A stretch of 64,000 nt of DNA from Aquabacterium sp. (GCF_049274795.1 NZ_JBASTH010000100.1:31719-95718); one strand, 5' to 3'. Shown: positions 1 through 64,000, numbered from the stretch's first letter. The notes: generated by a model not told the origin, from the letters alone. Made by a program: numbers and translations.

Positions 1-361
1 ACTCCTTGATGGCGACCTTGGTGTTGAGGTTGACGTCGGTGGCCAGGTAGGTGATGCCGAAGCCGCCCTGCCCCAGCACGCGGTCGATGCGGTATTCGTG
101 CAGGCGAAAGCCGGGCGGCAAGGCCAGGGCCGTGCCGGTCTTGGGCTTGAAGGGGCGCAGCGCGGTGGGCGGCGGCACGGGCACGGTACGTACTGGCGCC
201 TGTGCAGCTGGTATTGGTGGCCGAGGGATCGTCGGGGCCTTGACCACCGTTTTCTCGGGGTCGTCCTCAGGCGCGCGCTCCGGCACACGCGGCGTGCCGA
301 TCACGCGCGTGATGTCATCGTCCAGCGCAGGGCTTGTGCCCTGCCCGCCAGACGCGCTCAT
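1..361 (-). CDS. Ser/Thr protein kinase, N-terminal part (gene continues past the window start)
   Basis: Reverse-strand translation from the ATG at 361..359 reads MSASGGQGTSPALDDDITRVIGTP...FRLHEYRIDRVLGQGGFGITYLATDVNLNTKVAIKE. It contains the kinase glycine loop (GQGGFG) and the VAIK lysine motif. It is absent from the ORF track because it is open at the window edge. Confidence 0.7.
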   Translation of the reverse strand, partial: MSASGGQGTSPALDDDITRVIGTPRVPERAPEDDPEKTVVKAPTIPRPPIPAAQAPVRTVPVPPPTALRPFKPKTGTALALPPGFRLHEYRIDRVLGQGGFGITYLATDVNLNTKVAIKE

Positions 362-462
362 CTCTCACCGAGCCCGAAGGTGCTTGCCATGAGGGCACAG
401 TATGCAGACTGCGCCCCTCGCGCAAGCGCAGAAACGCCCGGTAATTCCGGGAAAAATCCCGC

Positions 463-1596
463 TCAGGCGGCCTCGGCTGCCGTCCCCGTGGGGCTGAGCG
501 TTGGACCGCTGTCACAGGCAGCGCCGCAGCCGGTCTGGACGCCTTCACGGCTCAGCATGATCTTCGCGCCGGGCAGGCCACGGTGCACCTCGGCCTCGCC
601 GTGCTGGGCCAGCAGCGCCATCAGCTTCTTGCGGATCAGCATGCCGGGGCGGTCGCTGTCCATCGAGAACTCGATGCCGCGGCGGCGCACGTCCACCAGC
701 GCATCGGGGTCGGTGGATTCGAGGATGTCCTTGTCCTCGCGCGTGATCACTTCGTCGAAGTCGATCAGCAGTTGGGCCGGGCAGTTTTCTTCCGTGTCGT
801 TGCGGAACAGCCATTGGCACAGTTGGATCGAGCCATCGTCAATGGGCGTGAAGCAGTTGATGATGATGTGGCGCACGCCACCGGGGTACTCGATGTCCAG
901 CCGGCGCGAGAAGGGCTGGAAGTAGGCATTGCGCATGTGGCGCGTGGTGATCGGGTCGGTCACGCCGCTGACGCGCTGGTACTGGGGCGGGTTGGCCGCG
1001 TCGATCACGGTTTCCGCATAGAAGCCGGTGTCGTTCTCGACCAGCTCGTACTTGCTGGGCTTGGGCTGGGCGGCCACGCCGAAGGTAGCGCGGTGCACGA
1101 AGCTGAAGTGCGAGTTGTCGAAGGAGTTTTCCAAAGCGCGCAGCGGGCTGGTCTCCCAGCGCTCGTAGAACTGGAAGATGGTGCGCCAGCCAGGCGCTTC
1201 GAACTCCGGGATCTCGGGGATGTCGGTGACGGGATCCTCCAGCGCCACCCAGGCGTAGCCATAGCGAGCGACGCAGTGGTAGGCCGTGGTCTTGAAGTCA
1301 GGCAGGATACGGCGGCCTTCCTCGTACTGGGGGATCTCGACGACGCGGCCGGTGCGGTCGTAGACCCAGCCGTGGTAGCCGCACTGCAGGCGCCCCTTGT
1401 TGCACCAGCCCTTGGAGAGCTTGGCCGTGCGATGGCAGCAGCGATCCCTGAGGGCGGCGGGCTGGCCGTGCTCGTCCAGGAACAGGACGATGTTCTCACC
1501 AAGCAGGGTGAAGGGCTGGGGCCTGTCGGCCAGTTGGCTGAGCGGGATCACGGCGTGCCAGAAACGCCGGAAGATGGGCTGTTGGGTGGTGAGCAT
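463..1596 (-). CDS. Rieske [2Fe-2S] non-haem-iron oxygenase (alpha-subunit-like)
   Basis: The ORF 463..1683 contains the Rieske motif CCHRTAKLSKGWCNKGRLQCGYHGW (C-x-H ... C-x-x-H). I prefer the ATG at 1596 (MLTTQQPIFRRFWH) because GAGGAG lies about 6 nt upstream. Confidence 0.8.
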   Translation of the reverse strand: MLTTQQPIFRRFWHAVIPLSQLADRPQPFTLLGENIVLFLDEHGQPAALRDRCCHRTAKLSKGWCNKGRLQCGYHGWVYDRTGRVVEIPQYEEGRRILPDFKTTAYHCVARYGYAWVALEDPVTDIPEIPEFEAPGWRTIFQFYERWETSPLRALENSFDNSHFSFVHRATFGVAAQPKPSKYELVENDTGFYAETVIDAANPPQYQRVSGVTDPITTRHMRNAYFQPFSRRLDIEYPGGVRHIIINCFTPIDDGSIQLCQWLFRNDTEENCPAQLLIDFDEVITREDKDILESTDPDALVDVRRRGIEFSMDSDRPGMLIRKKLMALLAQHGEAEVHRGLPGAKIMLSREGVQTGCGAACDSGPTLSPTGTAAEAA

Positions 1597-1880
1597 GAGC
1601 AGGCTCCTCGTTGAAGCGCCTTGGGGCTGGGCGCCGCGGTTGAACACGAGGGAGCAATTTCCTGGCCGGGCCCTGCCGATCATGGATGGCTGGGGGCTGC
1701 TTGAACGCTTCTACTCCGCGCCAGCATTGTCGCAAGCTTCATGCCGACTGTCCAGATGACGCGCGGCATGGCAGAGCACCATGCTGGGGCATGACGCGCC
1801 CTCAACCCGCCCGCAGCCCACCCTTACACTGGCGCCTTGCAGTTCCACCACAACCGCGTCCACTTGACGCCTAGGCCCCG

Positions 1881-2732
1881 ATGAGCTGGCACGGCCACCT
1901 GACCCTGGACTACCGCCGCGACGGCGAACGCACCACCGCCCATGACCGCCACGACGGCCCCCTTCGGGTGCTGCAACGGCTGTACCCGGAAGGCCCGGGC
2001 ATCTGCCACCACGTGCTGGTGCACCCGCCCGGCGGCATCGTGGGCGGCGACGTGCTGGATGTGCAGGCCACGCTGGAGGCCGGCAGCCATGCCCTGATCA
2101 CCACCCCGGGCGCCACGCGCTTCTACAAGAGCGCCGGCCCCGAGGCCCTGCAATCCGTGACGGCGCGGGTGGCCGACGGTGCCCGGCTGGAGTGGCTGCC
2201 GCTGGAAACCATCGCCTACCGCACCTGCCGCGCACGCAACGAGATGCGCTTCGAGCTGGCGCCCGGCGCGGAAATGATGGGCTGGGACGTGCTGGCGCTG
2301 GGGCTGCCCGCGGCCGGCGAAGCCTTCGACAATGACCCGGGCGGCACGGGCTTCTACACCCAGCGCATCGATTTGCCCGGCGTGTGGCTGGAACAGGGCA
2401 CCGTGCGCAGCACCGACCGCCTGCTGCTGGACAGCCCGCTGGGCTGGGCCGGGCACCGGGTGATGGGCACGCTGTGGTTTGCAGCGGGGCAGGCATTGCC
2501 ACGTGAACGACGCGAGGCCTTGCTGGACACGGCCCGCGCCCTGATCGACGGCATCGATCCATCGTTGGGCACGGTACGCGCTGGCGCCACCAGCCCGCAT
2601 GAGCCCGTGGTGGTGCGCGCGCTGGCGGATCGGGTCGAGCCCTTGATGCGCCTGCTGTCGGGCATCTGGGCCGCATGGCGACCACTGGCCTGGGATCTGC
2701 CGCCCGCCACGCCCCGCATCTGGCGAACCTGA
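1881..2732 (+). CDS. ureD: urease accessory protein UreD
   Basis: The 283-aa product (MSWHGHLTLDYRRDGERTTAHDRHDGPLRVLQRLYPEG...HHVLVHPPGGIVGGD...ITTPGATRFYKS) matches the UreD/UreH family pattern. Confidence 0.8.
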   Translation: MSWHGHLTLDYRRDGERTTAHDRHDGPLRVLQRLYPEGPGICHHVLVHPPGGIVGGDVLDVQATLEAGSHALITTPGATRFYKSAGPEALQSVTARVADGARLEWLPLETIAYRTCRARNEMRFELAPGAEMMGWDVLALGLPAAGEAFDNDPGGTGFYTQRIDLPGVWLEQGTVRSTDRLLLDSPLGWAGHRVMGTLWFAAGQALPRERREALLDTARALIDGIDPSLGTVRAGATSPHEPVVVRALADRVEPLMRLLSGIWAAWRPLAWDLPPATPRIWRT

Positions 2733-2760
2733 CGGGGCTATCGCCAGGCTGGCAGCCGGC

Positions 2761-4311
2761 TCAGGCCATGCTGTGCAGCACCTTCCAGTCCAGCGACTGC
2801 ACCTGGTTGCGGCCGGCCTCCTTGGCGGCGTACAGGCCCTGGTCGGCACGCTCGATGAGCTGCAGCAGGTTCTGGGTATCACCCAGCCCAAGCTGCGATA
2901 CCCCGAAGCTGGAGGTGATGCGCAGATTGGGCACGGTGTCGATGGAGGATCCGGCCTCCATCTCGATGGCGTAGCGGATGGCCTCGGCCACGTCGGCCGC
3001 CTGCTCCAGGTTGAAGCCGGGCAGCAGCACGCAGAACTCCTCGCCCCCGAAGCGGCACAGCACATCCTGCGTGCGCATGGCGCGCTTGAGCAGGCGCGAG
3101 ACCTGCTGGATCACCAGATCACCCACGGCGTGGCCATAGGTGTCGTTGAAGTTCTTGAACTTGTCGATGTCGGTCATCAGGCAGGTCAGCGGCTCACCAC
3201 TGGACTGCGCATGCGCCATCAGGCCCTCAGCCCGCGCGAAGAAGGCGCGGCGGTTGAAGCAACCCGTCATCGGATCGCAGTTGGCCAGCATGGTCAGCTC
3301 TTCATTCTGCTTCTGGATCTGGTCACGCGAGGTTTCCAGCTCGGCCAGGGCCGCGCGCAGCTTGGCATTGGCGCGGTCCAGCGCAGTGATGTCGTCCAGG
3401 GTGACCAGGCAGCCGCGCGCGTTGCCGGTGGCATCGCGGATGGCGGCGCAGTTGAGCAAGGCGCGGCGCGGCTCGCCGATGGTGTCGGTCAGGTCCACAT
3501 GCACGCCCAGGATGGGCTCGCTCATGTTGAGCACGCGCTTCCAGGGCGGGATGTCGGATTCGTCGCGCAGGCCCTGGATCAGCCATTCCATCTGGTCGAT
3601 GGAACGCCCCAGCAGCACGGCGCTGGCCTGCGGGTGGAAGCTGCGGAAGGCTGAGTTGGCCAACAGGATCTGACCATCCAGATCGAGCACCAGCAGGCCT
3701 TCTGTCAAGGTGTCGAAGGCCACCCGCACGCGCTCTGGGATGGCCTTGGAGGGATCCAGGTGCTGCAGTACCCGCCGCAGGTACAGGTAGAAGGCGATGA
3801 AGCTGACGGTGCTCAGGATGGCAACGAGCTGAACCGTAGGCTGCATCAGCCAGCCGGTCACCGTCTTGGGCCAGGGGGAGTCAAAGCCCACTTCGAGCTG
3901 GCCCCAGCGGCCATTGTTGGTGTTGAGCGGCACCACCACGCTGGTGATGGTCGACAGCCCCATGGAGGGTGGCTGCCAGTGCTGCTCATGCTGAGGCGTG
4001 GCCACGACCAGGGTGCCGTCTTCCCGGCGGATGGCCACGGTCTGCACGTCGGCAGAGTGCTCGACCAGATCGGTGAACATTGGCTGGATCAGCGGCAGCG
4101 ACTGCGGCTCGCGCAGCATGCGCTTGACTTGCAGCGCCAGGTGCACAGCCACCTGCTCGCGCACCGTCTGCGTCATGGTGCGCTGATCGGGCAGCAGCTT
4201 GAACACCAGGTCCAGCACCATCAGCAGGCCCACCAGCAACGACACCAGCCCCATGCTGATGCGCGCCGTCGGGCTGAGCGACCAGCGCCGGAGCTTGTCC
4301 TTGAGCTTCAT
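2761..4311 (-). CDS. membrane-anchored PAS / GGDEF diguanylate cyclase
   Basis: It has two hydrophobic segments (LVSLLVGLLMVLDLVF and VQLVAILSTVSFIAFYLYL), a PAS-like middle region and a C-terminal GGDEF domain with an intact RFGGEEF active-site motif. Its ATG overlaps the stop of the upstream giant gene (ATGA at 4308-4311). Confidence 0.85.
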   Translation of the reverse strand: MKLKDKLRRWSLSPTARISMGLVSLLVGLLMVLDLVFKLLPDQRTMTQTVREQVAVHLALQVKRMLREPQSLPLIQPMFTDLVEHSADVQTVAIRREDGTLVVATPQHEQHWQPPSMGLSTITSVVVPLNTNNGRWGQLEVGFDSPWPKTVTGWLMQPTVQLVAILSTVSFIAFYLYLRRVLQHLDPSKAIPERVRVAFDTLTEGLLVLDLDGQILLANSAFRSFHPQASAVLLGRSIDQMEWLIQGLRDESDIPPWKRVLNMSEPILGVHVDLTDTIGEPRRALLNCAAIRDATGNARGCLVTLDDITALDRANAKLRAALAELETSRDQIQKQNEELTMLANCDPMTGCFNRRAFFARAEGLMAHAQSSGEPLTCLMTDIDKFKNFNDTYGHAVGDLVIQQVSRLLKRAMRTQDVLCRFGGEEFCVLLPGFNLEQAADVAEAIRYAIEMEAGSSIDTVPNLRITSSFGVSQLGLGDTQNLLQLIERADQGLYAAKEAGRNQVQSLDWKVLHSMA

Positions 4312-7300
4312 CCAATCCCTTCCGTCTCACCCTTCAACACATCGACGGAGCTGAACAAATCGGCCGCCTGTGCTTCCATGACGCTTTGCTCGTCGGTGAC
4401 CTGGCCTCTGTCAAGTCCATTGCTCCCATCGCCATCGCCGTCGGCGTCGGGCGGCACCGGCCCACCCATCACCGGCATCGGGTCGATGGTGCGCCAGGCA
4501 GGCACGGTGACCATCATGCTGGTCATCAGGCCGGCCGCCCGGGCAGTCCACCACACCGCGCCCACCGACAATGCCACACTCGAGCCCTGCATGACCGGAG
4601 AATCAAGCACCACCAAACGGGATTCCTCCACGGATTGCGCATTGAACGGAATCCGTGTAGGGAAAGTGCCCCCCTGCATACCCGGAATGGGCTGCAGCTG
4701 CAGGGTAAGGCGCCCCCTGTCCTTTAGGTCCAGGTTCAGGCGCTCGAGCAACTGCAACAGCGTCGAGCCGTTGGTGGGAGCATCGAAGGGCGGGCGCATG
4801 TTCAGCCCGATCTGGAAATCCAGGGCGGGGGCTGCGGGCAGGCCATCTGCGGCGAACGGCCCGGCCGCCGCAGGCAGCATCAGCCCCAAACCCGTGGGAA
4901 GGGCCGAAGGCAAGGCGGCCGGCAATGGCGACAGCGCCTCGCTGGCCAGGGCTGTGGCCACATCGCTCTCTCCGTCGGTGGGTGCATCGCCCGTCCCGCC
5001 CTCCCGCGCTTGGCCGGTTGATGTCGGCACACGCTCCGTAGCGCTCAACAGTGCGGAAACGGTGTCGGCCGCCATAGGAGGCGACAGCAGGCTGAAGGTG
5101 GCCACCGTAGGCGTTAATGGAGTCAATGGAGTCAATGGAGCCAGCCCTGACGAGGCTGCCGGAAGAACAGGCAAAAACCCCGGGGCGGGTGAAGGGGCCT
5201 GAGGCACGGGCTCTTCAGGTTCTGGCTGGGGCCCTGGCTGGCTCACGCTCAGGGCCACCAGCTTCTGTGCGCTGTCGCTCTGGCCATCGCTGACGACATA
5301 GGCCCAGTCATCCTGACCGGAGAAGCCTGCATCGGCCTGGTAGCGCAGCACGCCGGCCTGGTCCAGGCTGAGCTGGCCGTGGCGCGGCCCCTGCACGACA
5401 CGGATGCTCAAGGTGTCGCCTTCAACGTCTGCAGCCTGGGCGGTCAGCTCGCTCAAGGTCCACTGCGCCTGTGGGCCTATCGCCAGGTTCAGAACGCCAG
5501 CGGTCATCGCAGGCGCGTCGTTGACTGCGTTGATCTGCAGTTGCACCGTGGCGGCCTGGCTGTCGAGCAGGCCGTCACTGGCCACGTAGGTGAAGGCGTC
5601 GTTGCCATGGTAGTCGGCATCAGGCCGGTAGCTCCAGCTGCCATCGACCTCGATGTTCAAGGTGCCATGGGCCGGCCCTTGCAGCAGCCTCATCGACAGC
5701 GCGGGGCTGTCCACATCCACGTCATTGCCCAGCAGATCCAGGCGGGTGCCGAAGAGCGTGGCGTCCTCGTCCAGCACGAAGCGGTCATTCACGGCCACGG
5801 GGGCTTCGTTGACGTTGTCCACGCGCACCACCAGGTCACGCCAGGTGCTCAACTGCCCGTCGCTCACCTGGACACGCACCTCGTAGAGGTTATCGCCATC
5901 GGCATCCATCGGCGTTTCATGGTCAGGCGCACTGGCAAAGGACAGCACGCCGGTATCGGCATCAATGCGCAGCCACGAGGCATCCGCGCCACCGGTGAGG
6001 CTGAAGCTCAAGGCCCCGCCCGGGGGCAGATCCGGATCGGTTGCGGTGATTTGGCCCACCAGCGTGCTGTTCTCGTTCACGCTGAACAGCGCCCCGCCCG
6101 TGAACACCGGCGCGGTGTCGTTGAGATCGCTCACACGCACAGACAGTTGCCGCAAGGTCGTGAAAACGCCATCGCTCACCTGCACGGTCAGCTCATAGAC
6201 ATTGTCTGCATCGGCGTCGAGCGGCGCCTCGTGGTCCGGCGCAGAGGCAAAGCGCAAGGCGCCCGTGGCAGCATCGACCATGAAACTGGCCGCATCCTGC
6301 CCCGCCACCAGGCCGTAGACCAAGCCACCCACCGGAGGCGTGGCATCAGCATCGACTGCACTGAGCACGGTCACGGCCTGGGTGTTCTCTGCCACGACAA
6401 AGGCGGCGCCCCCTGTGAACACTGGGGCCTGGTCATTGGCATCCAGCACCCGCAACAGCAGGTTTTGCTGGGTGCTCAGCAGGCCATCGCTCACCAGCAC
6501 GCTCACTTCATAGAGGTTGTCCTGGTCGGCATCCAGGGGCTGCTCATGGTCCGGCGCCTGCAGGAAACGCAGTTCACCCGTGTCCGTGTCGATCGAGAAC
6601 AGCGCAGCATCGGCACCGCCCTGCAGGCTGAAGCTCAGTCGCTGCACCGGCACATCCAGATCCTGCGCCGTGACCTGCAGCACCGTGGCGCTGTTCTCGG
6701 TCACGTCCACCGCGCTGGCGCTGGTGATGCTGGGGGCATGCAGGTTGCTGGGCAGCACGGCCACGGACAGAAGCTGGCTGTCGGTGAATTGCCCGTCCGA
6801 CACGCTCACCTGCACCTGGTAGATGTTGTCGCCATTGCTGTCCAACGGCACGGCCCACACGGGTGGGGCCAGGAAGCGCAAGGCACCAGTGCCTGCGTCG
6901 ATGGTGAAGAGCAGCGCGTCATCACCACCGGAGATGCTGTAGTTCAAGACCGCAGCGGGCCGATCGGCATCCACCGCTGTCACCGTGGTCACGTCCAGTC
7001 CCAGTTGCACGACATTGACATGGCCCGTGGCACCGCCGCCCTGGCTGGTGATCACAGGCGCGTATTCATTGACACCCAGCACCGTGATGCTCAGTTGCTG
7101 AGCATCTGCCCCACCCACGCCATCACTGACACCGACGATGACCTCGTACACCGCATCCGCGTCAGCATCCGTCGGGTTCTCCCGATCCGGCGGGGCGACG
7201 AAGCGCAGCACGCCCGTGGTGGCGTCGATCGTGAAGCGAGCCGCATCGGCGCCACCGGTGATGGCATAGCTCAGTGTCTGCAAGGGTTCGTCCGCGTCCT

Positions 7301-10300
7301 GCGCCGTGACGGCGGTGACCACGCTGCTGCCTTCGGCCACCGACAGGCTGGCCGTGGCACCTCCACCACCAGACGTGATCTGCGGCTGCGCGTTGGTGAA
7401 GGACACCTGCAAGGCATTGGAAAACTCGCTGGTGCCGAGGAAATCACCGGCCAGGGTGACCGTGGCCGTGACCCATTCGCCGTCCAGCACGCCGGCCAGG
7501 TTGTTCACATTGAAACTGGCCGTACCCGCCACCGGGGTGACCAGGGTCGAGCCCAGGTAGCGCTGCCCTTGCCCGCCCGTGCCACCGCTGGCATAGAACT
7601 CCACCCGGGCCACACCCAGGACCAGGGCCGACACCTGCACCTGCCCGCTCACCACGGTGACCGTGCCGTTGCTCACAGCGGTGAGCAGCATCGGTGTGTT
7701 GTTGAGAAAGTTGGGGCCGCTGTCCAGATCGCCCGCGTCATTGGCCGTGGGGCCATCCAGCCCCAGATCGATGCCCGGGGCCCCATTGCCGTACAGGCTG
7801 TTGCCCAGGAAACTGCCCCCCACACCGCTGAGCATGCCGATGCCCGCACCGCCATTGCCTGCGATGACATTGCCTTCGCCCGGGTTGACACCGCCCACCA
7901 TCACGTTCGATGCGGCCACCAGCACACCCTGCGTGCCGTTGCCGCGCAGCACGGCACCGCTGCGGTCGGTGCCGATCAGATTGCCCTGCACCACATGCTG
8001 AGCCAGCGACACCGCCGACACATAGAAGGCCACGCCAGCCCCGGCATTGCCTGACAGCACATTGCCGGCACCTACGTCGCCGCCACCGACCAGCGATGCC
8101 CCCAGTGTGCGGATCTCCACGCCGTTACCGCCGTTGGCCAGCGCTGCACTGCCTGAAGCATCCAGCCCCGCCACATTGCCCTGCAGCACCGTGCGCTGGT
8201 TGGCGGCCAGCACACCACCCAGCGTGTTGCCGGAGATCAGATTGCCCTCGCCCACGCCTGTTCCACCGATCGTGGCCGTGCCCAGCCCCGCCAGGGCCAC
8301 CCCCCAGCCATTGGCCACGCTCACCATGCCGGCGGCATCCGTCCCGATGTAGTTGCCCAGCACGCGCGTCCCTGCGGTCAACCCATCGAGGTAGATGCCG
8401 CGCTCCGCGTTGCCACCGATCAGATTGCGCTCGGACAGCGTCGCGCCGCCGATGCGCACCTGGTTGCCCCAGGACTCGATGCCGTCGGACAGGTTGCGCT
8501 TGCCTGCGCCCGCATCACTGCCATCCGCATTGAACGAGCCGAGGTAGTTGCCTGTGATGACGTGGTTGTCCGAGCCCGCGTCGATGTGGATCGCATCGCC
8601 ATTGAAGCCCCTGATCACCAAACCACGCACCGTGCTGCCATCGGCCGTGGCGCCCAGCGTGATGCCGTTGCCCGTGACGCCGTTGCCATCCAGAACGATC
8701 AAGGGGTGGCTGCCGGTTCCAGGCTGGCTCAGGCCATCGATCACCACGGCCTGCGTGATGGTCGGCAGTGCACTGCCCAGCACGATCGTGTATTCACCCA
8801 GGCTGCCGGCCGTCCCGGTGAAGGCGAAGCGGATCGTGTCCACACCCGGCGTGTTGTTCGCCGCGATCAGGGCTTCGCGCAGCGATACCGCACCATCCGT
8901 ACCCATCTGTGCATTGAGTTGTTCGATCGTGAAACTGTTACCCAGGCCGGTGTCATTGGTGTCGGCCGTGGTGCTCACCACGAGTTGCGACGAGGCATCG
9001 AGCACCCGCACCGTGATGGCCTGCTCGTCATGCCAGGTGCCATCGCTGACACGGACGATCAGTTCATAGGCATTGTCGCCATCGGCATCGACTGGCAACT
9101 CGTAATCCGGTGGGAGCACAAAGCGCACGGCGCCCGTCGCCGCATCGATCACGAAACGGGCAGAATCGACACCGCCGCTGATGCTGTAGACCAGCGGGGT
9201 TGAGGGCAGATCGGCATCGACCGCCGTGACCGTGGTCACCGTGGTGAGCGTCTCCATGATGCTCACGGTGGCCGCGGCCCCGCCGCCCAGGCTGGTGATG
9301 CGCGGCACCTCGTCGTTCACGCCCGTCACCGTGACGGCAATGGCCTGCGTGTCGATGGCCGATCCATCGCTGACCTGAACGATCACGTCATAGACGTTGT
9401 CCGCGCCCACATCCTGCGGGGCATCATGGTCCGGCGGCACCAGAAATCGCAGCACACCCGTAACGGCATCGATGGCAAAACGCGCGGCATCTGCCCCACC
9501 GGCCAGGCTGTAGCTCAACTGGCCAGCGCCCAGATCGGCGTCCGTGGCGGTGATGGTGATGACCTGGGTGTTGTTCTCGGCCATGGACACGACCGCGCTG
9601 GCGCCGCCCCCCAGGCTGGTGATGATGGGCGCTTGGTTGCCCGCCAGGATCTGGCGCTGGAAGAACACGCCGGTGGAGATGCCCGTGTCCGTGCCCGTCC
9701 ACACCACGACGGCCTGGGCGCCCTGGCTGGCCACGCTGGGCCGCACCTGATCGCCGGCCGTGGTGGTGTTGACGCGTACCTCGGGATCGCCCAAGGTGCC
9801 ATCGGTCAGGATCTCGCGCCAGTAGATGCCGGCCCCTGAGCCGTCCTGCCCCTGGCTCTGCCAGGCCACGACCGCCCGCCCGCTGCTGTCCATCGACACG
9901 CTAGGCGCCGTCTGTGCATCGGCCGTGGTGGTGTTGAGCTTGAACTCGGCACCCAGCGCTGCACCACTGCCCACGGAGAACCAGCGCCCGAAGATGTCGC
10001 TGCTGCCATCCTGCGTGCTGGTCCATGCCAGCAAGGCGCGGCCATTGCCGTCCACGGCCAGGCTCGATTCCGATTGCGTGCCCACGCTGCCTTGCGGCAC
10101 CGTGACCGGGCTGCCGATCGCCGCACGGCTGCTGTCGTAGAACTGCGCGAACACCCCGTCGCCACCACCCGTCCAGCTCAGCACCGTGCCGGAAGGACTC
10201 ATGGCCACGGCCACCTGGCTGGCCACAGCGCCCGCATTGATCACCTGCGAACCCAGCAGCGTGCCGGCACTGTCCAGCCAGGCCAGCACCACGTTGTTGC

Positions 10301-11561
10301 CGATGTTCCAGGCCACCGCCGTATTGCCGCTGGCATCCATGGCGACCGCGGGTGTGACCTGCGGGTTGCCGGTGAGCACGCTGCCCAGCAGCCCTTCCAG
10401 CAGGTTGGCACCCGCCACGGTAATGCTCGCCGTGCGGGTGCCGGACGCATCGAACACGTCGAGCTTGACATGGGCATCGGCCAGCACCAGGCCCAGCACG
10501 CCTGGGTAGTACTCGAAATAGGCCACGGCGGTACGCCCACCCGCATTGCCCGCCACGGCCGAGCCGTAAGCGGTGTACATGTTGTTCACCGTCCCTGACA
10601 TGGTGGCATCGACACTGCCATCGGCGTTGTAGCGCTGGTAGGCCACGTCGCCACCGGTGTTCCAGATCGCCGTGAACCGCCCTTGCCCATCCATGGCCAC
10701 GCTGCGCGGCCCGGTGGTGTTCTCGGCCACCAGCGCAGTGGCCGTGTGGGCGGCGGTCTGGCCGCCATTGGCTTGCACCAGCAACTGCCCTGTCCATGTC
10801 TCCACGCCGCCCACGCCCATCAGGCCGGCCGCCTCGATGGGGCCGGTGTGGTGCTCGAGCACCCAGTCACCACCCAGTGCGGCATTGGCGCTGAGGTCAT
10901 CACTGGCCGCGACATCGGCCCCTGTCAGCAAGGCCATGTCGGCCACCAGGGCACGGCCGGCCGGCGTGGCAGCCAGGTCGCAGCCATAGAGCAGCAGGTC
11001 GGCATGCTCGCTCAGCGCCGTGCTCCATGAGGTGAGCGCCTGGGCTTGCCCGGCCAGGGTGGAAGCGTCGATCCGGGTGGTGCCAAGTTGCAGCCCCTGT
11101 GCATCCGCATGCGCCAGGATGTGCACGGCATCCATCTGGTGCATCGAAGCCAGCGTCGCGGTGATGAAGGCCAGGCCATCCTCACCCGCCGGGATCGCCA
11201 CGACCTGCAGGTCGCGCCCCGAGTCTTGCCGTGCAACCTGGCGCAGCGCATCCAGCAAGTCTCCGGCACCGTCCATGCTCATGTCCACAAAGGCCACTTC
11301 ATGGCGCACGGGCGAAGCAGCCGTGTCGGCTGGCGCTTCGGGCTGGGCGACATACCCCGCCGCATGGCCCCCGCTCAAAGGCGCCAGCATGTACTGCAGG
11401 CTCAGCGATGCCGCAGCAGAGGCGTGATCAGGCGGCTGTCCCGTGCTCAGCGCAGGGCAAGGCAAGCCCACGGCCTGGGCCAGGTCCGCGGAATAGAGCA
11501 ACCGTGCCTCGAGTTCTTCGAACACGAAGCGCGGGCCTCGACATCCAGTCGTTGCCGACAT
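4308..11561 (-). CDS. giant (2417 aa) cadherin-repeat surface protein with a DUF4347-like N-terminus and a CSLREA/right-handed beta-helix module
   Basis: The N-terminus has the EELEARLLYSADL motif plus GADLLLYGCDLAATPAG...GADVAASDDL..GGDWVLE, a DUF4347-type pattern. This is followed by W-rich repeats (AVAW/LLAW/VVAW...GS.GIF.R). There are about 10 cadherin-like ~100-aa repeats (V.V.DVNDxAPxITS...AxDADxP...YS..GGxDAAxFxID..TG.L.F). A VSLREALIAANNTPGVDTIRF segment is followed by PbH1-like G-N-x-I-G repeats, and two VNDAP Ig-like modules follow those. No Sec signal peptide and no GGxGxD RTX nonapeptides were seen. Confidence 0.85.
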   Translation of the reverse strand: MSATTGCRGPRFVFEELEARLLYSADLAQAVGLPCPALSTGQPPDHASAAASLSLQYMLAPLSGGHAAGYVAQPEAPADTAASPVRHEVAFVDMSMDGAGDLLDALRQVARQDSGRDLQVVAIPAGEDGLAFITATLASMHQMDAVHILAHADAQGLQLGTTRIDASTLAGQAQALTSWSTALSEHADLLLYGCDLAATPAGRALVADMALLTGADVAASDDLSANAALGGDWVLEHHTGPIEAAGLMGVGGVETWTGQLLVQANGGQTAAHTATALVAENTTGPRSVAMDGQGRFTAIWNTGGDVAYQRYNADGSVDATMSGTVNNMYTAYGSAVAGNAGGRTAVAYFEYYPGVLGLVLADAHVKLDVFDASGTRTASITVAGANLLEGLLGSVLTGNPQVTPAVAMDASGNTAVAWNIGNNVVLAWLDSAGTLLGSQVINAGAVASQVAVAMSPSGTVLSWTGGGDGVFAQFYDSSRAAIGSPVTVPQGSVGTQSESSLAVDGNGRALLAWTSTQDGSSDIFGRWFSVGSGAALGAEFKLNTTTADAQTAPSVSMDSSGRAVVAWQSQGQDGSGAGIYWREILTDGTLGDPEVRVNTTTAGDQVRPSVASQGAQAVVVWTGTDTGISTGVFFQRQILAGNQAPIITSLGGGASAVVSMAENNTQVITITATDADLGAGQLSYSLAGGADAARFAIDAVTGVLRFLVPPDHDAPQDVGADNVYDVIVQVSDGSAIDTQAIAVTVTGVNDEVPRITSLGGGAAATVSIMETLTTVTTVTAVDADLPSTPLVYSISGGVDSARFVIDAATGAVRFVLPPDYELPVDADGDNAYELIVRVSDGTWHDEQAITVRVLDASSQLVVSTTADTNDTGLGNSFTIEQLNAQMGTDGAVSLREALIAANNTPGVDTIRFAFTGTAGSLGEYTIVLGSALPTITQAVVIDGLSQPGTGSHPLIVLDGNGVTGNGITLGATADGSTVRGLVIRGFNGDAIHIDAGSDNHVITGNYLGSFNADGSDAGAGKRNLSDGIESWGNQVRIGGATLSERNLIGGNAERGIYLDGLTAGTRVLGNYIGTDAAGMVSVANGWGVALAGLGTATIGGTGVGEGNLISGNTLGGVLAANQRTVLQGNVAGLDASGSAALANGGNGVEIRTLGASLVGGGDVGAGNVLSGNAGAGVAFYVSAVSLAQHVVQGNLIGTDRSGAVLRGNGTQGVLVAASNVMVGGVNPGEGNVIAGNGGAGIGMLSGVGGSFLGNSLYGNGAPGIDLGLDGPTANDAGDLDSGPNFLNNTPMLLTAVSNGTVTVVSGQVQVSALVLGVARVEFYASGGTGGQGQRYLGSTLVTPVAGTASFNVNNLAGVLDGEWVTATVTLAGDFLGTSEFSNALQVSFTNAQPQITSGGGGATASLSVAEGSSVVTAVTAQDADEPLQTLSYAITGGADAARFTIDATTGVLRFVAPPDRENPTDADADAVYEVIVGVSDGVGGADAQQLSITVLGVNEYAPVITSQGGGATGHVNVVQLGLDVTTVTAVDADRPAAVLNYSISGGDDALLFTIDAGTGALRFLAPPVWAVPLDSNGDNIYQVQVSVSDGQFTDSQLLSVAVLPSNLHAPSITSASAVDVTENSATVLQVTAQDLDVPVQRLSFSLQGGADAALFSIDTDTGELRFLQAPDHEQPLDADQDNLYEVSVLVSDGLLSTQQNLLLRVLDANDQAPVFTGGAAFVVAENTQAVTVLSAVDADATPPVGGLVYGLVAGQDAASFMVDAATGALRFASAPDHEAPLDADADNVYELTVQVSDGVFTTLRQLSVRVSDLNDTAPVFTGGALFSVNENSTLVGQITATDPDLPPGGALSFSLTGGADASWLRIDADTGVLSFASAPDHETPMDADGDNLYEVRVQVSDGQLSTWRDLVVRVDNVNEAPVAVNDRFVLDEDATLFGTRLDLLGNDVDVDSPALSMRLLQGPAHGTLNIEVDGSWSYRPDADYHGNDAFTYVASDGLLDSQAATVQLQINAVNDAPAMTAGVLNLAIGPQAQWTLSELTAQAADVEGDTLSIRVVQGPRHGQLSLDQAGVLRYQADAGFSGQDDWAYVVSDGQSDSAQKLVALSVSQPGPQPEPEEPVPQAPSPAPGFLPVLPAASSGLAPLTPLTPLTPTVATFSLLSPPMAADTVSALLSATERVPTSTGQAREGGTGDAPTDGESDVATALASEALSPLPAALPSALPTGLGLMLPAAAGPFAADGLPAAPALDFQIGLNMRPPFDAPTNGSTLLQLLERLNLDLKDRGRLTLQLQPIPGMQGGTFPTRIPFNAQSVEESRLVVLDSPVMQGSSVALSVGAVWWTARAAGLMTSMMVTVPAWRTIDPMPVMGGPVPPDADGDGDGSNGLDRGQVTDEQSVMEAQAADLFSSVDVLKGETEGIG

Positions 11562-11588
11562 GTCGACGACTCCCAGAACATAGGAACC

Positions 11589-12728
11589 TCATCGCAAGGA
11601 CAGCAAGGGGCGATCAGTATCCAGTGACGACAAACGTGGCACGGACAACTGGGACGACATGGAGAGCCGGGGCTCCTTCGACGTCAGGTATTGCTTGACC
11701 AGCATCCGCTCGGGGGCCTGTGAGGCCGTGGCCAGGCGTGTGGACAGCTGAGAGACGGGCCGCGCCTGGTCTGGCACCGTCTGAGGGGAAACAGCTTGCT
11801 GCACCCGCGTCGGCTGCGTGGCGGCGACGGGTGTCGGGAGTGTCTTGGGCGGCTTGGCGGGCAGTGGCGCCTTGGTGGGCGTGACCGCGCCGGGTTGCGC
11901 GGGCGCAGAAGGCGCAGCCGGCGGCAACGATGAAGCGAAATCCACCCGGCAACGCAAGCCCGAGGGGATGCGGTTGTCGGGATTGGGCAGTGTCAGCCGC
12001 ACGCGGAAACTGTTGGAGGCTGGGTCGATCACCCGGTCCACCAGCACCACCTTGGCGGACAGCGCGTTGAAGTTGGGCAGATCGGTGCGGATCGTCGCCA
12101 CCTGGCCCATGGCGATGCTGCCGAACTGCGAGGCCGGCACGATGGCCTCGACACGCAAGGGATCGATGCGGGCCACCCGCACCACCGGTTCACGCTCGAT
12201 GCGCTCACCTTCGGTGCGGTAGCGTTCGATGACGATGCCATCGAAAGGGCTGCGCACATCGCGCTGGCCCAATTGCGCGGCCGACAAGCGGTATTCGCGC
12301 TGGGCCACCTTCTGGGATTCACGGGCCTGCGACACCCGTTGTTCGGCCACACGGTACTCGGCATCGGCCTGGTCAACGGCCTGGTCGGAGACGAACTCCT
12401 GCTTGAGCAGATCCTTGGCGCGCTGCCATTTGCGCTGCGCCAGTTCCGCCGCGGCGATGGCCTGGCGCAGTTCGGCGTCCGCCTCGGAGCGTGCCTCGGC
12501 AATCGACACCGATGCCCGTTCGACCTGGGCAGACAGGCGTGCCAGCACCTGCCCGGACACCACCTGATCCCCTCGCTCGACCAGCATGCGTTCAAGCACG
12601 CCGATGAACTGGCTGCCGACATCGGCCACGCGGTCGGGCTCGACCAGGCAGCCCATCACCTCGGCATGCGCCGATGCCAGCACCGAGGCACTGGCCATCA
12701 ACGTCATCAGGGGTTTGAGGAAGGACAT
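11589..12728 (-). CDS. periplasmic adaptor subunit (membrane-fusion protein, RND/HlyD_D23-like) with a Pro-rich C-terminal tail
   Basis: It has a signal peptide (MSFLKPLMTLMASASVLASAHA), a lipoyl/coiled-coil/beta-barrel pattern (VSGQVLARL...coiled coil...VRSPFDGIVIERY...VDRVIDPASNSFRVRL) and a ~110-aa P/T/Q-rich tail. No cognate inner-membrane transporter gene lies next to it. Confidence 0.75.
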   Translation of the reverse strand: MSFLKPLMTLMASASVLASAHAEVMGCLVEPDRVADVGSQFIGVLERMLVERGDQVVSGQVLARLSAQVERASVSIAEARSEADAELRQAIAAAELAQRKWQRAKDLLKQEFVSDQAVDQADAEYRVAEQRVSQARESQKVAQREYRLSAAQLGQRDVRSPFDGIVIERYRTEGERIEREPVVRVARIDPLRVEAIVPASQFGSIAMGQVATIRTDLPNFNALSAKVVLVDRVIDPASNSFRVRLTLPNPDNRIPSGLRCRVDFASSLPPAAPSAPAQPGAVTPTKAPLPAKPPKTLPTPVAATQPTRVQQAVSPQTVPDQARPVSQLSTRLATASQAPERMLVKQYLTSKEPRLSMSSQLSVPRLSSLDTDRPLLSLR

Positions 12729-12908
12729 GTTCAGGCTTGGCTCACGTAGGCAATGCCCGCTTGAAAGCGAATCTGGTTTTCATCTCATGGTACTGATCGG
12801 CATGCCACGGCAAAACTTGAGCCCTTCTCAAAAAGACCTGGGCGCCAAGGCTTACCGCACAATTTGATGTTGTACCTTTATCGCGCTCCGTAACGCGGGA
12901 TAAAAGGC

Positions 12909-12944
12909 GAAAAACCCTGCTGAGCGCGCCAAAGGTGCAGGGTT
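12909..12944 (-). terminator. Rho-independent terminator downstream of the SecA-like gene
   Basis: On the minus strand an 8-bp stem (AACCCTGC ... GCAGGGTT, plus-strand arms at 12913-12920 and 12937-12944) is followed by TTTTTCGCCTTTT. Confidence 0.6.
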
Positions 12945-14980
12945 CAGACCCCGCCGTCGCGCCCTGCCCACGCCAACTGGCGCCGCATGGCCCACTGCAT
13001 CTGTAGTAAATGCCAGCGGCGCCAGAAGGCGCGGCGCCCTTCCTGGTGCTGGATCAAGCCGCACAGCGCCCTGGCCAAGGCACCCGCCTCCGCCTGATCG
13101 CCTGCGGCCACGCGCAACAGCCAGGCTTTCCAGCCCTGCGTTGCCCAGGCGTGGATCGCGTCGTCAGAACGGGCCAGGACGCATTCGAACGATCCTGGCT
13201 GCCCTTGCCGTGCCGACCGCCCGTACAGCTGTCGATCGATGCGGCGCGAGGCATTGAGGTGCGTGTTCACCACGTGCAGCCCGCCTTGCGCCAGCACGGG
13301 CGGCGTGACGTGGATGTCGGTGCCGCGCCCCGCCATGTGCGTGGCCACGGTGATCGCGCCAGCCAAGCCTGCCTGCTCGATCACATCGCGCTCGGCTTCA
13401 CCTTCCTGCCCGTCATGGCGCGCATTGAGCACCCGGTGCGCCAGCCCCTGCGCCTGCAGCACGGCAGACAGGCGCTCGGAATCGGCCACGGTGTCGGTGC
13501 CCACCAGCACGGCACGGCCTTGCGCCACCTGCCGCGCCACACGCTGCGCCACCAGCGCCCATTTGGCGCGGGCATCCGCGCACAGCGCCATGCCCAGATC
13601 CTGCCGGCGGCCAGGCTGCTTGAGCGGCACCTGCAGCACCGGCAGGCCATAGATGGCCAGCAGCTCGCGCCGCTCTTCCCACAGGGTGCCGCTCAGCCCG
13701 CACACGTGGTGGTAGCGGGGAAAGAACTCCTGGTAGGTGGTCTGCGACACGGTTTCCGTCTCCGGCGTGGCCACCAGCCCCTCCTTGATGCAGACCATCT
13801 GGTGCAGCCCGCGCGACCAGGCCCGGCCGATGGCCAGGCGCCCCGTGGGGCCATCGATGATGTGCACTTCGCCATCGCGCAGCAGGTAGTGCGCGTCTCG
13901 CTGCAGCACGTGCAACGCCGTGAGCGCCAGGCTCACCTGCTCTTCGCGGTAGCGCTTGAGCTTCCAGGCGCCTTGCAGATTGGCCGACAGTGAGGCCAGG
14001 CGCTCCTGGCCCGACTCATGCCATGTCAGCTCGTGCTGTGCCCTCCACTCGAAATCCCGCCCCGCCTGCATCTGGCGCGCCAGGAACAGCGAGAGCCGGT
14101 GCTGCTGCTCGGTCTGGCGGGATGGCAGAGCCTGCGACAGCACCAGGGGCGTGCAGGCCTCGTCGATCAGGATGCTGTCGGCCTCGTCGATCACGGTCAT
14201 GCACAAGCCGCGCAACACCACGTCCCCCTCCTGGCCCTGTGCACGCGCGGCACGATCACGCAGGTGGTCAAAGGCCACTTCCTTGGCCGTCACGTAGAGC
14301 ACGTCGTGCTCATAGGCCAGGCGGCGCTCGGCGGCGGTGCTGGCTGCGGTGATCCAACTCACCCTCAGCCCCAGCGCGACATACAGTGCAGCCCACTGCT
14401 CCGCATCGCGCCGTGCCAGGTAATCGTTGGCCGTCATCACGTGCACGGGTACACCGGCCAGCGCGGCCACGCCCGCCGCCAGCACCACGGTCAGGGACTT
14501 GCCCTCCCCCGTGGCCATCTCGATCAGCCGGCGCCCCAGCATCCACCAGGCGCCCGAGAGCTGGACATCGTGCACCTGCCAGTTGCGCTGCTGTGCCACG
14601 CGCAGGCACACCAGGCCCATCGCCCGTGCGGCCAGGGCATCGGTGAAGCCTTGCACCGACAGCGCGGCCCTCAGGCGGTCCACGTGCTCATCCAGTTCAG
14701 CCGGCGCCAAGGCTGTCCACCGGGCCTGCGCCTCGCGCACGCTCTGGACGAAGCGTCGCGTGCGCCCCGCCGACGGACGGCCAGGCATGCGCCACCGCGC
14801 CTGCAGCCAGGCCCAGGTCGGGCTGGCCGACAACGCGGGCACCTCGCGCTCCGGATAGGCCCCCAGCACGGAGCCAGGCACGGGCAGGTGCGCCCCCAGG
14901 GCGATGCGCTCGGACCAGATCGCGTGAGGCGTGAGGTGCCCAGCGCGAGGCGACTCGGCCTTGGCAGGCAGCGGTGTCAT
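12944..14980 (-). CDS. SecA-like DEAD-motor ATPase, truncated (678 aa, no helical-scaffold/wing C-terminus)
   Basis: It carries SecA hallmark motifs: Walker A EMATGEGKSLTVVLAAGVAALAGVPVHVMTANDYLARRDAE, Walker B/DEAD VIDEADSILIDEACTPLVLS, and NBD2 VLVGTDTVADSERLS...RVLNARHDGQEGEAERDVIEQAGLAGAITVATHMAGRGTDI...RIDRQLYGRSARQG. The protein ends about 90 aa after the second nucleotide-binding fold. Its start overlaps the upstream stop (ATGA at 14977-14980). Confidence 0.8.
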   Translation of the reverse strand: MTPLPAKAESPRAGHLTPHAIWSERIALGAHLPVPGSVLGAYPEREVPALSASPTWAWLQARWRMPGRPSAGRTRRFVQSVREAQARWTALAPAELDEHVDRLRAALSVQGFTDALAARAMGLVCLRVAQQRNWQVHDVQLSGAWWMLGRRLIEMATGEGKSLTVVLAAGVAALAGVPVHVMTANDYLARRDAEQWAALYVALGLRVSWITAASTAAERRLAYEHDVLYVTAKEVAFDHLRDRAARAQGQEGDVVLRGLCMTVIDEADSILIDEACTPLVLSQALPSRQTEQQHRLSLFLARQMQAGRDFEWRAQHELTWHESGQERLASLSANLQGAWKLKRYREEQVSLALTALHVLQRDAHYLLRDGEVHIIDGPTGRLAIGRAWSRGLHQMVCIKEGLVATPETETVSQTTYQEFFPRYHHVCGLSGTLWEERRELLAIYGLPVLQVPLKQPGRRQDLGMALCADARAKWALVAQRVARQVAQGRAVLVGTDTVADSERLSAVLQAQGLAHRVLNARHDGQEGEAERDVIEQAGLAGAITVATHMAGRGTDIHVTPPVLAQGGLHVVNTHLNASRRIDRQLYGRSARQGQPGSFECVLARSDDAIHAWATQGWKAWLLRVAAGDQAEAGALARALCGLIQHQEGRRAFWRRWHLLQMQWAMRRQLAWAGRDGGV

Positions 14981-17145
14981 GCCCTCACATCCGAGAAGTG
15001 CTTGAGCAGCAATTGCCGCAGGCGCTGCAGCACGGTGTCCAGCAGGCTTTGCGGCGCCAGATCCAGCCGCACACGCGCCAGCCCACCCGCGCGTGCCAGC
15101 CCGTGGTTGAGCTGCACGTCCACCACATAGGTGGGCTCCATGGGGCGCAACCCTTCCTCGTCGGACGGATCGGTGGGCACACGTCCGCCCTTGCGGTCAC
15201 CCATGGTGGCCTGGGGCAGGCGGTCGGTGGCCGCTGGCACCTCGCGCAGCAGGTGCGCCGGCATCGCATGGCCCGGGGATTCGTCGAGCATCACCTGCAC
15301 CGTGCGCAAGCGGTGGCGCACGCTGTCGATGTCACGTTGGGGCACCACGGCACGGATCACCGCCGGCCGGTCGTTGAGCACATGGGCCAGCACCTGGCCG
15401 CGGTTCACCTGCAGGCCTTCGAGATCCTCCTGGCGGGACATCACGAACCTGCCGGATGTGCCCGCACGCAGCACATTGGCTGCCAGATCCCGGTCGACCT
15501 GGGCCAGCGTCGCCCGATCACGCGCCAGGGCTTCCTGGGCATTGCGCATCTTCAAGGGCTCGCTGCCGAACGAGGCGTTGAACTCGGCTTCGGAGCGTTC
15601 GATTTGCGCCTGCAGCACTTCGCGCTGGGCACTGAGCGTGGGGGATTTCAGCGACACCAGCTTGGCGCCCTCTTCCACCGGCGTATCGCTGCGCGCCCAC
15701 ACCGTTTCGACCTCGCCATCGGCGGCGGCCCGCACCAGGGCATCGTCAGGCAACCAGACCATGCCCTCCACCACCATCGACGAAGGCAACGGCACCAGCA
15801 TCGCGGCAGCCCCGCCCAGCACCACCGCCCCGCCCACGGCCGTGACCAGCCGCCCACGCAGCGCCGTGACGCTGGGCTGGGATGCCAGCGCCTGCGTCCA
15901 CGCCCAGATGGGCTGGGCGAACAGGGTCCAGAAGGACCACGCCGCCACGCCCACGCCCAGCCAGGTGGCCTTGTCGGCCGCCCAGCTCACGATCAGCGCA
16001 CTGACCGCGACGCGGTACACCCACGAGGCCGGCGCATACAGCCACAAGGCCCAGCGCTCGAACGCGTCGGCCGCGGTGACGTTGTTGTCGAACGCATCGC
16101 GCCGCACGCCCAACAGCCCCATGAACAGCATCCGCCAAACCTGTCCCATCGTGCGGCCGCTTCGGCCCGCAAGGTTGGGCAGGTCCAGCGTGTCGCACAG
16201 CACATAGTAGCCGTCGAGCTTCATCAAGGGGTTGCCGTTGAACAGCAGCGTGGACAGGCCACCCAGGCTCATCACCACGAAGCTGGCTTGGCGAACCCAG
16301 CCGTCTTCGACATTCAGCCACACGATGGCTGCCAAGGCCGCCAGGGCCAGCTCGACCCCGATGCCCGCCACGCTGATGCGCGCCCGCTGCCAGCGGTTGA
16401 CCAGCCGGTTCGACGAACTGGCATCCACATAAGGCATGGGCACGAACATGAAGAAGTTCACCCCCACCTCGGGCACCTCGCAGCCATAACGCCGCAGCGC
16501 CAGTGCATGCCCCAGTTCGTGCAGGGCCTTCATCAGCGGGTAGATCACCCAGGCCGCGGCCAGATAGCCCGGCGACATGAAGTAATGGCGACCATAGGCC
16601 AGCACTTCGGACAGGTTCACCAGCACGGCCCAGGTGGCCCCGATCACCAGCAGGAACCAGAAGGCCGTGGCCCAGCTGTTCCAGAACAGCCTGCCCAGCG
16701 GCACCAGGCGCTCGAGCATGGCCGAAGGGTTGAACAGTCCCAGCCTGAACGACAAGGGGTTGAGGCGGGCGCGCTTTTCCTTGCGATGGCGCTCGTGGCC
16801 ATCCTTGACCAGTTGCCGCACATCGGGCGCCACCTCGGCCTGGATCAGGCCAGCATCGGTCATCTGGCCGAGGATGCGGATCACGTCGTGCTGCGAAGGG
16901 ACCTCGTCGCCCAACTGATCGAGCAACACACTCCAGACCTCATCCACGCTGTGCCGGCCATCGAGCCGGCCGACCAGCTCATACGCCTGGGCATTGACGC
17001 GGTGATAACGCCCGGTGGCCTGGTTGAACATCACGTACCAGGCCTGGCCGCGCGTGGTCTGCATGCGCACCGACACGTGCGGCTTGAGCCGCGGGTGCAG
17101 CGCCGAGATGCGGTACCAGTAGGGAGACAGGAGGGTGTCCTGCAT
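14977..17145 (-). CDS. fusion protein: PqqD-like (RRE) N-domain + M50/site-2-protease-like polytopic membrane metalloprotease + HlyD-like periplasmic adaptor
   Basis: Residues ~15-105 (HPRLKPHVSVRMQTTRGQAWYVMFNQATGRYHRVNAQAYELVGRLDGRHSVDEVWSVLLDQLGDEVPSQHDVIRILGQMTDAGLI) fit the PqqD pattern. An HELGH zinc motif (KALHELGHALALRRYGCEVPEVGVNFF) lies within multiple hydrophobic helices. The C-terminal ~270 aa have a coiled-coil/barrel adaptor pattern (LVSLKSPTLSAQREVLQAQIERSEAEF...RAGTSGRFVM). Confidence 0.7.
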   Translation of the reverse strand: MQDTLLSPYWYRISALHPRLKPHVSVRMQTTRGQAWYVMFNQATGRYHRVNAQAYELVGRLDGRHSVDEVWSVLLDQLGDEVPSQHDVIRILGQMTDAGLIQAEVAPDVRQLVKDGHERHRKEKRARLNPLSFRLGLFNPSAMLERLVPLGRLFWNSWATAFWFLLVIGATWAVLVNLSEVLAYGRHYFMSPGYLAAAWVIYPLMKALHELGHALALRRYGCEVPEVGVNFFMFVPMPYVDASSSNRLVNRWQRARISVAGIGVELALAALAAIVWLNVEDGWVRQASFVVMSLGGLSTLLFNGNPLMKLDGYYVLCDTLDLPNLAGRSGRTMGQVWRMLFMGLLGVRRDAFDNNVTAADAFERWALWLYAPASWVYRVAVSALIVSWAADKATWLGVGVAAWSFWTLFAQPIWAWTQALASQPSVTALRGRLVTAVGGAVVLGGAAAMLVPLPSSMVVEGMVWLPDDALVRAAADGEVETVWARSDTPVEEGAKLVSLKSPTLSAQREVLQAQIERSEAEFNASFGSEPLKMRNAQEALARDRATLAQVDRDLAANVLRAGTSGRFVMSRQEDLEGLQVNRGQVLAHVLNDRPAVIRAVVPQRDIDSVRHRLRTVQVMLDESPGHAMPAHLLREVPAATDRLPQATMGDRKGGRVPTDPSDEEGLRPMEPTYVVDVQLNHGLARAGGLARVRLDLAPQSLLDTVLQRLRQLLLKHFSDVRA

Positions 17146-17160
17146 GATGCGCCCCGCGGC

Positions 17161-18696
17161 TTAGAACCACGACCAGGTCAGCATGCCCAGCCAATCCCAG
17201 GCGCGCATGAACCAGCGGGTGAGCAAAGGCCGCGCAGGCAGCTCGACCTTGGCCACCCCTTCCAGGCCGGGCCGCAGCCCCGCCAGGCCAGCGCCCTTGC
17301 CTGCCGGCCAGGCCTCGACCTCGTAGCGCACGCCATCGGCGGTGCTGTGGGCCACGGGTGTGACACGGGCCAGCACCAGCGCGATGGGCTGCCCTGGCAT
17401 GGCCGCCAGGCGCAGCGACGCGGGCTGGCCTCGCTCGAGCTGCGCCACGTCGGATTCGCTCACCTCCAGAATCACGCGCCAATCCAGACCAGGGGCCAGC
17501 GTGAGCAGGGTCTCGCCGCGCTTGACGGGGCCACCCAGTTGCTGGCGCAGATCCCCCTGGATCACGACACCATCGAACGGCGCCGCCAGGCGCACGCGCG
17601 CCAGTTGCTGCTCGACCAGTCCCAACTGCGCCTTGGCTTCGGCCAGCTTGGCCTGGGCCTGGGCCGCCTGGGCGCGGTCACCACGCGCGAAAGCCTCCGC
17701 AAAGGAGTTCTCCTGCTGCGCCACCTCGGCCTGCCGTGCTCGGCGGGAGGTCTGCAACTCATCGTCGGACAGTTCGGCCAGCACCTGGCCCGCCTTGACC
17801 ACATCCCCCGGGCGCACGTGCACCTCACGCAGGTAGCCATCCTGGGCGGCACTGAGCACGCGCTGCACAGCGCCTTCCAGGCGGGCCGTCGCGCTCACGT
17901 GATAAGGCATGGGCCACAGCAGCCCGACCGTCAACAAAAAGATGGCCGACAGCATCGACCAGCGCAGGCGGCGCTCGGACGGATCCTTCAGGCGATAGCT
18001 CAACACGATGGCCTTGGCGCGCACACGCTCCGACAAGGGCCGATCCAGCTTGTAGCGCAAGTACAGCAAGGGCGCCAGGCCTTCGGCCAGTTGCTCCAGC
18101 CAGCGGACTTCCTGCGGCTCGAAGGCCACCCGCACCACCTCGTCGATCACCCGCACCGCGAGCGGATCGGACGTGACGGAACGCTCGCAGGTGATCACCC
18201 CGATCACACGGCCCTTGTGTGCCAGCGGCACGCTGACCACGCCACCCAGGCCCTGCAACTTGAACAGGCTCTGGTGGGCCAGGGTGATGCGCACGGCATT
18301 ACGCGTGGCCTGGGGCCACGACAGCGTGGTGTGCTGGTGCACAGCCTCCAGCATGGCCTGGTTCAGTTCGGGAATGGCCTGCCCTTCGGCCAGCACCACC
18401 CCATCGGACAAAGCAACGATGCGCAACTGCCCCGCCGCCACCCAGCCGATCGACACCCGCAGGCATTTCAGCCGCTGCCCGATCTCGGACACCACTTCTG
18501 CCGCGCTGCCTTGCCAATCCTTTGCGTCCAGCGCCGTGCGCAGGCAGCCCAGCACCGCCGCCACGGACTCCGCATTGAGCGACGCACTGGCAGCGGCCGT
18601 CTGAGCCGTAGGCTGCGCTGCCATGGTGGTGGCGCCGCTCAACGGTCGGGGGGTCGGGATGGGCATTTCGTCAGGCAAAAGAAAATCGACCTTCAA
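17161..18696 (-). CDS. fusion protein: cytoplasmic GAF-like domain + single TM + HlyD-family adaptor
   Basis: The N-terminal ~200 aa look GAF-like (RVSIGWVAAGQLRIVALSDG...GGVVSVPLAHKGRVIGVITCERS). A TM helix follows (MLSAIFLLTVGLLWPM). The rest is HlyD-like (VHVRPGDVVKAGQVLAELSDDELQ...coiled coil...LAAPFDGVVIQG). The ORF-track start at 18696 is a TTG, so the true start is uncertain (in-frame ATG options downstream). Confidence 0.7.
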   Translation of the reverse strand: MKVDFLLPDEMPIPTPRPLSGATTMAAQPTAQTAAASASLNAESVAAVLGCLRTALDAKDWQGSAAEVVSEIGQRLKCLRVSIGWVAAGQLRIVALSDGVVLAEGQAIPELNQAMLEAVHQHTTLSWPQATRNAVRITLAHQSLFKLQGLGGVVSVPLAHKGRVIGVITCERSVTSDPLAVRVIDEVVRVAFEPQEVRWLEQLAEGLAPLLYLRYKLDRPLSERVRAKAIVLSYRLKDPSERRLRWSMLSAIFLLTVGLLWPMPYHVSATARLEGAVQRVLSAAQDGYLREVHVRPGDVVKAGQVLAELSDDELQTSRRARQAEVAQQENSFAEAFARGDRAQAAQAQAKLAEAKAQLGLVEQQLARVRLAAPFDGVVIQGDLRQQLGGPVKRGETLLTLAPGLDWRVILEVSESDVAQLERGQPASLRLAAMPGQPIALVLARVTPVAHSTADGVRYEVEAWPAGKGAGLAGLRPGLEGVAKVELPARPLLTRWFMRAWDWLGMLTWSWF

Positions 18697-18814
18697 TCAT
18701 TGATCCCGCAGCGCGTTACATACAGGGGGACTGCCCTATCATCAACACTGTACGGGCGCCCAAGCGTCAAATAAGCACGGAAAACCCCCCGGTATAGACA
18801 ATCTAGGAGCTGTG

Positions 18815-19531
18815 ATGAAGGTTTTGCTGATCGACGACCACCCTCTGATCCTGGCGGCCCTGCAATCCGTCATCCAGGGGCTGGGTGATGATGTCGAGGT
18901 TGCGGCGGCCGCCAGCGGTGCCAGCGCGCGGGCCATGCTCCAGGCCGACAGCACGTTCGATCTGGTCCTGCTGGACCTGCACCTGGGCGATGCCGACGGC
19001 TTCGATCTGCTGACTGAGTTCCGCGGCGCTTACCCGGGTCTGCCAGTGGTCGTGGTGTCGGCCTCGGACCGCACGTCTGACGTCATCCGCGCGATCGACC
19101 TGGGCGCGATGGGCTTCGTGCCCAAGCGTGCCAGCAACGAAACCCTGGTGGACGCACTGCGGCAGGTGATTTCCGGAGGCGTGTACGTGCCCCCGTTGAG
19201 CATGGGCACCACGCTGGCTGGCGCCGCGGGCTCGGTGCAGCAAGAGGCCAATGCCGCGGGCTTCCAGACCGCATCGCTGGCCCAGTTGGGCCTCACGCAA
19301 CGCCAGACGCAGGTGCTGGCGCTGCTGCTGCAAGGCCAGCCCAACAAGCTGATCGCCCGCGAGCTGGAGCTGTCGGTCGAGACCATCAAGGACCACGTCG
19401 CCTCGGTGCTGCGCATCCTGCGCGTGAGCTCGCGCACCCAGGCCGTGATCGCCGTCAGCCAGATGCTGCAGGCGCAGGATCAGCGGGCCGCCAACCGATT
19501 CTCGGCATGGCGGGCCTCCGGCCGACGTTGA
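18815..19531 (+). CDS. NarL/LuxR-family response regulator (REC + HTH_LuxR)
   Basis: The REC domain shows KVLLIDDHPLI, DLVLLDLHLGDADG and FVPKRAS. The LuxR HTH is LTQRQTQVLALLLQGQPNKLIARELELSVETIKDHV. AGGAG lies 5 nt upstream of the ATG at 18815; the ORF-track start at 18812 is a GTG. Confidence 0.85.
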   Translation: MKVLLIDDHPLILAALQSVIQGLGDDVEVAAAASGASARAMLQADSTFDLVLLDLHLGDADGFDLLTEFRGAYPGLPVVVVSASDRTSDVIRAIDLGAMGFVPKRASNETLVDALRQVISGGVYVPPLSMGTTLAGAAGSVQQEANAAGFQTASLAQLGLTQRQTQVLALLLQGQPNKLIARELELSVETIKDHVASVLRILRVSSRTQAVIAVSQMLQAQDQRAANRFSAWRASGRR

Positions 19532-19540
19532 GCCTGGGGC

Positions 19541-20488
19541 TCAGAGGCTGGCGCGCGCCTCGGCGTATTCGGCCTTCAGGCGGGCCACCAGTTCGGCCGT
19601 GGGCACGATCTTCTTGATCGCGCCAATGCCCTGGCCGCTGCCCCAGATGTCCTTCCAGGCCTTGGCGCTGCTCTCGCCGCTGCCGAAGCTCATCTGGCTC
19701 GGATCACCGTTGCCCAGCGCTTCCGGATCCAGCCCGGCCGCCACGATGGAACCACGCAGGTAGTTGCCCGGCACGCCGGTGAACTTGCTGCTGTAGACGA
19801 TGTCGGCGCTGTTGCTGTCGACGATCATCTGCTTGTAGGCCTCGGCGGCACGCGCTTCTTCGGTGGCGATGAAAGCCGAGCCGATGTAGGCGAAATCAGC
19901 CCCCATGGCGCGCGCGGCCAGAATGGCGCGGCCCGTGGCGATCGAACCGGACAGGGCCAGCGGCCCCGTGAACCACTCGCGAATCTCCTGGATCAGCGCG
20001 AAGGGGCTGGTGGTGCCGGCATGGCCGCCTGCACCGGCCGCCACGGCGATCAGGCCATCGGCGCCCTTCTCGATCGCCTTCTGCGCGAACTTGTTGTTGA
20101 TCACGTCGTGCAGCACCACGCCGCCGTAGCTGTGCACCGCTTCGTTCACGTCGGTGCGGGCACCCAGCGAGGTGATGATCACCGGCACCTTGTACTTCAC
20201 GCACAGGGCCAGGTCGTGCTCCAGACGGTCATTGCTCTTGTGCACGATCTGGTTAATCGCAAACGGCGCGGCCGGCTTGTCCGGGTTGGCGGCGTTGTAG
20301 GCGGCCAGCGTCTCGGTGATCTCGGCCAGCCAGTCCTCGAACAAGGCCGCGGGGCGGGCGTTCAGCGCGGGCATGGAGCCCACCACGCCGGCCTTGCACT
20401 GCTCGATCACCAGCTTGGGGTTGCTGAGGATGAACATGGGCGAGGCGATCACCGGGAAGGGAACGTTCTGCAAAACGGGAGGCAACAT
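19541..20488 (-). CDS. nitronate monooxygenase (NMO / 2-nitropropane dioxygenase family)
   Basis: The family pattern is present: FPVIASPMF...GVVGSMPALN...VITSLG...GADGLIAVAAGAGGHAG. I prefer the start at MLPPVLQ (20488), because the longer 20581 start would include an intergenic perfect hairpin. Confidence 0.75.
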   Translation of the reverse strand: MLPPVLQNVPFPVIASPMFILSNPKLVIEQCKAGVVGSMPALNARPAALFEDWLAEITETLAAYNAANPDKPAAPFAINQIVHKSNDRLEHDLALCVKYKVPVIITSLGARTDVNEAVHSYGGVVLHDVINNKFAQKAIEKGADGLIAVAAGAGGHAGTTSPFALIQEIREWFTGPLALSGSIATGRAILAARAMGADFAYIGSAFIATEEARAAEAYKQMIVDSNSADIVYSSKFTGVPGNYLRGSIVAAGLDPEALGNGDPSQMSFGSGESSAKAWKDIWGSGQGIGAIKKIVPTAELVARLKAEYAEARASL

Positions 20489-20569
20489 GACTTCGTAACC
20501 TTTGCTTCTCTTGAAAACAGCCGGTGAAGTTGCGTCAACCGGCATGACGGGTGTGAGGGGCTGACGAAC

Positions 20570-20594
20570 GATCGGCCGCATGAAGCGGCCGATC
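20570..20594 (-). terminator. perfect 10-bp hairpin downstream of the acyl-CoA dehydrogenase gene (possible terminator, weak U-tract)
   Basis: The sequence is GATCGGCCGC-atgaa-GCGGCCGATC. It lies between the ACAD stop (20638) and the NMO start. Confidence 0.4.
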
Positions 20595-20637
20595 TCGGTG
20601 TGTCGTCAGGCGGTCATCGCGAAGACGATGACGCGGA

Positions 20638-22443
20638 TCAGAACAGATCCGCCGGCAGGGCCGTCACGCTGTCGGCTCCTTCCAGCACGGCAGCACGCAG
20701 GGCGCTGGTGCGCGTCAGGATGTGGTCGCCGAAGAAGCGGGCCGTGGCTACCTTGGCGGTGAAGAACTCGGTGTCTTCGCCGGCCTTGAGCTTGTCTTCG
20801 GCCACGATCAGGGCGCGGGCCATTTGCCAGCCGCCGACCAGGTGGCTGGCCAGGAACAGGTAGGGCACCGAGCCAGCGAAGGCGGCGTTCGGGTTGGCCT
20901 TGAAGTTGGCGACCACGAAATCCACCACGGCCAGGAAATCTTCGCGGGCTGCCTTCAGGCGCTTGGCCAGGGTCTTGCCGGCGGCGCTGTCGCGGCCGTT
21001 CAGCACGCCTTCCAGATCGGCGATCTGCGCAGCGATGTTCTTGGCCACGGCGCCACCGTCACGGGCGGTCTTGCGGCCGACCAGGTCGTTGGCCTGAATG
21101 GCGGTCGTGCCTTCGTAGATCGGCAGGATGCGGGCGTCGCGGTAGTACTGGGCCGCGCCGGTTTCTTCGATGAAGCCCATGCCGCCGTGCACCTGCACGC
21201 CCAGCGAGGCCACTTCCACGCTGTTCTCGGTGCCGTAGCCCTTGATCAGGGGCACCAGGTACTCGTAGAAGGCCTTGTTCTGCTTGGCCACTTCAGCGTC
21301 CGGGCTGTTGTGCGAGAAGTCGTAGGCGGCGGCGCCCACCATGGCCATGGCACGACCGGCTTCGGTCAGCGCGCGCATCGTCAGCAGCATGCGCTTCACA
21401 TCGGGGTGATGGATGATGGCGACAGAGCCAGGCTGCGAGCCGTCCACAGGGCGCGACTGCACGCGGTCACGCGCGTAGGCCACGGCCTTCTGGTAGGCGC
21501 GCTCGGACAGGCCGATGCCCTGCAAGCCCACGTCGTAGCGGGCGGCGTTCATCATCACGAACATGTATTCCAGGCCGCGGTTCTCTTCACCGACGATGTA
21601 GCCGATGGCGCCCTCGCCGACTTCACCCTTGCCGTCGCCGAAGACCAGCACGGCCGTGGGCGAACCATGGATACCCAGCTTGTGCTCCAGCGAGGCGCAG
21701 AACACGTCGTTGCGCTTGCCGACGGAGCCGTCGTCATTGACCAGGAACTTGGGCACCACGAACAGGCTGATGCCCTTGACGCCTTCGGGCGCGTCGGGCG
21801 TGCGGGCCAGCACCAGGTGCACGATGTTCTCGGACATGTCGTGCTCACCGTAGGTGATGAAGATCTTCTGGCCGCTGATGCGGTAGGTGCCATCGTTTTG
21901 CTTGACGGCCTTGGAGCGCACCAGGGCCAGGTCCGAACCGGCCTGCGGCTCGGTCAGGTTCATCGTGCCCGTCCAGGTGCCGTCGATCATCTTGGGCAGG
22001 TAGCGCTGTTGCAGTTCCTCGCTGCCAGCGGTGATCAGTGCTTCGGCGGCGCCGCCGGTCAGCATGGCGCACAGCGAGAAGCTCAGGTTCGAGCCGACCA
22101 GCATTTCGATACAGGCCGCGCCGATGGTCTTGGGCAAGCCCTGGCCGCCGAAATCGACGGGCTGGTGCACGCCCAGCCAGCCACCTTCGGCCAGCGACTT
22201 GTAGGCTTCCTTGAAGCCAGGCGTGGTCGTGACCACGCCGTTGTTCCACTTGGCCGGGGTCTGGTCACCGGCCCAGTTCAGGGGGGCCACCACGCCATCG
22301 TTGAACTTGCCGGATTCTTCGATCACGGCCTGGGCAGTTTCGAAGCCGGCATCTTCGAAGCCGGGCAGTTGGGCAACGTGGTCGATGCCAGCCAGTTCCT
22401 TGACGCAGAACAGCAGGTCTTTGACGGGGGCGCGGTAAGTCAT
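20638..22443 (-). CDS. long-form acyl-CoA dehydrogenase (~600 aa, FadE-type)
   Basis: The product begins MTYRAPVKDLLFCVKELAG and contains TGTMNLTEPQAGSDL, GEENRGLEYMFVMMNAARY and YEGTTAIQANDLVGRK, as expected for ~600-aa ACADs with an extra C-terminal domain. It lies next to etfBA. Confidence 0.85.
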   Translation of the reverse strand: MTYRAPVKDLLFCVKELAGIDHVAQLPGFEDAGFETAQAVIEESGKFNDGVVAPLNWAGDQTPAKWNNGVVTTTPGFKEAYKSLAEGGWLGVHQPVDFGGQGLPKTIGAACIEMLVGSNLSFSLCAMLTGGAAEALITAGSEELQQRYLPKMIDGTWTGTMNLTEPQAGSDLALVRSKAVKQNDGTYRISGQKIFITYGEHDMSENIVHLVLARTPDAPEGVKGISLFVVPKFLVNDDGSVGKRNDVFCASLEHKLGIHGSPTAVLVFGDGKGEVGEGAIGYIVGEENRGLEYMFVMMNAARYDVGLQGIGLSERAYQKAVAYARDRVQSRPVDGSQPGSVAIIHHPDVKRMLLTMRALTEAGRAMAMVGAAAYDFSHNSPDAEVAKQNKAFYEYLVPLIKGYGTENSVEVASLGVQVHGGMGFIEETGAAQYYRDARILPIYEGTTAIQANDLVGRKTARDGGAVAKNIAAQIADLEGVLNGRDSAAGKTLAKRLKAAREDFLAVVDFVVANFKANPNAAFAGSVPYLFLASHLVGGWQMARALIVAEDKLKAGEDTEFFTAKVATARFFGDHILTRTSALRAAVLEGADSVTALPADLF

Positions 22444-22465
22444 GAATATCTCCGGGAAACGACAA

Positions 22466-22489
22466 GGGGGCGTCTCGAAAGACGCCCCC
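22466..22489 (-). terminator. hairpin terminator after etfA
   Basis: A perfect 10-bp stem (GGGGGCGTCT-cgaa-AGACGCCCCC) lies between the etfA stop and the ACAD start. On the minus strand it is followed by the moderately T-rich TTGTCGTTT. Confidence 0.5.
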
Positions 22490-22544
22490 GGAAGTGATTT
22501 CAGTCAGACATCAGAGGTCTGCATGAAATGTTTTTCTTCTCAAA

Positions 22545-23477
22545 TCACAGTGCCTTGACCAGTTCCGGCACGGCCGTGAACAGGTCGGCTTCCAGGCCGT
22601 AGTCAGCCACTTGGAAGATCGGGGCTTCGGGATCCTTGTTGATGGCCACGATGACCTTCGAATCCTTCATGCCGGCCAAGTGCTGGATCGCGCCGGAGAT
22701 GCCGGCAGCGATGTACAGCTGGGGCGCGACGATCTTGCCGGTCTGGCCGACCTGCAGGTCGTTCGGGGCGTAGCCAGCGTCCACGGCGGCGCGCGAGGCG
22801 CCCAGAGCGGCACCCAGCTTGTCGGCCAGGGGCGACATGACTTCGTTGAACTTCTCGGCGGAACCCAGGGCGCGGCCACCCGACACCACGATCTTGGCGG
22901 CGGTCAGCTCAGGACGCTCGGACTTGGTCACTTCACGGCCCACGAACGACGAGGAACCGGAGTCGGCCACGGCAGCCAGCGTTTCAACAGCGGCGGAACC
23001 ACCGGTGGTGGCAGCAGTGTCGAAAGCGGTACCGCGAACGGTCAGCACCTTCACGGCATCAGCCGATTGCACGGTGGCGATGGCGTTGCCGGCGTAGATG
23101 GGGCGCTCGAACGTGTCGGGCGAGACCACCTTGGTGATTTCCGAAACCTGGGCCACGTCCAGCTTGGCGGCGACGCGCGGAGCGACGTTCTTGCCGGCGG
23201 CTGTGGCAGGGAACACGAGGTGGCTGTAGCTGGAAGCGATGGCCAGCACTTGGGCAGCCACGTTCTCGGCCAGGCCTTCGGCCAGTTGGGCGCCGTCGGC
23301 GTGCAGCACCTTGGCCACACCAGCGATTTGAGCAGCAGCGCTTGCTGCGGCACCGGCGTTGGCGCCAGCGACCAGCACGTGCACATCGCCACCGAGGGCC
23401 TTGGCGGCCGTCACGGTGTTGAGGGTGGCCGACTTGATGCTGTTGTTGTCGTGTTCAGCAATGACGAGAGCGGTCAT
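22545..23477 (-). CDS. etfA: electron transfer flavoprotein, alpha subunit
   Basis: The 310-aa product ([25 protein letters not shown]...[33 protein letters not shown]) shows the canonical EtfA FAD-binding motif. Confidence 0.9.
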
Positions 23478-23491
23478 GATTCGTTGTCTCC

Positions 23492-24241
23492 TCAGATCAC
23501 TTTGGCGTCGTTCTTCAGCTTAGCTACCAGGGTGGCCACATCGGGCACCTTGATACCAGCGGAACGCTTGGGCGGCTCAGAGACCTTCAGGGTCTTGATG
23601 CGGGGGGCCACATCCACACCCAGGTCGGCAGGCTTGACCGTTTCCAGGGGCTTCTTCTTGGCCTTCATGATGTTGGGCAGCGTGACGTAGCGCGGCTCGT
23701 TCAGGCGCAGGTCGGTCGTGATCACGGCCGGCAGGCTCAGCGACACGGTTTCCAGACCACCGTCGACTTCACGCGTGACGTTGACCTTGCCACCAGCGAC
23801 TTCCACCTTCGAGGCGAACGTGCCCTGGGGCAGGTTGGCCAGGGCGGCGACCATCTGGCCGGTCTGGTTGCTGTCGTCATCGATGGCTTGCTTGCCCAGG
23901 ATGACCAGATCAGGCTTTTCCTTGTCGATCAGGGCCTTGAGCACCTTGGCCACGGCCAGGGGCTGCACCTCATCGGCGGTTTCCACCAGGATGCCACGGT
24001 CGGCACCGATGGCCATGGCCGTGCGCAGGGTTTCCTGGGCTTGGGTGGGGCCGACGGAGACAGCGATGATCTCGGTGACCACGCCCTTTTCCTTCAGGCG
24101 GGTGGCCTCTTCGACGGCGATTTCGTCGAAGGGATTCATGCTCATCTTGACGTTGGCGATGTCGACACCAGAGCCGTCGGACTTCACGCGAACCTTCACG
24201 TTGTAGTCCACAACCCGCTTGACCGGAACCAGAACCTTCAT
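23492..24241 (-). CDS. etfB: electron transfer flavoprotein, beta subunit
   Basis: The 249-aa product ([27 protein letters not shown]...[14 protein letters not shown]) shows the canonical EtfB pattern. It lies 14 nt upstream of etfA. Confidence 0.9.
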
Positions 24242-24389
24242 GCGATGTTCTCCTGCGTCATGAGGAAGAGTTGATTAAAGAGTGCGCGCCTAAAAAAGCA
24301 CGATCGTTCGATTCTAGCGCGACTTCGTGCGCCACCCTACAACAATCCACCTGCCTTGAGGAGAAAATATTGTTTTCCCTGGTGGTGAC

Positions 24390-25283
24390 ATGCCTGTTCA
24401 AGCCGATTTGCCCTCCCCCACACCCATGAGCGTTCCACACAGCGGCGCCGGTGGCGCTGATGCCACAGGTGCCGAAGGGCGTGGCGCCGTCATCGGTGTC
24501 TTCGATTCGGGGCTGGGCGGGCTGTCGGTGCTGCGCGCCATCCGCAGCCATCTGCCGCAGGCGGATCTGCTGTACGTGGCCGATTCCGGACATGCGCCCT
24601 ATGGCGAGAAATCCGATGAGTTCATCGGCGAGCGCTCGGAGCACATCTGCCGCTTTTTGATGTCGCAGGGGGCCGAGGTGGTCGTGGTGGCCTGCAACAC
24701 GGCCACGGCGGCGGCCGTGCACCACCTGCGCCAACGCTGGCCAGAGCTGCCAGTGGTGGGCGTGGAGCCCGGCGTGAAACCCGCGGTGGCGCAATCGCAC
24801 AACCAGCGCATCGGCGTGCTGGCCACGCCCTTCACCCTGCAGAGCGAGAAGTTCCGCACCTTGCTCGAACGGCATGGCGGGCAGGCCCACATCGTGCTGC
24901 AGCCCTGCCCCGGGCTGGCGCGGGAGATCGAGCAGGGCGAGCTGGATTCAGCTGCGCTGCGTGAACTGGTTCGTCAATTCAGCCAGCCGCTCACCGACGC
25001 GGGCGTGGACACCGCCGTGCTGGGCTGCACGCACTACCCCTTCGTGGCCCCGCTGTTCCAGCAGGCCCTGGGCGATGGGGTGCGCATCATCGACACCGCC
25101 GAGGCCGTGGCGCGGCAGACCGTGCGCCTGGTGCGGGACCTGCCCGCCAACCACCCCGCGCGTACAGGGGCCAGCACCGGCGGCGTGCGGCTGTGGTCCA
25201 GCGCCGATCCAGCACACCTGGCCCAGGTGGCCCACGCGTGGCTGGGCCTGAAAACACAAGCGGGCGCTCTCCCGAAGGAGTAG
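24390..25283 (+). CDS. murI: glutamate racemase
   Basis: The motifs IGVFDSGLGGLSVL, VVVACNTATA and LGCTHYPF supply both catalytic Cys motifs. The N-terminal start is uncertain. Confidence 0.85.
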   Translation: MPVQADLPSPTPMSVPHSGAGGADATGAEGRGAVIGVFDSGLGGLSVLRAIRSHLPQADLLYVADSGHAPYGEKSDEFIGERSEHICRFLMSQGAEVVVVACNTATAAAVHHLRQRWPELPVVGVEPGVKPAVAQSHNQRIGVLATPFTLQSEKFRTLLERHGGQAHIVLQPCPGLAREIEQGELDSAALRELVRQFSQPLTDAGVDTAVLGCTHYPFVAPLFQQALGDGVRIIDTAEAVARQTVRLVRDLPANHPARTGASTGGVRLWSSADPAHLAQVAHAWLGLKTQAGALPKE

Positions 25284-25355
25284 CGCCCGCCTGCCAGCCC
25301 CCTGCCCCGCTGGCGCGAGGCACGGAGGGCCGGCCGGTGTGAACCGGCCGCAGAC

Positions 25356-28300
25356 TCAGATCAGCAGATTGTTCTGGTTGTTGTCATCCAGCAATCCCTT
25401 GGTCGGATCCACCGCCAGCGACACGTTGACCGAGGATGCCTCCGTGGTCGTCGTGCTCGCTGCCGCCGTCGTCGTGGTGTCGGCTGCATGCGAGGGCTCT
25501 GCCGTGCCGCCCGCTGTGGATGTGGTCGTGTTCGCCTGCGCCGCCGTACCTGTGGCCGCACCGGAGGTGGCCGTGGTACTCGGCACGGACGATGACAAGG
25601 CATCCAGTGCCGCCGATTGACCCGGCCCGGCCAGCACATCTTCTGTGCTCAGGCCCGCCAAGCCATCCTGCGACACGGTGGTGTCACGGTGGAACCAGAC
25701 GTCGGCCATCGCGTAGGTGGAGCCGTCGACCTTGGTGTAGCTCGACACCAGGCCCAGCAGGTTGCCGTTGTCCATGTCCGTGCCGGTCTTCGCGTTGAGG
25801 TCCAGCGACAGGATGCCCAGCTCGGCCAGCGACCGCAGTTCGCCTGCACCGCTGATGCCGTCCTGGTTGGCATCGATCCAGACCTGCAGTTTGCTGAAAT
25901 CCAGATCGGCGGCATTGATGATGCCATCGCGGTTGCTGTCCAAGGCCGCGAGGGCGGCGTAGCCATTGCCGGCTCGCTGGCCTTCGGCATTGAGTGTGGA
26001 GCCACCGAAGAGTTCACTGCCGTTGCCGATCAGGCCGTCACCATTGCGGTCCATCACCAGCAGGCCATCCTGTGCCGATGCCCAGCCCACACGTGCACTG
26101 GTGTTGCCCGTGGCATTGAGGTCGAAGTACACGCCGTTGGCGCTCGAGATGGTTCTCACGCCGTCGCCGTTGAGGTCCAGCACGATCGGCGTAGCGGCCT
26201 GGTAGGCATCCAGTTGCACACCGGTCATGACCCCGATGTCGGTTGTCTCGAAGGACTGCAATTGCGTCATGGACATCGCGCGGATGTCATCGGTCTGCAG
26301 GGCCACGACCTGATCGGTCGTGAAGGCCTGGATCTGCTCCGTGGTCAGGGCCGCCGCCTGGGCGGTGGTCAGGGCCATGATCGACTGGGTCGTCAGGGCC
26401 TCGAACTGCTCTGTCGTCAGCGAGCGGATCTGGGTCGTCGTCAGGGCAGCGAACTGCGCCGTGGTCAGCACCTCGATGTCCGTCGTCTCGATGGCCTGGA
26501 TCTGCGCCGTCGTCAGTGCCGCGATCTGCGCCGTGCCGAACATGTGGATCTGGTCCGTCGTCAAGGCGGCGATGCTGTCGGTGCTCAGACCGGCGATGGC
26601 CGCCGTCGTCAGCACCACCAGATCGGTCGTCTCGATGGCCTGGATCTGCTCGGTGGTCAGGGCTGCGGCCTGTGCGCTGGTCATGGCGCGGAACTGGGCG
26701 GTTCCCAGCGCCGCGATGTCCTGCGTCTCGAAGGCATGGATCTGCTCGGTGCTCAGTGCCACCATCTGGGCCGTCGTCAGAGCGCCCACATGGTCCGTGG
26801 TCAGGGCCTGGATCTGGTCGGTTTCCAGTGCGCGGATCTGGGCTGTCGTCAGCGACTTGATCTGGGCCGTGGTCATGGCCGCCAGGTCACCCGTCTCGAT
26901 CGCCTGGATCTGGGCGGTCGACAGGGCAGCCACCTGGGCCGTGATCAGCGCCGCCACCTGTTCGCTGCTCAGTGCCGCGATGCCGTCCGTGGTCAGGCCG
27001 CGCACAGCGGCTGTCGTCAGGGCGGCCAGGTCCGTGCTTTCCAGCGCGGCCACCTGCTCGGTGGTCAGTGCGGCGACCTGGGCACTGCTCAGGGCGCGGG
27101 CCTGCAGCGTCGTCAGCGCGGCGACATCGGTCGTCTCCATCGCCTGCAGTTGCGTGGTGCTCAAGGACGCCACTTGCGCGGTCGTGAGACCGGCCACCTG
27201 CTCGGTGGTCAGGGCCTGGATCTGGTCTGTGTTCAGCGAGCGGATCTGCGCGGTGCTCAGCGATGCGATCTGTGCGGTCGTCATCGCGGCCAGGTCACCC
27301 GTCTCGATGGCGGCCACCTGCGTGGTCAACAGCGAGGCGACCTGGGCCGTGCCCAGCGCAGCCACCTGCTCGGAGCTCAGCGCAGCGATGCCGTCCGTGG
27401 TCAGGCCACGCACCGCAGCCGTCGTCAGGGCAGCCACGTCCGTGCTTTCCAGCGCAGCCACCTGCTCGGTGCTCAGCGCAGCCGTCTGGGCGCTGGTCAG
27501 TGTGCGGACCTGGGCCGTGCTCAGGGCGGCGATGTCACCCGTCTCGATCGCCCGGATCTGAGCGGTCGACAAGGCAGCCACCTGAGCGGTGGACAGCATG
27601 GCGATCTGATCAGAACTCAGCGCCGCGATGCCATCCGTGGTCAGGGCACGCACAGCGGCCGTGGTCAGCGAAGAGATGTCACCGGTTTCCAGCGCGGCCA
27701 CCTGTTCGGTGGTCAGCGCGGCGGCCTGGGCACTGGTCAGGGCACGCACCTGCGTGGTCGTCAAGGCGGCGATGTCGCCGGTCTCGACAGCCTGCAGCTG
27801 GGTGGTGGTCAGTGCGGCCACCTGGGCCGTGGTGAGCGATGCAATCTGGTCGGTTGTGAGCGACTGGATCTGATCGGTCTCCAGCGCACGGACCTGGGCC
27901 GTGGTCAGGGACTTGATCTGCGCGGTCGTCATCGCGGCCAGGTCACCCGTCTCGATGGCGGCCACCTGCGTGGTCAACAGCGAGGCGACCTGGGCCGTGC
28001 CCAGCGCAGCCACCTGCTCGGAGCTCAGCGCAGCGATACCGTCCGTGGTCAAGCCACGCACCGCGGCCGTCGTCAGGGCCGCCACGTCCGTGCTTTCCAG
28101 CGCGGCCACCTGTTCGGTGGTCAGCGCGGCGGTCTGGGCGCTGGTCAGCGTGCGGACCTGGGCCGTGGTCAGGGCAGCGATGTCACCGGTCTCGATCGCC
28201 TGGATCTGGCTGGTCGACAGGGCGGCCACCTGGGCGGTGGACAGCGACGCGATCTGGTCGGAGTTCAGTGCGGCGATGCCATCCGTGGTCAGGCCACGCA

Positions 28301-31300
28301 CCGCGGCCGTCGTCAGCGCCGCGATGTCGGTCGTCTCGATCGCGGCCACCTGTTCGGTGGTCAGCGCGGCGGCCTGGGCGCTGCTCAGGGCGGCGATCTG
28401 CGACGTGCGCAGGGCAGCGATGTCGCTGGTCTCGATCGCCTGCAACTGCGTGGTGGTCAGGGCCGCGACTTGCGCGCTGGTGAGTTCACCCACCTGCTCG
28501 GTGGTCAGCGCCTGGATCTGGTCGGTTTCCAGGGCACGGATCTGGGCCGTGGTCAGGGACTTGATCTGCGCGGTGGTCATCGCGGCCAGGTCACCCGTCT
28601 CGATGGCGGCCACCTGCGCGGTCGACAGCGACGAGATCAAGGCCGTGCCCATGGCTGCGATCTGCTCGGAGCTCAGGGCGGCGATGCCGTCCGTGGTCAG
28701 GCCACGCACTGCGGCCGTCGTCAGGGCCGCCACGTCCGTGCTTTCCAGCGCGGCCACCTGCTCGGTGGTCAGCGCGGCGGTCTGGGCGCTGGTCAGCGTA
28801 CGGACCTGGGCCGTGGTCAGGGCAGCAATGTCACCCGTCTCGATGGCCTGGATCTGGCTGGTCGACAGGGCAGCCACCTGGGCCGTCGACAGCATGGCGA
28901 TTTGATCGGAGTTCAGCGCCGCGATGCCGTCGGTGGTCAGGCCACGCACAGCGGCGGTGGTCAGCGAGGAGATGTCGCCGGTTTCCAGCGCAGCCACCTG
29001 TTCGGTGGTCAGCGCGGCGGCCTGGGCACTGCTCAGGGCACGCACCTGCGTGGTCGTCAGGGCGGCGATGTCGCCGGTCTCGACGGCCTGCAACTGCGTG
29101 GTGCTCAGCGCGGCCACCTGGGCCGTCGTGAGAGATGCGATCTGGTCGGTTGTGAGCGACTGGATCTGGTCGGTGTCCAACGCGCGGATCTGGGCCGTGG
29201 TCAGGGACTTGATCTGCGCGGTCGTCAACGCGGCCAGGTCACCCGTCTCGATCACAGCCACCTGGTTGGTCGACAGCGACGAGAGCTGCGCCGTGCCCAT
29301 GGCAGCGATCTGCTCGGAGTTCAGGGCTGCGATCGCATCCGTGGTCAGACCGCGCACCGCAGCCGTCGTCAGGGCAGCCACGTCCGTGCTTTCCAGCGCG
29401 GCCACCTGTTCGGTGGTCAGGGCGGCCGTCTGGGCGCTTGTCAGGTTGCGGACCTGCGTCGTCGTCAGGGCAGCAATGTCACCCGTCTCGATCGCCTGGA
29501 TCTGAGAGGTCGACAGCGCGGTGATCTGGGCCGTCGACAGGGATGCGATCTGGTCAGAGTTCAGTGCGGCGATACCGTCCGTGGTCAGGCCACGCACGGC
29601 GGCCGTGGTCAGTGCCGCAATGTCGGTCGTCTCGATCGCGGCCACCTGTTCGGTGGTCAGGGCGGCGGCCTGGGCGCTGCTCAGGGCACGCACCTGCGTG
29701 GTGGTCAGCGCGGCGATGTCGGTCGTCTCGACGGCCTGCAACTGGGTGGTGCTCAGGGCGGCCACCTGGGCCGTCGTGAGGGCGGCCACCTGATCCGTGG
29801 TCAGGGCCTGGATCTGGTCGGTTTCCAGTGCACGGACCTGGGCTGTGCTCAGGGACTTGATCTGCGTGGTCGTCATCGCGGCCAGGTCACCCGTCTCGAT
29901 GGCGGCCACCTGCGTGGTCGACAGCGACGAGACCTGGGCCGTGCCCAGTGCCGCGATCTGGTCGGTGTTCAGGGCTTCGATCGCATTCGTGGTCAGGCCA
30001 CGCACCGCAGCGGTGCTCAGGGCCGCCACGTCGGTGCTTTCCATCGCAGCGACCTGTTCGGTGGTCAGCGCGGCCGCTTGGGCACTGGTCAGGGCACGCA
30101 CCTGCGTCGTCGTCAGGGCGACGATGTCGTCCGTGGCGATCGACTGGATCTGCGTGGTCGTGAGGCTCACCACCTGCGCGGTGGTCAGGCTGGCGACCTG
30201 CTCGGTGATCAGGGCCACCAGTTGGTCCGTGTTCAGGGCGCGGATCTGGGCCGTGCTCATGGCCTTGATCTGCGTCGTGGTCAGGGCCGAGATGTCACCG
30301 GTTTCGATGGCCGCCACCTGCGTGGTCGACAGGCTGGCCACCTGCGCGGTGGTCAGCGATGCGATCTGCTCGGAGTTCAGCGCAGCGATGGCATCCGTGC
30401 TCAGGCCGCGGATCGCCGCTGTGGTCAGCGCCGCCAGGTCGTTGCTTTCCATCGCAGCCACCTGCTCGGTGGTCAGCGCGGCCGTCTGGGCACTGGTCAG
30501 ATTGCGGACCTGGGCGGTGGTCAGCGCAGCGATGTCACCGGTCTCGATGGCCTGGATCTGGCTGGTCGACAGGGCGGCCACCTGGGCGGTGGACAGCGAC
30601 GCGATCTGGTCGGAGTTCAGTGCGGCGATGCCATCCGTGGTCAGGCCACGAACAGCCGCCGTGCTCAGCGCGGCGATGTCGGTGGTTTCGATCGCGGCCA
30701 CCTGTTCGGTGGTCAGGGCTGCCGCCTGGGCGCTGCTCAGGGCCGCGATCTGCGCGGTTCGCAGGGCAGCGATGTCGCTGGTCTCGATGGCCTGCAGTTG
30801 GGTGGTGCTCAGGGCGGCCACCTGGGCGCTGGTGAGTTCACCCACCTGCTCGGTGGTCAGGGCCTGGATTTGATCGGTGTTCAGCGCGCGGATCTGCGCG
30901 GTGCTCAAGGACTTGATCTGGGCGGTCGTCAGCGCTGCCAGGTCACCCGTTTCTATGGCAGCCACCTGCGTGGTCGACAGCGAGGCGAGCTGGGCCGTGC
31001 CCATGGCGCCGATCTGCTCGGAACTCAGGGCTGCGATGGCATCCGTGCTCAGGCCACGCACCGCAGCCGTGGTCAGGGCGGCCACATCCGTGCTTTCCAG
31101 CGCGGCCACCTGCTCGGTCGTCAGGGCCGCTGTCTGGGCGCTGGTCAGCGTACGGACCTGGGCCGTGCTCAGGGCCGCGATGTCGCCGGTCTCGATCGCC
31201 TGGATCTGGCTGGTCGATAGGGCGGCCACCTGGGCCGTGGACAGCATGGCGATCTGGTCGGAGCTCAGGGCCGCGATGCCGTCGGTGGTCAGGCCACGCA

Positions 31301-34300
31301 CGGCTGCCGTGCTCAAGGCCGCAATGTCGCCGGTTTCCAGCGCCGCCACCTGCTCAGTGGTCAGGGCAGCCGTCTGGGCGCTGCTCAGGGCCGCGATCTG
31401 CGCGGTGCGCAGGGCAGCGATGTCGCTGGTTTCGATGGCCTGCAACTGGGTGGTGCTCAGTGCCGCGATCTGTGCGCTGGTGAGCTCACCCACCTGCTCG
31501 GTCGTCAGGGCCTGGATCTGGTCCGTGTTCAGCGCGCGGATCTGCGCGGTGCTCAGCGATTTGATCTGGGCGGTCGTCAGCGCGGCCAGGTCACCTGTTT
31601 CGATGGCGGCCACCTGGGCGGTCGACAGCGAGGCGAGCTGGGCCGTGCCCATGGCGCCGATCTGCTCGGAGCTCAGGGCTGCAATGGCATCCGTGCTCAG
31701 GCCACGCACCGCGGCCGTCGTCAGGGCGGCCACGTCCGTGCTTTCCAGCGCAGCCACCTGCTCGGTGGTCAGGGCGGCGGTCTGGGCGCTTGTCAGGTTG
31801 CGGACTTGGGCCGTGGTCAGGGCAGCGATGTCACCCGTCTCGATCGCCTGGATCTGGCTGCTCGACAGGGCGGCCACCTGGGCCGTGGACAGCGCAGCGA
31901 TCTGGTCAGAGCTCAGGGCGGCGATGGCCTCGGTGCTCAGACCGCGCACAGCGGCGGTGGTCAGCGAAGAGATGTCGCCGGTCTCCAGCGCAGCCACCTG
32001 TTCCGTGGTCAGGGCTGCAGCCTGGGCGCTGCTCAGGGCACGTACTTGCGTGGTCGTCAGCGCGGCGATGTCGCCGGTTTCGACGGCCTGCAACTGGGTG
32101 GTGCTCAGCGCGGCCACCTGGGCCGTCGTGAGGGATGCGATCTGGTCGGTTGTGAGCGACTGGATCTGGTCGGTGTCCAGCGCGCGGATCTGGGCCGTGC
32201 TCAGGGACTTGATCTGCGTGGTCGTCAGCGCGGCCAGGTCACCCGTTTCGATGGCGGCCACCTGCGCGGTCGACAGCGAGGCGAGCTGGGCCGTGCCCAT
32301 GGCGCCGATCTGCTCGGAGCTCAGGGCCGCGATCGCATCCGTGGTCAGACCGCGCACCGCAGCCGTGGTCAGGGCGGCCACGTCCGTGCTTTCCAGCGCG
32401 GCCACCTGCTCGGTGGTCAGGGCGGCCGTCTGGGCGCTGGTCAGGGTGCGAACCTGGCTGGTGGTCAGCGCAGCGATGTCACCTGTCTCGATGGCCTGGA
32501 TTTGAGCCGTCGTGAGCGCCCCAACCTGTGCCGTCGACAACGTGGCGATCTGGTCGGAGTTCAAGGCCGCAATGGCGTCGGTGCTCAGACCGCGCATGGC
32601 GGCGGTGGTCAGCGAGGAGATGTCGCCAGTCTCCAGCGCGGCTACCTGCTCTGTGGTCAGGGCTGCTACCTGGGCGCTGCTCAGCGCGCGCACCTGGGTG
32701 GTCGTCAAGGCGGCGATGTCGCCGGTTTCAACGGCCTGGAGCTGGGTGGTGCTCAACGCGGCCACCTGGGCGGTCGTGAGAGAGGCAACCTGCTCGGTGC
32801 TCAACGACTGAATCTGGTCGGTCTCCAGCGCACGGACCTGGGCCGTGGTCAGGGCCTTGACCTGGTTGGTCGTCAGCGCGGCCAGATCACCTGTCTCGAT
32901 GGCGGCCACCTGCGTGGTCGACAGCGAGGCGAGCTGAGCCGTGCCCAGCGCGGCGATCTGCTCGGTGCTCAGCGCGGCGATGGCATCTGTGGTCAAGCCA
33001 CGCACTGCGGCCGTGCTCATCGAGGACAGCGCGCTCGTGCTGATGGCGGCGACCTGATCGGTGGTCAGGGCAGCCGCCTGCGCGCTGGTCAGCGCCCTCA
33101 CCTGTGTGGTGGTCAGGGCGGCAATGTCTTCCGTCTGGATGGCCTGAACCTGGTCGGTCTTGAAGGCCGTGGCCTGCGCCGTGGTCAGCGCACCCACCTG
33201 CTGCGTGCTGAAGGCCTGGACCTGGTCCGTGGTCAAGGACTGGATCTGGGCGGTGGTGAGCGCCTTGACCTGGTCCGTCGTCAGGGCAGAGAAATCACCG
33301 GTTTCGATGGCCTTGACCTGACTGGTCGTGAGGGCCGCCACCTGGCTGGTGGCCAAGGCGGCCACCTGTTCGGAGCTGAGTGCGGCGATGCCGTCGGTGG
33401 TCAGGCCACGAACAGCGGCTGTCGTCAGCGCGGCCACGTCCGTGCTTTCCAGCGCGGCGACTTGGTCGGTGGTCAGGGCGGCCGTCTGGGCGCTGGTCAG
33501 CGTACGGACCTGCGCGGTGGTCAGGGCAGCGATGTCACCGGTCTCGATGGCCTGCACCTGGCTGGTCGACAGGGCCGCCACCTGGGCGGTGGCGAGTGCA
33601 GCGATCTGGTCGGAGCTGAGGGCTGCCATGCCGTCGGTCGTCAGGCCGCGCACGGCGGCCGTGGTCAGCGCGGAAATGTCGCCCGTTTCGATCGCAGCCA
33701 CCTGTTCGGTGGTCAATGCGGCCGTCTGGGCGCTGCTCAGGGCACGCACCTGGGTGGTCGTCAGGGCCGCGATGTCGCTGGTCTCGATGGCCTGGACCTG
33801 CGTGGTCGTCAGGGCCGCCACCTGCGAGCTGGTCAGCACGCCGACCTGCTCGGTCGTCAGCGCCTGGATCTGATCCGTCTCCAGGGCACGTACCTGTGTG
33901 GAAGACAACGACTTGACCTGGTTGGTCGTCATCGCGGCCAGGTCACCCGTCTCGATGGCGGCCACCTGGGCCGTCGACAAGGCCACGACCTGGCTGGTGC
34001 CCAGCACCGCGATCTGTTCAGAGGTCAGGGCCGCAATGCCGTCGGTGCTGATCGCACGCACGGCTGCCGTGGTCAGGGCGGCGATGCCGCTCGTTTCGAT
34101 CGCAGCCACCTGCTCGGTGGTCAGGGCTGCGGCCTGGGCGCTGCTCAGGGCGCGCACCTGGGCCGTGGTCAGCACCGCGATGTCTTCGGTCTGGATCGCC
34201 TGCACCTGCGTGGTGGAGAAGGCTGCCACCTGGGTGCTGCTCAGGGCGGCCACCTGGTCGGTGCTCAGCGCCTCGACGGATGCGGTCGTCAGCGCCCTCA

Positions 34301-34529
34301 CCTGCGCCGTGTTCAGCACCCGGATGTGCTCGACCTGGAAGGCCTGGATCTGGTCCGTGGCCAGAATGGCCAGATCCGTGGTTTCAATGGCTTTGACCTG
34401 GGTGGTCGTCAAGGCCGCAATCTGCTCCGTACTGAACGCTTGCCAGTCTTCGGTCGTCAACCTGGCAATGGTAGTGGTCGACAGCGAAGCGATCTGTGTC
34501 GTTGACAGCGAATCGATGATTGAAGCCAT
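25356..34529 (-). CDS. giant (~3057 aa) octapeptide-repeat protein with a C-terminal Ca-binding/T1SS-type secretion region; predicted type I secretion substrate
   Basis: About 2770 aa consist of the 8-residue repeat L-[TS]-[TS]-x-Q-[VI]-x-[AS], starting within about 10 residues of the N-terminus (MASIIDSLSTTQIASLSTTTIARL). The last 276 aa are non-repetitive, with D-x-[ND]-x-D-G motifs (DLNGDG, DRNGDGLI, SNRDGII, DANQDGI), a Thr-rich tract and an acidic/polar C-terminal end (...LLDDNNQNNLLI). No Sec signal is present. T1SS genes lie nearby. I prefer the ATG at 34529. Confidence 0.85.
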   Translation of the reverse strand: MASIIDSLSTTQIASLSTTTIARLTTEDWQAFSTEQIAALTTTQVKAIETTDLAILATDQIQAFQVEHIRVLNTAQVRALTTASVEALSTDQVAALSSTQVAAFSTTQVQAIQTEDIAVLTTAQVRALSSAQAAALTTEQVAAIETSGIAALTTAAVRAISTDGIAALTSEQIAVLGTSQVVALSTAQVAAIETGDLAAMTTNQVKSLSSTQVRALETDQIQALTTEQVGVLTSSQVAALTTTQVQAIETSDIAALTTTQVRALSSAQTAALTTEQVAAIETGDISALTTAAVRGLTTDGMAALSSDQIAALATAQVAALSTSQVQAIETGDIAALTTAQVRTLTSAQTAALTTDQVAALESTDVAALTTAAVRGLTTDGIAALSSEQVAALATSQVAALTTSQVKAIETGDFSALTTDQVKALTTAQIQSLTTDQVQAFSTQQVGALTTAQATAFKTDQVQAIQTEDIAALTTTQVRALTSAQAAALTTDQVAAISTSALSSMSTAAVRGLTTDAIAALSTEQIAALGTAQLASLSTTQVAAIETGDLAALTTNQVKALTTAQVRALETDQIQSLSTEQVASLTTAQVAALSTTQLQAVETGDIAALTTTQVRALSSAQVAALTTEQVAALETGDISSLTTAAMRGLSTDAIAALNSDQIATLSTAQVGALTTAQIQAIETGDIAALTTSQVRTLTSAQTAALTTEQVAALESTDVAALTTAAVRGLTTDAIAALSSEQIGAMGTAQLASLSTAQVAAIETGDLAALTTTQIKSLSTAQIRALDTDQIQSLTTDQIASLTTAQVAALSTTQLQAVETGDIAALTTTQVRALSSAQAAALTTEQVAALETGDISSLTTAAVRGLSTEAIAALSSDQIAALSTAQVAALSSSQIQAIETGDIAALTTAQVRNLTSAQTAALTTEQVAALESTDVAALTTAAVRGLSTDAIAALSSEQIGAMGTAQLASLSTAQVAAIETGDLAALTTAQIKSLSTAQIRALNTDQIQALTTEQVGELTSAQIAALSTTQLQAIETSDIAALRTAQIAALSSAQTAALTTEQVAALETGDIAALSTAAVRGLTTDGIAALSSDQIAMLSTAQVAALSTSQIQAIETGDIAALSTAQVRTLTSAQTAALTTEQVAALESTDVAALTTAAVRGLSTDAIAALSSEQIGAMGTAQLASLSTTQVAAIETGDLAALTTAQIKSLSTAQIRALNTDQIQALTTEQVGELTSAQVAALSTTQLQAIETSDIAALRTAQIAALSSAQAAALTTEQVAAIETTDIAALSTAAVRGLTTDGIAALNSDQIASLSTAQVAALSTSQIQAIETGDIAALTTAQVRNLTSAQTAALTTEQVAAMESNDLAALTTAAIRGLSTDAIAALNSEQIASLTTAQVASLSTTQVAAIETGDISALTTTQIKAMSTAQIRALNTDQLVALITEQVASLTTAQVVSLTTTQIQSIATDDIVALTTTQVRALTSAQAAALTTEQVAAMESTDVAALSTAAVRGLTTNAIEALNTDQIAALGTAQVSSLSTTQVAAIETGDLAAMTTTQIKSLSTAQVRALETDQIQALTTDQVAALTTAQVAALSTTQLQAVETTDIAALTTTQVRALSSAQAAALTTEQVAAIETTDIAALTTAAVRGLTTDGIAALNSDQIASLSTAQITALSTSQIQAIETGDIAALTTTQVRNLTSAQTAALTTEQVAALESTDVAALTTAAVRGLTTDAIAALNSEQIAAMGTAQLSSLSTNQVAVIETGDLAALTTAQIKSLTTAQIRALDTDQIQSLTTDQIASLTTAQVAALSTTQLQAVETGDIAALTTTQVRALSSAQAAALTTEQVAALETGDISSLTTAAVRGLTTDGIAALNSDQIAMLSTAQVAALSTSQIQAIETGDIAALTTAQVRTLTSAQTAALTTEQVAALESTDVAALTTAAVRGLTTDGIAALSSEQIAAMGTALISSLSTAQVAAIETGDLAAMTTAQIKSLTTAQIRALETDQIQALTTEQVGELTSAQVAALTTTQLQAIETSDIAALRTSQIAALSSAQAAALTTEQVAAIETTDIAALTTAAVRGLTTDGIAALNSDQIASLSTAQVAALSTSQIQAIETGDIAALTTAQVRTLTSAQTAALTTEQVAALESTDVAALTTAAVRGLTTDGIAALSSEQVAALGTAQVASLLTTQVAAIETGDLAAMTTAQIKSLTTAQVRALETDQIQSLTTDQIASLTTAQVAALTTTQLQAVETGDIAALTTTQVRALTSAQAAALTTEQVAALETGDISSLTTAAVRALTTDGIAALSSDQIAMLSTAQVAALSTAQIRAIETGDIAALSTAQVRTLTSAQTAALSTEQVAALESTDVAALTTAAVRGLTTDGIAALSSEQVAALGTAQVASLLTTQVAAIETGDLAAMTTAQIASLSTAQIRSLNTDQIQALTTEQVAGLTTAQVASLSTTQLQAMETTDVAALTTLQARALSSAQVAALTTEQVAALESTDLAALTTAAVRGLTTDGIAALSSEQVAALITAQVAALSTAQIQAIETGDLAAMTTAQIKSLTTAQIRALETDQIQALTTDHVGALTTAQMVALSTEQIHAFETQDIAALGTAQFRAMTSAQAAALTTEQIQAIETTDLVVLTTAAIAGLSTDSIAALTTDQIHMFGTAQIAALTTAQIQAIETTDIEVLTTAQFAALTTTQIRSLTTEQFEALTTQSIMALTTAQAAALTTEQIQAFTTDQVVALQTDDIRAMSMTQLQSFETTDIGVMTGVQLDAYQAATPIVLDLNGDGVRTISSANGVYFDLNATGNTSARVGWASAQDGLLVMDRNGDGLIGNGSELFGGSTLNAEGQRAGNGYAALAALDSNRDGIINAADLDFSKLQVWIDANQDGISGAGELRSLAELGILSLDLNAKTGTDMDNGNLLGLVSSYTKVDGSTYAMADVWFHRDTTVSQDGLAGLSTEDVLAGPGQSAALDALSSSVPSTTATSGAATGTAAQANTTTSTAGGTAEPSHAADTTTTAAASTTTTEASSVNVSLAVDPTKGLLDDNNQNNLLI
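26215..34510 (-). repeat. coding tandem repeat array: 24-nt unit nested in 648-nt super-repeats
   Basis: The 24-nt (8-codon) periodicity runs throughout. The string TCA[TA]CGCGGCCAGGTCACCCGTCTCGAT recurs at 27281, 27929, 28577, 29225 and 29873, which is exactly 648 bp (27 octads) apart. Flanking super-repeats vary in length, for example a 408-bp (17-octad) step to 30281. Confidence 0.9.
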
Positions 34530-34784
34530 GGGAAACCCCGGTAAAACTTGATGAGGCATGAACCGGGACGCTGAGAGCGTGAGCACCGGTCCATGCGGAT
34601 GACTGGCCGTTATGAACAGTGATGGACGGTGATGAGCTTAGAAAGCCCTGCAAGGAGCAAGACCGGAAATACCGCCCTCAATCCCTGCCATCTCCGTCAC
34701 CGCCCAAAAAATGAGCTACGGACGTCTTATCGGTTGGGAAAACCATGTCTTTAGTAACGTTCTTCAAACGAGCACGGCATCACG

Positions 34785-36782
34785 ATGCGCGGCACCATGT
34801 ACTGGTCCCGTCATTTCGGCCACTTCATGACTTCCATCACGACCATGCCTGCGACCCCAGACACGCCGCACGACATCAGCGGGCACCCCGCCCCCTCGGA
34901 GCTGCCTCCCGTCCTGGACCAGTCATTCCTGATGAAGGCCATCGAACTGCAGGGCGCTGGCCAGGAAGCCGAGGCCGAGCGCCGTTTCAGGCAGTACCTG
35001 GAGGCCAACCCGCTCGATCCGATCGCCGTGTATTCGCTGGCGGTGATCTTGCTCAAGCGGGGCGAAGTGGGCGTGGCCCTGCCCCTGCTGGCCCAGGCCA
35101 CCCAGCGCACGCCCGGGTTCGCGCCCCTGTGGGCGGCCTACGCATCGGCCCAGCAATCGCTCGGGTTGCGTGACGAAGCCCTGGCCAGCTACGACCAGGC
35201 CCTGGCCGCCAAGCCCGACTACATCGAGGCGCTGGTCAACAGCGGCGCGCTGCTGCGCGAAACCCATCAGCACCTGGCCGCTCTGGAGCGCTTCAACAAG
35301 GTGCTCACGATCAACCCCAACTACGAGAGCGCCCTGGGCAACTGTGCAATCTTGCTCACGGAGTTCAAGCGCAGCGAACAGGCCATCGCCATGTTCCAGC
35401 GCCTGCTGGCCATCAACCCCCGCTACGACTACGGCCAGGGCCTGCTTTCCTACGAACGCCTGCACGCCTGCGACTGGACCGATTTCGATGCCAGCTCCGC
35501 CCGCATCATCGAAGGCGTGCGCAACGGAGAGCGCGTCTGCAAGTCGCTGGGTTTCATGGCCCTGTCCGATTCGGCCGAAGACCATCAAAGCTGCGCCCGC
35601 ATCTTCGCCGCGCACCGCTTTCCGCCCGCCGCCCCCCTGTGGAAGGGCGAGCGCTACAAGCACGACCGCATCCGCATCGCCTATGTGTCACCCGACCTGC
35701 GCGAGCACCCCGTCGGCCATTTGATGGCGGGCATCTTCGAGCACCACGACAAGCGCCGCTTCGAGACCATCGCCATCTCGCTGGGCATTGACGACAACAG
35801 CCGCCTGCGCACGCGCATGCTCAATGCCTTCGACCACTTCGTCGACGCCCGGCAGATGAACACCCGCCAGATCGCGCAGGTGATGCGCGACATGGAAGTG
35901 GACGTGGCCATCGACCTGGCCGGCTACACCTCGGATTCGCGCACCGATGTGTTCTCGCACCGCCCGGCCCCCGTGCAGGCGAACTACCTGGGCTACCCCG
36001 GCACGCTCGGCCTGGACTGCATGGACTACATCATCGCGGACCGCCATGTGATCCCGCCGGAGCACCAGGCCTTCTACGACGAGAAGGTGGTCTACCTGCC
36101 CGATGCCTACCTGCCGACCGACAGCGGCCTGCAGATCGCCGAGCACACGCCCACCCGCGCCGAATGCGGCCTGCCCGACGAGGGCGTCGTGTTCTGCTCG
36201 TTCAACCACGACTACAAGATCTCCCCGCACATCTTCGAGGTGTGGATGAGACTGCTGCGCCAGGTGCCGGGCAGTGTGCTGTGGCTGATGTCACGCAACG
36301 AGCTGTCGCAGAAGAACCTGCGCCAACATGCCGAGCGCCTGGGTGTGAGCCCTGAGCGCCTGATATTCGCCCAGCGCGTCCCCCGGGTCGAGGATCACCT
36401 CGCGCGCTACCGCCAGGCCGACATGTTCCTGGACACGCACCCCTACAACGCCCACACCACCGCCGCCGATGCCCTGATGGCCGGCCTGCCCATCGTGACC
36501 TGCATGGGCCAGGCCTTCCCGGCCCGCGTGGCCGGCAGCCTGCTGCACGCCATGGGCATGCCCGAACTGATCACCCAGAGCCTGGCCGGCTACGAAGCCC
36601 TGGCCCTGGCCCTGGCCAAGGATCCGGCCCGGCTGGCCGACGTCAAGGCGCGGCTGGCCCAGAAGAGGGCCAACACGCCCCTGTTCGACACCCCCAACTT
36701 CTGCCGCAACCTGGAAGCCATCTACACCGCCATGTGGCGCAAGGCCCAGCTCGCAGGCGCCACGGACGAACTGGCAGGCTGA
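34785..36782 (+). CDS. TPR-repeat + GT41 (OGT/SPINDLY-like) protein glycosyltransferase
   Basis: The N-terminal half has TPR repeats (AVYSLAVILLKRGEVGVALPLLAQA..., YIEALVNSGALL, YESALGNCAIL). The C-terminal half fits the GT41 pattern (RIRIAYVSPDLREHPVGHL...VQANYLGYPGTLG...VVFCSFNHDYKISPHIFEVWMRLLRQVPGSVLWL...DTHPYNAHTTAADALMAGLPIVT). It is divergent from the giant repeat gene. The start is uncertain (34785, 34827 or 34845). Confidence 0.8.
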   Translation: MRGTMYWSRHFGHFMTSITTMPATPDTPHDISGHPAPSELPPVLDQSFLMKAIELQGAGQEAEAERRFRQYLEANPLDPIAVYSLAVILLKRGEVGVALPLLAQATQRTPGFAPLWAAYASAQQSLGLRDEALASYDQALAAKPDYIEALVNSGALLRETHQHLAALERFNKVLTINPNYESALGNCAILLTEFKRSEQAIAMFQRLLAINPRYDYGQGLLSYERLHACDWTDFDASSARIIEGVRNGERVCKSLGFMALSDSAEDHQSCARIFAAHRFPPAAPLWKGERYKHDRIRIAYVSPDLREHPVGHLMAGIFEHHDKRRFETIAISLGIDDNSRLRTRMLNAFDHFVDARQMNTRQIAQVMRDMEVDVAIDLAGYTSDSRTDVFSHRPAPVQANYLGYPGTLGLDCMDYIIADRHVIPPEHQAFYDEKVVYLPDAYLPTDSGLQIAEHTPTRAECGLPDEGVVFCSFNHDYKISPHIFEVWMRLLRQVPGSVLWLMSRNELSQKNLRQHAERLGVSPERLIFAQRVPRVEDHLARYRQADMFLDTHPYNAHTTAADALMAGLPIVTCMGQAFPARVAGSLLHAMGMPELITQSLAGYEALALALAKDPARLADVKARLAQKRANTPLFDTPNFCRNLEAIYTAMWRKAQLAGATDELAG

Positions 36783-36785
36783 CCC

Positions 36786-38021
36786 ATGTCCACCACCACC
36801 CTCGACAACCCCGCCATCGCCGCTGCCATGCAGATGGCCTACGACGCCATCAGGAAGGGCAACCTCCAGAAGGCCGATCTGCTGTGCCGGCAGGCCCTGG
36901 CGCAGGACTCAGGCCTGGGCGTGGCGTGGCAACTGCTCGCGGTGATCGCCCACCGTGTCGGCGCCAACGACCTGGCGCTGCAGTACGACACCGCGGCGCG
37001 CCAGCATTTGTCCGGCTCCGAGAGCGTGCTGCCGCTGCCGCTGCCACCGCGTGCGCAGCCCACCACACCCCGCTACCTGCTCATCAAGGCCTGGGGGTTC
37101 GGCTTCTGGGCTGATCTGGACCATGTCTATGGCGCACTGCTGCTGGCCGAACTCACCGGCCGCATCCCGCTCGTGCACTGGGGGCGCAACAGCCTGTTCC
37201 GGGGCCCTGACACCGTCAACGCCTTCGAATGCTTCTTCGAGCCCGTGTCGGGCCTGAAGTGGGCTGACCTGATCGAACCCGAGATCAGCTACTTTCCCGC
37301 CAAGTGGAACGCTGAGAACCTGTCGCGCGAGGATCACCAGAAGTGGAGCGGGCAGGGCTCGCGCCTCACGGGGTTGTACGGCCTGGAGCGCCCCGAGAAC
37401 GTCGTCGTCAGCGACTTCCACATCAAGTTGAACGACCTGATGCCCTGGATCCCGGCATCAAGCCCCCTGTACGGCCTGGACCGCAACAGCCTCTACCGCT
37501 ACCTGAGCCAGAAGTACATCCGCCTGCGATCGGAGCAGGTCGCCAAGGTGGATGCCTGGTGGCAGGCCCGCATGGCCGGGCGCCCCTGGCTGGCCGTGCA
37601 CGTGCGCGGCACCGACAAGACGCAGGAAGTCGCCCACCTGGCAGAGCTCAACGCGGCCTACGCCACGCGCATCGACCAGATCCTGAGCGTCCACCCCAGC
37701 CTGTCCATCTTCCTGATGACCGACAGCGAGCAGATCCTCCAGGAATACAAGGCGCGTTACGGCAACAAGGTCGCGTTCACCGACTGCCAGCGCGGCAAAG
37801 GCCAGACCGGCGTCCACCTGGAGGGACACCCCGGCATCCTGATGGGCGAGCAGGTGATCCTGGACGCCTACCTGGCCACGCGCTGCGATTTCTTCCTGGG
37901 CAATGGCAGCTCCAACGTGTCCACCGGGATCCGGCACCTGAAGAACTGGCGTAAAGGCACCTTCTTCGTCGTCGGCCCGGATTTTCTGGGCGAGACTGAC
38001 CTGTCCCTGCACGAATGGTGA
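36786..38021 (+). CDS. putative fucosyltransferase-like (GT11/23/65-superfamily-like) glycosyltransferase
   Basis: The 411-aa product has WLAVHVRGTDK, which resembles the H-x-R-R-G-D fucosyltransferase motif, and a C-terminal CDFFLGNGSSNVS that resembles the S/T-F-S motif. It starts 3 nt after the GT41 gene. The family assignment comes from motif resemblance only. Confidence 0.45.
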   Translation: MSTTTLDNPAIAAAMQMAYDAIRKGNLQKADLLCRQALAQDSGLGVAWQLLAVIAHRVGANDLALQYDTAARQHLSGSESVLPLPLPPRAQPTTPRYLLIKAWGFGFWADLDHVYGALLLAELTGRIPLVHWGRNSLFRGPDTVNAFECFFEPVSGLKWADLIEPEISYFPAKWNAENLSREDHQKWSGQGSRLTGLYGLERPENVVVSDFHIKLNDLMPWIPASSPLYGLDRNSLYRYLSQKYIRLRSEQVAKVDAWWQARMAGRPWLAVHVRGTDKTQEVAHLAELNAAYATRIDQILSVHPSLSIFLMTDSEQILQEYKARYGNKVAFTDCQRGKGQTGVHLEGHPGILMGEQVILDAYLATRCDFFLGNGSSNVSTGIRHLKNWRKGTFFVVGPDFLGETDLSLHEW

Positions 38022-40042
38022 CCGCCTCCATGCACGCTACCGCCATGCCCCGCGTCCTGATCGACGGCGTCTTCTTCCAGATCGGCCGCTCGGGCATTGC
38101 CCGGGTGTGGACCAAGCTGCTGACCGAATGGGCGCGCAGTGGCGTGGCCGCACAGGTGAGCGTGCTGGACCGTGCCGGCACCTTCCCCCCGGTGCCGGGT
38201 ATCCAGGTGGTGGCGGGCCCCGCCTTCAGCTACCAAGACATGGACGGCGACCGACAACGCCTGCAGCAGATCTGCGATGAGCTGCGGATCGAGGTGTTCA
38301 TCTCCACCTACTACACCAGCCCCATCAGCACCCCCACGCTGATGATGGTGCACGACATGATCCCCGAGGTGCTGGGCTGGCCGCTGGACGAACCCATGTG
38401 GCGCCAGAAGCAGGCCGCGATGGCCAGTGCGAACCAGTTCGTGTGCGTGTCCCACAACACCGCGGCTGATCTGAAGCGCCATCTGGCACACATGGGCGGC
38501 AGCGAGCGCCCGGTGAGCGTGGCCCCCAACGGCTGCGACTTCATACCGCCCGACGCCGCCACGCTCGACCACTTCCGCCAACGCCATGGCCTGCAGCGCC
38601 CCTACTTCCTGCTGTCGGGCAGCCGTGGCGACTACAAGAACGGCAAGCTCTTCTTCGAGGCTTTCTCCCTGCTGGGGGAAGAACGCAGCCGCTACACCAT
38701 CCTGTGCACGGGCGGCGGCACCGTCGAGCCTGAACTCCTGGCCCTGGCCGAAGGCGCGGAGGTCAAGGTCGGCATCCTGGGCGAAGCCGACATGGCCTGC
38801 GCCTACGCCGGCGCAATCGGCCTGGCCTATCCCTCGCTGTACGAAGGCTTCGGCCTGCCCGTGCTGGAGGCGATGGCCTGCGGCTGCCCTGTCGTCACGA
38901 CCAATGTGGCCTCCTTGCCCGAAGTGGGCGGCGACGCGGTGCTGTACGTCACGCCCGGGCCGGATGCAGCACGGCAGATGCGCGATGGCCTGCTGAAGAT
39001 CCAGGAGCCCGCCACGCGCGACGCACTCATCCAGCGCGGCCTGGTCCAGGCGAGCCGGTACCGCTGGGACACGATGGCCGTGCAGGTGGCGCAGGCACTG
39101 CAGGCCGTGGCTACTGCAGCAGCCACGGCCCAGGCCGCCCATTCGACGCCAGCAGCCATGCCCACCAAGCTTCATCCAAGCGACCAGTTGATCGAACACC
39201 CCGGCTACCGCATCGCCCTGCCCGCCGATCACCTTCTGCCCCAGTACCAGCAGCAACACCGTCTGTACGACCGCTTCCTGCCAGTGCTCGCGCAAGCCCT
39301 GTCACCCGGAAGTGCGGCCATCGACGTCGGCGCGAACTGCGGCGACACCGTGGCGGCGATGTTCGCGGCCAACCCTGCCCTCACCTACCTGTGCGTTGAG
39401 CCCGACTCGGGTTTCTTCAGCTACCTGCAGCACAACGCACAGCTCATCCGCACTCGGCATCCGCAAGCCCGCATCCACAACGTGCAGGCTCTGGTCGGCC
39501 GGCCAGGCGCCAGCGCCGTGCTCGATGGTGGTGGGGGCAGCAAACATGCCCGCCCGCTGAACCAGGCAGCCGCGTCCGAACCCGCCACTGGTGAGGTGCA
39601 CCACACCATCACCATGGACGACATTGCCCTGGCCGCCTTGCAAGGCGAGCTCTCACAGATCCGCCTGCTCAAGTCGGACGTCGATGGCTTCGACCACGAC
39701 GTGCTGGGCTCGGCATCTCAGATCATCGCCAGCAGCCAGCCGCTGCTGTTCTTCGAATGCCAGGCCGTGGACGAACAGCAACTGGCGTCCTACAAGCGCT
39801 GCATCGACGCCCTGGCGGCTCAGGGCTACGAGCAGTTCTGGCTGATCGACAACTATGGCAACCCCATGCTGAGCACCCGAGAGCCGAAGGCCGTGCAGCA
39901 GATGTTCGACTACATCTGGCGCCAGGGTCGCCACAATGCCACGCGGTCGATCTACTACGTCGACATCCTCGCCTCTTCAGCGCGTGACACGGCGCTGGCC
40001 GATGAGACAGTGCGCCACTTCGTGGCACAGACCTGCCGTTGA
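38015..40042 (+). CDS. bifunctional GT4-family glycosyltransferase / FkbM-family methyltransferase
   Basis: The N-terminal half has the GT4 E-x7-E region (PSLYEGFGLPVLEAMACGCPVVTTNVASLPEV). The C-terminal half looks FkbM-like (AIDVGANCGDTVAAMF...IRLLKSDVDGFDHDVL). Its start overlaps the upstream stop (ATGGTGA). Confidence 0.75.
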   Translation: MVTASMHATAMPRVLIDGVFFQIGRSGIARVWTKLLTEWARSGVAAQVSVLDRAGTFPPVPGIQVVAGPAFSYQDMDGDRQRLQQICDELRIEVFISTYYTSPISTPTLMMVHDMIPEVLGWPLDEPMWRQKQAAMASANQFVCVSHNTAADLKRHLAHMGGSERPVSVAPNGCDFIPPDAATLDHFRQRHGLQRPYFLLSGSRGDYKNGKLFFEAFSLLGEERSRYTILCTGGGTVEPELLALAEGAEVKVGILGEADMACAYAGAIGLAYPSLYEGFGLPVLEAMACGCPVVTTNVASLPEVGGDAVLYVTPGPDAARQMRDGLLKIQEPATRDALIQRGLVQASRYRWDTMAVQVAQALQAVATAAATAQAAHSTPAAMPTKLHPSDQLIEHPGYRIALPADHLLPQYQQQHRLYDRFLPVLAQALSPGSAAIDVGANCGDTVAAMFAANPALTYLCVEPDSGFFSYLQHNAQLIRTRHPQARIHNVQALVGRPGASAVLDGGGGSKHARPLNQAAASEPATGEVHHTITMDDIALAALQGELSQIRLLKSDVDGFDHDVLGSASQIIASSQPLLFFECQAVDEQQLASYKRCIDALAAQGYEQFWLIDNYGNPMLSTREPKAVQQMFDYIWRQGRHNATRSIYYVDILASSARDTALADETVRHFVAQTCR

Positions 40043-40125
40043 GCGGCAACGGGCAGTGACAGGCCCAGGGCGACCACGCTCAGCCGCTTCAGAGGGGCCA
40101 GCCCCTCCCCTCCAGGCTCAGCCTG

Positions 40126-40944
40126 TCAGGTCGGCAGCTCCAGCCGCCCCAGATTGCGCGGCAGCCCACCGATGTCCACCTTGCGTGGTGGCGCCTCCGG
40201 CAGCAGCACAGGAGGCTCTCGCCGCAGCAAGGGCACCCAGAAGGGCATGTTGTAGCGCCACCAGGCATGCCCGCCCATCGGCAGTTGCCCACCATTGGAT
40301 GCCAGGTACTCGTTCGGCTTGAGCTCCAGCGAGAAGCGCGAAGCGGTCAGCTCATCGGGCAGCGTGAACCGTTCCGAGAGCGGTCCCATCAGCGAGAAGA
40401 ACAGGTCTTCGCTCGACCCGGTTTCCGAGAAGAACCACAGCGCCTCCGGGAACTCATCGAGCAGCTCGATACAGCGCGCCGAGCGGCGCAGGCTGAAGCC
40501 GCCATTGCCGACCTTCGTGCTCACCAGCCGTCCCGCGTCCCCGCGGAATCTGTCCACGCGAACATCCAGCTCGATCCCGTTGGGCCAGGGCGCCCCCACA
40601 TAGTCATACGGCTGGGCGCACCAGTGATCCAGATCGTCCCGCAGCACGATGACATCGGTCTGCAGGATCAACATGAACTCGTGCGATGCGTAGCGCTCAT
40701 AGAAGCCACGGCTCATCAGCAGACGGCTGTAATCCCGCACCGAGGTGAAGCTGGTGTCAGCAAAGCGGTCCACCGCGATATGGGGATGGCGGGCCAGGTG
40801 GGCGGACATGTCCAGGCTGTCGGGCGCAATGAAACGTACCTCGCGCGCCGCAAGGGTTTCGAGCGAATAGCCCAGGGAGAACTGCTCCAGCTCACTGAGC
40901 TCCGCCTTGTAGATCGGCACCAGCACGATGACTTTGCTGTTCAC
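40126..40944 (-). CDS. DUF5672-like protein (putative glycosyltransferase-associated)
   Basis: The pattern VLVPIYKAELSELEQFSL...FMLILQTDVIVLRDDLDHWCAQPYDYVGAPW...VGNGGFSLRR resembles DUF5672. I prefer the GTG at 40944, which is preceded by GGAGA; the longer ORF reaches 41007. Confidence 0.55.
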   Translation of the reverse strand: MNSKVIVLVPIYKAELSELEQFSLGYSLETLAAREVRFIAPDSLDMSAHLARHPHIAVDRFADTSFTSVRDYSRLLMSRGFYERYASHEFMLILQTDVIVLRDDLDHWCAQPYDYVGAPWPNGIELDVRVDRFRGDAGRLVSTKVGNGGFSLRRSARCIELLDEFPEALWFFSETGSSEDLFFSLMGPLSERFTLPDELTASRFSLELKPNEYLASNGGQLPMGGHAWWRYNMPFWVPLLRREPPVLLPEAPPRKVDIGGLPRNLGRLELPT

Positions 40945-40982
40945 AGTCTCTCCATCAGATATTGTTTCGGTCTGCCAGGCAC

Positions 40983-42389
40983 TCACAAGCCCTGGATACC
41001 CAGCCACGTGGACAGGCTCTCACCCATCGACCGCAATTGTGCATTCGCCTGGTAGCCATCGTGCAGCGCATTGACGTACGCAATGCGCAGGTTGAAGTGA
41101 TCGCCTTCCGCGGACATCACATCGAACAGTGAGCGACGCCCCAACTGCGACCATTGCTGGAAGGTCGCGGCACGCACCTTGTCGCTGTCCTTCAGGATGT
41201 CCACGAAGCGCCGGGCACGATCGAATGAGGCCACGGCGGCTTCATGCACCTCCGACACCCGCGCGGCCCGGCTGGCCAGCAGTTCCGCATATTGCTGACG
41301 GGCTGACTCGGCACGGCGGCTAGCGGCGGCAGCCGCAGCCTGATCGGAGCCCCCCCTAAAAACCGAGTAGGTCACCGACAGGCCTGCCTGGGCACTCGCC
41401 GTCTTGGTCTCGCCGCGCAGCCCCGCTGTGGACGACACCACCCAGTTGACCTGAGGCTTGAGCGCCGCAGACATGGCATCGGCGTAGCGCTCCGAGGCCT
41501 CGCTTTGGGCGCGCATCTGGCGCAGTTCACTGCCCTGCTCCATCAGGCGCAACACTTCGCCGGTGTCCAGAGTCTGGCCCAGGGCGGCAGAGATGCCATC
41601 ACCCGCGCCGATCTGCTCGCCAATCAGCTTGCGCAGCCGGATCTCCGTCTGCCGCATCTGCGTCAGCGCGGCATCACGCGCCATCTCGGCCTGGGCCTGG
41701 GTCTTGCGCACCTGCACCAGTTCACTGGCGCGGCCACGGTCTTCCGCCACGATCTGCTGCAAGGCATCCACGAGGCAAGCCATCTTGCGCGTGTACTGCT
41801 GGTACACCTGCGCCTGCTGCCGATACCGGTTGCGCTCCAGCGCCGTGCTGATCGTCTCCAGCACCACCTGCTCGCGAGTAGACTGTGCTGTGAAGGTCGC
41901 CGCCTTGGCCAGTTCACGCCGCCACTGGGTGAGCTGGCTCAAGCGCCCACCGTCATAGATCAGCCCACTCACATTGAGCGTGGCGCCGGCATACGTGCCC
42001 GACGCCCACGGAATGCCCGTGCTGCGGGAAGCCCCCGGCCCCACCGTGCCTGTGACGGACACCTGGGGCAAGGCAGCCCCTCGCGTTTCATCGACATCGT
42101 AGGCAGCCGCATCGGCCAGCAGTTTCACCGCCCCTACCTGCGCACTGCGGCGAGAGGCTTCGCGGGCAATGTTCTGCAATTGCGCCATAGGGTTCAAGGC
42201 CGCATCAGCGGGCACAGCAAGATCCTGAGCCGTGGCGACCGGTGCCAGCGCCTTGGCGGCCCCTTTGCCATTGGATTTCGTGACCTGGTTGGCCAGCTCC
42301 TCGCTGCACAGCGCGGCCTGGGCGGCCACGGCCGACAGGCTCATGGCCGAAACCACCACCCATCGGGTCAACATGAAAGCTTGCTTCAT
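40983..42389 (-). CDS. TolC-family outer-membrane factor of the type I secretion system (LapE-like)
   Basis: It has a signal peptide (MKQAFMLTRWVVVSAMSLSAVAAQA) and two TolC-type repeat halves. It starts 4 nt downstream of the HlyD-family gene. Confidence 0.85.
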   Translation of the reverse strand: MKQAFMLTRWVVVSAMSLSAVAAQAALCSEELANQVTKSNGKGAAKALAPVATAQDLAVPADAALNPMAQLQNIAREASRRSAQVGAVKLLADAAAYDVDETRGAALPQVSVTGTVGPGASRSTGIPWASGTYAGATLNVSGLIYDGGRLSQLTQWRRELAKAATFTAQSTREQVVLETISTALERNRYRQQAQVYQQYTRKMACLVDALQQIVAEDRGRASELVQVRKTQAQAEMARDAALTQMRQTEIRLRKLIGEQIGAGDGISAALGQTLDTGEVLRLMEQGSELRQMRAQSEASERYADAMSAALKPQVNWVVSSTAGLRGETKTASAQAGLSVTYSVFRGGSDQAAAAAASRRAESARQQYAELLASRAARVSEVHEAAVASFDRARRFVDILKDSDKVRAATFQQWSQLGRRSLFDVMSAEGDHFNLRIAYVNALHDGYQANAQLRSMGESLSTWLGIQGL

Positions 42390-42393
42390 GGCG

Positions 42394-43626
42394 TCATCTC
42401 TCACTGAATGCTTCCTGCGCCCGCAACACTGGCTTGAGCAGGAACTGCAGCACCGAACGCTCGCCGGTGCGGATTTCAACCGTCGCGGTCATGCCCGGCA
42501 TGACCGACAGCGACTTGCCCTTCGCCTTGAGGGTCGACACCTCCGAGCGGATCAGGGCCCGGTAGTAGGTGGTGTCGGTGTTGGCCGCATTCTTCGGGTC
42601 CTCGCCCAGCGCATCGGGGCTCAGGTACTCCACCGTGCCGCTCAGGCCGCCGTAGGTGTAAAAGTCGTACGCCGTGAGCTTGACCGTTGCCGGCGAGCCA
42701 ACCCGCACAAAGCCCACGTCCTTGGGCCGGATGCGTGCCTCGACCAGCACCCGCGGACCAATGGGCACGATCTCCATGATGGTGGCCCCGGCCGGCACCA
42801 CCCCGCCCAAGGTGCCCAGCTTGATGCTCTTGACCAAGCCACGCACAGGTGAGTAAAGCGTGGTCCGCCGCATCACGTCCTGCTTGACGACCATCTGCTC
42901 GTCGAGTTGAGCCAGCTCCGACCGCACCCGCACCAGCTCCGAACTGGCATCCTGGCGAAAGCGGTTGGTGCGCTCCTGGATCTGCAGGAACAACTCGTTG
43001 GCCTGGCGGCGCAGGCGCATCACCTCCACCTCGGACATCAACCCCTTGTCCGCCATGCGCTCGGACATGCCGAGCTCACGCCGGATCAGCCCCAGGCTGC
43101 GCTGGATCACGCCCACGGATTCATCCAGCGCCATGCGCCGAGCCTGGAAGGCTTCGGTTTCGGCCTGGAGCACGTCGGCATGCTCCTTCAAATCGGCCGC
43201 AAAGCGCAGGGGGCGCCCTGAAGCCTCCGCCTCCAGGCGTGTCAAGGTGGCCCTGAGGGCAATCCGCTTGGCCTGACCTTCGTTCTGCGCCGCTTCCACG
43301 CGGGTGGGATCGAGCTGCAGCAGGGCCTGCCCCTGCTCGACCAGCGCACCTTCGCGCACCATCAGCTTGCCCAGGATGCCCCCTTCCAGGCTGGCGATGA
43401 TCTGCTCGCGCCCATCGGGCACCACCCGGCCGTCGGCACGGGTGACCTCATCGACGCGCGCCACGCCTGCCCACACCAGCGCTCCCACCACCACGACCAA
43501 CATCAGGTAAAGCGCCCAGGTCGCGCCCGGGGTGGATTCGGCCAGTTCAGCCTCCTTCACCCCCGAGAGGAAGTCTTCGTCCCCCCGGTAATAGCGCCCA
43601 CTGTTGCGCTCCTCACGCCGTGCCAT
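42394..43626 (-). CDS. type I secretion membrane-fusion protein (HlyD/LapC family)
   Basis: It has an N-terminal cytoplasmic stretch, a TM helix (WALYLMLVVVVGALVWAGV), a long coiled coil and the C-terminal motif MPGMTATVEIRTGERSVLQFLLKP, which is typical of T1SS HlyD proteins. Confidence 0.9.
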   Translation of the reverse strand: MARREERNSGRYYRGDEDFLSGVKEAELAESTPGATWALYLMLVVVVGALVWAGVARVDEVTRADGRVVPDGREQIIASLEGGILGKLMVREGALVEQGQALLQLDPTRVEAAQNEGQAKRIALRATLTRLEAEASGRPLRFAADLKEHADVLQAETEAFQARRMALDESVGVIQRSLGLIRRELGMSERMADKGLMSEVEVMRLRRQANELFLQIQERTNRFRQDASSELVRVRSELAQLDEQMVVKQDVMRRTTLYSPVRGLVKSIKLGTLGGVVPAGATIMEIVPIGPRVLVEARIRPKDVGFVRVGSPATVKLTAYDFYTYGGLSGTVEYLSPDALGEDPKNAANTDTTYYRALIRSEVSTLKAKGKSLSVMPGMTATVEIRTGERSVLQFLLKPVLRAQEAFSER

Positions 43627-43629
43627 GGC

Positions 43630-46011
43630 TCAAGCTCCCGACGCCATCAGGTGCCCGTCTGCATCAGCGGGGCCTGGAGCAGCCCCCGCCTGGGGAGCCG
43701 CCGCGGGAGCCGGGCGTTTACCGGCCAGCGCCGCCAGCACCTGGGCCTTGGGACCATCGGCCAGGATGCGTCCCCCATCGACCACGACCACCCGCTCGAC
43801 CACGTCCAGCAAGGCGGGGCGGTGCGTCACCACCACCAGCGTGCGCTCGCCGATCGATGTCTTGAGATGGCGGATGAAGTTCATCTCGGCCTGCGCATCC
43901 ATGGAACTGGTCGGCTCGTCCAGCAGCAGGATCTGCGGGTGCGTCACGAGGCAACGCGCCAGGGCCACCAGTTGTCGCTGCCCACCGGACAGCAGCCCTC
44001 CGGCCTCACCCACCGGCAGGTCGTAACCCAGCGGGTGCGACGCGGCGATCTTGTCCAGCCCCGTCAGCCTTGCCACCGAGAGAAAGTGCTCCACATCGGC
44101 ATTGCGGCGCCCCAGCAGCACGTTGTCCTTCAGCGTGCCGGCAAAAAGGCGTGGCTCCTGTGACACGAAGCCCATGTGCGCCCGGAAATCGGAAGGGTCG
44201 ATCTGCCGCAGGTCAATGCCATCGACCTCCACGAAGCCATCCGAAGGGCTGTAGAGCCCGCCCAGCATCCGCAGGATGGTGGACTTGCCGCTGCCGATCT
44301 TGCCCAGCAAGGCCACACGTTCACCCGGCTGGATATTGAGCGAAACCCCTTTGAGCACCGTGGGCGCATGCTGCCTGGTGCCTTGGGGATACGCGAAGCG
44401 CACCTCGTGCATGCCCAGTTGCCCCTGCAGCGCCGGGCGCGACAGATAACGCTTGCCTGGATCGCGCTCGGTGGGCATGGCCATCAACTGATCGAGCGAC
44501 TTGAGCGCAGCCTTGGCACCCTGGTAACGCGATGCCAGGTTGACCACCATGCCCAGCGGCGCGATCGCCCGCCCGCCAAACATGACGGCGGCGATCAGGG
44601 CCCCGCCCGTCAACTGCCCTGCATCGATCAGGTGCACTCCCCACAGCAGCATGGCGACCGTGATCAGCTGTTGCGCCACCATCGCGAAGTTGTTGACCCA
44701 GCTCGACAGCAAGCGGGCCTTCAGCGACGACACCGCGGCTGCGGCGTTGGCATCCTCGTAGCGCTGGATGAAGTGGCCCTGCGCACCGGCTGCGCGCACA
44801 TCCTCCATGCCTTCCACCGTCTCGATCAGCACGCCATGCAGATCGGCCTGCTGCCCCATGTTGGCCCGCATGTGGCGGCGCAGCAGGCTCTGGATGCCCA
44901 GCGTCATGCCCAGGATCAGAGGGATGGCCACCAGCAGCACCACCACCATCGGGCCGGCCACCAGCCAGGTCACCAGTACGAACAGGAAGATGAACGGCAG
45001 GTCCGTCACCGCCGAGATCGTCGCGGAAGTAGAGAAATCGCGCACCAGCTCGATCTGGGCCAGCCGGTGGGCAAAGGCACCCGCCGACTCGGGGCGGTGC
45101 TCCAGCCGGATGCCCATGGCCTGGCGGAAAATGGCATTGCCCAGGGCCAGGTCAGCCTTCTTGCCGGCCATGTCGATCAGGTAGCTGCGCAGTTGCCGCG
45201 CCACCAGATCGAAGGCAATGGCGACCAGCACGCCAGCCCCCATGGACCACAGCGTCACGAAAGCCTTGTTGGGGATCACGCGGTCGTATACCACGGACGT
45301 GAACAGGCCCGTCAGGATCATCAGCACATTGCTGAGCAAGGCGGCCAGCATGGCCGAGCGGTAGTAAGGGATGTAGCGCTTGATCGTCTGCCACAGCCAG
45401 TGCGAGCCCTCGCCTTCATCCTCGTCCGAGGGACGCGCACTGCGCGCTCCTGGCTTGAGTGCTGCGATCAGGGTGTAGCCGGAGTACTCCGCCAGCAGTT
45501 CTTCTTCAGTGGCGGTGCACAGCTCTTCTTCCGCGCCAGGCAACAGCACTTCGTAGCGATCGCCGCCTGACCGCTTGGAACGGCCACCGCTCAGGCGACG
45601 CGTCACGATGCAGGCATCGCCGTTCTTGAGCAGCATCACCACCGGCATCAGCAAGGACAGGATCTTGCTCGGAGGGCGCCGCACCACCGAGGCGCTGAAC
45701 CCCGCGTGGCGCAGCAGGCTGACGGCCTGCTGGGGCGTCATCGGCCCCTCAAGCGCCAAGCCATCGAGCAAGGACTGCTCGGAACGCTCGATGCCATGGT
45801 GACGGCACAACCACAAGAGCGCTTCGAGCAAGGGATCACCGCCGGCTCGCACGCTGCCGCCCACCTCGGGGGCGCCCGCTATGGGCTGCTCCTCGAAGTG
45901 CTCCGACGTGGAAGGATCGTGCGGATGGTCCAAAACCTTGACTCCCGCCCTGGCTGGATTGAATGGGCGTTCCCCGATGCTAGGCAAAGCCGGCGTTTTC
46001 TTTAGGGCCAT
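43630..46011 (-). CDS. type I secretion ABC transporter permease/ATPase with an N-terminal C39-like domain (LapB/HlyB family)
   Basis: The Walker A is LLGKIGSGKSTIL, the signature is LSGGQRQLVALARC and the Walker B is ILLLDEPTS. Six TM segments are present, and the N-terminal C39-like region is LLEALLWLCRHHGIERS. The start is uncertain (ATG at 46011, GTG at 46089). Confidence 0.85.
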   Translation of the reverse strand: MALKKTPALPSIGERPFNPARAGVKVLDHPHDPSTSEHFEEQPIAGAPEVGGSVRAGGDPLLEALLWLCRHHGIERSEQSLLDGLALEGPMTPQQAVSLLRHAGFSASVVRRPPSKILSLLMPVVMLLKNGDACIVTRRLSGGRSKRSGGDRYEVLLPGAEEELCTATEEELLAEYSGYTLIAALKPGARSARPSDEDEGEGSHWLWQTIKRYIPYYRSAMLAALLSNVLMILTGLFTSVVYDRVIPNKAFVTLWSMGAGVLVAIAFDLVARQLRSYLIDMAGKKADLALGNAIFRQAMGIRLEHRPESAGAFAHRLAQIELVRDFSTSATISAVTDLPFIFLFVLVTWLVAGPMVVVLLVAIPLILGMTLGIQSLLRRHMRANMGQQADLHGVLIETVEGMEDVRAAGAQGHFIQRYEDANAAAAVSSLKARLLSSWVNNFAMVAQQLITVAMLLWGVHLIDAGQLTGGALIAAVMFGGRAIAPLGMVVNLASRYQGAKAALKSLDQLMAMPTERDPGKRYLSRPALQGQLGMHEVRFAYPQGTRQHAPTVLKGVSLNIQPGERVALLGKIGSGKSTILRMLGGLYSPSDGFVEVDGIDLRQIDPSDFRAHMGFVSQEPRLFAGTLKDNVLLGRRNADVEHFLSVARLTGLDKIAASHPLGYDLPVGEAGGLLSGGQRQLVALARCLVTHPQILLLDEPTSSMDAQAEMNFIRHLKTSIGERTLVVVTHRPALLDVVERVVVVDGGRILADGPKAQVLAALAGKRPAPAAAPQAGAAPGPADADGHLMASGA

Positions 46012-46175
46012 AAGGGATGGCAACACCAGCCTTTTCCCTCTTGAGCACGGCCAGCGCTGTCGCCACGCACCAAACCGGGAACTGCACACGATTTCCGGGC
46101 CTATTGCCCCGGATGTCCGGCGCTCGCAGAACTAAGCTGTCGAGCAACATCGGCCCACGGCCCCACGAGACAGAC

Positions 46176-46922
46176 ATGAGCGACAACCCCAGGCAGATCC
46201 ACATCTTCTATCGCCATGTGCACGTGAAGGCCAATGCCCGCAGCCGCGACCCCAACAAGACGCGGCCAGAGTGGTTTTCGCACGAAATCTGCTTTCGCAA
46301 CCTGCTCGACACCGTGACCCGCGACCCGCTGGGCCACCGGGTGACGATCACCGTGATGTACGACGGCCCGCTGGAGGATCTCCAGACTGACTTCATCGCA
46401 CCCTACGTCGCCAGCAAAGACGCCCGCGTGCGGCTGCAACTGCTGCAAGCCGGTTCTGACCGCAACTCCTTTCTGATCACCCTCGGCCACGCCAACGGCC
46501 TGCCGTTGCCGGACACCGACCTGCTGTACTTCCTGGAAAACGACTACCTGCACCAGCATGGCTGGGTAAGCAAGGTATTCGAGCTGTACGACAGCGGCCA
46601 GGCCTTCGACATGGTCTCCCTGTACGACCACAAGGACAAGTACATGCTCCCGATGTATGCCTCACTGACTGCCCGACTCTGCCTCAGCCGCTCGCACCAC
46701 TGGCGCACCACGCCATCCACCTGCGCGTCCTTCCTGTTGTCCAAGGCAGCACTGGCGCGCGACCATGATGCGCTGACCAGTGGCCAGACTGACTACTACT
46801 TCTTCCGCGAAGTGGTCGAGAACCGCGGCCGCGTGCTGCTCTCGCCCATCCCGGGCCTGTCGACCCACGCCATGGAGGGCTACCTCAGCCCCAACGTGGA
46901 CTGGGCCGCGCTGGCTCAGTGA
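46176..46922 (+). CDS. hypothetical protein, possibly a GT-A-fold glycosyltransferase
   Basis: The 248-aa product begins MSDNPRQIHIFYRHVHVKANARSRDPNKTRPEWFSHEICFRNLL and contains LLYFLENDYL, a D-x-D-like motif. It lies directly upstream of the DegT aminotransferase. Its function is not established. Confidence 0.4.
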   Translation: MSDNPRQIHIFYRHVHVKANARSRDPNKTRPEWFSHEICFRNLLDTVTRDPLGHRVTITVMYDGPLEDLQTDFIAPYVASKDARVRLQLLQAGSDRNSFLITLGHANGLPLPDTDLLYFLENDYLHQHGWVSKVFELYDSGQAFDMVSLYDHKDKYMLPMYASLTARLCLSRSHHWRTTPSTCASFLLSKAALARDHDALTSGQTDYYFFREVVENRGRVLLSPIPGLSTHAMEGYLSPNVDWAALAQ

Positions 46923-46965
46923 CATGTCCCGTACCGCTCGCCCCGTCTGCTTTCCGGAGTCCGCC

Positions 46966-48132
46966 ATGAGCGACAAGCCGATCTACGTCACCCAGCCCTT
47001 CCTGCCGCCACTGGCAGAGTTTGCCCCCTATCTGGAACAGATCTGGAACAGCAAGGTGCTGACCAATGGCGGCCCGTTCCACCAGCAACTTGAAAAGGCC
47101 CTGTGCGAGTACCTGGGGGTCGATCACATCGCCCTGTTCAGCAACGGCACCCTCGCCCTGGTTACGGCGCTGCAGTCCCTGCGCATCACCGGGGAGGTGA
47201 TCACCACGCCCTACTCTTTCGTCGCCACGGCGCACTCGCTGCTGTGGAATGGCATCAAGCCTGTCTTTGTCGACATTGATCCACGCACACTCAATCTCGA
47301 CCCGCGCCAAATCGAGGCCGCGATCACGCCGCAGACCACCGCCATCATGCCGGTGCACTGCTATGGCCATCCCTGCGATGTCGATGCCATCCAGCGCATC
47401 GCGGACAACTACAACCTGCGCGTGATCTATGACGCCGCCCATGCCTTCGGCGTGGAGCATGGCGGCAGCAGCATCCTGCGCACGGGCGACCTGTCGGTGC
47501 TGAGTTTTCACGCCACCAAGGTGTTCAACACCTTCGAAGGCGGCGCCATCATCTGCCCCGATGCCAAGACCAAGCAACGCATCGACCACCTCAAGAACTT
47601 CGGCTTCGTCGACGAACTGACTGTGGTGGCGCCCGGCATCAACGGCAAGATGAGCGAACTCAATGCCAGCCTGGGGCTGCTGCAGCTCAAGCACATCGAC
47701 CGCGCCATCGAGCGCCGCAAGGAGATCGATGCCATCTACCGCTCGCAACTTGACGGCATCAAGGGCCTGAAGTGCGTGCAGGACACGGGTGAGAGCCGGC
47801 AGAACCACTCCTACTTCCCGATCCTGATCGACAGCGAATTCCCGATCAGCCGCGACGACCTCTATGACGTGCTCAAGAAGCACAACATCTACGCACGCCG
47901 CTACTTCTACCCGCTGATCTCGGAGTTCCCGATGTACCGAGGCCTTCCCTCGGCCCACGCGAGCAACCTGCCGCACGCCACGGCCGCATCACGCCAGGTA
48001 CTGTGCCTGCCGATCTACCCGGACCTGACCGGCGCCGACCAGGCCCGCGTGATCAAGCTGGTCAAGGCGGCGGCACGCCGCTCGGCGGCCAAGGCAGGCA
48101 AAGCCCCCACCTCACCACCCGTTGCGGCTTAA
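46966..48132 (+). CDS. DegT/DnrJ/EryC1/StrS-family sugar aminotransferase
   Basis: The product begins MSDKPIYVTQPFLPPLAEFAPYLEQIWNSKVLTNGGPFHQQLEKAL and contains DAAHAFG and SFHATKVFNTFEGG (the PLP lysine). The ATG at 46966 fits the family N-terminus. Confidence 0.85.
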   Translation: MSDKPIYVTQPFLPPLAEFAPYLEQIWNSKVLTNGGPFHQQLEKALCEYLGVDHIALFSNGTLALVTALQSLRITGEVITTPYSFVATAHSLLWNGIKPVFVDIDPRTLNLDPRQIEAAITPQTTAIMPVHCYGHPCDVDAIQRIADNYNLRVIYDAAHAFGVEHGGSSILRTGDLSVLSFHATKVFNTFEGGAIICPDAKTKQRIDHLKNFGFVDELTVVAPGINGKMSELNASLGLLQLKHIDRAIERRKEIDAIYRSQLDGIKGLKCVQDTGESRQNHSYFPILIDSEFPISRDDLYDVLKKHNIYARRYFYPLISEFPMYRGLPSAHASNLPHATAASRQVLCLPIYPDLTGADQARVIKLVKAAARRSAAKAGKAPTSPPVAA

Positions 48133-48154
48133 GCCCAGACAACCCCAAAAACAA

Positions 48155-48184
48155 AACCCCACAGCCCAGAAAGGCTGCGGGGTT
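48155..48184 (+). terminator. imperfect hairpin after the aminotransferase gene (possible terminator, no clear U-tract)
   Basis: The sequence AACCCCACAGCC-cagaaa-GGCTGCGGGGTT pairs at 11 of 12 positions. Confidence 0.3.
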
Positions 48185-48191
48185 GGATGCT

Positions 48192-48265
48192 TGGAGGCGC
48201 GGCCCGGAGTCGAACCGGGCTAGACGGATTTGCAATCCGGTGCATAACCGCTTTGCTACCGCGCC
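48192..48265 (-). tRNA. tRNA-Cys (anticodon GCA)
   Basis: The reverse complement is GGCGCGGTAGCAAAGCGGTTATGCACCGGATTGCAAATCCGTCTAGCCCGGTTCGACTCCGGGCCGCGCCTCCA. It has a 7-bp acceptor stem (GGCGCGG/CCGCGCC), a T-arm (CCCGG-TTCGACT-CCGGG), the anticodon loop TTGCAAA and an encoded CCA. Confidence 0.9.
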
Positions 48266-48280
48266 GAAAAAAAGGGAAGC

Positions 48281-48306
48281 TGGAGCGGGATAAGAGACTC
48301 GAACCC
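48281..48306 (-). other. truncated 3' end of a tRNA-Gly-like gene (att-type remnant at the island boundary)
   Basis: The reverse complement GGGTTCGAGTCTCTTATCCCGCTCCA comprises a T-loop, the 3' T-stem, the 3' acceptor strand, a discriminator and CCA. No matching 5' acceptor strand (GCGGGAT) or 5' T-stem (AAGAG) lies upstream, so the gene is incomplete. The Gly identity is inferred from resemblance of the acceptor/T-arm to bacterial tRNA-Gly. Confidence 0.55.
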
Positions 48307-48596
48307 ACCCCGTAACTCCTTGTCAGCACACACTTTTCAGTGCGGGGCGTGCTGATCATGGGCCACATTATGTGCCATTTTTTCCGCTTTGTGCTTGGCA
48401 TTGCTGGTCGCCTGCGCTCTCGGCTGACATGCCTCCAGCCATATGAAACTGAGGATAACATCTGAAGCAGTCGTTTACAGGGAGGGTCGGGACAGTAGCC
48501 GAGCATCGAAAGCTGCAGTCATGCGTATTCCCCCATGTTTCGATGACGTTCATTTCAACGAAATCCAACACGCATCTTTAGCGGAAAGGGACTCAC

Positions 48597-49310
48597 ATGC
48601 GCGTGCTCATGTCAACGCTGATCGCTCTAGCAATTACCTCAACACCGTGTTTCGCTCAGGAGCCCGAATGGCAACCGACGAAGGTGGAAGATGGTGTCCA
48701 ACTCTTTGCAAAAAAAGAGGTCGATGAAGGGAAGACACCACTGAAGACCTTCAAGGGAGTGGTCAAAGTCAAAGCGTCGATGAAGCAAGTGTTAGCCCTT
48801 GTATTGGTGCGAGAAACCTTTTCGAACTGGGTCTACAACATGCTCGAAGATCGGACCCTTGCCGAAGACAATACAGATCAGTCTTATTGCTACATGGTCA
48901 TCAAAGGTCAATGGCCTACAAGCGACAGAGATACCGTGGCCAGGGTCACCGTAAAGCAAGACCCCAAGTCGTTGGACGTAACCGTGTTTGCAGATTCCCG
49001 AGGCGTCGATCAGAAGCGCGTCCCGGAACAAGAAGGGCGCGTTCGCATGACCAACATGTACTCGGGCTTCACAGTCAAGCCAATTTCCGCCAACGAAACA
49101 ATCGTGGAACTTGAGGGCTTTGCCGATCCGGCAGGGAGCATTCCGCCATTCCTGACGAATAAGGTCGCGTCCACTTTGCCCGCTAAGACACTTAGCGCGT
49201 TGAAAGCCAAGGTTGAATCAGGGCAATTCGATGTTAAGGCATTGGAGACAGTCCCTTTTGCACAAATCTCAATGAAGAAAATCGTTCTGCCTCAACAAAC
49301 CACGCCATAA
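48597..49310 (+). CDS. secreted START/SRPBCC-like lipid-binding domain protein
   Basis: It has a signal peptide (MRVLMSTLIALAITSTPCFAQ). The body has a START-like pattern (WQPTKVEDGVQLFAKK...FKGVVKVKASMKQVLALVLVRETFSNWVYNM...YCYMVIKGQWPTSDRDTV...GSIPPFLTNKVAS). Confidence 0.6.
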   Translation: MRVLMSTLIALAITSTPCFAQEPEWQPTKVEDGVQLFAKKEVDEGKTPLKTFKGVVKVKASMKQVLALVLVRETFSNWVYNMLEDRTLAEDNTDQSYCYMVIKGQWPTSDRDTVARVTVKQDPKSLDVTVFADSRGVDQKRVPEQEGRVRMTNMYSGFTVKPISANETIVELEGFADPAGSIPPFLTNKVASTLPAKTLSALKAKVESGQFDVKALETVPFAQISMKKIVLPQQTTP

Positions 49311-49404
49311 CCATTTTGATAATGAAGGCTTTGGCGCGCATGAACGCCAAATTCGTATCATCCAATGCCTGCCATCTTTGCATTGGCAGGCCGCAGTAGA
49401 AGCA

Positions 49405-49445
49405 AGAAACCCGCTGGCAGGGCCGCCAGCGGGTTTCTTTTCTTG
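49405..49445 (+). terminator. strong Rho-independent terminator (bidirectional position between convergent genes)
   Basis: A perfect 14-bp stem (AGAAACCCGCTGGC-agggcc-GCCAGCGGGTTTCT) is followed by TTTCTT. Confidence 0.8.
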
Positions 49446-49472
49446 CTCAAGATCTATTGCCACGCATAATTC

Positions 49473-50915
49473 TCATGCGACTTCAATTTTCTGTACAGCA
49501 CTAAGAGGGGCAAGCGAAATAATTACCTTAAAACATGAACCACGCCCTACTTCACTGTCAACAAGCAGCAAGGCACTCATGCTGCCTGCCAACTGCTGAC
49601 ATATTGCCAAACCCAGGCCATTGCCGCCAAATCGGCGAGACAGGCTGGACTCGACCTGATAAAAAGGTTGAAAAATATTCTCCAATTCTTCGGCAGCAAT
49701 ACCTATTCCCGTATCAGAAACAGAGAATTCAACTCTCTCCTCTAATGCCATTGTCTCCACCAAATTGATTGAAACAGCAACACCCCCCTTGCTGGTGAAT
49801 TTGACTGCATTTGCCATGAGATTAGAAAGCACTCGACGCAATGCTGACGCCGGCCCCATATAACATGAATGCTGCAAATTGCGATCAATATTCACCACAA
49901 GAGAAAGCCCTTTTTCAACGGCGTACTCCTCAATCAACTGCACGCATTGAGCAACAAGATCAACCAAATTAAATTCAGTTACAGCAGGCCGCTTAATTTG
50001 TTCGCTCATCGCGCCCAAATCAAGCAAGTCGTCAAATGTGCGTAGAAGCTGCTGGCACCGACCATCTACTTTGCGAAGCATCTCCATTCGCTTTTCAGTG
50101 AGTTCACCCTTCATGTCCAATCTGACTACTTCCATTGCATGAACTACCGCGTTGACTGGTGTACGCATTTCATGGCTTAGCATTGCAATGAATTTCATCT
50201 TGGCTTGCATACCTATCGCCTGAGCCTCGATCAATCTTGCCTGTATCGATGTCATTTCACGCAATCTCTTTTGTCGCACAAAGAGATAACGCTGCCTCCT
50301 ATCCGAGATTTGCCGCATTAACATTCCTGTCATGTTGGCCACAATGATGTAAGTGATCATCCGATAAGTGGATGAGTCGTGACCAACATCAGACAAATTG
50401 ATGACCGTCAAGCTCATTGCCAGAAAGATGACACTCATCACGCCGGCCACCGGCACGGACAGATGCATGAAGTAATAACAAGATACTGTCAGCAAGAGGC
50501 ACATGGCAGTGACTGACAGATAGAAGAATTCTGGATGACCGGGTATTTGCGCTGCAAACTCAAACCACAGAATGAAGGCCGAATACACTACAAGCCAGAC
50601 GCATACAATGGGTTGGAAAAAGCGCCGGTAGAGTTCAATTCTGTACTTGAAAGTCAGCCCCCCGATCACAAAGGCCAAAGCCACGAGCGGACGCACCCAT
50701 TGGATTCTTTCAGTCAACGGACGCCCATATCCAAAAACCTCCACAGCCGAGAATCCAAAGAAACTCAATCCGGCCATGTAGAAAAAGATGGGCACCATTT
50801 CTACCCCATCCTCTTGGTATTTAGCACGAAACAAGCGCTCAGTATCTGAATTCTTAAAAGATCGCCCAGCGAAAAGAAAATATATTCTCTGAAGCCGTCT
50901 AATCACCTTACTCAC
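49473..50915 (-). CDS. membrane sensor histidine kinase (HisKA + HATPase_c)
   Basis: The H-box is FIAMLSHEMRTPVNAV, the N-box is NLMANAVKFT, G1 is DTGIGI and G2 is GGNGLGLAICQQL. About six N-terminal hydrophobic helices are present. I prefer the GTG at 50915, which overlaps the upstream stop (GTGA); an ATG at 50798 is the alternative. Confidence 0.8.
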   Translation of the reverse strand: MSKVIRRLQRIYFLFAGRSFKNSDTERLFRAKYQEDGVEMVPIFFYMAGLSFFGFSAVEVFGYGRPLTERIQWVRPLVALAFVIGGLTFKYRIELYRRFFQPIVCVWLVVYSAFILWFEFAAQIPGHPEFFYLSVTAMCLLLTVSCYYFMHLSVPVAGVMSVIFLAMSLTVINLSDVGHDSSTYRMITYIIVANMTGMLMRQISDRRQRYLFVRQKRLREMTSIQARLIEAQAIGMQAKMKFIAMLSHEMRTPVNAVVHAMEVVRLDMKGELTEKRMEMLRKVDGRCQQLLRTFDDLLDLGAMSEQIKRPAVTEFNLVDLVAQCVQLIEEYAVEKGLSLVVNIDRNLQHSCYMGPASALRRVLSNLMANAVKFTSKGGVAVSINLVETMALEERVEFSVSDTGIGIAAEELENIFQPFYQVESSLSRRFGGNGLGLAICQQLAGSMSALLLVDSEVGRGSCFKVIISLAPLSAVQKIEVA

Positions 50916-51859
50916 CCCTCGCTGATCAGAATATTGGCAATCAACTCTGATTTTTTGCTGTTCGGATCTACAGCAGATGCAGCACAACATGGCACCGCGC
51001 CCGCATATGCACCCGGGAATTGGGGAAAGCTCCATCCTTCCACCCCACGCAGATGAAAGTAACGAACACCAACGAGCTTCATTTTTTGCAAAGCAAAGCC
51101 GGAGCACTCTGGATAAACCTCATTCAACACAATCAATCCTGGCCAAAACAAATCTATATAGCTCTCAATCGCACCCGCCCTTGAAATATTTACCAATATA
51201 GTTTCCGATCCATGCAATTGCTGCACTGGCAACGTACCCCGGCAAACTGCATCCTCGTGCTCAGGATCCACTTCAATAACGTGAAATTGAGTTGTCTGCG
51301 TCAATTGGCTCACCACCCGTTTACCTACGAAGCCAGCGGCACCAAGGACCACCACATTACACTTACGGGCCAAAGCAGCACGCTGCCTCAATAATTCAAT
51401 AGCTCCAACAATCCATTGAACTGTCCTCATCACCTCAATTGGCGCCCGCTGAATACCGGCCTTAGACATGAGACTTGGTAGCACACCGGAATAAGCCACG
51501 AAATCAATGCCGAGTATGGCTGCTATGCCTTGCATTTCTTCATACAATTGCCGAAGGTTATTATCAGCAGAGGGATGAGACATTTCATCCTCACAAGCAC
51601 CCATATAAAAAACGAGCCCCCCGCCGTCTCCGTGGCGAAAAATTCCCGCGAACCTCGGATGCCACTTCACTTTGGCGGCATACCAGGGAAACGTCACCGA
51701 CTCCAAATAACGTCTATTCGCTGGATAAAACAATGCCACGGTGTTGATTTTTCCGCGAAACGCGATCTTGATGATTGCCCCAAAAATATAAAGGGTAAAT
51801 TTCGCAGTCAATATTTCTGCCAAAACAATACGGATTCCCGCAATCAGGTTATTTCGCAT
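50912..51859 (-). CDS. NAD(P)-binding oxidoreductase resembling the acyl-ACP reductase / shikimate-dehydrogenase-like family
   Basis: It has a Rossmann motif (VVVLGAAGFVGKRV). The overall layout aligns by eye with cyanobacterial acyl-ACP reductase (...LGIDFVAYSG..., NVVVLGAAG.VG..V, LIVLNEVYPE, VPCCAAS with a conserved Cys). It also has an N-terminal hydrophobic helix. The function is inferred only. Confidence 0.45.
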   Translation of the reverse strand: MRNNLIAGIRIVLAEILTAKFTLYIFGAIIKIAFRGKINTVALFYPANRRYLESVTFPWYAAKVKWHPRFAGIFRHGDGGGLVFYMGACEDEMSHPSADNNLRQLYEEMQGIAAILGIDFVAYSGVLPSLMSKAGIQRAPIEVMRTVQWIVGAIELLRQRAALARKCNVVVLGAAGFVGKRVVSQLTQTTQFHVIEVDPEHEDAVCRGTLPVQQLHGSETILVNISRAGAIESYIDLFWPGLIVLNEVYPECSGFALQKMKLVGVRYFHLRGVEGWSFPQFPGAYAGAVPCCAASAVDPNSKKSELIANILISEG

Positions 51860-52140
51860 ATCATTTTGATGGACAATCCATCACTCTCCTTGTTGAATAT
51901 TTTCACCCTATTGACAAGACCATAGCGCACACCTCGTCGCCCTTTGGACTAAGGTTTACCCCCGGAAAGAGTTGAGGGCGACAATCAATTTGTTTCAATG
52001 TATGCAAATTGAAACAAATCCGCAATGGATCAAGCTGCGTTGACAGTTTGTCAGCTCTACGCTTGGCTGCGTGGAATCGAAAGAGATGTATAAAATGGGA
52101 CGCTTGAAGAGCCCGCTGATAGGCGGCCATAGATAACTGG

Positions 52141-52737
52141 GTGGGGATGGAGATGGCCTTTCTATTCCGAAAGAGTAGGACAACAAGTAGTCTTCGCGCA
52201 CCGAGCAATGAACCAGATGAGGCATCGCAGGGGAAAAGACCTCCGGCAACTGCTTCCCCCGCCTCAATCGACCTGAGGTGTCTAGAAAACTCCCAGTCCG
52301 TTGCCTGGCAGCTATCGTCGTCGTCAAATGAATCACGCGACGATATTTTTAAGGGTCTCCATATCCTTTTAGCAGAGGATGATGAAGTCGTGGGCGAATT
52401 GTTTTGCGACAACCTGATTTCAAGAGGCGCGTTGATTCAGCACGTACTGGACGGCAATTCAGCTTGTTCTGCCGCGCTGGAGCAAAACCGACCATCCGTC
52501 ATATTGATGGACTGCCAAATGCCCGTCATGGATGGGTTTGCAGCAGCCCAACATATACGAACCGAAGAGGCAAGTAGGGGACTCAGGGCTGTACCCATTA
52601 TTGCTTTAACCGCACTTGCCCGCGAGTTTGACCAGCACCATTCTCAAGCGGCGGGAATCAATGCTTACTTGGTCAAGCCTGTCACAATGTTTGAATTGGG
52701 CTATGCAATAGAGCAAGTCTTGAAGGCAAAGGATTAA
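52141..52737 (+). CDS. stand-alone response-regulator receiver protein with a ~70-aa Ser-rich N-terminal extension
   Basis: The REC domain shows ILLAEDDEVVGELF, VILMDCQMPVMDG, IIALTA and YLVKPV. No ATG lies close to the REC domain, so the start is uncertain. Confidence 0.65.
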   Translation: MGMEMAFLFRKSRTTSSLRAPSNEPDEASQGKRPPATASPASIDLRCLENSQSVAWQLSSSSNESRDDIFKGLHILLAEDDEVVGELFCDNLISRGALIQHVLDGNSACSAALEQNRPSVILMDCQMPVMDGFAAAQHIRTEEASRGLRAVPIIALTALAREFDQHHSQAAGINAYLVKPVTMFELGYAIEQVLKAKD

Positions 52738-54011
52738 GGTTCCAACAGAGGCATCCACACAGTAAATATTGTTCCTTTGCCTGGAGTCGATTCAACAGTA
52801 ATTTTGCCGCCGAGCATTTCCACCAGCAACCGAACCACCGACAGACCCAAACCGCTCCCTTCATTCAATGCCACGTTCGGGTCATTGGTAATGCGCACAT
52901 AGGGTTCCCAGATGCGTTCGATTTGATCTGCATCTATACCAATACCAGAATCCTCGACGACAAAATACGTCCCATGCTTCCCATCCTTTGGATGCCGACT
53001 GACCTTGACCAGCACCACACCAGAATTGGTATATTTAACCGCATTACCAATTAAGTTGCTTAGTATTTGGTGCATCCGATTCATATCCCCGCGAATATCC
53101 AAGCAATCTACTGAAACTTCACTCTTGAGTTCATTGCCTTTTTCGGTGGCAGCGGCCTGATGCTCTTCAAAGAGGACGTTGATGAGCCTGGGCACGTTGA
53201 ACGGTTCCATGACTGCAGGACTCAAGCCAGAGGCATGCTTAGTGATGACGATAAGGTCACGCAACCTGGCATTGAGTTTTGCTGTTGAACTGCGGATTCG
53301 GTTCAAGAATTTTTGATTCAAGGAAGAAAGCTGCGCGCCATTGGCACCCTTTGCCAAGCCTTCAGCGGCTACCGATATCACTTGGAGAGGCGTTCTCAAT
53401 TCATGGGTGATCATTGCCAGCATGGTCATGCGAGAACCCAGGGCTTCGTATTGCACGGCGATTCTCCTGCGACGCTGCCTGTCGATCCAGATGAGCATGA
53501 TCAAATACATCGGCTGGATCAGCGCCAATCTCGCCACAGCAATAACCTCTTCAGAATCCTCCCCTTGCCAGTGACTTTGAGCAAGACTAGCGGCACAAAG
53601 ACCTATCGTCACGATGGCGACCAAGACAGGAAAAACTCGTCCCCGTCGAATCAACAACGCAAACGATGCAACATATAGAAGCGGCAAAGCAGCGGCGATC
53701 AGGCCAACCCATTTCAGATCAACGCGTTCCTGAACAAATAAGGCGAGCGCCAGTGTTACCTCAAAATACAGAAATAAAACGCTCAGAACAACCACCCGCA
53801 TCGCGTTCAATCGACCAGGCATCCACCACGTCGCCCCCGCTGATACGACAAAAAACACGCAAAGCCAAGGAAGACCCACGCGTGCAATCAACGATGGAGC
53901 ACGCGTGTACAGATCCAAGCTCCAATAGGCCAAGATCAACACAGAGGCGCAAATTTGAATCAGTGCTGCAAGAAACGCATCTTGCTTCTGTGGCGACAGA
54001 TCCCTCATCAT
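52734..54011 (-). CDS. membrane sensor histidine kinase
   Basis: The H-box is MITHELRTPLQV, the N-box is NLIGNAVKYT, G1 is DSGIGI and G2 is GSGLGLSVV. Several N-terminal TM helices are present. The ATG at 54011 overlaps the upstream TAA (TAATG); the ORF-track start at 54038 is a GTG. Confidence 0.8.
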   Translation of the reverse strand: MMRDLSPQKQDAFLAALIQICASVLILAYWSLDLYTRAPSLIARVGLPWLCVFFVVSAGATWWMPGRLNAMRVVVLSVLFLYFEVTLALALFVQERVDLKWVGLIAAALPLLYVASFALLIRRGRVFPVLVAIVTIGLCAASLAQSHWQGEDSEEVIAVARLALIQPMYLIMLIWIDRQRRRRIAVQYEALGSRMTMLAMITHELRTPLQVISVAAEGLAKGANGAQLSSLNQKFLNRIRSSTAKLNARLRDLIVITKHASGLSPAVMEPFNVPRLINVLFEEHQAAATEKGNELKSEVSVDCLDIRGDMNRMHQILSNLIGNAVKYTNSGVVLVKVSRHPKDGKHGTYFVVEDSGIGIDADQIERIWEPYVRITNDPNVALNEGSGLGLSVVRLLVEMLGGKITVESTPGKGTIFTVWMPLLEP

Positions 54012-54889
54012 TATCTGGCGCGCTGCTTGTTCATCCACCGTTGAATGGCAGAAGCCAAAATAGAAATGCGCACCGGCTTTTCGTGAAGCTCCGAATCATG
54101 CAAGTGCATTAATCGGGCAATGTCAGCATCAAGGTTTTCTTTCGCTTGTCCGGTAAGCAGTAAGATGAGCGCATGAGGCTTATTTGCTCTGATTCTTGCG
54201 ATCAATTGAGCAGCGGTTTGATGAGGACCGAGCTTGTAGTCCACGATGAAGGCATCATGCCTATCGATACTTTCCGACAATTGGTTCTCTGACGAAAATG
54301 GATCAGCGAGATAGCCCAGGTCTTGCAGCGCATCCGCAATCATCCCGGCCACATCCTCGTCATCGTCCAACACTGCCACCTTCAATTTCTCGGGGTTGGT
54401 GACGAGTTCGACCTCTTTTACCTCGAACAAGTCATCTTGCTCGGCATCCCCTTCCTTGAAAAGAATCAGTTGCCAGGGGTTTCCGCGGCGAGCGGCTAGT
54501 TGGCCGTTGCCAGGCGCGTCTATGCGCTTGCCGATGTCAGCCCTGGCCTGAATCCGTTCGCCTGCGATTTCCAACTCACATGTGTGCCACTGGATGTTGA
54601 AGATGGCCGACGGCGGGTCATCGAAATGTGAGGCAATCAAGGCAACTTCTTCTACAGCGAAAGAAGTTTCTCCCTTGAGCTTGCGGCGGTTCTGCAACGC
54701 AGAGATGCCGGTGATAGATCCGATTTTGGCCGCGTGATTGCGTTCGGCAACCCCTTTGGCTGTCAGGTACATCGCCACCCGATCGACAACACTCATTCGG
54801 TATTGCTGAAGCCGATCATTAAGTTGAATGCGCTCGTTCAGCGCAAAAGCACCTTGCTCGCCATCTGGGCCAGTGTCTTGATTGTTCAT
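54011..54889 (-). CDS. response regulator with an N-terminal HTH (BetR-like) domain and a C-terminal receiver
   Basis: The C-terminal REC shows KVAVLDDDEDVAGMI, AFIVDYKLG, LLLTGQ and HEKPV. The N-terminal ~100 aa have an HTH-like segment (AKIGSITGISALQNRRKL). It is translationally coupled to the kinase downstream. Confidence 0.6.
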   Translation of the reverse strand: MNNQDTGPDGEQGAFALNERIQLNDRLQQYRMSVVDRVAMYLTAKGVAERNHAAKIGSITGISALQNRRKLKGETSFAVEEVALIASHFDDPPSAIFNIQWHTCELEIAGERIQARADIGKRIDAPGNGQLAARRGNPWQLILFKEGDAEQDDLFEVKEVELVTNPEKLKVAVLDDDEDVAGMIADALQDLGYLADPFSSENQLSESIDRHDAFIVDYKLGPHQTAAQLIARIRANKPHALILLLTGQAKENLDADIARLMHLHDSELHEKPVRISILASAIQRWMNKQRAR

Positions 54890-55462
54890 CTCTTGTTATG
54901 CAGGTAAAAGCGCGCGACCAATACCGAAACATTGGCAACGTGCAGATGACATTCACCCCAATTTCAAAAAGCCACAAAAGACACATTCAGTTTCAAAAAA
55001 AGCGAGGAGCACTCGTTTGCGTGCGTCACCTCATTGACACAAGCGCGAAAGTACACGAAACTTTTTGAACGCCTCAAGTGCGATGCGCTCCTATCTGAAC
55101 GAATTGATGGCTAGTGGGGCTGTTGACGGTTCTACCAGAGTTCACATTCTAGAAAACTCTTACCGCAGGGACTGTACCGCCAGATTTGTGTGAAGCACAG
55201 GGCAGCGGCGCATCCGCCTCATAACGTGACGTACCGAGTAGACAACCTTTTCAATCACAAGAGTTCCTCTCCCGCGAAGCCTGCTGTCAAAGGCGGTTCG
55301 ATCCTCTCCCCTGCTTTCAGACCCATACGGTTTAGCCTTCACGTCCTCCAAACCGGCACAGACACCAGCGAAGTCCGTGTTGTTGGCCGCATGGGTGGGG
55401 AGAGGATTTTTTTCCAATTCCAATCGATTAACAACGGTCGCCACATGCTGAAGGAGCCTCCC

Positions 55463-56224
55463 ATGATCGACCACTGGCGTCAGTTTTCCGACGATTGGGA
55501 CTCCCCCGCGCCGTCACCCACTGATGGACTGCATCAGGCCTCGTCACAAAGAGACCGCAATCAGTATCAGACCATGATGGCCGTTCTGACAGCCCAGCAA
55601 AAAGTCGGCGACGCAGTGAAGGCCCAAGGGGATGGCTATTCATGTCATCAATTCATGGCAGACATCAGAACCAGTTCCTGGCATGACGATGCCACACAGG
55701 TGAAGGTGATCGACAACGGTGCGGGTTTCAATTACGAATACTTGGCACACAGCCGCGTGTGCTTCAAGGGTAGCTTGAACACATTGAGGTCACTGCCGTC
55801 CCCCAGCGTCATCTCGACTGCCCGATACGAGCTGGACTTGGAAATCGTCTTCAAGAAGCTCACGCAGTTGAAGGACATGTTCCCAAATTGGACGCATCTT
55901 TGGGTCATCCTGAATGCGTTCGTCACAGCGCACTACCTTCATCACGCCTGTCCTATCGACGACACAGAGCTTCGGCGTGTGGAGCCCTTGATCAAGAACT
56001 ACAAGGTTCAGTTCGATCAGGTTGCCCTTCATACCTCTTTCTATCCATTCATCTCGAAGCTCGCCTACACGGTCCACAAGGTGGCCGTGGGCCAGTATGC
56101 CTCCCACACCCTTTCGGTGACGGCTGACGACTTGCTATTGATGAACATTGCCTTGGGCATGTACCAGAGCGTCAAGTTCACGTTGCCGAATCGCACCAAC
56201 GAAGTAGATGTCCTGATCGGATGA
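55463..56224 (+). CDS. hypothetical protein (no recognisable domain)
   Basis: The ATG at 55463 is preceded by AAGGAG at a 6-nt spacing. The 253-aa product begins MIDHWRQFSDDWDSPAPSP. The longer ORF-track start at 55190 lacks an RBS. Confidence 0.55.
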   Translation: MIDHWRQFSDDWDSPAPSPTDGLHQASSQRDRNQYQTMMAVLTAQQKVGDAVKAQGDGYSCHQFMADIRTSSWHDDATQVKVIDNGAGFNYEYLAHSRVCFKGSLNTLRSLPSPSVISTARYELDLEIVFKKLTQLKDMFPNWTHLWVILNAFVTAHYLHHACPIDDTELRRVEPLIKNYKVQFDQVALHTSFYPFISKLAYTVHKVAVGQYASHTLSVTADDLLLMNIALGMYQSVKFTLPNRTNEVDVLIG

Positions 56225-56227
56225 GTC

Positions 56228-56551
56228 ATGGTGTCCTTCGACCAATTCCTCGGTGTCCTGCGAGACCGCCTACTTGAAACCCAAGGCGCAGAGATGATGA
56301 TCGGCCCCTACATGCTCACTGCATGCTTGGTCATGAGCGACACCGACTGGCAACACTTTGCCCAGGCAGTGTTTGACACGCTGCACTTCGACATCGATCT
56401 ACATGCCTTGTCAGGGTCAAGCACGATTCTGGATCTGTACTTTGCGTCGGTAGATCGATTTCAACTGACCTCCATTCTCGCCATGGACAACCCATGCATC
56501 AAGGTCGAGCACGCGAACGACCAATCCAGTCACCCTGCGTACTTCCATTGA
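56228..56551 (+). CDS. hypothetical small protein (107 aa)
   Basis: It starts 3 nt after the upstream stop and follows the same codon usage as its neighbours. No motif was recognised. Confidence 0.45.
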   Translation: MVSFDQFLGVLRDRLLETQGAEMMIGPYMLTACLVMSDTDWQHFAQAVFDTLHFDIDLHALSGSSTILDLYFASVDRFQLTSILAMDNPCIKVEHANDQSSHPAYFH

Positions 56552-56619
56552 TCCGACATGGACTCACTCACTTCATCTCTGCATCAATCGTCGGGGGCCA
56601 CGGCACCGATGCGACAGCA

Positions 56620-57006
56620 ATGAGGCAGACACTGCATTTCATTGCGATGGATCTCGGAATGGGCGCCATCCTCACTTCCGGATTGGCTGCTTTCTGGCTG
56701 CTGTGCATGGATGCAGCGAACGACGATGTTGCCGCGCTGGCTCAACGCGCATCGAGGGATCAACGAGCCAGTGAATATGTTGAATCCGTCACCAGGGAAG
56801 CCGGCTGGCCAAGTCACGGTCAACTGATCGTGGCCCAGGTCACCGTGTCGGAGATTTTGAACCATGCGCCGGGAGTCGCCCAAGGATTACCTGCCAAGTA
56901 CAGCGCGTCATGGCGAGCCTACATCCCATTGGTTTTGGCCTACCTCTTCTGGACTCTCTTGACTGCTTTGTTCATTCGGCTTCTCAGACGCAATAGAAAC
57001 GAATGA
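56620..57006 (+). CDS. hypothetical membrane protein
   Basis: It has hydrophobic segments (GMGAILTSGLAAFWLLCM and YIPLVLAYLFWTLLTALFIRLL). The start is uncertain within ORF 56494..57006. Confidence 0.4.
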   Translation: MRQTLHFIAMDLGMGAILTSGLAAFWLLCMDAANDDVAALAQRASRDQRASEYVESVTREAGWPSHGQLIVAQVTVSEILNHAPGVAQGLPAKYSASWRAYIPLVLAYLFWTLLTALFIRLLRRNRNE

Positions 57007-57054
57007 TCGGCGCCTCAGGTGCACAGCCCTAACCATTCACACAGGAAATTCAGA

Positions 57055-57858
57055 GTGAACGAGACACTTCAGCGAAGGCAGATTCTCAAAGCGGCTTCGG
57101 CACAGCTTGGCTTGCTCGCAATAGCCGGCTGCGCACCCTCAATGAACTTGAGGCCGGACAACCAGCGAGAGGTCAGCGGCGTCATACGCGACGCCAACGA
57201 ACTGGCGCTGGTTAAGCCGCTGGAACTCATGCCCCTTCCCTTCAGCGAATCCGCGCTGGCACCCGTCATTTCGGCGAACACGATGAAGTTGCATCATGGC
57301 AAGCACCACAAGGCTTACGTCGATGCACTAAGGCGCATCGAGGCCGCTCATCCGGGATCGATCAGCAGATACAGCCTACGCGAATTGGTCGTTCTGATGT
57401 GGACGGCTGACGCAGACGCTCGCGTGGCTTTCCAGAATGCAGCCCAGCACTACAACCATTGCATTCAATGGCTCAGTCTTTCTCCCAATGGTGGTGGGCA
57501 GCCGCCTCAAACCGTTGAGGAAGCATTGACACAGAGCTTTGGTGGTGTGCCGCAGTTCCAGCAAGCATGGCTGGACAAGGCCATGAGCGTGTTCGGAAGT
57601 GGTTGGGTTTGGCTGGTTCATAGCGTCCGTTCCGGCCAGCTTGAAATCCTGCCCACCTCCAATGCGGACACCCCTATAACCAAGCCCGGATTGACGGTCC
57701 TTGGCAACCTCGACGTTTGGGAGCATTCGCATCAACCCGACTATCCAGGTGACAGGAAATCCTATGTCAAATCCGTGATGGACAAGGTATTTGACTGGCA
57801 CTTCGTGGAGTCGCAATTGATTCGTGCACGACAGCTTGAAAAGCTGAGCAATGCCTAG
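57055..57858 (+). CDS. Fe/Mn-family superoxide dismutase with a Tat signal and lipobox (predicted exported lipoprotein)
   Basis: The twin-arginine signal is ETLQRRQILKAASAQLGLLAIAGC, with lipobox LAIAGC. The SOD motifs are LHHGKHHKAYV, FQNAAQHYNH, FGSGWVWLV and DVWEHSH, so all four metal-ligand positions (H, H, D, H) are retained. The GTG at 57055 is preceded by AGGAA; the in-frame alternative is the GTG at 57019. Confidence 0.75.
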   Translation: MNETLQRRQILKAASAQLGLLAIAGCAPSMNLRPDNQREVSGVIRDANELALVKPLELMPLPFSESALAPVISANTMKLHHGKHHKAYVDALRRIEAAHPGSISRYSLRELVVLMWTADADARVAFQNAAQHYNHCIQWLSLSPNGGGQPPQTVEEALTQSFGGVPQFQQAWLDKAMSVFGSGWVWLVHSVRSGQLEILPTSNADTPITKPGLTVLGNLDVWEHSHQPDYPGDRKSYVKSVMDKVFDWHFVESQLIRARQLEKLSNA

Positions 57859-57879
57859 TTTCACTACGAGCAGGCGTGT

Positions 57880-58515
57880 ATGCAAGTAATGAGGTTGTCG
57901 CTGATCGAGGGACCGGCTGTGAGCATGACTGAACCAGCAGTGATTGTCTCGGCACAAGCGGACAGGTTCGGCAGTTTGCCGACCGGGGTCACCCTCGCTC
58001 AATCGATGGTGGAAGCCATAGGCTTGCTCACACAGAACTACCACCGGGTGATTTTCCTCGATGCCGTCTTGCCCGGCAATCAGAGCGCTTACCGGGCCGT
58101 CAATCAAATATTGAAGCACTACCGTGAGCGCGTCGGGCGCATCTTCATCATGAGGGATGAGGTACGCCCGGCCGACGTTCAATTCGCGCGGACATGCGGC
58201 GCTGATGGCGTCATCACCAAAGATGGCAAATCGGTTCTAAGGGTGCTTCAGTCATACCAAGTTTTGACAGAAGCAAGCAATACAAGCATGGAACCGGCCT
58301 GGCTAGTTCCTTTGACGAAGGTGGCAAGTCAGTTTCTCGCCTCCGAAGCGGAACGCGCCGTCCGCAAGAGCTTTCTTCTGGCCCGTCAGCAGAACGAGGG
58401 CACAACACCACAACTGGCAGGCACGATTCGCGCGCTCGGATCCTACTTCGATGAAGAAGAAGATTTCCTCGCCTTCACGCGTGAAGCCGTCAACGCACTC
58501 AAGAACATTCGATGA
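57880..58515 (+). CDS. hypothetical protein with a divergent receiver-like N-domain
   Basis: An alternating beta/alpha pattern is present, with VIFLDAVLPG (a candidate Asp) and GADGVITKD (a Lys). The usual N-terminal acidic pair is missing. The C-terminal ~90 aa are unknown. Confidence 0.4.
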   Translation: MQVMRLSLIEGPAVSMTEPAVIVSAQADRFGSLPTGVTLAQSMVEAIGLLTQNYHRVIFLDAVLPGNQSAYRAVNQILKHYRERVGRIFIMRDEVRPADVQFARTCGADGVITKDGKSVLRVLQSYQVLTEASNTSMEPAWLVPLTKVASQFLASEAERAVRKSFLLARQQNEGTTPQLAGTIRALGSYFDEEEDFLAFTREAVNALKNIR

Positions 58516-59594
58516 TCCGCGCCTTCAACCGCCTTCCCACGCTAGGTCAATTTCTTGCGCTTCTGTCATCCATCTTTGTGGTGGGTGCAATCCTTTTCAC
58601 GCAGCTGCAAGAAACCGTGGTCCAAAGCCAAGCCTTGCATCGAGCGGAGGACATGGCCAACTATGTTGAGGCAGTAGGTGATCTGGCCAGTGCTTACAAC
58701 GGCTTCTGGGCATACAGCGATCCCGCGAAGCCGATCAAAGCTGGTGACTTTCTTGATGCCAAGGTGCTCGATCATGGAGTGGTGGCACCAGATACCGCAT
58801 TCCCGGCAGGGAGCATCAGGCCAGCAGTCTATGCAACAGGCGACCGCACTGGAAGCACAAGCCCAGACCCGAAACCGAAGGGCTCGCCATTCGACATCAT
58901 CAATGCCGAAGACCTGAAGCAGGTCACCGCATACATCCGGAAGAATCCGGCGCTGGTCCAGCGGGAATTAAGTGACATCGTGGAAGCCAGCCCCATGCGG
59001 GTCAAGTTCAAGCTCACCAGCCACCGCAATTTCAACCCCAACAACGCTCCCAACGAATTTGAAGGCACGGCCCTCGACGCCTTTCGACGGGACGGGTCCG
59101 TGGCCACGGAGTATTGGCAGTTCAAGAAAGGCACGCTGCTTTATGCCCGAAGGCTCACGGCAAAGAAGGCTTGCATGAGCTGTCATGGCACACCAGAGGG
59201 CGCCCCCGAGGTCATCAAGGCCAAGTACCTGAACAGCAATGGCTTCGGATACGAAGAAGGTGGTGTCGCAGGCATCATCAGCGTGACGGTCCCCATGGAC
59301 AACAACAGCGCAGTGGATCTGTTTCGGACGATGAGCCCAATGGGCTGGATGGCCTTCACCATGCTGATTGGCTTGACTGTCATCGCCGTGGTGTGGTTCA
59401 CCAACATATCTTCATCCGCGAAAGCGATGTCGGTCTTCATGCGGCAGATTTTGCACAGCAAACCAGGCGAACGCCTGGAGCGCTTTGCGCTCGAGGCGGA
59501 CGAAGCATCTTCCCGCAATGAACTGCATCGCGTTTCGCTGGGAATCAAAGCCTTGCACCGCGCGTTGCGGATCGCCCAGAAACCTAAGGACTAG
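58512..59594 (+). CDS. c-type-haem DUF3365 (Tll0287-like) domain protein with a C-terminal TM helix
   Basis: It has an N-terminal TM helix (LALLSSIFVVGAILF). The CxxCH motif sits in the characteristic context YARRLTAKKACMSCHGTPEGAPEVIKAKY...GYEEGGVAGIISVTVPM. A second TM helix follows (WMAFTMLIGLTVIAVVWF). There is an ATGA overlap with the upstream gene. Confidence 0.65.
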   Translation: MIRAFNRLPTLGQFLALLSSIFVVGAILFTQLQETVVQSQALHRAEDMANYVEAVGDLASAYNGFWAYSDPAKPIKAGDFLDAKVLDHGVVAPDTAFPAGSIRPAVYATGDRTGSTSPDPKPKGSPFDIINAEDLKQVTAYIRKNPALVQRELSDIVEASPMRVKFKLTSHRNFNPNNAPNEFEGTALDAFRRDGSVATEYWQFKKGTLLYARRLTAKKACMSCHGTPEGAPEVIKAKYLNSNGFGYEEGGVAGIISVTVPMDNNSAVDLFRTMSPMGWMAFTMLIGLTVIAVVWFTNISSSAKAMSVFMRQILHSKPGERLERFALEADEASSRNELHRVSLGIKALHRALRIAQKPKD

Positions 59595-59605
59595 CGCGAA
59601 TCGAT

Positions 59606-60637
59606 ATGAACCACACACCGTACCTGCATGATTCATTCATGAGCGCGCTCAGCCCTTCTCATTCTCATCGCCTCCATGCCTATATGGATTTGGAGTGGCC
59701 TCTCGTCTTCAATCGCCTGGGATGCCTGTTTCGAGCACGCAAGGACATCGAGGGAGAGAAAACGTATATCCCGATCAGCGGTGCAACGCTGTCCCACGTT
59801 CATACACTGCTGAGGAAGTCCGATGAGCGCCCGCTGGAAGTGCGAACTGCGATCCCATGGGATCTAGGCATCAACCGTGATCGTCCCGCCAAAGCCCTGT
59901 CGCAGCTTTGGCTGTATGGCACGCCATTTCACGAACTTCTGAGTCCGCAGCAGCGCATCGACATGTCGTGGTTGGAGATTGCACGGGACGCGTCCTGGCT
60001 CATCAAGCTCAAGGAGCGCATGGCTTCGCTCCATACCAGCTACCCGAATCGATATCGCCGCTCGATCCCCTCAGCGGTCCAAGAATATCTGCTTGTCCAA
60101 TCCAAGGAAGATATCGTCCATGTGTTGATGCTCAATCGATATATGCGCATGGCCGGTCTGCCGACCTTCAAGCACTTCCCGGCCTTTGAACGCATCTCAG
60201 CTTTGCTCCCTGAAATGCATCCTTGCATTGCCATGGCTTGCAATCTTGTTCTGACATGGCTCATCGATGCCAGCATCATGTATGCGACGGAAGGCTCGGA
60301 CATTGATGTTCTTACACGGGAAATGTTCAAGCTGCATCATGCGGAAAAGGTGCGACACCTCGATTTCTCCCGCCGCCTGATCGAAGACTACTTCTCCGAG
60401 AACAATAAAGACGACAGGCAACGCGTTCGGCAGATCCTGGGGTGGATCATTCCTGAGATGTTTTCCTCATACCGTTTCAGCCCCGAGATCGCCGCGCACA
60501 CCTCATTCGAGTTTCCTGTCAACACGCGCAAAGAGGAAATGGTCAAAGCCATCCACCAATCGGGGCACAACGAGCTGCTTGACCGGGAGCGTTTCAAAGA
60601 ACTGGACAGTTGGCTCTGGACCATGGATTTGATCTGA
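59606..60637 (+). CDS. ferritin-like di-iron-carboxylate protein (AurF / di-iron oxygenase-like)
   Basis: Two E...ExxH pairs are spaced as in di-iron oxygenases: LEIARDAS ... SKEDIVHV, and YATEGS ... HHAEKVRH. The assignment comes from motif pattern only. Confidence 0.45.
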   Translation: MNHTPYLHDSFMSALSPSHSHRLHAYMDLEWPLVFNRLGCLFRARKDIEGEKTYIPISGATLSHVHTLLRKSDERPLEVRTAIPWDLGINRDRPAKALSQLWLYGTPFHELLSPQQRIDMSWLEIARDASWLIKLKERMASLHTSYPNRYRRSIPSAVQEYLLVQSKEDIVHVLMLNRYMRMAGLPTFKHFPAFERISALLPEMHPCIAMACNLVLTWLIDASIMYATEGSDIDVLTREMFKLHHAEKVRHLDFSRRLIEDYFSENNKDDRQRVRQILGWIIPEMFSSYRFSPEIAAHTSFEFPVNTRKEEMVKAIHQSGHNELLDRERFKELDSWLWTMDLI

Positions 60638-60640
60638 AAA

Positions 60641-60964
60641 ATGAATCAGCCAAATCATTCCACCTCAGGCGCTCCATCCATGACGCCCCAGGAGGCCCTG
60701 CGCAAAGCGGTAAGCATTGTCGGCTCACAGTCCAAACTGGCGAAAGACATCGGGAAGGGCTTGACGCAGGCCCACATCTCCCATTGGCTCACGAAATCCA
60801 AGGTTGTACCGGCGCAGCATTGCCCCGACATCGAACAGATCGTGAATCGGGCAGTCATGTGCGAAGAACTCAATCCAACGGTCAATTGGGGATTCATTCG
60901 CAACAGCCCACCCTATCAACCCCTCTCAATCACGCAGTTTCAGAATCAAACACAGCGGTGGTAA
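60641..60964 (+). CDS. Cro/YdaS-like helix-turn-helix DNA-binding protein
   Basis: The segment ALRKAVSIVGSQSKLAKDIGKGLTQAHISHWLTKSKVVPAQHCPDIEQI matches the YdaS/Cro-type HTH pattern that is common in prophages and islands. Confidence 0.6.
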   Translation: MNQPNHSTSGAPSMTPQEALRKAVSIVGSQSKLAKDIGKGLTQAHISHWLTKSKVVPAQHCPDIEQIVNRAVMCEELNPTVNWGFIRNSPPYQPLSITQFQNQTQRW

Positions 60965-61171
60965 GTGAACGCCTCACTCTGCATCAACCAGTTTTCTTGT
61001 AGAGATAACGCAACTGCTGATCGGCACCACAAACATAGAATTCGCGCCTCGCTTCGGTGAGGCACAAGCGGCCACCTCACGACGCAGCAAACAATAATTT
61101 TGTAGGTTGAGATGTTGATACAAAACCATGGAGGCCCATCGGGCGCAAAGCCTGTTGATGGTGTTCAAGGC

Positions 61172-62896
61172 ATGAACGCGTGCCTTATCGCGGCACTGGC
61201 TGCTTTGGCTTGCTTCGTGCCATCACATGGCTTCGCAGCCACTCCCCTCGATACCGGCGTACAGGAGCAGCAGCGGCAGCAACAACGCGATGAGTTGCTT
61301 CGCAAGCAGCAACAGCCCAGCCCTGACGTGCGGTTGCAAACGCCCGAACAGCCCAAGGCTTCTGATCGCATTCCGGCCAGTGAGACACCGTGCTTTCCGA
61401 TCCAGAGGATCGAACTGCAAGGCGACGAGGGGGGCCGCTTCCATTGGGCATTGGAGGCAGCAGGCCACGCCTCTGCGCACGATGCCGACCCCGTGATGGG
61501 CCGATGCCTGGGCGCCCAAGGCATCAACATTGTCATTGGCCGTGTTCAGAACGCCATCATCCAGCGCGGCTATGTCACCACACGCGTCATGGCGCCGCCG
61601 CAGAACCTGGCCGAAGGCACGCTGAAGCTCTCGGTGCTGCCGGGCCGCATCCGTGCCATTCGCCTCACGGCCGACTCGACCACGCAACGTGCCCGCCTGT
61701 GGAATGCCCTGCCCGTCCGTGCAGGCGATGTACTCAACCTGCGCGACGTCGAGCAGGGTCTAGAAAACTTCGAGCGCCTGCCTACCGCGCAAGCCAACAT
61801 CCAGATCGAGCCTGCCGATGGCCCCGATGCCAAGCCGGGCGAAAGCGATCTGGTCATCCGCTGGACGCAAGAGCGGTTCTTCCGCGTCACGGCTTCTGTG
61901 GACGACAGTGGCAGCAAAGCGACTGGCAAGTACCAGGGCAATTTCACCTTGTCTTACGACAACTGGTGGACGCTCAATGACCTGTTCTATGCCAGCGTGG
62001 GCCACGACCTGGGCGGCGGCGATCCCGGCAGCCGTGGCACCGACAGCCAGACCCTCCACTACTCCCTACCCTTCGGCTACTGGCTTCTGAGCTGGAACAC
62101 CAGCGACTCGTCCTACCATCAGGAAGTCGCGGGCACCAACCAGACGTACACCTACAGCGGCAAGACGAGCAACAGCGACATCCAACTTTCTCGCCTGTTC
62201 TACCGTGATGCCGTGAACAAGGCCACGCTTTCCATCGGAGGCTGGTTGCGCTCATCGAGCAACTACGTCGATGACACGGAAGTTTTGGTCCAGCGCCGCC
62301 AGATGGCGGGCTGGCAATTGGGCCTGTCGCATCGGGCCGCATGGCCCACGCTGACCCTCGATGCCAAAATGGCCTACCGGCACGGCACGGGTGCCATGGG
62401 AGCCATGCCCGCACCCGAGGAAGCAACCAGCGAAGGTACATCTCGCCCGAGGCTGGTGACAGCCAACCTGCAACTGGCCCGTCCCTTCAAGCTCAGAGAC
62501 ACAGCCTGGCGGTTCACGACCGCCCTGCGCGGGCAGTGGAACCAGACGCCGCTGGTGCCGCAAGACCGCTTTGCCATCGGTGGCCGCTACACCGTTCGCG
62601 GCTTCGATGGCGAATTGACCCTGGCCGCAGACCGAGGCTGGCTTATCCGCAATGACCTGGCCCTTGCCTTGGGCCGCAGCGCGAACGAGATGTACGTGGC
62701 CCTCGACCACGGACAGGTTGCGGGGCAGTCCGCCCAATACCTGTTGGGCAACAAGCTCACGGGTGCGGCCATCGGCCTGCGCGGCACCGTCCAGCGCGTC
62801 GGCTACGACCTGTTCTGGGGCTGGCCGCTCTACATGCCGCAGGGCTTCCAGACCGCGTCGTCCAGCGGCGGCTTCAGTCTGACTTGGTTTTATTGA
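61172..62896 (+). CDS. two-partner-secretion outer-membrane transporter (ShlB/FhaC/HecB family, TpsB/CdiB-like)
   Basis: It has a signal peptide (MNACLIAALAALACFVPSHGFA), a POTRA region (FPIQRIELQGDE...) and the conserved C-terminal barrel motifs FAIGGRYTVRGFDGE and GFSLTWFY. Confidence 0.85.
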   Translation: MNACLIAALAALACFVPSHGFAATPLDTGVQEQQRQQQRDELLRKQQQPSPDVRLQTPEQPKASDRIPASETPCFPIQRIELQGDEGGRFHWALEAAGHASAHDADPVMGRCLGAQGINIVIGRVQNAIIQRGYVTTRVMAPPQNLAEGTLKLSVLPGRIRAIRLTADSTTQRARLWNALPVRAGDVLNLRDVEQGLENFERLPTAQANIQIEPADGPDAKPGESDLVIRWTQERFFRVTASVDDSGSKATGKYQGNFTLSYDNWWTLNDLFYASVGHDLGGGDPGSRGTDSQTLHYSLPFGYWLLSWNTSDSSYHQEVAGTNQTYTYSGKTSNSDIQLSRLFYRDAVNKATLSIGGWLRSSSNYVDDTEVLVQRRQMAGWQLGLSHRAAWPTLTLDAKMAYRHGTGAMGAMPAPEEATSEGTSRPRLVTANLQLARPFKLRDTAWRFTTALRGQWNQTPLVPQDRFAIGGRYTVRGFDGELTLAADRGWLIRNDLALALGRSANEMYVALDHGQVAGQSAQYLLGNKLTGAAIGLRGTVQRVGYDLFWGWPLYMPQGFQTASSSGGFSLTWFY

Positions 62897-62910
62897 TAGG
62901 TAGTGGATCG

Positions 62911-62934
62911 GCATTGCCTTGAACAAGGCAATGC
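62911..62934. promoter_or_regulatory. perfect 10-bp palindrome between tpsB and tpsA
   Basis: The sequence is GCATTGCCTT-gaac-AAGGCAATGC. It lies 15 nt after the tpsB stop and about 50 nt before the tpsA ATG. No U-tract follows. It could be an RNA hairpin or a dimeric-protein operator. Confidence 0.4.
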
Positions 62935-62985
62935 GTGTGCTCGCGGGCACGTCATCAAGCAACACGTTCTCAAAGAGGTAGGGCA

Positions 62986-64000
62986 ATGAACAAGCATCGT
63001 CATCGCATCGTTTTCAACAAGGCCCGGGGCCTGTTCATCGCCGTCGCCGAATGTGCCAGCACAGTCCAACGGGGGCAAGCCGCCCAGGCCGCAGCGCCGG
63101 TTCAGTTGGCGCAAGACAGCAATCAAGGGCTGTCACATTCGAGTGACTTCAAGGCCTTGACCATTGGGCTGATGATGGCCTGGGGAGCGGTCGTGATCAT
63201 GGCGGCACCCCCTGCTCTGGCCCAAGTCGTGGCCGACCGCAATGCGCCATCCACGCAAAAGCCCACCGTGCTGAACGCGGCCAATGGCGTGACGCTGGTC
63301 AACATCCAGACCCCCAGCACGGCGGGCGTCTCGCGCAACACGTACAGCCAGTTCGATGTACCCAACACAGGAGTCATCCTCAACAACTCCGCAGGCAACT
63401 CGCAAACACAGTTGGGCGGCTGGGTCCAAGGCAATCCATGGCTGGCAGGCGGCAGCGCACGGGTCCTCCTCAACGAGGTCACCTCGGGCTCGCCCAGCCA
63501 GTTGAAGGGCTACATGGAAGTGGCCGGGCAGCGGGCCCAGGTGGTGGTGGCCAATCCTGCGGGCATTGCCTGTGACGGCTGCGGCTTCATCAATGCGAAC
63601 CGAGGCACCCTCACGACAGGCACGCCCATCATCAACAACGGCAATCTGGACGGTTACAGGGTCACGGGCGGCACCATCACGGTCCAGGGGGCGGGGCTGC
63701 AAGGCCAGACCACCGACTACACCGACCTCATCAGCCGGGCGCTCAAGGTCAATGCGGGCATTTGGGCCAATCAATTGCTGGTGACGACCGGCGTCAACCA
63801 GGTCAGCGCAGATCAATCCGCCATCACACCTTTGGGCGCGTCGCAGGTCACCGATGCCATGCCCGCATTTGCCATCGACACCGCTCAATTGGGCGGGATG
63901 TACGCGGGCAAGATCGTGCTGGTGGGCAGCGAGGCGGGCGTGGGCGTGAGAAACGTCGGGCAGATCAGCGCCACCTCGGGATCGCTCACGCTCACCAGCG
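62986..64000 (+). CDS. TpsA exoprotein (filamentous-haemagglutinin/CdiA-like), N-terminal part; continues past the window end
   Basis: It has an extended signal peptide region (MNKHRHRIVFNKARGLFIAVAE). The TPS domain shows VLNAANGVTLVNIQTPSTAGVSRNTYSQFDV, GVILNNS, ARVLLNEVTS and VVVANPAGIACDGCGFIN. It is absent from the ORF track because it is open at the window edge. Confidence 0.85.
   Translation, partial: MNKHRHRIVFNKARGLFIAVAECASTVQRGQAAQAAAPVQLAQDSNQGLSHSSDFKALTIGLMMAWGAVVIMAAPPALAQVVADRNAPSTQKPTVLNAANGVTLVNIQTPSTAGVSRNTYSQFDVPNTGVILNNSAGNSQTQLGGWVQGNPWLAGGSARVLLNEVTSGSPSQLKGYMEVAGQRAQVVVANPAGIACDGCGFINANRGTLTTGTPIINNGNLDGYRVTGGTITVQGAGLQGQTTDYTDLISRALKVNAGIWANQLLVTTGVNQVSADQSAITPLGASQVTDAMPAFAIDTAQLGGMYAGKIVLVGSEAGVGVRNVGQISATSGSLTLTS

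What the first reader, a model, noticed from the sequence alone, without database searches (positions are those of the whole stretch)
55463..60964. Tightly packed eight-gene island operon mixing three unknown proteins with an exported Fe-SOD, a receiver-like protein, a c-haem DUF3365 sensor domain, a di-iron protein and a Cro-like regulator
Seen in sequence: eight same-strand ORFs have spacers between -4 and about 70 nt (3-nt gaps at 56224/56228 and 60637/60641; an ATGA overlap at 58512). Recognisable parts are a Tat-lipobox superoxide dismutase, a CxxCH DUF3365 (Tll0287-like) domain flanked by TM helices, a protein with two E...ExxH di-iron motifs, and a degenerate receiver-like protein. The first three products (253 aa, 107 aa and a small membrane protein) match nothing I recognise. 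Inference: all identifiable members handle oxygen, reactive oxygen or redox cofactors. The operon may therefore be a self-contained periplasmic oxidant sensing and detoxification module, or a module that makes an oxidised small molecule, acquired horizontally. This gene combination is not a pathway I can name.
Basis: partly seen in the sequence, partly recalled or inferred. Interest (0 to 1): 0.66.

Follow-up and report, generated by a model that had tools for sequence, protein, structure and literature searches.

The report
Mosaic operon built on lipid-enzyme relics
The eight genes are real and tightly packed, but they are a patchwork: three relics of a fatty-acid-tailoring pathway that always travel with a set of signalling genes, split in this lineage by an inserted periplasmic haem-sensor and superoxide-dismutase cassette.

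Summary
The eight ORFs, their spacing and the domain calls are confirmed. The gene order is conserved only in close relatives. In more distant relatives the 253-aa, 107-aa and AurF-like genes are directly adjacent. They always lie opposite a BetR-type response regulator, two polytopic histidine kinases, a receiver, an orphan Rossmann protein and an exported START protein. A conserved terminator-type leader RNA, not in Rfam, precedes them.

Two of the "unknowns" resolve. The 253-aa protein is a MaoC-type hotdog relative without the hydratase motif. The 107-aa protein is probably an ACP-fold relative without a conserved phosphopantetheine serine. The AurF-like protein carries Lys where the second ExxH glutamate should be. 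This trio descends from the MaoC–ACP–AurF core of a FabI–FabF–MaoC–ACP–AurF–CrtI-like–FabG–ferredoxin cluster.

The small membrane protein, Tat-lipoprotein Fe-SOD, pseudo-receiver and sCache_heme receptor are a lineage-specific insertion, with a YdaS-type HTH gene added after the AurF-like gene.

I read the locus as a horizontally acquired lipid-linked signalling module that gained a periplasmic NO/redox input with its own SOD. It is not one self-contained oxidant-detoxification pathway. Function remains inferred. The family is very rare and undescribed.

The parts
48192..48265 (-). tRNA-Cys(GCA) at the left edge of the low-GC island
   Evidence: ARAGORN and Rfam tRNA at 56.7 bits. No integrase and no flanking direct repeats were found.
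48597..49310 (+). Exported START-domain protein (237 aa). Conserved member of the locus.
   Evidence: Pfam START, E 1.4e-10. N-terminal signal peptide visible in the sequence. Orthologues in L009, L016 and L020 at 57-70% identity.
49473..50915 (-). HK1, a polytopic histidine kinase. The start is approximate and lies directly after the Rossmann gene.
   Evidence: HisKA + HATPase_c. At least four TM segments. Conserved in all full-length relatives. An orthologue (49-51% identical to the HK1 proteins of L020, L018 and L009) lies next to a full FAS-type cluster in L031.
50912..51859 (-). Orphan 315-aa NAD(P)-type Rossmann protein with a hydrophobic N-terminal segment and invariant Cys residues (VPCCAASA). 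It lies just upstream of HK1.
   Evidence: Only the GxxGxxG region matches known families. Alignment A4. Conserved at 46-49% identity in relatives.
52141..52737 (+). Stand-alone receiver protein
   Evidence: Response_reg, E 1.3e-16. Conserved position.
52734..54038 (-). HK2, a polytopic histidine kinase with about six TM segments
   Evidence: HisKA + HATPase_c. TM scan. Conserved.
54011..54889 (-). BetR-HTH + receiver response regulator, divergent from the eight-gene run
   Evidence: Pfam BetR, E 2.4e-14, plus Response_reg. Always divergent from the 253-aa gene. The BetR/EepR family regulates competition traits in Serratia (PMC7618870).
55228..55413 (+). Conserved structured leader RNA: a small hairpin, then a ~115-nt extended hairpin followed by a T-run (terminator/attenuator-like). 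It ends about 50 nt before the 253-aa gene.
   Evidence: Shared k-mers. Alignments A8 and A10. RNAalifold. 91% of cells paired against 40-52% when slid; 11 pairs with double changes against 4.0±1.4 in shuffles, 0/500. The covariance model finds exactly one copy per window-type locus and none in FAS-type loci. No Rfam match at E<=1.
55463..56224 (+). U253: a MaoC-dehydratase-derived hotdog protein that lacks the hydratase motif. Member of the core trio.
   Evidence: A profile search of 1.84 billion representatives finds only 16 proteins. The distant ones (P0042-P0046, E 1.3e-13 to 2.8e-4) carry FSGDWNPIHFD; the three scanned (P0042, P0044, P0046) pass Pfam MaoC_dehydratas. BLASTP to the L030 MaoC protein gives E 4.6e-14. 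The motif is lost in every window-type member.
56228..56551 (+). U107: a probable ACP-fold protein without a conserved phosphopantetheine serine, and with an invariant C-terminal His. Member of the core trio.
   Evidence: It occupies the ACP slot between the MaoC and AurF homologues. hhalign against 11 FAS-type ACPs gives P 0.0011, gapless over columns 1-61. About 40 of the top 50 Foldseek PDB hits to its low-confidence model are carrier proteins. Family alignments A3 and A5.
56620..57006 (+). Small 2-TM protein with a ~75-aa acidic loop, function unknown. First gene of the inserted cassette.
   Evidence: TM scan. Orthologues only in L012 and L021. No Pfam, NCBIfam, PADLOC or PHROG hit.
57055..57858 (+). 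Tat-signal, lipobox Fe-type superoxide dismutase (the ORF opens at 57019). Inserted cassette.
   Evidence: Sod_Fe_N and Sod_Fe_C pass their thresholds. NCBIfam Fe-SOD, E 7e-43, is below the equivalog cut-off. Conserved QRRxILK...L-x-x-GC and the HHxKHH / QHYNH / DVWEH ligand motifs.
57880..58515 (+). Receiver-like protein (Asp and Lys kept, acidic pair and Thr lost) with a helical C-terminal half. Translationally coupled to the haem receptor. Inserted cassette.
   Evidence: Response_reg 20.7 bits, below the 30.2 cut-off. Alignment. ATGA overlap. No plasmid homologue.
58512..59594 (+). Membrane-anchored periplasmic sCache_heme (Tll0287/DUF3365) receptor: TM, haem-c Cache domain, TM, then a 61-aa tail with no output domain. 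Inserted cassette.
   Evidence: PF11845, E 2.7e-26. CMSCH provides the only Cys residues. Two TM segments. No HAMP hit in the tail. Family biology from bioRxiv 10.64898/2026.02.01.703092 and 10.64898/2026.05.25.727664.
59606..60637 (+). AurF-family ferritin-like protein with an altered metal site (K248 in place of the second ExxH Glu). Member of the core trio and the most conserved protein of the locus.
   Evidence: PF11583, 54.8 bits. 13 homologues among 5.8 billion proteins. 39-41% identical, E 1e-104, to the AurF proteins of FAS-type clusters. Ligand table.
60641..60964 (+). YdaS/Cro-like HTH protein, present only in the clade that has the cassette
   Evidence: PF15943, 71 bits. phrog_35 transcriptional repressor, E 7e-18. 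Distribution.
61112..62896 (+). ShlB/FhaC-type two-partner-secretion transporter, followed by a large TPS exoprotein. Variable downstream cargo, not part of the conserved unit.
   Evidence: ShlB, POTRA_2 and POTRA_3. It follows the AurF-like gene in the window, L012 and L023 only.

Best explanation
The eight-gene run is a mosaic operon inside a ~13-kb horizontally acquired locus.

Layer 1, shown by synteny and homology. This is a conserved trio:
- U253, a hotdog protein.
- U107, an ACP-fold protein.
- An AurF-type ferritin-like protein.
The trio descends from the MaoC-ACP-AurF heart of a FabI-FabF-MaoC-ACP-AurF-CrtI-like-FabG-ferredoxin fatty-acid-tailoring cluster. In this clade the trio has lost the FabI, FabF and FabG genes, the CrtI-like FAD enzymes and the ferredoxin. 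It has also lost its own catalytic hallmarks: the hydratase D-x-N-P-x-H motif is gone, the phosphopantetheine-serine position is not conserved, and the second ExxH Glu is Lys. It has become fixed next to a BetR-type response regulator, two polytopic kinases, a receiver, a membrane-associated Rossmann protein and an exported START protein. A conserved terminator-type leader RNA precedes it.

Layer 2, shown. One sub-lineage inserted a four-gene cassette between the ACP-like and AurF-like genes:
- a 2-TM protein;
- a Tat-lipoprotein Fe-SOD;
- a pseudo-receiver;
- a periplasmic haem-c Cache receptor with no output domain.

Layer 3, shown. The same sub-lineage has a YdaS/Cro-like HTH gene after the AurF-like gene.

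Mechanism, inferred.
- The trio no longer performs dehydration or chemistry on a phosphopantetheine-tethered substrate, and whether it keeps a canonical di-iron site is open. It acts as a cytoplasmic acyl-ligand-binding, or altered-chemistry, device within a lipid-based signalling circuit.
- Its transcription is set by the divergent BetR regulator and by conditional read-through of the leader terminator.
- The membrane-embedded kinases and the START protein deal with the same hydrophobic signal.
- The inserted cassette adds a periplasmic NO/redox input. The haem-c Cache receptor signals through its short cytoplasmic tail to the translationally coupled receiver-like protein.
- The periplasmic SOD removes the superoxide that such haem sensors generate on autoxidation. 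That superoxide would otherwise consume NO.
For: Mosaic structure.
- The presence/absence matrix over 25 loci and the gene tables show that the cassette and the HTH gene occur only where the AurF-like protein is at least 72% identical.
- Everywhere else U253, U107 and AurF are contiguous.
- In FAS-type loci the ACP gene abuts the AurF gene. The cassette is therefore an insertion, not a deletion elsewhere.

Ancestry of the trio.
- AurF-like protein: 39-41% identical, E 1e-104, to the FAS-type AurF proteins.
- U253: its profile hits MaoC-motif proteins at E 1e-13 in an exhaustive search.
- U107: same gene slot as the ACP, hhalign P 0.0011, and carrier proteins dominate its Foldseek hits.
- KS-MaoC-ACP-AurF-FAD (with KR and ferredoxin where the contig reaches that far) is seen in L026, L030 and eight of the 15 metagenome loci; five further short contigs show parts of the same order.

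Degeneracy.
- Hydratase motif lost in all 11 window-type U253 representatives.
- K248 invariant, against E248 invariant in 13 FAS-type sequences.
- Further ligand changes (H172Q, D221H, V247) occur in lineages that still keep intact ORFs.
- The phosphopantetheine serine aligns to a variable position. The neighbouring S37 is Thr or Asn in two lineages.

Signalling context.
- Invariant neighbourhood of BetR-REC, HK2, RR, Rossmann protein, HK1 and START.
- An HK1 orthologue lies next to a full FAS-type cluster in L031.

Leader RNA.

Cassette logic.
- Signalling-type sCache_heme domains bind NO. All tested members produce superoxide with O2. A related TM-Cache_heme-HAMP receptor with no output domain signals to a co-encoded cytoplasmic partner.
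- The window protein has no distal Cys.
- The SOD has a conserved Tat signal and lipobox.
- ATGA coupling of the receiver-like gene and the receptor gene.
Against: - No expression, metal, haem or ligand data exist.
- The AurF-like protein is the best-conserved protein of the locus and keeps six of seven ligand positions in most members. That fits a working enzyme.
- Ferritin-like proteins with Glu-to-Lys ligand changes can stay active through other chemistry, as in class Ie R2 (PMC11846895).
- S37 of U107 is conserved in 10 of 12 sequences and could be modified after a one-residue register shift.
- The link between U107 and ACPs is statistically modest, and its structural model has low confidence (pLDDT 53).
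- The U253 model failed (pLDDT 45).
- The receptor tail is not a recognisable HAMP domain, and no Ser/Thr kinase partner is present. The analogy to CHH receptors is therefore loose.
- A functional coupling between the cassette and the trio is inferred from position alone.
Confidence: 0.42

Rival explanations
1. The trio is still a working mini-pathway. U107 is loaded with an acyl chain taken from primary fatty-acid synthesis, U253 holds or presents that chain, and the AurF-like protein oxidises it with O2. The product is a diffusible oxidised-lipid autoinducer. The Rossmann protein may release it, the START protein carries it, and HK1/HK2 sense it. This would resemble a synthase-plus-sensor quorum-sensing locus of the Cqs/Lqs type.
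For: - Descent from a biosynthetic cluster.
- The AurF-like protein is highly conserved (44-92% identity) and keeps 6 of 7 ligand positions in most members.
- S37 is present in 10 of 12 U107 sequences.
- Polytopic kinases, an exported START protein and an HK1 orthologue beside the full FAS-type cluster all fit the production and sensing of a hydrophobic signal.
- LuxR solos follow the trio in L009, L024 and L025.
- Ferritin-like di-metal enzymes are known to act on acyl-ACP or acyl-CoA substrates: CylC (PMC8406957) and BioE (PMC12704756).
- Class Ie R2 shows that Glu-to-Lys variants can remain functional.
Against: - The catalytic His and Asn of the hydratase motif are lost in every U253.
- The canonical phosphopantetheine-serine position is variable, and S37 is Thr or Asn in two lineages.
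- E248K is invariant, and additional ligand losses (H172Q, D221H) are tolerated.
- The dedicated ferredoxin, KS, KR and ER genes are all absent.
- The Aquabacterium locus keeps U253 and AurF, but the U107 slot holds a diverged 73-aa ORF.
Confidence: 0.3
2. The eight genes together form a self-contained periplasmic oxidant-sensing and detoxification operon, and every member serves defence against reactive oxygen species.
For: - An exported Fe-SOD and a periplasmic haem-c sensor lie in the same transcription direction with minimal spacing.
- sCache_heme proteins react with O2 and NO.
- The AurF family uses O2.
Against: - Only four of the eight genes (the cassette) have any periplasmic or ROS logic.
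- The cassette is absent from most relatives of the trio.
- The trio descends from cytoplasmic fatty-acid-tailoring enzymes.
- The conserved partners are two-component regulators and lipid-type proteins, not oxidative-stress genes.
- There is no catalase, peroxidase, thioredoxin or OxyR/SoxR-type gene in the island.
Confidence: 0.1
3. The trio and the cassette have no shared function. The cassette simply landed in a permissive intergenic site of an operon. The whole region mainly serves as the regulatory front end of the downstream variable cargo, here a two-partner-secretion (possibly contact-dependent inhibition) toxin system.
For: - TPS genes follow the AurF-like gene in three lineages, with or without the cassette: the window, L012 and L023.
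- No + strand terminator was detected between the HTH gene and ShlB.
- BetR-family regulators control competition weapons in Serratia (PMC7618870).
- Downstream content is otherwise variable.
Against: - The cassette sits exactly between two genes that are 0-25 nt apart or overlap everywhere else.
- It has been kept, with tight or overlapping junctions, across lineages that have diverged to 72-78% identity in the AurF-like protein.
- That pattern suggests selection for co-expression.
- The trio is conserved regardless of cargo.
Confidence: 0.13

Closest known systems
Uncharacterised FAS-II-like clusters, FabI-FabF-MaoC-ACP-AurF-CrtI-like-FabG-ferredoxin (metagenome loci L026, L030-L045 found here)
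   Same: - The same AurF subfamily (39-41% identity over the full length).
- A homologous hotdog protein.
- An ACP in the same slot and the same gene order.
- In L031, an orthologue of HK1 next door.
   Different: - Those clusters keep the KS, KR, ER, two CrtI-like flavoenzymes, a ferredoxin and often a membrane desaturase.
- Their hotdog protein has the hydratase motif, their ACP has DSL, and their AurF protein has all seven ligands.
- The window locus has none of these.
- I found no paper that describes this cluster type.
AurF/CmlI arylamine N-oxygenases (Pfam PF11583)
   Same: - A Pfam family-level match above threshold.
- A ferritin-like four-helix core with the AurF-type extra His four residues before the second motif (H244...H251).
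   Different: - Even a family profile gives no detectable similarity to any solved structure.
- The second ExxH Glu is Lys.
- The genomic context is ACP and fatty-acid genes, not aminoarene pathways.
- N-oxygenation is not indicated.
Ferritin-like di-metal enzymes that act on acyl-ACP or acyl-CoA substrates: soluble acyl-ACP desaturases (own knowledge), the CylC halogenase (PMC8406957) and BioE (PMC12704756)
   Same: A di-metal carboxylate protein encoded beside a dedicated carrier protein and, in the ancestral cluster, a ferredoxin. This is the best model for what the ancestor of the trio did.
   Different: - They belong to different ferritin-like subfamilies.
- Those enzymes keep complete ligand sets and use holo-ACP or acyl-CoA substrates.
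- The window trio shows loss of both features.
Cache_heme-HAMP (CHH) NO receptor with its partner Ser/Thr kinase in Pseudomonas azotoformans (bioRxiv 10.64898/2026.05.25.727664; domain family in 10.64898/2026.02.01.703092)
   Same: - Architecture: TM, periplasmic haem-c Cache domain, TM, then a short cytoplasmic segment with no enzymatic output.
- A cytoplasmic signalling protein is encoded next to it.
- There is no distal Cys, as in the signalling-type members.
   Different: - The tail (61 aa) is not recognised as HAMP.
- The adjacent partner is a receiver-like protein, not a PknB-type kinase.
- A Tat-lipoprotein Fe-SOD and a 2-TM protein are co-encoded. The parts of those papers I read do not mention such neighbours.
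BetR/EepR-EepS (Reg1-Reg2-BetR) two-component switch of Serratia (PMC7618870)
   Same: - A BetR-HTH plus receiver response regulator paired with a membrane kinase.
- It is associated with competition and secondary-metabolite loci.
   Different: - The window locus has two polytopic kinases without periplasmic domains, an extra receiver, a Rossmann protein and a START protein.
- It has no Reg1-type periplasmic protein.
- Targets are unknown.
Class Ie ribonucleotide reductase R2 (QSK/VPK variants; PMC11846895)
   Same: A ferritin-like protein in which conserved metal-binding Glu residues, including one changed to Lys, are substituted clade-wide while the protein remains under selection.
   Different: - Three ligands are replaced there but only one or two here.
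- The subfamily and function are unrelated.
- I cite it only as a precedent that such substitutions change, rather than necessarily abolish, function.

Membership tests
Fe/Mn superoxide dismutase | Both the Sod_Fe_N and Sod_Fe_C domains score above Pfam thresholds | tested here: met
   59.8 bits and 82.9 bits against cut-offs of 27 and 20.9.
Fe/Mn superoxide dismutase | The four metal ligands (His, His, Asp, His) sit in their conserved motifs | tested here: met
   HHGKHH, AAQHYNH and DVWEH are present in the window protein and its orthologues. The metal identity (Fe) is inferred only from the best NCBIfam hit.
Fe/Mn superoxide dismutase | Periplasmic lipoprotein export through Tat (a claimed special feature, not a defining feature of the family) | tested here: inconclusive
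   A conserved QRRxILK twin-arginine motif, a hydrophobic region and an L-x-x-G-C lipobox occur in three orthologues. No dedicated predictor or experiment was available.
sCache_heme / Tll0287-like (PF11845) | Domain match plus a conserved CXXCH haem-c motif | tested here: met
   93.2 bits against a cut-off of 24.1. CMSCH at residues 222-226.
sCache_heme / Tll0287-like (PF11845) | Covalently bound haem c; NO or redox responsiveness | not testable with these tools
   This needs haem staining, UV-vis spectra and NO off-rate measurements.
CHH receptors (Cache_heme-HAMP with a partner Ser/Thr kinase) | A cytoplasmic HAMP domain after the second TM helix | tested here: not met
   The 61-aa tail has no Pfam hit at E<=1.
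CHH receptors (Cache_heme-HAMP with a partner Ser/Thr kinase) | An adjacent PknB-like kinase with C-terminal helical repeats | tested here: not met
   The neighbour is a receiver-like protein. There is no kinase domain anywhere in the island.
AurF-type di-iron oxygenase (PF11583) | Family profile match above the gathering score | tested here: met
   54.8 bits against a cut-off of 29.6, covering profile positions 8-265 of 282.
AurF-type di-iron oxygenase (PF11583) | A complete seven-residue ligand set: E, ExxH, E, HxxxExxH (AurF ligand numbering from my own knowledge of the AurF structure) | tested here: not met
   The window has E124, D169xxH172, D221 and H244xxxK248xxH251. K248 is invariant in 11 clade members, whereas 13 FAS-type relatives have E248.
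AurF-type di-iron oxygenase (PF11583) | Arylamine N-oxygenation | not testable with these tools
   No aminoarene pathway genes lie nearby. The context argues for an acyl-chain ligand.
MaoC-like (R)-hydratase/dehydratase hotdog | Homology to proteins that pass PF01575 | tested here: met
   The U253 profile hits P0042-P0046 at E 1.3e-13 to 2.8e-4 in 1.84 billion proteins; of these, P0042, P0044 and P0046 were scanned and score 34.8-41.9 bits on PF01575 against a cut-off of 27. U253 itself has no Pfam hit.
MaoC-like (R)-hydratase/dehydratase hotdog | The hydratase-2 catalytic motif, [YF]-x-x-G-D-x-N-P-x-H | tested here: not met
   The window has FSDDWDSPAPS. Asn, Pro and His are absent in all 11 window-type representatives and present in all five MaoC-type relatives.
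Acyl carrier protein (PP-binding) | Four-helix carrier fold and family-level similarity | tested here: inconclusive
   No Pfam hit. hhalign E 0.054 with 3 ACPs and P 0.0011 with 11 ACPs. Carrier proteins make up about 40 of the top 50 Foldseek hits, but each has E of about 0.8 or higher and the model pLDDT is 53. The gene slot is identical to that of the ACP.
Acyl carrier protein (PP-binding) | A conserved phosphopantetheine-attachment serine (DSL) | tested here: not met
   The serine aligns with variable position 38 (D/Q/H/R/E/P/T). The adjacent S37 is Thr or Asn in two lineages. Modification itself was not testable.
Response-regulator receiver (PF00072), for the 211-aa protein | Profile match above threshold and a full acidic pocket (DD, D, T/S, K) | tested here: not met
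   20.7 bits against a cut-off of 30.2. The phospho-acceptor Asp (FLD) and the Lys (ITKD) are kept. The acidic pair and the Thr are not.
YdaS/Cro-like HTH | Profile match above threshold | tested here: met
   PF15943, 71.2 bits against a cut-off of 30. phrog_35 repressor, E 7e-18.
Intrinsic terminator / transcription attenuator (leader RNA) | A stable, conserved hairpin immediately followed by a U-tract on the coding strand, between the promoter region and the start codon | tested here: met
   (MFE -49.9 kcal/mol, z -2.3). Termination, and any ligand or protein control of it, were not testable.

The most novel reading that the evidence does not exclude
Three enzymes of a fatty-acid-tailoring pathway have been jointly converted into non-catalytic, or radically re-tooled, proteins. 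They are a hotdog dehydratase, its acyl carrier protein and an AurF-type di-iron oxygenase. They now act as a lipid-signal receptor or adaptor complex. The complex is hard-wired to a BetR phosphorelay, gated by a previously undescribed attenuator RNA and, in this lineage, coupled to a periplasmic haem-c NO sensor that carries its own Tat-exported SOD. This would be a new class of signalling module built from pseudoenzymes.
Probability: 0.3. Interest if true: 0.78.

Novelty: new variant of a known kind. Interest (0 to 1): 0.58.

Why it matters
- If the trio is a relic complex reused for signalling, it would be a clear bacterial case of a whole enzyme set (dehydratase, carrier, oxygenase) becoming pseudoenzymes together.
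- It would also point to the unknown lipid made by the widespread FabF-MaoC-ACP-AurF-CrtI-like clusters as the cognate signal.
- If the trio is still active, the locus is a compact, unexplored synthase-plus-sensor system for an oxidised lipid autoinducer in Burkholderiales.
- Either way, the locus offers three separately testable items:
  - a ferritin-like protein with a clade-wide Glu-to-Lys ligand change;
  - a new conserved leader RNA;
  - a natural pairing of a periplasmic sCache_heme receptor with a dedicated Tat-exported Fe-SOD and a pseudo-receiver. This pairing would extend the recently described output-less haem-Cache receptors to a second kind of partner.

Tried and rejected
- AlphaFold2 models. 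U253 reached pLDDT 44.6 and U107 reached 53.4 because the alignments hold only 8-10 sequences. The Foldseek result for U253 (MHC class II chains, TM about 0.1) is meaningless and I discarded it.
- PDB sequence and profile searches. Searches with the AurF-like family, the L030 AurF protein and the Rossmann family found nothing beyond a generic GxxGxxG match.
- Rossmann protein as an acyl-ACP reductase. I had the idea that the 315-aa Rossmann protein is a cyanobacterial-type acyl-ACP reductase (similar 'CFAEA' / 'CCAASA' motif). hhalign gave probability 4% and E 0.01 over 42 columns, so the idea is not supported.
- HAMP in the receptor tail and a helical-repeat domain in the receiver-like protein: no Pfam hit.
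- Defence-system and phage-gene explanations: no PADLOC hit. The only PHROG hit was the HTH protein.
- Plasmid origin: tblastn of the receiver-like and AurF-like proteins against 72,556 plasmids found nothing.
- Mobile-element signatures: no att-like or IS-like repeats around the island or the cassette. Only chance 16-21-nt matches turned up.
- Sigma-70 promoter and terminator scans found nothing above chance.
- The leader RNA as a known family: no Rfam match at E<=1. Its GGTTCGATCC stretch resembles a tRNA T-loop but has no matching stem, so I dropped that reading.
- U107 as a RiPP precursor or scaffold peptide. I considered this because of the invariant C-terminal His and the variable tail. 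I set it aside once the ACP slot and fold evidence appeared. The conserved C-terminus remains unexplained.

Full report
**Observation**

The window is 66.7% GC up to about 47 kb. GC then falls to 46-57% from 48.6 to 61.0 kb. This low-GC block starts next to a tRNA-Cys gene at 48192-48265.

All eight + strand ORFs of the finding exist. The junctions are as described:
- a 3-nt gap at 56224/56228;
- an ATGA overlap at 58512;
- 11 nt before the AurF-like gene;
- 3 nt before the HTH gene, or 42 nt with the start at 60680 that gene callers prefer.

A strong AAGGAG precedes the ATG at 55463. Homologues begin at the same Met, so the longer 55190 ORF is not the gene. The membrane-protein gene most likely starts at 56620 (128 aa). 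The SOD gene most likely starts at the GTG at 57055.

Pfam confirms the SOD, the Tll0287-like domain, AurF (54.8 bits against 29.6), YdaS and a sub-threshold receiver. Scans for promoters and terminators inside the run give nothing above chance. There are no att-like or IS-like repeats, no PADLOC hits, and only the HTH protein hits a PHROG.

**Synteny shows a mosaic**

The AurF-like protein has only 13 relatives among 5.8 billion clustered proteins. I read the contigs that carry nine of them, plus three genome loci: a Curvibacter MAG, an Aquabacterium species and a Pseudomonadota MAG. A tblastn matrix over all loci gives three results.

1. Wherever the contig is long enough, the 253-aa gene (U253), the 107-aa gene (U107) and the AurF-like gene lie divergently from the same six genes. 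These are a BetR-HTH/receiver regulator and polytopic kinase HK2, a stand-alone receiver, an orphan 315-aa Rossmann protein followed by polytopic kinase HK1, and an exported START protein (Pfam). In the window these occupy 48.6-54.9 kb. The conserved unit is therefore much larger than the finding.

2. The membrane protein, SOD, receiver-like protein, Tll0287-like protein and YdaS HTH occur only in the clade whose AurF-like protein is at least 72% identical to the window's (the window itself, L012-L014, L021 and L022). In all other relatives (44-64% identity) U253, U107 and AurF are contiguous or overlapping.

3. What follows the AurF-like gene varies. It is two-partner secretion genes in the window, L012 and L023. 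It is a LuxR solo followed by a P450/MMPL cluster in L009, L024 and L025. It is something else in L015.

In the other hosts the locus has about the same GC as its flanks (54-57% against 54-61%). In the window it is 10-20 points below the host. This fits recent horizontal acquisition by the window's host.

**The two soluble 'unknowns'**

U253 and U107 have no Pfam or NCBIfam hits and very few relatives. AlphaFold models from these shallow alignments were poor.

An exhaustive HMMER search with the U253 profile against 1.84 billion representatives found only 16 proteins. The five most distant (E 1.3e-13 to 2.8e-4) carry the hydratase-2 motif FSGDWNPIHFD. The three I scanned pass Pfam MaoC_dehydratas.

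Their contigs show a recurrent cluster. A metagenome scan with a broad AurF alignment added fifteen more loci. The cluster order is: FabI-like reductase, FabF-like ketosynthase, MaoC hotdog, ACP (PP-binding, DSL), AurF, a CrtI/CrtD-family flavoprotein, FabG-like ketoreductase and a 7Fe ferredoxin. A second CrtI-like enzyme, a membrane desaturase, DUF1571 and DUF2867 often follow (NCBIfam names).

- The AurF proteins there are 39-41% identical to the window protein over the full length (E 1e-104).
- U253 aligns end to end with the L030 hotdog protein (E 4.6e-14).
- U107 sits exactly in the ACP slot.
- A profile-profile comparison of the U107 family with eleven of these ACPs gives P 0.0011, with a gapless alignment over the first 61 columns. 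With only three ACPs the result was E 0.054.
- Although no single Foldseek hit to the low-confidence U107 model is significant, about 40 of the top 50 are acyl or peptidyl carrier proteins.

I therefore treat U253 as a MaoC-hotdog relative (well supported) and U107 as an ACP-fold relative (probable). The 2-TM protein remains unknown.

**Coordinated loss of catalytic hallmarks**

- Every window-type U253 lacks the Asn-Pro-x-His of the hydratase motif and the downstream His-Gly. All MaoC-type relatives keep them.
- In the U107 family the ACP phosphopantetheine serine aligns with a variable position (D/Q/H/R/E/P/T). The neighbouring S37 is Thr or Asn in two lineages. The family has instead an invariant STIxDLY helix and an invariant C-terminal His.
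- For the AurF-like protein, thirteen FAS-type sequences have the full AurF-style set: E124, E169xxH172, E221 and H244xxxE248xxH251.
- All eleven window-type sequences have Lys at position 248 and Asp (twice His) at 221. Three have Gln at 172, and the Aquabacterium type has Val at 247.
- The window-type loci also lack the KS, KR, ER, flavoprotein and ferredoxin genes.
- These proteins are nevertheless under selection. ORFs are intact across 44-92% identity, and the AurF-like protein is the best-conserved protein of the locus.
- Precedent cuts both ways. Class Ie R2 proteins replaced metal-binding glutamates, one of them by Lys, became metal-free and still work (PMC11846895).

**Link to signalling**

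HK1 and HK2 are membrane-embedded sensors without periplasmic domains. The START protein is exported, and the Rossmann protein has a hydrophobic N-terminus. These features suit a hydrophobic ligand.

In L031 a complete FAS-type cluster is followed by a kinase that is 49-51% identical to the HK1 proteins of L020, L018 and L009 across the TM and catalytic regions. That is as close as HK1 orthologues are to each other. The HK1 family and the AurF clusters are thus associated beyond the window-type loci.

BetR-family regulators (EepR in Serratia) control antibiotic production, T6SS and motility (PMC7618870).

**A conserved leader RNA**

The 573-nt region between betR and U253 holds nucleotide blocks that are better conserved than the flanking proteins. 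Alignment and RNAalifold show a small hairpin followed by a three-segment extended hairpin of about 115 nt. Its sequence runs GATCCTCTCCCC...CCCATACGGT...ACCGCATGGGT-GGGGAGAGGAT and is followed by a T-run. It ends about 50 nt (window) to about 95 nt before the U253 start.

- On six loci, 91% of cells are paired against 40-52% for slid partners.
- Eleven pairs show changes on both sides, against 4.0±1.4 in shuffles (0/500).
- The window copy folds at -49.9 kcal/mol (z = -2.3).
- A covariance model finds exactly one copy in each window-type locus and none in FAS-type loci.
- Rfam has no match.

I read this as a terminator-type attenuator, or possibly an sRNA, that gates the operon. Six sequences, two of them near-identical, is a small sample.

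**The inserted cassette**

The Tll0287/DUF3365 family was recently redefined as sCache_heme. Members fused to signalling architectures bind NO tightly. Stand-alone ones look redox-related. All tested proteins produce superoxide on reaction with O2 (bioRxiv 10.64898/2026.02.01.703092).

A TM-Cache_heme-TM-HAMP receptor with no output domain signals to a co-encoded Ser/Thr kinase (bioRxiv 10.64898/2026.05.25.727664).

- The window protein has the same topology. It has only the two CXXCH cysteines, so it has no distal Cys ligand.
- Its 61-aa tail is not a recognisable HAMP domain.
- Its gene overlaps (ATGA) that of a receiver-like protein. That protein keeps the phospho-acceptor Asp and the Lys but not the acidic pair or the Thr.
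- The SOD has conserved Tat and lipobox motifs and intact ligand motifs.

A periplasmic SOD beside an autoxidising periplasmic haem sensor is mechanistically sensible. It removes sensor-made superoxide, which would also destroy NO. That last chemical point is my own knowledge, and the functional link is an inference. No part of the cassette was found in plasmids.

**Conclusion**

My best-supported account (confidence about 0.4 for the mechanism, much higher for the anatomy) is a horizontally acquired, lipid-linked signalling locus:
- its core trio is a re-tooled relic of an acyl-ACP tailoring pathway;
- it is controlled by a BetR phosphorelay and a leader attenuator;
- one lineage inserted a periplasmic NO/redox-sensing cassette with its own SOD and added a Cro-like HTH gene.

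The main rival (about 0.3) is that the trio still makes an oxidised lipid autoinducer.

The family is extremely rare. It has 13 to 16 clusters in billions of proteins and was found in three of 185,579 species genomes by a pattern-limited scan. I found no paper that describes it or the parent FAS-type cluster.

Noticed in passing
window 55228-55413 (+), between betR and the 253-aa gene: A conserved structured RNA not in Rfam. It is a small hairpin plus a ~115-nt extended hairpin with a U-tract. There is one copy in every window-type locus and none elsewhere in the 392 kb searched. It is probably an attenuator or an sRNA.
   Followed up: yes
L026 350-7400; L030 7756-19409; L031-L045: A recurrent and apparently undescribed cluster, seen in L026, L030 and most of the 15 metagenome loci: FabI-FabF-MaoC-ACP-AurF-CrtI-like-FabG-ferredoxin, sometimes followed by a second CrtI-like gene, a membrane desaturase, DUF1571 and DUF2867. 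It probably makes a modified unsaturated fatty acid and is the evolutionary source of the window trio.
   Followed up: partly
L031 10501-11718 (-): A histidine kinase that is 49-51% identical to the HK1 orthologues of window-type loci sits right after a complete FAS-type cluster. The contig ends inside it, so I could not see whether the rest of the regulator set follows.
   Followed up: partly
L034 7605-9786: Two tandem AurF paralogues (46% and 51% identical to the L030 AurF protein) lie in one FAS-type cluster on a 525-kb contig.
   Followed up: no
window 50912-51859 (-): An orphan 315-aa Rossmann protein with invariant NEVYPECS and VPCCAASA motifs lies immediately upstream of, and about to overlap, the HK1 gene. 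It has no family or PDB match beyond the nucleotide-binding loop. A resemblance to cyanobacterial acyl-ACP reductase was not supported.
   Followed up: partly
window 56228-56551; alignment A5: The ACP-like protein family has an invariant C-terminal His, preceded by an aromatic or Leu residue, at the end of an otherwise hypervariable and probably disordered 30-residue tail. FAS-type ACPs do not have this. It is unexplained.
   Followed up: no
L020 9633-10019 (Aquabacterium sp. CECT 9606) and L019: In this most divergent locus the ACP-like slot holds a 73-aa ORF that shares only the N-terminal helix. The AurF-like protein has Gln172 and Val247 as well as Lys248. The leader hairpin keeps its shape with a shifted pairing register.
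   Followed up: partly
window 61112-64000; L001 11567-20743; L012 11461-20999: A two-partner-secretion system (a ShlB transporter and a 2292-2419-aa haemagglutinin-repeat exoprotein) follows the operon. The L012 version ends in a TNT toxin domain with an Imm63 immunity gene, which suggests contact-dependent inhibition. No + strand terminator separates it from the HTH gene.
   Followed up: no
L009/L010 11043-20993; L024 2177-12131; L025 1881-7353: In the compact-operon lineages the AurF-like gene is followed by a LuxR solo (Autoind_bind + GerE). On the opposite strand are DUF2867, a P450, an MMPL transporter with a LolA-like domain, a flavodoxin-like reductase, two SDRs and an OYE. DUF2867 also occurs in the FAS-type clusters.
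   Followed up: no
window 48129-48506 (-) and 55190-55462 (+): Both are long ORFs that are almost certainly not genes. One overlaps the tRNA-Cys gene. The other is the upstream extension of the 253-aa ORF, which runs through the leader RNA.
   Followed up: partly
window 43630-48132: Just left of the island lie a large ABC exporter (819 aa), a 301-aa protein and a 450-aa protein whose sequence looks like a sugar aminotransferase; I judged these by eye and ran no family search on them. GC already declines from 65% to 58% across them.
   Followed up: no
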